Source of the DNA: Candidatus Micrarchaeota archaeon
GTDB taxonomy: Archaea; Micrarchaeota; Micrarchaeia; Norongarragalinales; SBBD01
Assembly (NCBI GenBank): GCA_038046605.1
Contig: JBBSVW010000079.1
Location: 29,729 to 55,715, forward strand
DNA: 25,987 nt
Reading direction: 5' to 3'
Part shown: piece by piece, positions 1 to 25,987 of the stretch
Position numbering within the stretch: the stretch's first letter is position 1
How the letters are laid out: each line of letters starts with the position of its first letter
Program-made: the position numbers and the translations under genes
The notes under the pieces: model-generated
What the model was told of the DNA's origin: nothing
The model's input: only the letters and a program-made list of their open reading frames with translations
The model's database searches: none

Positions 1-1
1 C

Positions 2-3000
2 TGCTATTCCGGATCAGATAATGGCACAATTGGCTCACTAGATTTGCTCTTCCCAAAAGGCGCCAGTGGATCGCGGGAAATTGCGCTTAAAATAAAGGTC
101 AAACCAGATGCGCCCGCATCCTCATCATTTGCATTCAACTACAAAGCCTATGCGGTAAGGAAAGGGGTGGTTGCCTTATTCCCCCAAGAAGAGGAAGTAA
201 GGAAGCTTGCGGATAACATCGCCCCCGTTGATGCCGTGAAAAGCATGTGCACTGGCAAGAACGCAATAAAGCAGCTCAAAATCACCTCTTCCCCGCTTAC
301 CTGCCTGGATGGAGGCAATTTCTGCCGAAAAATTATTTTCGATAAAAAAAGCGAAATCCCCCTTGGAAGCGATTTCCTTGTAAAATTTGAAATCCTATCC
401 CAAGAGCCAGTTGATACCATTTCCATTGGGAGCAAGAATGTCAAATTGACGGGAAGCAGCACAGGGGATGGCTTTGCGGATGACAATTCCGCCGCTGGAG
501 CCGATACCCAAATAGCTTCCATTTCCATTCCCGCAGGCATCAAAACATCCGGCTTCCTCAAGTTTTCAGCAATCCGCGCGGGAACAACTGATTTGCGCCT
601 CTCATTCAACACCGAAAAGAATTCCTACAAGGTAAGCAAGAATTTGCGGATTACCGGCGATAACCTCATGGCGGTTTCCGTTTCGCCCTTGACGCTTTTA
701 ACTGGGGAGGAAAAGAAAGTCACAATCCGCGCCTTATCCGATAATGATGCGCCAATTACCGATGCAATTGTAACGCTATATGATTGCGACAAATCTCCCC
801 TTGGAGCGGAGGAGTTGCAATCGCTTGGCAATAATGAACGAAATGAGGGGCAGGATGGGCGCTATATTATTTCCGCAAACCCACAAGCTTTTGGCAAAAT
901 TGGCATTCGTGTATCCCACCCCGAATACAAAACTTATGACGAATGCAAAATTGATGTTGGCATAAGCGAAGATACGCTGACAATTTCGCCATCCTCAATA
1001 AAACTTACGGGCGATTCCACCAAAACAATTGAAGAAGAGTTCACGATTTCGACAACCCTAGATGCGAAAAGCACGGTTTCCGTCATTTCCAATTGCGGAA
1101 CGGAAATCTCCCCTGTAATTTATGCCGAGCCAAATGAAATTACCAATTTCCGCGATTCACAGACCATCACAATAGGCATTCTGCCGGAATTGACTGTGAG
1201 GAAAACCTGCAACCTCCTCATTCAGCAGCGCTTCACCAAGAATTCCATGATCTCAAAAACAATCCCGATTAAAATCGATGTGCACGGGCCTACATTCATC
1301 CCAAGCCCCGAGCCATCGGTTCCACCAATAACTTCCCCAATCCCCAGTGTTGATCCTTCCGCTGACCCATCCATTTCCCCTCCAGGAACAATTGAAATCC
1401 CAGGCACCATCGAATTGAAATTGGATGAAATCGGCTTTGACAACAAGGTCTTTTCCGCAAAGAACATCGGTGAACCAATCAATTGCGAGATTATAGCGGA
1501 GGCGAATTTCCGGGTACGCGCCGAGTGCACCGCTAAATACGTTTCCCTAACCGCGGATTACATTGGCGAAGCGCTCACAAAATCATTCCGGAAAAAAGGG
1601 CAGCTCAAGATCACCCTGCAGGATAGCGAGCCGGCTTATTACAATATTGTGGTAACCGCGCTGGATGCATTTTCCGATTCAACGGATGGATCCCTCAACT
1701 ACTATTCGGATCTGCAGGGTGTGCCAAACCCCATCATACTTGAGCTTGATGCAAGCACGCGCAGGTTTGATTTGCAGTACTCCCTTGGCGCATTTGGGGA
1801 GCCCGTTTCCTCCTGCGCCCTCCAAAACCTCGAATATGGGATAACAACCGAATTCTGCGGCCCAGTTGACCAGAAGGTTCGGCTTCTTGCTGATTTTTCC
1901 TCCTCCGAAACATACAACAATTTGCTCTCGCGCATCTATGCAAACAACCCCTCCTGCATGAACTATTATTCGCAGCAAGGGTACGATCGCAGCTACCCCA
2001 ATGGCTATTTTGGGAATGGAGGATTGGGAGGCCAAGGCGGCTATGGGAACATGGGCTATGGGGGAAATTACCTAGATGCCAATTTGAATGGAGGCTACAA
2101 TTACGGTACCGGACAATCCTATTATGGGGGAAACCTGCAAGGCCAATACAATTACAATTCCCAGCCCTACAACCAGTTTTCCGATGGCTATTACCCCGCC
2201 CCACAATACTCCGGAGGATATGTGGACTATGGCAATTACCCGGGCATGAATTATCAGCAGCAGCCCTACCAATACCCCTACTCCCCCTACACGCAAAACA
2301 ATTTGCGCTCCAGCTCCTCAATTTCATTTGGCATTGGCAATTCCAATATTGATCCTAGATTTTCCGCAGGCAATTGCGATTCGGGTTTTTTGGAGGGCTC
2401 AATTGCATTCCTCTTGAGATCCGGAAGGCGCGAATCGGTTGCCGTAAGGATAATTGCAAAAGGCGGCAACCCATATCCAAATATCCTCGGCCCAAGGCAA
2501 ATTCCATGCTACAATTGCAACCAACAAGGCAGGGGTGCCGCTTCCAGCCAAAACGAAATACTGGATAACCAGATCATAATCGAGCTTGATCCCTTTACCC
2601 TCCAAAGGTATGCGCAATATGAGATTTCCGCTGGCTCTGCAAGCACCAGCTCGCCCCTATGCAAGGTTGAATCCGATCCAAAGTACTTTGCAGGGATTGC
2701 CCAAAACCTCAATTACAACCCGCTTTCAACATCGAGGCAATCATTCAACCCCTTATCCGGTCCCTCAACTTCCGGAAAATATGAATCCGCAATAAAAGGA
2801 TCCGTCTCCTGCGATATCGAGGACAATCAACTTCAAATCAAACTGATGGCAGATGCGAGCAAGATATCAATTCCAAAAGGCAAAGTCGGAACGGCCCTGA
2901 ACAAGGAAGACGAGCTTTACTTGTACATGAATTATTACAATCCTTCAAGGATCGTTCTTGCGCCCGTGCAGCTTTCTATAGGTGAAACGGGGGATTACGA

Positions 3001-5197
3001 TATAGAGCCCATTTCCAATAATCTCCAGTTCATTGTAACCGACAAGGAGCCATCCCTAACAAATGCAAATTTCAAGAAAACCGATGACATCTTCTCAAAG
3101 GAGGATTGCAAAGTGACGGGAATTCCGGGTGCCACCGCTAAAACCACTGATATAGGCGAATTTAGAAGCGGGGTGGGTTTGAAGGGCACATTCGCTAAAG
3201 GGAATTTTGTGCTTGAGCAAAAGGATGGAAAATACGCTTTCAAGGAGGTTCCGATTGAAGTTACGGAAGGTATTTTTGAATTCCCCAAAATTCCAACCTC
3301 TCCGGGCTCGCTTAAGTGCGATACCGTCAAGGGATCGGTATCTGCAAAATTGAATTTCGCGGCAATACCTAAAGAGCACATGCTAATTTTCGAAAATGGC
3401 GAAAAACCGGCGGTATTGGACAGGCAAATTGATTTTGCAGGAAAGATAGGTCCTCATGACCCCGGAAAGGAATATGGTTGTGAAATATCCTCATCCGAAC
3501 ACTCGAAAGAATTCGATGAGGCTCTGAAAGGAAAGCCCGATTCTGCGAAAACAACGATTTTTTCGTGCAAGCTTGCAGCCGATTCTTTGAAATTCTCCGC
3601 GGATTATTCTAGTTTTGCCCCCAAGGATGGATTTTCAGACCAACTTACGCTGACTTTGTATTCAATCACCAATTATCCAAAGAGCAAATTGGAGGCAAAG
3701 GAAACGAAACGGGAATTAGGTGTCATTAAGGTAAACATCAAGAGTGAAGGATACCTTGAAGGATCGCTATATTTCTCCCTGGATCTTAACGGCAATAAAC
3801 GCATACCTACCAAGTCCTCGTTTGCAAACATCAACACTAAAATATCCTACCTTGCCCATTTCCCCGCAGGCGATGAAAAAGGGAAGAGGATCGCATCACT
3901 TCTGTATTATGATAAGGACTCGATTAAGGAACTCATTGAAAAAACCGGTTCGGGAAAAATTACCCCAAGCGATTATGCCAAGGGAATAAAAATCCTTGAA
4001 TTTTCCGATCCGGCGACAATTACCTTAATGGAAAAGGGCGAAATGCAAGAATATGTACTGGATAAGGAAGGAATTTACGTATTGTATTCTAAAACGGTTT
4101 TAGGGGGCAAGGAGATGCAGGCCTTCGCCGCAATTGGAGTTAAGGATTTTGCATCGCTTACGCCCGCAGACGCCCCCGAGGTTTCCGATGCTGTGAAATA
4201 TGTTGGGGATGAAAATAGCGGAAAATGGGTTGTCGAGGAAAAGCTTGCCAATTCGGGCGATGTGCTTGCCGAATACAGCAAGAATGGGGCCCCAAGCGGC
4301 GATTTAAGCAAAGAAACAATTTTTCAGCCAACGATGCCCGGAGCAACTATTTCCGACGGCTTTGCCTGTAAGGTCAATAGGGATACGAACCATGCCGGGG
4401 TTGATTTTGCTGTTAAAAGTGGAACGGATGTGTATGCCATTGCAAGCGGAAACATCATCGCTGCGGGCTGCGGTAATGGGGGCATTGATCCCAAATGCAC
4501 AAAAGAAGGTGAAGGCAACCGGGTTGTTATTGACCACAAAAACGGGTGCTTTAGCGGATACTATCATTTGGATGAGATTTCTGTAAAGATGGGCGATCAA
4601 ATCCCAAAAAACACTAAAACACTTATTGCAAAATCAGGGAATACGGGTTCGTCCACAACCGGCCCGCATCTCCATTTTGAATATTATTGCGGTAAGCCTG
4701 GTTCTTTTGAAGCCCAAAATCCATGTGGAATGCTGGGTATAACTGATCCCAAGTGCAGTTGCGGCAGCAAAGCGGTGGCAGTAAACGGCGCTGATGCAGC
4801 CGGCGCATCCTCCTACAAGGCAGCAGATTTCTGGCACATCGAAAGCTGCGTTGCAGAAGCCGGCACGTTCCTTCTGGGCGGCGGTCTCAAATTCACATTG
4901 AAGACGAACACTGCGCCAAATGACATCGTTTCATGGTATGCAACGGAGGGGAATGACGAATATTTAATGAAATTCTATTGCAATGAAAAGTTAGTGAGCG
5001 GGGATGGCCTTACCCGGGATGGGCAATTCTACAATATCAAGAAAGGGGAAACATTTGTTGAGAGGGAGCGGAGCCATTGGACAGAGTCGATGCTTTATGT
5101 TTGCGATAAGGGCATATATGCGGCTTTAGCCAATCCCAAGGGTGAATTGATTGGTGGGGACGCAGCTAAGCAAAAATGCACCATCAAATCAGGTTAA
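2..5197 (+). CDS. Giant Cys-rich cell-surface protein with Ig-like/beta-sandwich repeats and a C-proximal M23 metallo-endopeptidase domain; 5'-truncated by the window
   Basis: The frame is open from base 2 (CYSGSDNGTIGSLDLLFPKG...), so the true start is upstream. Contains a carboxypeptidase-regulatory-like segment (DAPITDAIVTLY...DGRYII...VSHPEY), a Pro/Ser/Thr linker (~1290-1400) and a Y/G/Q/N-rich tract (~1960-2300). M23 motifs are HAGVD (His codon 4391), GNRVVIDH, YYHL and SGNTGSSTTGPHLHFE (HxH 4667-4675). Confidence 0.9.
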   Translation, partial: CYSGSDNGTIGSLDLLFPKGASGSREIALKIKVKPDAPASSSFAFNYKAYAVRKGVVALFPQEEEVRKLADNIAPVDAVKSMCTGKNAIKQLKITSSPLTCLDGGNFCRKIIFDKKSEIPLGSDFLVKFEILSQEPVDTISIGSKNVKLTGSSTGDGFADDNSAAGADTQIASISIPAGIKTSGFLKFSAIRAGTTDLRLSFNTEKNSYKVSKNLRITGDNLMAVSVSPLTLLTGEEKKVTIRALSDNDAPITDAIVTLYDCDKSPLGAEELQSLGNNERNEGQDGRYIISANPQAFGKIGIRVSHPEYKTYDECKIDVGISEDTLTISPSSIKLTGDSTKTIEEEFTISTTLDAKSTVSVISNCGTEISPVIYAEPNEITNFRDSQTITIGILPELTVRKTCNLLIQQRFTKNSMISKTIPIKIDVHGPTFIPSPEPSVPPITSPIPSVDPSADPSISPPGTIEIPGTIELKLDEIGFDNKVFSAKNIGEPINCEIIAEANFRVRAECTAKYVSLTADYIGEALTKSFRKKGQLKITLQDSEPAYYNIVVTALDAFSDSTDGSLNYYSDLQGVPNPIILELDASTRRFDLQYSLGAFGEPVSSCALQNLEYGITTEFCGPVDQKVRLLADFSSSETYNNLLSRIYANNPSCMNYYSQQGYDRSYPNGYFGNGGLGGQGGYGNMGYGGNYLDANLNGGYNYGTGQSYYGGNLQGQYNYNSQPYNQFSDGYYPAPQYSGGYVDYGNYPGMNYQQQPYQYPYSPYTQNNLRSSSSISFGIGNSNIDPRFSAGNCDSGFLEGSIAFLLRSGRRESVAVRIIAKGGNPYPNILGPRQIPCYNCNQQGRGAASSQNEILDNQIIIELDPFTLQRYAQYEISAGSASTSSPLCKVESDPKYFAGIAQNLNYNPLSTSRQSFNPLSGPSTSGKYESAIKGSVSCDIEDNQLQIKLMADASKISIPKGKVGTALNKEDELYLYMNYYNPSRIVLAPVQLSIGETGDYDIEPISNNLQFIVTDKEPSLTNANFKKTDDIFSKEDCKVTGIPGATAKTTDIGEFRSGVGLKGTFAKGNFVLEQKDGKYAFKEVPIEVTEGIFEFPKIPTSPGSLKCDTVKGSVSAKLNFAAIPKEHMLIFENGEKPAVLDRQIDFAGKIGPHDPGKEYGCEISSSEHSKEFDEALKGKPDSAKTTIFSCKLAADSLKFSADYSSFAPKDGFSDQLTLTLYSITNYPKSKLEAKETKRELGVIKVNIKSEGYLEGSLYFSLDLNGNKRIPTKSSFANINTKISYLAHFPAGDEKGKRIASLLYYDKDSIKELIEKTGSGKITPSDYAKGIKILEFSDPATITLMEKGEMQEYVLDKEGIYVLYSKTVLGGKEMQAFAAIGVKDFASLTPADAPEVSDAVKYVGDENSGKWVVEEKLANSGDVLAEYSKNGAPSGDLSKETIFQPTMPGATISDGFACKVNRDTNHAGVDFAVKSGTDVYAIASGNIIAAGCGNGGIDPKCTKEGEGNRVVIDHKNGCFSGYYHLDEISVKMGDQIPKNTKTLIAKSGNTGSSTTGPHLHFEYYCGKPGSFEAQNPCGMLGITDPKCSCGSKAVAVNGADAAGASSYKAADFWHIESCVAEAGTFLLGGGLKFTLKTNTAPNDIVSWYATEGNDEYLMKFYCNEKLVSGDGLTRDGQFYNIKKGETFVERERSHWTESMLYVCDKGIYAALANPKGELIGGDAAKQKCTIKSG
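4318..4730 (+). other. Peptidase M23 (LytM/lysostaphin-type) zinc domain within the giant ORF
   Basis: HxxxD (HAGVD) and HxH (GPHLHFE) zinc ligands, catalytic His in YYHL, and the typical GTDVYAIASG and GNRVVIDH segments. Confidence 0.92.
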
Positions 5198-5203
5198 ATC
5201 GAA

Positions 5204-5608
5204 TTAGAGGTACTTCCTCTCCCGGAGGATCTTCCTGGCAGATGGATAATCGCTTGCCTTCATTGCAACAAGGATGCTTCCGTTCTCCTCCTTGTTTATC
5301 ACGAGCATAGAATCAATGTTGATTTTGTGATCCGCCATCAATCTTGATATTTTGGCAAGCTCTCCGGGCTTATCTGGTATCCCGACGACTAGTATATCCG
5401 TATCCATAACCTTGAAACCAACTGCTTCCAGCACCTTTTTGCTTTTTGCAGGATCGCTTACAACCAGCCTAATGATGGAATCCCTAGCCGAGCTATCCAC
5501 AGAAACGGAATCAATGTTGATCCCAGCTTTTGCCAGCGTTTCGGATACATCCGCAAGCAATCCGATCCGGTCTTTTGCAACTACCGTTATCTCCTTTGTC
5601 GCATTCAT
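5204..5608 (-). CDS. Tandem ACT-domain protein (amino-acid-binding regulator type), about 134 aa
   Basis: Two ACT repeats: KDRIGLLADVSETLAKAGINIDSV and PDKPGELAKISRLMADHKINIDSM. Start placed at ATG 5608 after a G-rich RBS; TATA-like TTTAAA at 5644-5649. Confidence 0.88.
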   Translation of the reverse strand: MNATKEITVVAKDRIGLLADVSETLAKAGINIDSVSVDSSARDSIIRLVVSDPAKSKKVLEAVGFKVMDTDILVVGIPDKPGELAKISRLMADHKINIDSMLVINKEENGSILVAMKASDYPSARKILRERKYL

Positions 5609-5670
5609 GTTTTGCCCCCCCGCTATAAGGAAGGCGCTAGTCATTTAAATTGGTTTGGAAAAAGCGTCTT

Positions 5671-5845
5671 GGGGGAACCTAGGTTCCCCTGCTATCGTTG
5701 AGCATTCTCAACTCATCGCGAAGCATCCGCTTCACGATACCCTTGGAAGCATCCACTTCCTATTTTTGATTTGCGCATCAAATTAAGGGGGTAGAGGCGA
5801 CTACGAGTAGGGGGGTTAGCCCCCTAGTGGTGTCAGGGTGTCAAA
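5671..5845. repeat. Hairpin-rich intergenic element, copy 1 (MITE/PATE-like or structured ncRNA)
   Basis: Six consecutive stem-loops or palindromes: 5672-5689 (perfect 18-bp GGGGAACCTAGGTTCCCC), 5697-5712, 5720-5733, 5745-5760, 5765-5782 and 5808-5826. Shares TAAGGGGG..GGCGAC, GAAGCATC hairpins and a terminal GGGTGTCAAA with the element at 9668-9768. Confidence 0.6.
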
Positions 5846-5856
5846 GGGTTTATAAA
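5843..5856 (+). promoter_or_regulatory. Putative BRE/TATA promoter of the RNA polymerase cluster
   Basis: AAAGGG-TTTATAAA about 65 bp upstream of the rpoH start codon; matches the archaeal TATA consensus. Confidence 0.6.
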
Positions 5857-5920
5857 TCTTGATTGCGAAATAATGTCTCTTCTAAAGGGCTAGGGGATTC
5901 TCCAACTGTTGGTTGATACG

Positions 5921-6151
5921 ATGGATACTAATTTTAGCCATGTCTTTCTCCCTAAGCAAACCATAGCCACCGAGGAGGAAGTGCAAGAAGTCCTCGAAAA
6001 ATACAAAATTACCAAGGAAAATCTTCCCCTTATAAAATCCGACGACCCATCCGCCAAGGCGCTTTCCGCCAAGGCCGGCGATGTCCTTAAAATTGAGCGG
6101 ACATACGGGGAGAGCAAGGAGGAGTTATACTACCGGCTGGTGATCGATTAA
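5921..6151 (+). CDS. rpoH: DNA-directed RNA polymerase subunit H (Rpo5)
   Basis: HVFLPKQ..., LPLIKSDDP..., GDVLKIER...YYRLV are Rpo5/Rpb5 signatures. First gene of the canonical cluster; its TAA overlaps the next ATG. ATG 5921 is preferred over TTG 5909. Confidence 0.96.
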   Translation: MDTNFSHVFLPKQTIATEEEVQEVLEKYKITKENLPLIKSDDPSAKALSAKAGDVLKIERTYGESKEELYYRLVID

Positions 6152-7623
6152 TGGATTGCGCAGAACTCACAAAGCATTATCTGCAGGATAGCTCCGTTAT
6201 GCGGCAGTTTATCGATTCCTACAACAAGTTCATCGAAGAGGGCCTCCAATTGGTTGTCGAGGCGCAATCGACAATCGAGCCCCAGGTTGAAAATCTCGTT
6301 CTCAAGCTTGGAAAAGTCACGGTCGGCCAACCATCAGTTACTGAAGCCGATGGCACAAGGCGCGTCCTTTACCCCCAGGAGGCAAGGCTTCGCGATTTAA
6401 GCTATACCGCCCCGCTCTTCCTTGAAATCACCCCTCTTTTTTCCGGATCCGAAGGCAGGACCGAAACAGTCTTCATTGGCGAACTGCCAGTCATGCTCAA
6501 ATCAAAAATCTGCTATCTATCAATAATGAACCGCGATGAGCTGCTCTCCGCGGGCGAGGATCCACTGGACCCCGGCGGGTATTTCATCATTAATGGAACA
6601 GAAAAAGCGCTCATTAGCATTGAGGACCTTGCGCCAAACCGCATTTTCGTTTCAAGGGAAAAGGAAAAAGAGCTCATCCAGGCAAAGGTTTTTTCCACAA
6701 GGCTTGGCTTTAGGGGAAGGATCACGGTTGATCGCACCCGCGAGGGCAGGCTTTCCGTTACGCTTCCATCATTCAACAAATCAATCGAACTGCTTGTTCT
6801 CCTAAAGGCTCTTGGCCTAGATAAGCCCGAAAAGGTTTCCGCGGCATTCCCCGACATGATTGAAATCCACAACGATCTTCTGCTTAATTATGAGGCGGAT
6901 GCGGACATCAAGACAAAGCGTGATGCCCTTGAGGCAATTGGCAAAAGGGCGGCGCCTGGCCAACCCGTTGATTACCAGCTAAAGCGCGCAGAACTCCTAA
7001 TTGACAGATACCTCCTTCCTCACATCGGCGTCGATGAAAAGGACCGCCTTGCAAAGGCCTATTACCTATGCAGGATGGGCGAGCGTGCAATCCTAACCGC
7101 ATACCGCAAGCGCAAACCGGAGGATAAGGATCACTACGCAAATAAGCGCATCAAGATCACCGGAAAACTGATGGAAGAGCTCTTCAGGTACGCCTTCCAA
7201 TTCTTCGTCAAGGATGTTGCCTACCAGCTTGAGAGGGCAAACATCCGAAGGAGGAAAATGACCCTGTTCACAATTGTTCGCCCCGATGCCCTAACCGAGC
7301 GCATCAAGTATTCCATGGCAACTGGCAATTGGATGGGAGGGCACACCGGCGTTTGCCAGCCGCTTGACCGCTACAATTTCATTTCCTCAATTGCATTCAT
7401 GCGAAGGGTCATTTCGCCACTTGCTAAAAAGCATCCGCACCACAAGGCAAGGGATTTGCATGGCACCCATTATGGGCGGCTTGATCCCAACGAAACGCCC
7501 GAAGGCCCCAACTGCGGGCTTATAAAATCGCTTGCGATGTTTTGCGAAATCACGCCCGGCTCCGAGGAAAAGGGTGTTGAAAAGACGCTCCGTTCCCTTG
7601 GGGTTACGATGCAGGCGCTTTGA
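6151..7623 (+). CDS. rpoB2: DNA-directed RNA polymerase subunit B'' (Rpo2N)
   Basis: PQEARLRDLSYTAPL, GELPVMLKS, DPGGYFIINGTEK, DKDHYANKRI and ETPEGPNCGL motifs; 490 aa. Confidence 0.97.
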   Translation: MDCAELTKHYLQDSSVMRQFIDSYNKFIEEGLQLVVEAQSTIEPQVENLVLKLGKVTVGQPSVTEADGTRRVLYPQEARLRDLSYTAPLFLEITPLFSGSEGRTETVFIGELPVMLKSKICYLSIMNRDELLSAGEDPLDPGGYFIINGTEKALISIEDLAPNRIFVSREKEKELIQAKVFSTRLGFRGRITVDRTREGRLSVTLPSFNKSIELLVLLKALGLDKPEKVSAAFPDMIEIHNDLLLNYEADADIKTKRDALEAIGKRAAPGQPVDYQLKRAELLIDRYLLPHIGVDEKDRLAKAYYLCRMGERAILTAYRKRKPEDKDHYANKRIKITGKLMEELFRYAFQFFVKDVAYQLERANIRRRKMTLFTIVRPDALTERIKYSMATGNWMGGHTGVCQPLDRYNFISSIAFMRRVISPLAKKHPHHKARDLHGTHYGRLDPNETPEGPNCGLIKSLAMFCEITPGSEEKGVEKTLRSLGVTMQAL

Positions 7624-7833
7624 ATTTTTTTATATTTTTTATTTTATGATATTTATTTCGGGTTTGAATGGATCGGTCCTGCGCTTTTGCAGGTCTGGCG
7701 CAATTTTCAATTGATCATTCCATTTTGCGTTTTTGATTTTTGAGTATTTTGGTTTGCTTTGGGTTTGATTGGATCCTTTTGGATTTTTCCATTTTGGCAT
7801 TAAGGAAATTTCATTTTCACGTGGTGGCTTGAT

Positions 7834-9642
7834 ATGAAGAGCTCGGTTTTCCTAAACGGCAGGTTCATTGGCTTCCATGACGATGGCCGCAAGCTTGCGG
7901 GTGAGCTTCGCGACAAGCGGCGCAAGGGCGAACTTAGCCCCCATGCCAACATCTGCTTTTACGATAGGACAAACGAGCTATTTGTAAATACCGACGAAGG
8001 CAGGGCAAGAAGGCCACTTGTTGTAGCAAAGAATGGCAAAAGTGCAATCATTCCAGAGCATACCGAAAAGCTGCGCAATGGGCAACTCCAATGGAAGGAA
8101 CTTGTTTCAAAAGGATTAATCGAATACCTGGATGCCGAAGAGGAGGAAAACGCCTATGTTGCAATGCGCGAAGAGGACCTGAACCCCCAGCACACTCACA
8201 TTGAAGTTGATTCCACCTCGATGCTTGGCTATGTCTCAAACCAGATCCCATTCCTAGAGCACAACATGGCCCCCAGGGTCTTGATGGCTTCCCAGCACGC
8301 AAAGCAGGCCCTTGGCCTATACGCAGCAAACTTCAATTTGCGCGGCGAAACCCGCGGATATGTTTTATTCTACCCCCAGCGCCCAATTGTGCAAACCCGC
8401 ATTTACGAAAATCTAAAGAACTACAAGCGATGCGCCGGCCAGAATTTTGTCGTCGCGGTCCTTTCCTATTATGGCTTCAACATGAACGATGCTATTGTCC
8501 TCAACAAGAGCGCAGTAGATAGGACGCTTGGAAGATCCGCCTTTTTCCGCACCTATTCCGCTGAGGAACGCAGGTACCCTGGCGGGCAAAAGGATAAATT
8601 CGAAATCCCCCCGGAGTACGTTCAGGGCTACTTAGGTGAGGAAATTTACCAAAATATCGAGCCCGACGGGCTTATTTCCCCCGAGGTTTATGTGCCGGGC
8701 GATTCAGTCCTGATTGGAAAAAGCTCCCCCCCAAGATTCCTAAAGGAAATTTCCGCCCTGGATGTGGAGGTTGAAAAAAGGAGGGAGAGCTCCGTTACCG
8801 TCCGCAGCAATGAGGATGGGATAGTTGATTCCGTCATGGTTTCGGAAAGCAAGGCGGGGAACCGCTTTGTGAAAGTCCGTGTGCGCAAAACAAATGTCCC
8901 GGAAATTGGCGACAAATTTTCCTCAAGGTATGGGCAAAAAGGGATCGTTGCCCTGCTAGTCAACCAGGAGGATATGCCATTCACAAAGCAGGGAATTGTC
9001 CCGGATCTGATCATCAACCCCCATGCAATTCCCGGAAGAATGACTGCGGGCCATCTGCTTGAGATGCTTGGAGGCAAGGCTGCCTGCATGGAAGGCACAA
9101 TCCGTGATGGCACCAGCTTTACCGGGGATTCGCAGGATGATTACGAGGCAATCCTTAGCAGGTACGGCTTTGAGCCATCCGGCCACGAGATTTTATACGA
9201 TGGCTACACCGGGCAAATGATTGCGGCAAAAATATTCACCGGCGTCATCTATTACCAGCGGCTCCACCACCTAGTCGGCCTTAAGATCCATGCCAGGAGC
9301 AGGGGACCCGTGCAGATGCTAACACATCAGCCAACCGAAGGAAGGGCAAGGGAAGGGGGCTTGCGTCTTGGGGAGATGGAACGTGATTGCTTCATTGGCT
9401 TTGGCGCCAGTTCGCTTCTAAAGGAGAGGATGATTGAAAGCTCGGATAAAACCACCGAGCTGATATGCACCAAATGCGGCGCTTCGGGGGTTTTTGATAA
9501 GCTCAAGAACAAGTCATACTGCCCGCTTTGCGAAAGCACGAGCGTAGCGGAAGTCGAGATGAGCTATGCATTCAAGCTTCTCATGGATGAAATGAAATCC
9601 ATTGGCATCTTCCCAAAGATTAATTTGAAGGAAAAAGGTTAA
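7834..9642 (+). CDS. rpoB1: DNA-directed RNA polymerase subunit B' (Rpo2C)
   Basis: IEYLDAEEEE, GQNFVVA, GDKFSSRYGQKG, PDLIINPH, QPTEGRAREGGLRLGEMERD and a C-terminal zinc ribbon (CTKC..CPLC). RBS GGTGG upstream. Confidence 0.98.
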   Translation: MKSSVFLNGRFIGFHDDGRKLAGELRDKRRKGELSPHANICFYDRTNELFVNTDEGRARRPLVVAKNGKSAIIPEHTEKLRNGQLQWKELVSKGLIEYLDAEEEENAYVAMREEDLNPQHTHIEVDSTSMLGYVSNQIPFLEHNMAPRVLMASQHAKQALGLYAANFNLRGETRGYVLFYPQRPIVQTRIYENLKNYKRCAGQNFVVAVLSYYGFNMNDAIVLNKSAVDRTLGRSAFFRTYSAEERRYPGGQKDKFEIPPEYVQGYLGEEIYQNIEPDGLISPEVYVPGDSVLIGKSSPPRFLKEISALDVEVEKRRESSVTVRSNEDGIVDSVMVSESKAGNRFVKVRVRKTNVPEIGDKFSSRYGQKGIVALLVNQEDMPFTKQGIVPDLIINPHAIPGRMTAGHLLEMLGGKAACMEGTIRDGTSFTGDSQDDYEAILSRYGFEPSGHEILYDGYTGQMIAAKIFTGVIYYQRLHHLVGLKIHARSRGPVQMLTHQPTEGRAREGGLRLGEMERDCFIGFGASSLLKERMIESSDKTTELICTKCGASGVFDKLKNKSYCPLCESTSVAEVEMSYAFKLLMDEMKSIGIFPKINLKEKG

Positions 9643-9803
9643 TGAAAAAGGAAATTAATAGTGAAAATAAGGGGGAGGCGGCGACCGTGAAGCATCAGCC
9701 TTCGCGGCTCAGCAGACTATAAAGTCTGCGTGGCACGTGGTGGGGGATATCCCCCATTGGGTGTCAAATCTTCCCAAAGATTAATTTGAAGGAGAAGGGC
9801 TAA
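9607..9803 (+). repeat. 36-bp direct repeat of the rpoB' 3' end (9607-9642 and 9768-9803) flanking a 125-bp insert
   Basis: ATCTTCCCAAAGATTAATTTGAAGGAAAAAGGTTAA versus ATCTTCCCAAAGATTAATTTGAAGGAGAAGGGCTAA; 33/36 identical, and both encode IFPKINLKEKG*. Confidence 0.95.
9668..9768. repeat. Hairpin-rich element, copy 2 (related to 5784-5845)
   Basis: TAAGGGGG..GGCGAC, stem-loops at 9685-9707 and 9712-9729, a perfect 16-bp palindrome TGGGGGATATCCCCCA at 9741-9756, and a terminal GGGTGTCAAA. Confidence 0.65.
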
Positions 9804-9935
9804 AGCAAAAAAGCAATTAGCATTAAAATTTCGGAATGGAATTTTTCCGGAATGCATCTTTATTTTTTAATATTTTTTTTAATTGGATTGTTCCGCATTT
9901 GAAGGGCAATTTAATATTTCAAAGGTTTGATAAGC

Positions 9936-12900
9936 ATGAAAGTAATCGAAAGCATTGAATTTTCCGTCTTCTCCCCGGACAATGTGCGCAAGCTCTCATC
10001 CGCCAAGATCACCGTTCCAGACACTTATGATGAGGATGGCTATCCTATCGCCGGGGGCCTTGCGGACCAGCACCTTGGCGTCATCGACCCTGGCCTTAAG
10101 TGCAAGACATGCGGGGGCAGGATGAAGAGCTGCTCGGGCCATTTTGGCCACATCGAACTTGTGCGCCCCGTAATCCATGTGGGATTTGCAAAGATGATCT
10201 ACCAGCTTTTGAAGGCAACCTGCAACAGGTGCGGAAAGCTCCTTCTTGAAATCGATTCGCTTGACAAGGCAAAAAAAGTCGCCGAATGCCCGCACTGCGG
10301 CGAGAAGCAAAAGGTAATCAAGTTCATCCGCCCAATTTCCCTCTACGAAGAGGAGCGAAAGCTATTGCCATCCGAAATCCGTGAGCGCATCGAGCGAATC
10401 CCGGATGAGGCCTTAAATCAGCTCCACGTCGCATTCAGGCCGGAGTGGATTGTCCTAACCGTCCTTCTTGTCCCTCCCGTATCCGTCCGCCCCTCCATCA
10501 CATTGGAAACCGGCGAAAGAAGCGAGGATGACCTGACGCATAAACTAGTGGATATCATCCGCATCAACCAGCGCCTTGCGGAAAACATCGATGCCGGCGC
10601 GCCGCAACTTATCATTGAGGATTTGTGGGAGCTTTTGCAATACCATGTGGTGACTTATTATGATAACGAAACTGCCGGGATTCCCCCTGCAAGGCACAGG
10701 TCCGGAAGGCAGCTAAAAACGCTCTTCCAACGCCTTAAAGGAAAGGAGGGGCGCTTCAGGTACAACTTGTCCGGAAAGCGTGTCAACTTCTCTGCAAGGA
10801 CTGTCATCTCGCCCGATCCATCCCTTGGAATCAACGAACTGGGAATTCCTGAGAGCATAGCAGCAGAACTCACCCTTCCTCTTACGGTAAACGAGTGGAA
10901 CATGGAGTATGTCAAGGACCTGATTGCAACCCACACCGAAAAAATAAATTATGTCATCAGGCCAGATGGCAGGCGCAAGCGCGTAACAAAAGCCAACCTG
11001 GAAGAAGTCCTTGGGGAAATCGCAACCGGCTACACCCTCGAGCGGCAGCTGATGGATGGCGATACCGTGATTTTCAACAGGCAGCCATCCCTTCACCGTG
11101 TTAGCATGATGTGCCATAGCGCAAAAATCCTCCCGGGCAAGACATTTAGGTTCAACGTTGCAGATTGCCGGCCCTACAATGCCGATTTCGACGGGGATGA
11201 AATGAACCTGCACGTGCCGCAAAATGAGGAGGCGCAGGCGGAGGCCGAAATTTTGATGAAGGTGCACGACCAGATACTATCCCCGAGGAATGGCGAACCA
11301 ATAATTTCAGCTGATTTGGACCAAATCTCAGGCCTATACCTCATGACACTTCCGGGAATCAAATTCACCAGGACGGAGGCATGCGAGCTTTTGCAATCCG
11401 GCGATATCGTTGCCAATGTGAAGGAAGGCCTAACCGGGCATGAAATGTTTTCCATGCTGCTTCCGGATGATTTTGCATTCCAGTTCACAAACAAGGTCAA
11501 GGAGCTTGTGGAAATCAAGAAGGGCAAGCTTATTTCGGGGCACATCGACAGCAAAACCAATGATGCAATCACCCGCGAGATCTTTTTGAAATATGGTGCG
11601 CAGCCAACGCAAAAATTCATTGACGCTTCCACAAAGATGTCGCTAAAAGTGCTTGCAATCTACGGCCTTTCCCTTTCGCTTGCGGACTACGAGCTCCCAA
11701 TCGAGGCGAAGAATGAAATCCGCGGCGTCGTAAAGGAAAGCCGCGGCCTGCAAAAGATCGTGATCAACCAATTAAAGGAAGGGCGGCTTTTACGCCAGCC
11801 CGGAAAAACACTTAAGGATACCTTCGAGGAGAAGATGATGAACATCCTTGAGGAAACCAGGGAGAAGTGCGGAAAAATCATCCTGCACTACGTGCACAAG
11901 CAAAAGGTGTATTTTGGAGGGATTGAAATCCATCACAATCCCGCAATCATGATGAGCAAGGCGGGAGCCAAGGGAAAACTCCTCAATGTCGTCCAAATGG
12001 CGGCGCTTGTAGGGCAGCAGGCCATCCGTGGAAAGCGCATGACTGCTGGCTATTCCAACCGCATCCTGTCGCATTTCCGAAAAGGGGACCTATCCGCGTA
12101 TGCAAAGGGCTTTGTTTCAAACAATTACAAACTGGGCATGGACACGGTCGAATATTTCTTCCATGCGGCAGGAGGAAGGGACTCCGTCGTTGACAAGGGA
12201 GTCAACCCCGCAAAGACAGGTTACATGCAAAGAAGGCTAATTAACGCCCTGCAGGACCTGATTGTGAGGGAGGATATTTCCGTTCGTGACGCCGAGGGCA
12301 ACATCGCCCAATTTTTCTATGGCGGCGATGGGCTTGACGCTTCCGGAAAGCCAATAACTTATGGCGAACCGGTGGGGGTTATTGCAGCCCAAAGCATCGG
12401 CGAACCTGGAACACAAATGACGCTCCGGACATTCCACTACGCTGGGGTTGCCTCGCTTGCGCAGCTTGGATTTACCCGGCTTGTCGAGATCGTGGACGCC
12501 CGGAAATCCCCAAAGAGCCCAGTCATGGACATTGTCCTGAAGGCGCAGTACTCGAAGGATTACAAGAAGGTTGCGCACATTGCCGCGAGCATCGAGCAAA
12601 TCCCGCTAAACAAGATCGCATCGATCAAGGAGGATTTTGAAAACAAGCGCATAAAGATAATTCTTGATAAGGAGAAGATGAAGCAGCTATCGGTAGATGA
12701 TGAGGAAATACTAAAGGCGATCAAGACCGTTGCGGAATATGAGAAACGCGGTGATACCGTGATGGTCATCCCCAAGCAAGATACCCTAAAAATCGTGCGC
12801 AAGACAACAACCAAGCTTTCCGAAATCATCCTCAAGGGAATTGCCGGCATCAACCGCGCAATCATCATTAACCAGCCTGATGGCACGTTCACGATTGCAA

Positions 12901-13328
12901 CCGAAGGGACGAACCTTGAACAAGTGCTCCAAATCCCCGAAGTCGAGGCCAGCAGGACGACATCAAATGACATAATGGAGGTAAACCGCGTGCTTGGGAT
13001 TGAGGCCGGCCGCAATTCAATTGTTGCCGAGATCGAAAAGGTCCTAAAAGCGCAGGAGCTAAAAGTTGATCACCGCCATATTGCACTAATTGCCGATGTC
13101 ATGAGCTACAAGGGCGAAATCAAGAGCATTGGTAGGCACGGGCTTGCAGGAGAGAAGGCATCCGTCCTTGCGCGCGCCGCATTCGAGGAGACCGCAAAGC
13201 ACCTGATAAGCGCCTGCATTGCCGGCGAAAAGGACGAACTGCGCGGAATCACCGAGAACATCATCATCGGCCAGACGATCCCCTGTGGAACGGGGCTTGT
13301 GAAGGTTGTGATGAAAGCGCAGGATTAA
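9936..13328 (+). CDS. rpo1: DNA-directed RNA polymerase largest subunit, A' and A'' fused (Rpo1N+Rpo1C), about 1130 aa
   Basis: CSGHFGHIEL, RLKGKEGRFRYNLSGKRVNFSARTVI, NRQPSLHR, catalytic NADFDGD (11178-11198) and GYMQRRL. In the same frame follow the A'' motifs GEPVGVIAAQSIGEPGTQMTLRTFH, SVLARAAFE and ENIIIGQ..PCGTG. ATG 9936 is preferred over TTG 9927. Confidence 0.97.
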   Translation: MKVIESIEFSVFSPDNVRKLSSAKITVPDTYDEDGYPIAGGLADQHLGVIDPGLKCKTCGGRMKSCSGHFGHIELVRPVIHVGFAKMIYQLLKATCNRCGKLLLEIDSLDKAKKVAECPHCGEKQKVIKFIRPISLYEEERKLLPSEIRERIERIPDEALNQLHVAFRPEWIVLTVLLVPPVSVRPSITLETGERSEDDLTHKLVDIIRINQRLAENIDAGAPQLIIEDLWELLQYHVVTYYDNETAGIPPARHRSGRQLKTLFQRLKGKEGRFRYNLSGKRVNFSARTVISPDPSLGINELGIPESIAAELTLPLTVNEWNMEYVKDLIATHTEKINYVIRPDGRRKRVTKANLEEVLGEIATGYTLERQLMDGDTVIFNRQPSLHRVSMMCHSAKILPGKTFRFNVADCRPYNADFDGDEMNLHVPQNEEAQAEAEILMKVHDQILSPRNGEPIISADLDQISGLYLMTLPGIKFTRTEACELLQSGDIVANVKEGLTGHEMFSMLLPDDFAFQFTNKVKELVEIKKGKLISGHIDSKTNDAITREIFLKYGAQPTQKFIDASTKMSLKVLAIYGLSLSLADYELPIEAKNEIRGVVKESRGLQKIVINQLKEGRLLRQPGKTLKDTFEEKMMNILEETREKCGKIILHYVHKQKVYFGGIEIHHNPAIMMSKAGAKGKLLNVVQMAALVGQQAIRGKRMTAGYSNRILSHFRKGDLSAYAKGFVSNNYKLGMDTVEYFFHAAGGRDSVVDKGVNPAKTGYMQRRLINALQDLIVREDISVRDAEGNIAQFFYGGDGLDASGKPITYGEPVGVIAAQSIGEPGTQMTLRTFHYAGVASLAQLGFTRLVEIVDARKSPKSPVMDIVLKAQYSKDYKKVAHIAASIEQIPLNKIASIKEDFENKRIKIILDKEKMKQLSVDDEEILKAIKTVAEYEKRGDTVMVIPKQDTLKIVRKTTTKLSEIILKGIAGINRAIIINQPDGTFTIATEGTNLEQVLQIPEVEASRTTSNDIMEVNRVLGIEAGRNSIVAEIEKVLKAQELKVDHRHIALIADVMSYKGEIKSIGRHGLAGEKASVLARAAFEETAKHLISACIAGEKDELRGITENIIIGQTIPCGTGLVKVVMKAQD

Positions 13329-13337
13329 TTGACAAAC

Positions 13338-13364
13338 CCTTCTGTTTTTCTCTTTTTTTATTTT
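13338..13364 (+). terminator. Oligo-T intrinsic terminator after the RNAP cluster
   Basis: T-tracts (TTTTTCTCTTTTTTTATTTT) immediately after the rpoA stop, between convergent genes. Confidence 0.55.
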
Positions 13365-13981
13365 CACTCCCTATTATAGCGCCTCAAAACCAATTCGTTA
13401 TTTCTCCGATGGAGAACGCCAAAACCGATGCTAGCAAGCTCCTTTGTTTGGTTAGGAATTTCCTCATTTTCATAAACCACATGAATTGCAAGCCCACCTT
13501 TATTCAACTGCGCAAAAACCGCCCTATGGATCTGCGAGGAGGTTTTTGCATAAGCCCTCCATCTGAGCCTATCCAGTAATAGCCCCTCACTAATACTTAA
13601 GAAGATCCGGTCCAGACCATGTTTTTTGATTATACGCCCAAACCTACCGGCTCCAAGGCCTTGGGGGCTCATAGTTGCATTGGATACCACGAAATCAAAT
13701 TTCTGGTCGCCAAAATGCTCGCGAAGGTGCATGGCATTTCCGGCTATAAGCCGCCCCTCCTTTACAGCCTCAAGCGAATCCGCGAATTTTTTGCCGCTCA
13801 TATTAATGCCATACGCGTCCATTCCAAGCTTTGTCAAAAGATGGCTGGTTAGATGGCCCACGTTATCGCCAATTACGAGTATGCGTTTGCCTTTCAGGTC
13901 CCCCTTGGAATATATCCGAAGTAATTCCAAAAGACGCTCATGGCCAGGCAGGTCCAATTTAATCCACCCGAATTCTTCCAT
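13364..13981 (-). CDS. Divergent class I SAM-dependent methyltransferase-like protein
   Basis: Rossmann-type order of elements: KRILVIGDNVGHL (degenerate motif I), DAYGINMS, IAGNAMHL, KFDFVVSN and QLNKGGLAI. Start uncertain (ATG 13981 or TTG 13999). Confidence 0.6.
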   Translation of the reverse strand: MEEFGWIKLDLPGHERLLELLRIYSKGDLKGKRILVIGDNVGHLTSHLLTKLGMDAYGINMSGKKFADSLEAVKEGRLIAGNAMHLREHFGDQKFDFVVSNATMSPQGLGAGRFGRIIKKHGLDRIFLSISEGLLLDRLRWRAYAKTSSQIHRAVFAQLNKGGLAIHVVYENEEIPNQTKELASIGFGVLHRRNNELVLRRYNRE

Positions 13982-14198
13982 TCTTGAAAAAATTATCAAT
14001 TGAAATAGACGAATGCAGGGTTAAATATTCGAATGTACCGGCAGATTTAATGGCTGCCGAGGAAATTGGGTTTGAGATTGTTGACAAATGCGCTGGAGCA
14101 GCTAATTGAAAATCAACCTTTTGCTCGAAGTTTTGTCAACCAAACATAGTTATGGGGGTTCGTGGCTGGAATAATGGAAAGCAACCAAAACAAACAAT

Positions 14199-14236
14199 TA
14201 TATATTTGTGATATATTAAGTATATATTGGTGATAT
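14199..14236 (+). promoter_or_regulatory. Promoter/operator of TA pair 1: 16-bp direct repeat
   Basis: TATATATTTGTGATAT (14199-14214) and TATATATTGGTGATAT (14221-14236), one mismatch, 22-bp period; overlaps the TATA box and the GGTGA RBS. Confidence 0.55.
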
Positions 14237-14237
14237 C

Positions 14238-14480
14238 ATGAATACAGATTTCACAGTCAGGCTTCGGGGAAATAGCGCCCAATTACTCAAGGAAATGATC
14301 GACCTTGGCTACTGCGAATCAAAAACAGAGGCGGTCAGGACAGCCCTTCTAAGGTATGGGATGGAGCTGGGGTTAGTTAATGGAACAAAAATGCTTGAAG
14401 ACGTGCAGGAAGCAATCAAAAAATCAGGTAAAAAATATTCAGAAGAGGAGGTCGGGAGGCACATTGAGGCTGCCAGATGA
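14238..14480 (+). CDS. Ribbon-helix-helix (CopG-like) antitoxin
   Basis: N-terminal beta strand followed by LLKEMIDLGYCESKTEAVRTAL (RHH pattern G..S.SEA.R.A). RBS GGTGA; directly upstream of a PIN gene. Confidence 0.75.
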   Translation: MNTDFTVRLRGNSAQLLKEMIDLGYCESKTEAVRTALLRYGMELGLVNGTKMLEDVQEAIKKSGKKYSEEEVGRHIEAAR

Positions 14481-14481
14481 C

Positions 14482-14904
14482 ATGGAGAGGGTTTTTGTTG
14501 ATACGAGCGTCCTGATATGGGCATTTAATTATCCGGAAAGCAATTCCGCGACGATTGTGAAAATGATCACCAAGCGTAAGCTTCATGGGATTACAAGCCA
14601 GAAGGCAATTGAGGAAATGGAACTGGTATTGACCGGAGAATACGATTCATCAATATTTTACAAGGCCAAAAAGCAGGTGCTTTATTTTTTTCAAGTCATT
14701 CCCCGGGAAAGGATCAGTGGCGAAATGGAAAAATGGAGGGGGAAAATCAAGGAAAAGGATTTGGAACATCTGGCAACCGCCAAAGCCCTTGGAATTAGGG
14801 TATTGCTTGCCGTGGATAGGGATTTTGAGCCATTTCAAGAATATATGACACCAAAGGAATTCCTGAAAGCGAGGGGGTTTGAGGCAAACGAAACGGATTA
14901 TTGA
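14482..14904 (+). CDS. vapC: PIN-domain (VapC-like) toxin
   Basis: RVFVDTSVLI, EE, KDLEHLATA and AVDRDF supply the PIN acidic residues. Start placed at ATG 14482, 1 bp after the antitoxin stop. Confidence 0.85.
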   Translation: MERVFVDTSVLIWAFNYPESNSATIVKMITKRKLHGITSQKAIEEMELVLTGEYDSSIFYKAKKQVLYFFQVIPRERISGEMEKWRGKIKEKDLEHLATAKALGIRVLLAVDRDFEPFQEYMTPKEFLKARGFEANETDY

Positions 14905-14973
14905 ATTGGTTTTGTGTTGGGGTTTAGAGGTAAAAGGAGCAATTAAGATGGGGATTTTGGGTAACCTGCGCGA

Positions 14974-15351
14974 TCAGATCATCTCCACATCCTTTTTCCC
15001 CACAAAATGCCTATCTCCGGTAACTAATTTCAGGCCGTTCGCAAGCGCAGTTGCGTAGATCATGGAATCAACCATCCCAAAATCCTTCATCTCCTTCTTA
15101 TATTGGATATGCAGCTCGCCGGCAAGTTTTGCAATGTCCTCCCGAAATTCGAGGATAGCGGATAATCGCTTCACATTTTCAATTATGAGGCTCGGATCGC
15201 GATTATTCCGGATAGCCCAGCTTGTTAGTTCCGAAATTGTTGCCATTGCTGTTGCGGCGGTTTCCGCATTGATCAGATTGGCAACTCTCCTGCCCGCCTC
15301 TGTATCGTTGAATAGCTCAACCCACGAATAAGTGTCAAACAGCATTTGCAT
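14974..15351 (-). CDS. vapC: PIN-domain VapC toxin
   Basis: LFDTYSWVE, ISEL, GMVDSMIYATA and LVTGDRHF motifs. Confidence 0.92.
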   Translation of the reverse strand: MQMLFDTYSWVELFNDTEAGRRVANLINAETAATAMATISELTSWAIRNNRDPSLIIENVKRLSAILEFREDIAKLAGELHIQYKKEMKDFGMVDSMIYATALANGLKLVTGDRHFVGKKDVEMI

Positions 15352-15357
15352 ACCGCC

Positions 15358-15564
15358 TCAATCCCTATGGTCGTGCTCTCTGACAAAGGGTGAAGCTCCC
15401 CTTGTCAAGCCAAGCAGGGACCTGGCATCAATCTTCCTTTCCCTTAACACGCTTAGCTTGATGGAATCCCCTTTCTTGAGTTTTTCGCTTTTCACAAGAG
15501 CTCCTGGCAAAATTACCCCCAAAGCATTCCCCACTTGCCTCACCTTGACCTCCACCATTTCCAT
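15358..15564 (-). CDS. AbrB/MazE/SpoVT-family antitoxin
   Basis: VKVRQVGNALGVILPGALVKSEKLKKGDSIKL swapped-hairpin signature, upstream of vapC. Start chosen by spacing to the GGTGA RBS (alternatives 15558, 15570, 15573). Confidence 0.88.
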   Translation of the reverse strand: MEMVEVKVRQVGNALGVILPGALVKSEKLKKGDSIKLSVLRERKIDARSLLGLTRGASPFVREHDHRD

Positions 15565-15574
15565 TCCCATCACC

Positions 15575-15607
15575 TTAGTTATAATTAGTTATAACTAATA
15601 TTTAAGG
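15575..15607 (-). promoter_or_regulatory. Operator and TATA box of TA pair 2
   Basis: Perfect 16-bp palindrome ATTAGTTATAACTAAT (15584-15599) with a tandem TTAGTTATAA copy (15575-15584), adjacent to CTTAAA on the minus strand. Confidence 0.6.
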
Positions 15608-15778
15608 ATTTGGTTTTATCATTGTTAAAACTTGCAGGGCGGCGCAATATTAAGATTTGGTTGATTTGAAAGCAACTTTTGGTTTATTGATGGGAATTAT
15701 TGGTAGGATTATGCGTAATCTCCGGTGGAAATGACTCTCAGATCAAATTAGCTGGAGTGCAGGTAGGTACCTAATTCA

Positions 15779-16192
15779 TCACACCTTCCCCGGCAAAACC
15801 GCACTCACTTCAGAATATCCCCTGAAATCCAAATCAACCGTTATCACATTCTGGATCTCATTGCCCTGCGCGACGCATACCTGCAAAAGATCGCGGTTTG
15901 AGACGGAATAGCCGTATTTTTTTATGAGTTCGAGGTAATTGGCGATGTCCAATTCCGTTACCGGAAGCACGGCAAGCCCCATTGCAAGGATCCGCCAGCA
16001 CATATCCGCGCCATCCTTGGTTTTGCCCATCCTGGAAAAGCGGTAGGTGATTTCCTGGAAGGTTTCCGTTGTGATGGCGGCCTCGATTTCACCCGCATGA
16101 ATCCGCCTAAGGATTGCTGCGCACGAAGCCTTATGGTCGCTCTCGCTTCCCGCAGCATACATGAAAATGCAGGTATCGACCAAATACCTCAT
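15779..16192 (-). CDS. vapC: PIN-domain VapC toxin
   Basis: MRYLVDTCIFMYAAG, TETFQEI, SNRDLLQV and ITVDLDF motifs. ATG overlaps the antitoxin TGA (ATGA). Confidence 0.9.
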   Translation of the reverse strand: MRYLVDTCIFMYAAGSESDHKASCAAILRRIHAGEIEAAITTETFQEITYRFSRMGKTKDGADMCWRILAMGLAVLPVTELDIANYLELIKKYGYSVSNRDLLQVCVAQGNEIQNVITVDLDFRGYSEVSAVLPGKV

Positions 16193-16440
16193 CCAAAACG
16201 CCCCTCCAACTGCTTTTTGATGTTTTTCCAATCCTCAATTGGAAGGTTCATGCCAATCAAATCCTCAACTGGATTCCCAGATGATGCATAAACTGGCTGC
16301 AAAATCAGACGCTCCTCCTCCTTTGTTAGCTTCTCGACTGAAATTTCAAGGAAGCCGCCTTCCAGTTTCGCTTCAGTGCGCAGGCGTTTGGGGATAGATA
16401 TCCTGCCAAATTTATCAATTCTGGCAAAGTAACGTTTCAT
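16189..16440 (-). CDS. AbrB/MazE/SpoVT-family antitoxin
   Basis: ARIDKFGRISIPKRLR AbrB motif, RBS GGTGA before ATG 16440, translationally coupled to vapC. Confidence 0.82.
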   Translation of the reverse strand: MKRYFARIDKFGRISIPKRLRTEAKLEGGFLEISVEKLTKEEERLILQPVYASSGNPVEDLIGMNLPIEDWKNIKKQLEGRFG

Positions 16441-16662
16441 GCCAATCACCAAAATATTAAAATTGGCAAAATTATTAAACCCATTTGTTTTGGCCTTTGC
16501 GCCAATCCTTCAATATTCCAAAACATGTGCGGCCTATCCCTAGAGCATTTCCTCCCATCGATTCAATTATGGCGAAAAATGAGTTAATATTCTAAATGAG
16601 GGGTAGTTTCCGGTGGGCTATGCCGATGTTAGCTTTATATTTTCCCCGCTTGTTACTTATCC

Positions 16663-17799
16663 ATGCACCTAAATTCCGCCTTTATTCTTCTGATTTTTTC
16701 ACTCCTGCTTTTTGGCTGCTCCCAGCCCTCCCCAACGCCAACCTCAACCGCCTCATCAAGTGCCATGCCAACAATTGGCGCCTCAGTAACACCATCAAAT
16801 ATCGTTCCAAGCGCATCTTCATCCCCAAGCAAAAAGCCCCTTGTAGATGTCCCCTCACCCGCCCCAATTATTGACATCTCGCCAACCCCCACTCCAATAC
16901 CCATTTCGTTTCGGGGAGATCCTTACGTTAATGTATCAAACCTCACTGCCAGGGTCAACTGGCAAACGTTCCAAAAATCCAATTCATTTGTGGAATATGG
17001 CAAAACCGAAAAATATGGGGGAATAATCAAGCAGGGCGATAATTCCACCGTGCATTCGATTAACCTAACCGGCCTTGAATTTCTAACCCCCTACCATTAC
17101 CGTGTCATTTCCTGCATTGGCGAGAGCTGCAACCGCTCAAGCAATTTCACGTTCAAAACTGGGCACAAGCAGTGCTCCGGAGGCTCATCCTATATTGCAG
17201 AGGGTGATTTTTGCATTGACAATTTCGAGGCTTCCATGGTGCAGGGGAAAATCATCATACAAGGAGGCAGGATTCCAACCAGCTCCATCTCCCGGGCTGA
17301 TGCGCAAAGTGCCTGCAGGCAGGTGGGAAAGCGCCTATGCACATCGGCAGAATTCACCGCTTCATGCAATATACGGGGCGAAAAATATGGCGATCTTGGC
17401 GATAATGAGTGCAATTCGTGGAATTCCTCCTATGTGCCAACTGGAAAGGCAACCAACTGCACATCAAAAGAAGGGGTCCACGACCTTGTTGGCAATTTCT
17501 GGGAATGGGTATCGGATTCCGTAAATGACAAAACGCCATTTTATGAAGGCCTAGTCGAGCGCGATGATATCCTAAGCGCTGGCAAGGATTACGTGCTTCC
17601 AAGGCAGTTTACCGGCGAGACCTTGCGGCATGGCAGTGATTATTATTACAATTGGGAGCAAAACCGGGCAACATTCATCGGAACAGGAATCGTGCGCGGG
17701 GGCTACTACGCATCCCAAAAAGGGGGCGGGTGCTTTTCATATATAGTTGGCGCCCCCCTGGAAGGGGACCAAAAGATAGGCTTTAGGTGCTGCAGTTGA
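16663..17799 (+). CDS. Lipoprotein with Pro/Ser/Thr stalk, FN3-like domain and C-terminal FGE-sulfatase (C-type lectin fold) domain
   Basis: Lipobox LLFG-C and a PS/PT-rich linker. FN3/purple-acid-phosphatase-N-like segment VNWQT..VEYG..LTGL..YHYRV. FGE motifs FCIDNFEAS, AQSACRQVGKRLCT, GVHDLVGNFWEWV and RGG..IGFRCC. Probably leaderless (TTTATA at ~16634). Confidence 0.85.
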   Translation: MHLNSAFILLIFSLLLFGCSQPSPTPTSTASSSAMPTIGASVTPSNIVPSASSSPSKKPLVDVPSPAPIIDISPTPTPIPISFRGDPYVNVSNLTARVNWQTFQKSNSFVEYGKTEKYGGIIKQGDNSTVHSINLTGLEFLTPYHYRVISCIGESCNRSSNFTFKTGHKQCSGGSSYIAEGDFCIDNFEASMVQGKIIIQGGRIPTSSISRADAQSACRQVGKRLCTSAEFTASCNIRGEKYGDLGDNECNSWNSSYVPTGKATNCTSKEGVHDLVGNFWEWVSDSVNDKTPFYEGLVERDDILSAGKDYVLPRQFTGETLRHGSDYYYNWEQNRATFIGTGIVRGGYYASQKGGGCFSYIVGAPLEGDQKIGFRCCS

Positions 17800-17837
17800 A
17801 TTGCGTTAAATTTGAGCTTCCAATAAAATGAATTCGC

Positions 17838-20132
17838 CTAACCAAATAATCCCTTCAATGCGCTGAATATCCCATTTGCGGAAGAACGCTTGCCCTCGGA
17901 TTTCTTGTCAAGTTCGGTTTTGCGATCCTTCAATTCCTGAATCTGCTCCAATAAAGCCGCTTTTAGCGCCTCATCATCCACCTGCTCCGCAAGCTTTTCA
18001 AGCCTCCCGGTTGTCGTTGCAAGCTTATCCGCTTGCGCTTTCAGCTCCTCCGCCTCCTTGTTCTCCTGCTCCGCCTTCAGCCCCAAAAATTTAGCCATCC
18101 CGTAAGCTGCATCCTTTTGTTTCTCGGCATTCTCAAGCGCATCCAATTTCTGCTTTGTATCTGCCAAGCCTGTTGCTTCTGTTGAAGCCCATGGTTTCAA
18201 GTCATCCGAAAGCGCCTGATCATTCCCTGTCAATACCCCGATGCTCCTACCGATCTCATCTTTTTCGGCCGTCGCAGCTGCGCCGCCGCCATCTTTTTCA
18301 GCTGAAGCCTTTGCCTTCTTCCTGTATGGATTTACGAGGCAGAAATTCTTGACGTTTTTCGCGATCAACTCTTTCATTCGTTCCTCTGAATTCAAAAGGT
18401 CGCATCTCTTGAGTTGCTTTTCCCCAAATTCGCATGCACGCTTGCTCCGCTCCACGCACATCTCATATCCTTTCTGCTGGAATTTGCAGAATTGCCCGAA
18501 CTTCCTGCCGTTGAGCTTGACTTCGATTTCACATAATCTTTCCTGCATTTGCGTGTTGCTTTTCTGCTTGCTGAATTGCCCCAAAACCCTTTCACTGCAG
18601 GCGCTTATGAACTTGCCCTTATCGCATAGTTCCTCCTTTGATTTCACCCCCATCGGATACCTGCGGTTTTGGCAGCTTTGCATAATCCGATCCTTGCTTT
18701 CCTGCCATTGCTGCCTGCAAAACGCTGTGCTATCAAACGCCGTACTATCCCTAGGTGCGCTGCCATCCTCAAAATGTTGCCCTGCGGCAAACAAGCCAGT
18801 GAGGACGTTCCAATAGCCCATCACAAATCCGCCGGATGTGCTAGACGGCGGTTCAGATGATGGTGGTGTTTCAGCAGGCGGAGGTGTTTGTGTCGTTTCG
18901 GCTGGTGGAGTCGCCTGTGGTGGCGCGGTTTCAGAGGGAGGAGCTGTCGCTTGTGGGGCGTCCAAAGACGGAGTCGGTGCTGTGCCAGTAGGGTATGGTT
19001 CACCTATAGGCTGCTGATCCGAAGGATACCCGCCGGGATAATTGCTCGGGTAAGGCTCGCCTCCTGGGGGATATTGTTGATTAGGATAACTGCCCGCAGG
19101 GTAACCTTGCCCTTGGGGGTACTGCCCTGGTTGACCGGGAAAAGGTTGCCCTCCCGGATATTGCCCCTGCGGATATTGTCCTCCTTGCTGCTGGTTAGGA
19201 TAACCTCCCTGGGGATAATTGCCGCCCTGAGGTGTTTGCGGCCTATAATCATTCGGGAAACCGCCCATTCCCTGCATTCTCTGCGCACATTCCTTGACGA
19301 AGTTTTCCTCCGAGCATGGCAATCCTTCATCGCCTTCAGTGCACATCCGCTCAAAGTTCGGCGCGCTCAATAAGTATTCCCTCTCGCACGTAAGCGGCAA
19401 TTCCTCCTTCATATATTCCTCGCGTTGCGAGAACTCCTCCGAAATTCGCCCTTTGCATTGCGCGAGCATTTCATCCTGCTTGGGGGGGCATGAAAGCTGC
19501 GCTCCGCCGGAATTCCCCTTTATTTGCTCGCACATGTCGCCTGATTGCTTGCACCTATCTGCGCTCTCCTTTAGCTCGGCGCAAAATTCCCTGCCCAATT
19601 CTATCCCTTCAGCCTTAATTTCAGTATAAATGTAATTCGAAAACTCTTCAGTGTTTGTGCATTTTTCTGCGATTTCCTCGAGGCTAAAGCGCGTCCGCAG
19701 CTCATCCCCAAACCTCGCAGAAAACATCTCCTCATCCGAAATGCCGTCGGGCAGCTCGTGTGGAATTACCATGGGCTGGGATGAAACCATAAATTTGTCA
19801 AAAGATGGATCCCCAAACCCGCCGCCTTCGAAATCCGATCCGCCCATTCCCGGCCCTCCAAACCCTGCGCCTCCACCAAAATCATCCCCTCCAAATCCCG
19901 GCCCGCCTCCACCGAAATCAGGGGAACCGCCAAACCCTGCGCCTCCGAACCCATCATCCCCAAAACCAGCCCCGCCACCAAAACCGTTTGGTCCGCCTTG
20001 TGGGTTATCGCCCCTGGGCTGATTGCCAGGTGGAGGCGATTGCGGCTCGGCTGCTTTTGCGAATAGGGCAATGGAAAATAGTGATAAGACAATAAACGCG
20101 GCAATCTGGCGTTCAGATGGTGGGTGCATCAT
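17838..20132 (-). CDS. Secreted Cys-rich, low-complexity protein with a C-terminal coiled coil; function unknown
   Basis: Signal peptide ([18 protein letters not shown]), GGF/GGDDF tract, Cys-rich helical block, YPQG/QP tract, P/T/E linker, second Cys-rich block, coiled coil and an amphipathic end ([11 protein letters not shown]). TATA about 21-28 bp upstream. Confidence 0.85.
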
Positions 20133-20239
20133 AATTTAAAAATCCGAGCGCATATTTAAGGTTATCGGTTGAATTTTTCAATAAAATTCTTCTGGACGTA
20201 AAACACAAATATATCGATCCATCTAAAAATTTGCCATTC

Positions 20240-21478
20240 TCATTTCGGAAGATGCCTTTCCATGAATGTGCGCATCTTTGCGAATGCTTCCGCTTGGAAC
20301 TCCTTTGAACCTAGCGGCACCATCCTGAAATAGCGATCCTGTGGTTTCATGCCAAACCCGCTTCCCGGAACAACGCGGATTCCCTCCTGCCTTAATAGTT
20401 GCTCCACGAATTCTAGGTCAGTTTTCCAGGGGCCTTTTGTAACCCTTGGGAACATGTAAAATGCGCCGCTTGGCTCGATTACTTCAAGCCCGGGCATGGA
20501 GTTTATGCTCCTCGCCCCAAAAATCACCCGGTCCACCATCCGATTTAGGTACTTTTTTTGCTCCTCCTCATACTGATGGAGCTCATTTAATGCGTGCGCA
20601 TAAGACATTTGGAGCGCCTGGTTGCCAGAGAGCCTAAATGCGCAAACCTTGATTAGGGCATCCCTAATGGAGCCATCCGGAAAATTGGAGAAGAGCACAT
20701 GCCCAAGGCGCCAGCCCGGCGAATAAAAGCCCTTGGAAAATCCATCCATTGTGATTATTGGAACGTCCTGCGAAAAGCTCGCCATTGCCGGGTGGGGTTT
20801 GCCATCGAACCTAAGCCTATGGTAAATTTCATCCGACATTAGCGGCACTTGCCCCAATCCCTTTTCACCCACAATTTTAACCATCTGCGCCATTTTATCG
20901 GAATCTATAATCGATCCCGTCGGGTTGTTTGGGTGTATGGCAACCACCCATGCCGTATTTGCATCAATTGCGTTTTCAAGCTGATCCAGCTTTGGCGTCC
21001 ACTTGTCATTTGGATCAAGATCGTAGTGCCTAACTTCCGCCCCGTACCATTTGGCCATTGCGGTGTAGAGGGGATAATCGGGCCTTGGGACCACAATATT
21101 TTTGCCCTTCTCAAGTGTTACCCCAAACAAATATCCAATTAGCTCTGATAAGCCATTTCCCACCACTACATTTTCCGGATTTGCATCGGCAATTTTCCTT
21201 TTTTTTGAATCATTGGCAATTGCGCTCCTAACCTCGATATCCCCCTGCTCGTTTGCATACCCATCGAACTTTCCGCTGGAAATTACCTTGATTAGATCCT
21301 TTCGGATGTATTCCGGCATGGAAAAGCCATATTCCCCCCTAAGGGCCCCTGGATCGCCGATATTGAATTCATAAATTTTCTTGCCAGTTGCGCGTACCTC
21401 CTTTACGGCCTGTGCCATCTTTGGATCCCTGATTGCATACTCTGCATCGTGTACCCTCTTCGCAATTGCAAGCGTCAT
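20240..21478 (-). CDS. PLP-dependent class I/II aminotransferase, AlaA (alanine aminotransferase)-like
   Basis: EYAIRD, NIGDP, GNGLSELI, PDYPLYTA, HPNNPTG, SDEIY, GFSK (PLP lysine), PGWRLG, GAFYMFP and VVPGSGFG motifs. Confidence 0.9.
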   Translation of the reverse strand: MTLAIAKRVHDAEYAIRDPKMAQAVKEVRATGKKIYEFNIGDPGALRGEYGFSMPEYIRKDLIKVISSGKFDGYANEQGDIEVRSAIANDSKKRKIADANPENVVVGNGLSELIGYLFGVTLEKGKNIVVPRPDYPLYTAMAKWYGAEVRHYDLDPNDKWTPKLDQLENAIDANTAWVVAIHPNNPTGSIIDSDKMAQMVKIVGEKGLGQVPLMSDEIYHRLRFDGKPHPAMASFSQDVPIITMDGFSKGFYSPGWRLGHVLFSNFPDGSIRDALIKVCAFRLSGNQALQMSYAHALNELHQYEEEQKKYLNRMVDRVIFGARSINSMPGLEVIEPSGAFYMFPRVTKGPWKTDLEFVEQLLRQEGIRVVPGSGFGMKPQDRYFRMVPLGSKEFQAEAFAKMRTFMERHLPK

Positions 21479-21654
21479 ATCCTTATTGCCCTCTTTTAAT
21501 TTTCAGCGCAAAATTTTTTATCATTTAGATTTGGCAAGCTTAATAAACGCTAATCCACGACCTTAAATTTGGGGATTGACGAAAAGTTCAGGTAGGGAAA
21601 AAATGCAATGGAATTAAAAAGCACTTAATTAAGAAATTGTGGAAGGTGGTTTTT

Positions 21655-23226
21655 TTGCCTGCACGAAGAGACGAAACCGCATCCGGGGTTGTCGATTATA
21701 TTTCCGAGCGAGTCCGCTCCGCTAAGCCTTATGGGATTAGGCTTCTGGATCCCCAGGAACCCGATGTTATTGCCCGTTCGGTGATGAGAATCGACCAATT
21801 GACTACCGTACTTAAGGACAAACTGCCATTCCCGCAAATGGAAATGGTCGAAAGATTAAGAACACATGTCCGGGAGGTAAATCCCAATCTCGATTTTTTG
21901 CCTCCAGATGAAAAAAAAGAGGTTTCCCGTTTTGTGAACATACTTGTGCACCAGGGCTACATCAAAGCGAGCATCGGCGATACGGTTGTGCCAGGACATC
22001 CGATTTTCAGAACCAACCATCTTTTCCTGGATTACCTGACTAAGGCTTTCGAGCGGGGTCAAACGGGATATTCCGGCTCCACTGGAACGCCGAATTTCAA
22101 GAAAGCAGTCGCAGATTACACCGATTTCAGATTCGGTTTCAAGACGGAACCTTCAGATGTTCTGGTAGGCAGGGGCGCTACTGACCCCATTGAGAAAATT
22201 TCGCAGTCGCTCATGCAGGATTCCTATGGCATTGCTGGCGCGCCGTTTTATCCGCCGTACGAAAGCTCCACGCATCTCGCGGGAGGGAAGCTCTCGAGAA
22301 TAGTTGCGAAAGAGGAAAACGGTTACAGATTGACCGCCGATGAGATCGAGGTAAGGATAAAAAAACTCGTAAACCGGGGCGTTCCTTTGAAAAAAATAAA
22401 GGTACTCTGGCTGACGCATCCTAACAATCCGACCGGCTTTTTCTATTCCGAAGCCGAACTCGGGAGGATTGCTGCGGTTGCGAGGAAATATAACCTGACC
22501 GTAGTAGCGGACGAAGTATATGGCGGCACTGTTACCGAAGGCAATTACACATCGATGCTCAAGGTTTGGGAATCCCTGCCAGAAGAAAGGCGCTTTCCGC
22601 TTGTACACCTTGGCGGGTTTTCGAAAGACCCCCTCTTTTGGTTTACGGGAGCCAGAATCGGATGGGCAGTCATACCTGGCAAAGATAAGCGTTCGCAGGC
22701 TTTGAGAAATACAATTAACTTCACCCTTGCGCCTCCGCAATTAAACCCCCCAACCCCGCTTGAAGAAGCCGGCGCAGAATTGATAAACCACTACTTGCAA
22801 AATCCCAAGCAATTTCGTGCTCATATGGGCGAAGCTTTGAAGGTGTTGGATCAAAAAAATTCCCGCCTGCATGAGGTCATGAACGCCATTCCTCAAGTCC
22901 AGCGGGCAGGAGGATATGCAAAACCGCCTTCTGCCTTCTATCATTTCGTGCCGTTCGACATCTCCAGAACCAGCTTAAGCGGCAGCAGAAATCCTGATTT
23001 GGCGTTTGCAAGAATGCTTCAGAGGCGTTATCGGTTGCGCCTGACTCATGGCGGTGCTTTCTATTATCCCCCATCAGTAAAGCGCGGCAGTGCAAACGTG
23101 ATCCACCAGAGGATTGTCAGCTTGCTTCCCAATGACCTGATTGATGAAATAGGCATACGCATTAGGAAAGCATTAGGTAAAATGGAGTCTGGCCAAAGGA
23201 AAAAATCAAATAATCAGGAAAAATAA
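21655..23226 (+). CDS. Divergent class I/II PLP aminotransferase with an N-terminal extension
   Basis: SIGD, GYSGSTG, PFYPPY, THPNNPTG, ADEVY, GGFSK..TGARIGW and PPSAFY motifs. TTG 21655 follows the RBS AGGTGG (ORF track start is 21637). Confidence 0.85.
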   Translation: MPARRDETASGVVDYISERVRSAKPYGIRLLDPQEPDVIARSVMRIDQLTTVLKDKLPFPQMEMVERLRTHVREVNPNLDFLPPDEKKEVSRFVNILVHQGYIKASIGDTVVPGHPIFRTNHLFLDYLTKAFERGQTGYSGSTGTPNFKKAVADYTDFRFGFKTEPSDVLVGRGATDPIEKISQSLMQDSYGIAGAPFYPPYESSTHLAGGKLSRIVAKEENGYRLTADEIEVRIKKLVNRGVPLKKIKVLWLTHPNNPTGFFYSEAELGRIAAVARKYNLTVVADEVYGGTVTEGNYTSMLKVWESLPEERRFPLVHLGGFSKDPLFWFTGARIGWAVIPGKDKRSQALRNTINFTLAPPQLNPPTPLEEAGAELINHYLQNPKQFRAHMGEALKVLDQKNSRLHEVMNAIPQVQRAGGYAKPPSAFYHFVPFDISRTSLSGSRNPDLAFARMLQRRYRLRLTHGGAFYYPPSVKRGSANVIHQRIVSLLPNDLIDEIGIRIRKALGKMESGQRKKSNNQEK

Positions 23227-23249
23227 AATAAAAAAAGAAAAAAGGAAAT
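23221..23249 (-). terminator. Oligo-T terminator of the TRAM gene
   Basis: The A-rich plus strand reads as long T-tracts on the minus strand right after the stop codon. Confidence 0.5.
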
Positions 23250-23678
23250 CTAAGCGACCTGTTCGTCGTCGGACCCTTCCCCGTCCCCTGCCTCATCCTC
23301 TGTGGATGCTGCCGGAGCTGCCTCGGTTGATCCCGCTGCAGATGCCTCGCCAACCTTCTGTGCGAGTGCGAACCTGTTGCGGACCTCGTTGATACGAATC
23401 CTGCACCTTTCGCCCTTGCTTGCGCCGGGCACGAAGATAATGAATCCCTGGATCTTGCAAATCCCATCGCCCTTTGCGGCAATGTCCGTTATTTCAACGT
23501 CGTATTCCTCTCCGCTCTTGACTGGTGCTTCGCGCTGCGAAAATCCACCGCCACCTCCAAAGCTTCCACCGCCGCCGCCTGAGCCACGGTCACGAAAACC
23601 ACCGCCGCCTCCGCCGCGATATCCGCCGCCTCCGCCTCCACTGCCGCCCCTTCTGTCGTCCCTGTCTCTAAAACCCAT
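23250..23678 (-). CDS. Single TRAM-domain RNA chaperone with a Gly/Arg-rich N-terminus and an acidic tail
   Basis: APVKSGEEYDVEITDIAAKGDGICKIQGFIIFVPGASKGERCRIRINEVRNRFALA is the archaeal TRAM signature; RBS AGGTGA. Confidence 0.93.
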   Translation of the reverse strand: MGFRDRDDRRGGSGGGGGGYRGGGGGGFRDRGSGGGGGSFGGGGGFSQREAPVKSGEEYDVEITDIAAKGDGICKIQGFIIFVPGASKGERCRIRINEVRNRFALAQKVGEASAAGSTEAAPAASTEDEAGDGEGSDDEQVA

Positions 23679-23958
23679 ACCTTATTTCACCTATTCTATA
23701 TCTGGCAATTTTCCCTAAAAGGGAAGATCCAGTCCGTACAGCAGATATGCTAATCGCTCAAAGGTAAATTCAAAGAATAAGACTCTTCAAAACGAATCGC
23801 TCTCAATTCCTCAAAACCCCTAATCACAACCAGCTTATCAACTTAGCTATTAATATGTGATCCCCTGTTTAAAAATTGAGCGGTTAGGGCATCTTTTTAC
23901 GATATTCCGTGTATGTTGCATGAGTTCTCCTTGTCCCCCATCCGAGCCTATTTGCCAA

Positions 23959-24225
23959 TCATTTATAGGTGGTTTCGCTCCTCCGTTCCACCTTAAGGAT
24001 CCTTATCGTATTCTCCAACCAATATGCCCTATAAATGATCCGATAACTCGAAATTCTGATTCTATATGTATCCTCCAATCCATCGATTTTCTTTAGGTCA
24101 TATAGGTCGTAAGGGGTCGGCTTTTGCTTCAAAGTGGCAAGTGCTTGAAAAATCCTTTCTTTGTATCCTCCCGTTATTTTCTTAAGTTCTTTTCGGGCCT
24201 TCCCTTCGAGCGTTATGTAGTACAT
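23959..24225 (-). CDS. relE: RelE/ParE-family toxin
   Basis: ARKELKKI..ERI..AL..L..P..DLKKIDGLEDTYRIRISSYRIIY pattern; 88 aa, basic. Confidence 0.9.
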   Translation of the reverse strand: MYYITLEGKARKELKKITGGYKERIFQALATLKQKPTPYDLYDLKKIDGLEDTYRIRISSYRIIYRAYWLENTIRILKVERRSETTYK

Positions 24226-24234
24226 TGCCTTCGC

Positions 24235-24495
24235 CTATTTTCCAGCCATGACTTCATCAAGGGAATATTCCTTGCCAGATTCCATTTCACTCATTATTTT
24301 TTTCAGCTCCCTCCTTTCTTTCTCTGAAATCTTTTCGGTAGGGATGAATGCATACCTTTCGAGCAGGTGATATTTTGTGTTGAGTTCCAATAGCCCAACC
24401 CGGATCGCTTCGATCTGGTTCTTCACAATCCCCTGCGCAATTGCGGCATCTACGATCTGCTCGAGCTTCCCCTCCAGCCTCACGTTCATGTTCAT
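24235..24495 (-). CDS. RHH-type antitoxin of the RelE toxin
   Basis: MNVRLEG...QGIVKNQIEAIRVGL RHH pattern with an acidic tail (EMESGKEYSLDEV). RBS GGAGGTGG before ATG 24495. Confidence 0.78.
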   Translation of the reverse strand: MNMNVRLEGKLEQIVDAAIAQGIVKNQIEAIRVGLLELNTKYHLLERYAFIPTEKISEKERRELKKIMSEMESGKEYSLDEVMAGK

Positions 24496-24511
24496 TCTTC
24501 CCACCTCCACG

Positions 24512-24568
24512 AACCTTTTTAGAAAAAGGTTTATCAAAAACTTTTAATAGTGATTAAAAATATCACTA
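24512..24568. promoter_or_regulatory. Inverted-repeat operators upstream of the RelBE-like pair
   Basis: AACCTTTTT-AG-AAAAAGGTT (24512-24531) and TAGTGAT-N7-ATCACTA (24548-24568). Confidence 0.45.
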
Positions 24569-24702
24569 AAAGTATGATGGAAATGGTATATAAAAGCTTT
24601 ATCTTAGGGCTTTTTCCGTTTTTCAATTAGTTCTTATCTCTCCCCAACCGGCTGCCATCAAATCAATGAGCTGAACGTTGACTTTGCGGACCCATTTCAT
24701 TT

Positions 24703-25140
24703 TCAACCTGCCCGGAATTCCTTATCAAAATGCCTTTTGAATTCTGGGAGGACGCTGACAATGAACCCCAGCGCTTCCCTGCAGGTTTCAGGCGATATGT
24801 GCGCAGCGCCATAAACCGCTTTGTTCCGAAGAATCCGAAGCCGATCAAATGCCGCTAGAAGGGGCTGGGGGAATTTGTAAAACTCCCTGAGAAATGCAAT
24901 ATGGGCTTCATGTGAATACGGCTTGTAGCCCTTCAGCTCCATCAACGCCTGGCAGCCCTCCCTCAAAGCCTCGTAAATGTCCTCGAAAACAAACGGGGCG
25001 GTTTCGTTGCTGATTTTTTGTTCGCGTACATACGCAAGGCGTGAAAGCGATTTTTCCATAAGTGCGGCGGCGTTCTCCAAATTCGGGCTGCCTTTCTTCA
25101 CCACGCCTGCGTCCACATAAAACTGGAAATCCTCTATCAT
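24703..25140 (-). CDS. HEPN-domain protein (partner of the MNT)
   Basis: All-helical protein with IYEALRE, GYKPYSHEA and RILRNKAVYG (RNxxxY variant of the Rx4-6H motif). ATGA overlap with the upstream MNT gene. Confidence 0.8.
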   Translation of the reverse strand: MIEDFQFYVDAGVVKKGSPNLENAAALMEKSLSRLAYVREQKISNETAPFVFEDIYEALREGCQALMELKGYKPYSHEAHIAFLREFYKFPQPLLAAFDRLRILRNKAVYGAAHISPETCREALGFIVSVLPEFKRHFDKEFRAG

Positions 25141-25664
25141 TGAATCAGCGTTTGGTAGCCGTATAGCACAATTCCGTTTGCGAGGTTGTTGAGGAACTCA
25201 TTTTCACATTCCTTTATCCTTATCTCGTAAAGGTTGATTCTGCGCCCGACGTACTTTTCAAAACTTTTTAAATCCGGAGATTTTGCCATGCGCGTGATTA
25301 CGGCGATATCGACATCGCTCCTTGAGCCATCCTCCCCTTTCCCATAGCTGCCGAACAGCACGATTGCCTCGGGTTCCTCGTACTGGTGCCGCAAAAATTC
25401 CACAACCCCGGATTCATGGACGTTCAGGAGGTTATAGCATCTCTTCAGGCGCAGGAATTTCTCATTCTTCGAGGCGGATACGTTCTCCACCAAACCGGTT
25501 TTTTCAGAGGAAAGCAGCCCCTCTTTTTTGAGCCTCGCGACTATTTTTGAAACTCCCGGCGCGGACAGCTTGAGCAGCCTTGCAATTGCGCGGATGTGGA
25601 TTTTCCTATCGGGCCCGTCGAAAAAGAGCTTCATGACCCGGTAATTGTTATCTTTCGTTATCAT
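25137..25664 (-). CDS. wHTH-fused minimal nucleotidyltransferase (MNT antitoxin)
   Basis: N-terminal HTH (HIRAIARLLKLSAPGVSKIVARLKKEGLL) and the Pol-beta NTase motif IVLFGSYGKGEDGSRSDVDIAV. Confidence 0.9.
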   Translation of the reverse strand: MITKDNNYRVMKLFFDGPDRKIHIRAIARLLKLSAPGVSKIVARLKKEGLLSSEKTGLVENVSASKNEKFLRLKRCYNLLNVHESGVVEFLRHQYEEPEAIVLFGSYGKGEDGSRSDVDIAVITRMAKSPDLKSFEKYVGRRINLYEIRIKECENEFLNNLANGIVLYGYQTLIQ

Positions 25665-25849
25665 ATGTTAATAATAGTTTACAACTGATATTTAAAGTTT
25701 ACGGTTGCCTTAATGATGGATTTGGAACAAGCTTTTTTCCTCGGCTTCAATGGCTATTTCCTTTCCTCAGCTGGCTCCCTATCTCGGGCGGACTTCCACC
25801 GGAAACACCCCCTGGAAACGTTATAAGTAAGCCTAAAGCATAGCTACGA

Positions 25850-25987
25850 TCATGTGGGCGATTCAGAAGCAGAGAACAAATTTGGCAGTTGCGGTTGTGG
25901 CTTCGAAGAAGGGGTTCGCTTTAATTTTGCGGATTGCGGTTCACGAATAATAGGTGACACTTTTACCATAATATGATCAGGTGGTAA
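25850..25987 (-). CDS. Possible C-terminal end of a gene entering from beyond the window
   Basis: The frame is open from the window edge for 45 codons (LPPDHIMVKVSPIIREPQ...SESPT*); no recognisable motif. Confidence 0.25.
   Translation of the reverse strand, partial: LPPDHIMVKVSPIIREPQSAKLKRTPSSKPQPQLPNLFSASESPT

Follow-up and report, generated by a model that had tools for sequence, protein, structure and literature searches.

A putative membrane-tethered M23 endopeptidase, possibly directed at bacterial peptidoglycan, in a giant surface protein of Norongarragalinales archaea

The window analyzed here, a stretch of 25,987 nucleotides from a groundwater Micrarchaeota of the order Norongarragalinales (1.64 Mb genome, 90.7% complete), opens inside a gene for a giant protein that carries, towards its C-terminus, a domain of peptidase family M23 with an intact set of active-site residues. 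We consider it probable (roughly 0.6) that this protein is a tethered extracellular endopeptidase directed at bacterial peptidoglycan. According to this reading, the protein would be fixed in the archaeal membrane by a single transmembrane helix next to a short, conserved N-terminus in the cytoplasm, and approximately 2350 residues, made up of prealbumin/Ig-like repeats, a conserved module, a Pro-rich linker, a flexible G/Y/N/Q-rich stretch and further unassigned sequence, would lie outside the cell. The far end of this arm would bear a disulfide-rich, predicted-competent M23 zinc endopeptidase of the LytM/lysostaphin/zoocin A type, together with a variable tail. Most probably the arm would bring the peptidase within reach of a nearby bacterium's wall, or of wall debris, where it would cleave the peptide stems or cross-links of peptidoglycan, and the outcome might be a wall opened at the contact site or peptides released as food. 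We infer that the protein faces outwards and is extended, and likewise infer its substrate and any contact with bacteria.

Architecture of the giant protein

The protein belongs to a family that we define here as the Norongarragalinales giant surface protein B, characterized by a conserved cytoplasmic N-terminal motif, one transmembrane helix, CarboxypepD_reg/Big_1 repeats, a module of about 450 residues and a position between giant A and an ACT-domain gene, all of which are found in the window's protein. The domain order runs from the N-terminal transmembrane helix through Ig-like repeats, the order-wide module, the Pro-rich linker and the G/Y/N/Q-rich stretch to the M23 domain and a Cys-rich tail (Table 1), and Pfam recognizes only M23 and the Ig-like/prealbumin-like repeats. 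A single transmembrane helix lies at approximately residues 35-60 in all nine giant B frames, that of the window and those of eight orthologs, and a C-terminal hydrophobic segment was sought and not found in the giant protein or in the eight orthologs. The initial annotation had noted that a C-terminal membrane anchor was missing and had placed the anchor at the N-terminus lying outside the window, and both statements agree with the recovered frame and its orthologs.

Table 1. Features of the giant gene and its downstream neighbours (window positions unless a sequence name is given)
Feature	Position	Strand	Details
Full giant gene	C79:27672-34925 = L003:10673-17926		2417 codons as scaffolded, ~2412 after gap correction
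Giant gene, 3' part	2..5197	+	open frame, 1731 codons + stop
Order-wide conserved module, ~450 aa	2..1381	+	23-62% identity, 25 relatives; invariant Cys, Gly and Pro columns
Pro/Ser-rich linker	1283..1387	+	35 residues
Low-complexity stretch	1964..2296	+	111 residues, 70% G/Y/N/Q, 7 Gly-Gly dipeptides; also in ortholog P0116
Peptidase_M23 domain	4388..4687	+	Pfam PF01551, residues 1463-1562; well-modelled core ~nt 4331-4768
H-x3-D motif HAGVD	4391..4405	+	residue 1464; M23-family zinc ligands (presumed)
YYHL motif	4559..4570	+	residue 1520; conserved catalytic His (presumed)
H-x-H motif HLH	4667..4675	+	residue 1556; catalytic His and third zinc ligand (presumed)
Orphan C-terminal tail	4769..5194	+	142 residues, 4 Cys, predicted strands, pLDDT <50
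ACT-domain gene	5204..5644	-	downstream of the giant gene, conserved in 6/6 relatives with sequence reaching there
rpoH	5909-6151		downstream of giant gene
rpoB''	6151-7623		downstream of giant gene
rpoB'	7834-9642		downstream of giant gene
rpoA	9927-13328		downstream of giant gene

The conserved module has no Pfam match, its profile (alignment A2) reached a best E-value of 0.62 against PDB sequences, and the Ig-like (Big_1/invasin) look-alikes returned for it by a language-model atlas scored at most 0.81, within the range of shuffled proteins. Kinship with alpha-2-macroglobulin was rejected, the bMG3/MG4 beta-sandwich matches being sub-threshold or generic. A type IV pilin-like signal was likewise rejected, as the hydrophobic helix begins about seven residues past the sole K-G site, unlike in a class III signal.

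The giant protein contains a single N-x-S/T sequon against 18.6 expected, and its orthologs contain between zero and four against 13 to 17 expected, none of 1000 shuffles being as low, while control motifs (reverse, Q/D) occur at normal frequency. An AglB/STT3 gene is present, and the same genome also encodes giants that, unlike this protein, are sequon-rich. We count the scarcity of sequons in the giant protein and its orthologs as support for exposure outside the cell.

The M23 domain matches PF01551, which we take to be equivalent to MEROPS M23, with 77.9 bits (E 6.8e-22, cut-off 28.7) when Pfam is run on the window frame, and it scored 83.6 bits in the scan of the genome. The zinc-ligand and catalytic-His roles of the three motifs are presumed from established knowledge of LytM. 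All three align with their counterparts in zoocin A (5kvp), which figures with an E-value of 3.3e-15 among the top PDB sequence matches beside a Pgp3-type enzyme (2.3e-12), LytU, lysostaphin, LytM and ShyA, all of them active peptidoglycan peptidases. LasA, also a member of M23, is found among the PDB sequence matches, the weaker of which include the LytM domains of EnvC, NlpD, DipM and SpoIIQ, and NCBIfam yields partial matches to Pgp3, MepM and ShyA. AlphaFold models the core blocks at mean pLDDT values of 71-94, except for one inserted loop of low pLDDT (tip residues 93-99). Foldseek aligns the domain with LytM (2b13_A) at a TM score of 0.83 on the target and an rmsd of 2.8 A over 141 columns, and returns 67 PDB structures at E <= 0.001 for the tip model, lysostaphin, Pgp3, ShyA and EnvC among them. 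With a score above the HMM cut-off, the zinc ligands and both catalytic His residues in place and the beta-sheet fold, the domain is a member of peptidase family M23.

The catalytic motifs are kept in all six M23-bearing orthologs, among which the domain is approximately 35-54% identical, and the enzyme domain of the window is intact. The complete M23 site (HAGVD, YYHL, GPHLH) described in the initial annotation is hence upheld by the Pfam match, the fold and the orthologs, as is its estimate of about eight Cys in the M23 region, since exactly eight lie in residues 1440-1600 (12 in the final 332 residues). Its placement of the domain needs amending: M23 is close to the tip, as stated, and is not the very tip, for about 170 residues continue on its C-terminal side.

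The tail resembles only that of G001, the closest ortholog, and the tails of P0116, G004 and G007 differ. No match extending beyond the M23 core was seen among the best 150 of 39,890 hits in 1.84 billion representatives, and the language-model atlas offered no usable match for the tail, which we regard, by analogy, as a candidate targeting domain. Wall-binding families (LysM, PG_binding_1, SH3b) were not found in the giant protein or its orthologs with Pfam at E up to 1. Three complete orthologs (G003, G006 and G008) carry no M23 domain, from which it would follow that the stalk works without it. In these three, and in G002, truncated where its contig stops, the last 800 residues revealed no credible other tip domain (Pfam, E up to 1). 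In the G007 ortholog, M23 is followed by a weak DPBB_1 (RlpA-like) hit that, at 23.2 bits, stays under the cut-off of 28.8 and would fit a wall as the target. Across the orthologs, these comparisons show a tip that either diverges quickly or has been replaced.

Substrate of the peptidase

M23 domains were detected in 30 of the 68 genomes of the order Norongarragalinales and in 70 of 301 genomes sampled from the phylum. Among the other M23 ORFs of the order, nine of the 35 scanned also bear SLT, Amidase_3, Amidase_2, NlpC/P60 or YkuD domains, and two such fusions of M23 with murein enzymes (G040:C6 and G048:C1) are located on the same contig as an archaeal rpoB'. These fusions, and the two contigs carrying rpoB', argue indirectly for peptidoglycan as the target, and the M23 gene of the window is one of a group of murein-hydrolase genes found across the order. 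The wide occurrence of M23 in the phylum, its position at the distal end of a conserved giant in one family and its fusion to murein-specific enzymes elsewhere in the order together suggest direct dealings with bacterial walls, be it predation, attachment or scavenging of wall peptides.

Genes for murein synthesis (Mur_ligase_M, PBP transpeptidase, FtsW/RodA (SEDS)) were not found in the 90.7% complete genome, and that this genome encodes no wall of its own on which M23 could act is supported. Other murein hydrolases (SLT, Amidase_3, NlpC/P60) were not found in the window's genome either, which counts against the murein reading, as do the orthologs that have no M23 and the negative search for wall-binding domains in the protein and its orthologs. 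So does the fact that, to our knowledge, cultured Micrarchaeota have only wall-less archaea (Thermoplasmata), and not bacteria, as partners. The archaeon had been described in the initial annotation as probably host-dependent, which is doubtful given its 1.64 Mb genome and a 2025 study that, in its accessible part, suggests that Norongarragalinales may be host-independent (PMC12892359).

In a tree of 300 M23 domains, 37 of 287 branches are well supported. A smaller tree of 102 domains comprised every domain from the order and from the giants with 80 residues or more, the representatives P0115-P0160, which carry no taxon labels, and 14 hand-picked hits, other fetched proteins being omitted. With 12 of its 99 branches well supported, it allows neither a bacterial donor nor an enzyme subtype to be named. 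Grouping the six giant-protein M23 domains as one clade was not rejected by the AU test (p 0.838), the constrained tree being 37.6 log-likelihood units better, a result that is compatible with, and does not prove, a single clade of giant-protein domains.

A more elaborate and tentative proposal is that, in one family of Micrarchaeota, the protein is a contact weapon or feeding arm against bacteria, a membrane tether of about 2400 residues kept free of N-glycans, whose exchangeable, fast-evolving tip (M23 plus a hypervariable targeting tail) would open the murein of a bacterium touched by the cell.

M23 enzymes can also cut proteins, as LasA does with elastin, and some of them cleave Gly-Gly bonds in their protein substrates. 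It is conceivable, if rather unlikely, that the domain is a protein protease acting on an archaeal partner's S-layer or surface proteins, or on Gly-rich stretches in surface proteins of the archaeon itself, among them the G/Y/N/Q-rich stretch of the giant protein (in self-processing or tip release). Besides the membership of LasA in M23, such a role would fit the 111-residue Gly/Tyr-rich stretch with its seven Gly-Gly dipeptides in the same polypeptide, a protein and orthologs in which a wall-binding domain was not found, a genome in which no other murein hydrolase was found, and the wall-less archaea that are the known partners of Micrarchaeota. It fits poorly, however, with close matches that, where characterized, are all murein peptidases, and with the M23 domains of the order, which share polypeptides with murein-specific SLT, amidase, NlpC/P60 and YkuD domains.

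The adhesin-like stalk, and the presence of EnvC, NlpD, DipM and SpoIIQ among the weaker matches, might instead point to a non-hydrolysing module that binds wall or peptide, like the degenerate LytM domains of EnvC and NlpD. Such domains have lost zinc ligands, whereas every ligand is present here, and the retention of all zinc ligands and both catalytic His residues in six of six orthologs despite fast divergence bears the signature of selection on catalysis, making a purely adhesive role improbable.

The initial annotation had proposed a wall as the target, either bacterial or the pseudomurein of methanogens. The order-wide fusions with murein enzymes favour the first part of that proposal. 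A target in the pseudomurein of Methanobacteriales-type methanogens from the same groundwater is very improbable, and we found no support for it beyond the earlier reasoning that a walled archaeal partner would be a methanogen. SLT and MurNAc-L-Ala amidases, which accompany M23 in the order, require murein that contains MurNAc, and the pseudomurein endoisopeptidases known to us are cysteine peptidases and not M23 enzymes. In the available text of a recent survey, moreover, peptidoglycan-hydrolase homologs number only two in the 117 genomes of Methanobacteria and Methanopyri in its database, from which its authors conclude that pseudomurein is not the substrate of the great majority of archaeal hydrolases (PMC12352652).

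Integrity and conservation of the locus

An artefact, in which misassembly or binning attached a bacterial or phage M23 fragment to archaeal DNA, might be suspected from a 10-N scaffold gap within the gene and from a dispersed repeat (about 50 nt) that lies between the ACT gene and rpoH and where other assemblies are broken. We regard it as refuted by contigs and orthologs continuous over the gap, by the single frame that joins stalk and M23, by conserved gene order and by a composition equal to that of the genome. The 5' end of the frame at 2-5197 runs past the window edge, and the gap (C79:29719-29728) lies directly 5' of it, interrupting the giant gene. Contigs of two other runs span it with exactly 15 letters fewer than the scaffold, and six orthologs and P0116 (seven in total) are continuous over the region and in frame. 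The gap is therefore an artefact. Extending the gene upstream through it gave the full ORF of about 2412 residues, to which P0116 is 42% identical over 2366 residues. The initial description of a protein of more than 1730 residues beside an archaeal RNA polymerase cluster is thus confirmed by the 1731-codon frame and the rpo genes downstream.

The order conserved in relatives is giant A, giant B, ACT and rpoH-rpoB''-rpoB', with giant A upstream in all five relatives and the rpo genes downstream in four of six. Stalk and M23 share one uninterrupted frame in five genomes and in P0116, and the G+C content of the ORF (0.468) is that of the genome (0.468). With the gap bridged and the gene order recurring in relatives, the contig is not chimeric. 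A contig of 166 nt from RNA library X9, generated in another study, is identical to positions 3629-3794 of the window, bearing in mind that such libraries may contain DNA; the contigs of all runs other than X9 are DNA contigs.

Relation to known systems

The domain has its HMM match, the three motifs and its fold in common with LytM (TM 0.83), lysostaphin, zoocin A, Pgp3, MepM and ShyA. Bacterial M23 endopeptidases are secreted or periplasmic proteins of 130-500 residues, most of them with SH3b, LysM, target-recognition or coiled-coil domains. Here, in contrast, the domain terminates a membrane-anchored archaeal protein of approximately 2412 residues, with eight Cys in and around it, an inserted loop and an orphan tail after M23.

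A search of the accessible literature returned no publication joining Micrarchaeota, peptidoglycan and M23. A close precedent is the survey of Strock et al. 2025 (PMC12352652), which, in its accessible parts, likewise describes murein-less archaea with bacterial-type murein hydrolases, M23 included, and reads them as anti-bacterial weapons. It lists zoocin A-type M23 in ten archaeal genomes (five Halobacteriales, four Nanoarchaeia and one other), and the string 'Micrarchae' is absent from the 12 of its 13 supplementary files that were searched. Its rule, as given there, calls for a catalytic domain and a recognised wall-binding domain, and the giant protein, in which Pfam at E up to 1 recognises no wall-binding family, falls outside it. 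The hydrolases of that survey, as described in the same parts, are secreted and carry a recognised binding domain, whereas the giant protein is about ten times their size, is held by a tether and shows no such domain. Our results would hence extend archaeal murein hydrolases to a phylum and an architecture beyond the reach of the published catalytic-plus-binding-domain rule.

Murein degradation by DPANN archaea has also been described for the large lytic murein transglycosylases of Woesearchaeota, interpreted in the available passages as predation on bacteria (Vigneron et al. 2022, PMC9723730). These belong to a different phylum and are GH23 glycosidases, not peptidases, and the same passages describe neither a membrane-anchored giant stalk nor conserved synteny. 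The Omnitrophota likewise combine tiny cells with huge, mostly extracellular proteins that, according to the accessible text, bear domains for attachment and degradation and have been connected with predation (West-Roberts et al. 2023, preprint, 10.1101/2023.11.21.568195). Those proteins are, however, bacterial, exceed 10,000 residues and have many transmembrane helices and SecA-like domains, and that portion of the text does not contain 'M23'.

If the proposed function is correct, bacteria rather than archaea would be the prey or partners of these DPANN archaea, and Archaea would have in this protein their first described example of a tethered device that lyses murein on contact. Its sequon-free state would then mark 'naked' surface proteins that act on other cells, a class distinct from the sequon-rich giants of the same genome, which presumably form a glycan coat. 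The near-absence of sequons, conserved in orthologs, is a new mark, computable at little cost, by which archaeal surface proteins might be sorted into functional groups. The hypervariable tail may set the target range, and the M23 domain offers a soluble enzyme for which mutant controls are clearly defined.

Among large proteins, those most often matched to the tip are phage tape-measure and conjugative polyvalent proteins with M23 (1000-2400 aa), which carry tape-measure, NlpC/P60, CHAP or lysozyme domains. Tape-measure domains (PF10145, PF20155) or further lysin domains were not found in the giant protein with Pfam and, unlike those proteins, it is the membrane-anchored product of a chromosomal gene, syntenic beside the RNA polymerase operon.

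The M23 domain and its probable substrate

Giant B, the giant surface-protein gene whose C-terminal part occupies window 2-5197 (+) as a single frame of 1731 codons, open at the window's 5' end, carries a Peptidase_M23 domain at residues 1463-1562 of that frame (Pfam PF01551, 77.9 bits, E 6.8e-22; family cut-off 28.7 bits). The complete active site described in the initial annotation is borne out, with HAGVD at residue 1464, YYHL at 1520 and HLH at 1556 aligning with the equivalent zoocin A motifs (phmmer, 5kvp, E 3.3e-15), and its estimate of about eight Cys proves exact for residues 1440-1600 (12 in the last 332 residues). Active murein peptidases (zoocin A, Pgp3-type, LytU, lysostaphin, LytM and ShyA) head the 32 distinct PDB sequences that match the tip at E up to 0.01. 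An AlphaFold model of the last 332 residues, based on a 25-row alignment, predicts an M23 fold: the core blocks have a mean pLDDT of 71-94, one inserted loop excepted, 67 PDB matches are obtained at E <= 0.001 (Foldseek), and truncated LytM (2b13_A) superposes with a TM of 0.83 on target and an rmsd of 2.8 A over 141 columns. The final ~140 residues have a pLDDT below 50. About 170 residues follow the Pfam match, so that the domain lies near, not at, the C-terminus.

Among the order's 35 other frames with M23, a scan found the domain together with SLT in three (G040, G048 and G050, the last also with YkuD), with Amidase_3 and SLT in one (G040), with Amidase_2 and SLT in one (G049), with NlpC/P60 and Amidase_3 in one (G025), with Amidase_3 in one (G057), with a GDSL esterase in two and with a metallophosphoesterase in two; in 24, M23 stood alone or with unassigned sequence. 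Murein is the substrate of SLT, MurNAc-L-Ala amidases, NlpC/P60 and YkuD. Two contigs bearing such fusions (G040:C6 and G048:C1) also encode an archaeal rpoB' 70% identical to that of the window, and these are archaeal chromosomal genes and not binned bacterial DNA. In another family of the order, three adjacent M23 domains extend over two neighbouring genes in G048 and G049, and some of the proteins in these clusters have two M23 domains apiece.

Searches that were positive in 10-12 of 14 control genomes found no Mur ligase, PBP transpeptidase or FtsW/RodA in the window's genome (90.7% complete), which argues that the cell has no wall of its own to remodel. SLT, Amidase_3 and NlpC/P60 were not found there either, and the M23 domain of giant B, the only M23 match in the genome, is its sole murein-hydrolase-type domain. 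Given the fusions with murein enzymes within the order and the lack of own wall genes, bacterial murein would be the most likely substrate of the tip, on a case that is indirect.

We thus read giant B as an extracellular M23 endopeptidase that is tethered to the membrane and directed against bacterial peptidoglycan, with a probability of about 0.6. The wall-cutting surface enzyme postulated in the initial annotation is partly sustained by the intact M23 domain, the murein-enzyme fusions and an N-terminal anchor (see below); its presumed host dependence is weakened, because the Norongarragalinales have been argued, in the available part of a 2025 study (PMC12892359), to have broad biosynthetic capacity and possibly to be host-independent. 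Pfam searches found no wall-binding domain in giant B or its orthologs, and action on a protein substrate, to be weighed beside the murein-enzyme fusions, is the leading alternative, if an unlikely one. The M23 domains of the giant proteins are about 35-54% identical to one another and keep every catalytic residue; binding without catalysis seems quite improbable. Pseudomurein as the target is still harder to credit.

The complete gene, its contig and its anatomy

The window spans C79:29729-55715, and a run of 10 N immediately precedes its first base, one of 11 such runs in an assembly of 106 contigs (1.64 Mb, 90.7% complete, 0.3% contamination). Read across it, the frame extends upstream to an ATG, giving 2417 codons. 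The five bases before the run are identical to the five after it, and contigs of two other sequencing runs (X2, 1299 nt; X3, 151 nt, from a different study) bridge the gap with exactly 15 letters omitted, the 10 N and the five repeated bases. Six genus-level orthologs are uninterrupted at this site, with one Cys where the scaffold has two, and the alignment with P0116, an independent ortholog of 2647 residues, spans it (42% identity over 2366 residues). Since the bridging contigs omit precisely these letters and the orthologs are continuous, the gap is an artefact of an overlap. The frame continues across the join, and the gene that the initial annotation had left without its N-terminus is now recovered in full, at about 2412 residues.

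A chimera between giant B and the RNA polymerase genes, a possibility raised in the initial annotation, is contradicted by several observations. The window contains no N, and the M23 domain and the polymerase genes thus lie on one uninterrupted contig; the G+C content of the ORF equals that of the genome (0.468 in both); and X2 contigs tile the ORF end, the ACT-domain gene and the start of the polymerase operon. Synteny, analyzed by tblastn of the window's neighbours against orthologous loci, is conserved: the ACT-domain gene lies directly 3' of the giant gene in all six relatives whose fetched stretch extends past it (G001, G003, G004, G006, G007 and G008), rpoH-rpoB''-rpoB' comes next in four of them (G001, G006, G007 and G008), and a second giant gene, giant A (P0003), precedes giant B in 5/5 relatives with an upstream stretch. 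Doubt attaches only to the ACT-rpoH spacer, where a dispersed ~50-nt repeat that forms G-run hairpins has copies on 18 other contigs of the genome; contigs of other assemblies break at it, and X2 word depth there reaches 16.1 (vs. about 5-8 in adjacent bins). Conserved synteny in the relatives settles this doubt. That the M23 domain is an artefact has a negligible probability.

In all nine giant B frames examined (the window's and eight orthologs) a single strong hydrophobic segment lies at about residues 35-60, and none has a C-terminal one; the G008 ortholog shows an additional, weaker hydrophobic window in mid-protein. The anchor is therefore N-terminal, as had been supposed, and a conserved Lys/Glu-rich segment of ~30 residues precedes this transmembrane helix. 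Together with the Cys pattern, the N-terminal anchor suggests that the long part of the protein should be extracellular. CarboxypepD_reg, Big_1, bMG3 and SpaA-type beta-sandwich repeats reach to about residue 500 of the complete protein. The module that follows is recognisable in 37/41 genomes of a first sample, the window's included, and is 23-62% identical across 25 relatives, with invariant Cys, Gly and Pro columns; it has no sequence match in Pfam or the PDB. Between the G/Y/N/Q stretch and M23 lie ~700 residues without assignment, and a tail follows the domain.

Giant A has an N-terminal motif of the giant B kind, a TM helix and CarboxypepD_reg repeats, followed by long repeats rich in Cys and, close to its C-terminus, a hydrophobic cluster. 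Among the polymerase genes rpoB is split, and the three PIN-domain ORFs clustered past them are probably toxin-antitoxin type nucleases.

Coordinates of features (window numbering unless a contig is named; contigs belong to the window's genome unless another is given)
Feature	Position	Strand	Remarks
10-N run	C79:29719-29728
Conserved module	2-1381	+	~450 residues, C-terminal to beta-sandwich repeats
Pro/Ser linker	1283-1387	+	35 residues
G/Y/N/Q stretch	1964-2296	+	111 residues, 70% G/Y/N/Q
Peptidase_M23	4388-4687	+
Spacer repeat	about 5765-5840
rpoH	5909-6151		abuts rpoB''
rpoB''	6151-7623
rpoB'	7834-9642
rpoA frame	9927-13328		1133 residues, Rpb1 domains 1 to 5 in one ORF
PIN-domain ORF	14380-14904	+
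PIN-domain ORF	14974-15351	-
PIN-domain ORF	15779-16231	-
Sequon-free ORF	17838-20132	-	764 residues
Giant A	C79:19719-26429 (L003:2720-9430)		2236 aa
AglB/STT3	C73:79095-80054
RHS-repeat frame	C37:3-3143 (L151)		truncated by contig end
DsbA-CARDB fusion	C2:14758-17751 (L157)		998 aa
M23 cluster	G048:C1:119077-120472
M23 cluster	G049:C30:24951-26414

Depletion of N-glycosylation sequons

Giant B contains one N-x-S/T sequon (x not Pro) in 2425 residues, against 18.6 +/- 3.7 expected from 1000 shuffles, none of which was that low, and the seven tested orthologs contain 0-4 against 13-17 expected, again with 0/1000 shuffles as low. In giant B the reverse motif (19 vs. 18.6) and the Q-x-S/T, D-x-S/T and N-x-A/G controls are normal, as are sequon counts in the polymerase subunits, and giant A has 21 sequons (18.3 expected). 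Giant B ranks second in depletion (Poisson 1.9e-7) among the genome's 785 stop-to-stop frames of 250 or more residues; other depleted frames are of surface type too, comprising a paralog with giant B's N-terminal repeats, an RHS-repeat protein, CARDB proteins and a DsbA-CARDB fusion. Two frames of ~5400 residues (on C35 and C9) are strongly enriched, about threefold (356 vs. 120 and 370 vs. 138), and the genome encodes AglB/STT3 (50.9 bits, cut-off 24.5). Such depletion requires selection. Read most simply, it would mean that giant B meets the N-glycosylation machinery on the outer side of the membrane and has to be kept glycan-free, which would fit an enzyme or adhesin touching another cell's surface.

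The RHS-repeat frame (0 sequons, 12.9 expected) is possibly a polymorphic-toxin-like surface protein. The sequon-poor fusion of a DsbA-like thioredoxin domain with CARDB domains may form disulfides outside the cell, a candidate role that would be in keeping with the abundance of Cys-rich surface proteins. The 764-residue ORF of the window (0 sequons, 2.4 expected) matches neither Pfam nor NCBIfam.

Host, known systems and evolution of the tip

The RpoB' of the window is 86-90% identical to those of Candidatus Norongarragalinales and Candidatus Micrarchaeota archaea, and the host is therefore a DPANN archaeon of the Norongarragalinales. Its DNA is present in groundwater metagenomes, X2 covering 29/30 bins, and 13 of 21 pieces being at least 99% identical.

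The use of murein hydrolases, M23 included, by archaea to kill bacteria was described in a survey of 2025 (PMC12352652); its accessible parts name as criterion a catalytic domain accompanied by a binding domain already known, and report zoocin A-type M23 in 10 archaeal genomes, including five Halobacteriales and four Nanoarchaeia. A search of 12 of its 13 supplementary files found no 'Micrarchae'. As far as the consulted portions go, Woesearchaeota with large lytic transglycosylases have been interpreted as predators of bacteria (2022, PMC9723730), and giant surface proteins of Omnitrophota have been linked to predation in a text whose accessible part does not mention M23 (10.1101/2023.11.21.568195). 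The commonest large matches to the tip are phage tape-measure and polyvalent proteins with M23, the hallmark domains of which were not found in giant B by Pfam. Our literature search found no paper treating Micrarchaeota, peptidoglycan and M23 together. The M23 enzyme itself and the idea of archaeal murein hydrolases are already known; new are the tethered giant format, conserved together with its synteny within a single Micrarchaeota family, a tip that is exchangeable and the near absence of sequons.

M23 occurs in 30/68 genomes of the order and in 70 of 301 sampled genomes of the phylum (67 of the 70 above cut-off). Frames of more than 2000 residues with an above-cut-off M23 are confined to one family, f1 (G000, which is the window's genome, G001, G004, G005 and G007); G247, of another family, has a 2117-residue frame with a sub-cut-off match (20.9 bits). 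Five of the nine orthologous giant genes fetched carry M23 and the complete G003, G006 and G008 genes do not; the G002 gene is cut by a contig end. P0116 is a sixth carrier. In the phylogeny suggested in the initial annotation, the M23 domain tree does not resolve, and the AU test does not reject that the six domains of giant proteins form a single clade (p 0.838). The survey of orthologous tips, likewise suggested there, gave a weak RlpA-like DPBB_1 match after M23 in the G007 ortholog (23.2 bits, below the cut-off of 28.8). Stalk identity is 40-70% among genus members and only 10-40% in the last third, and the tails after M23 are mutually unrelated, the G000-G001 pair excepted; by these comparisons the stalk is conserved and its tip evolves fast or is exchangeable.
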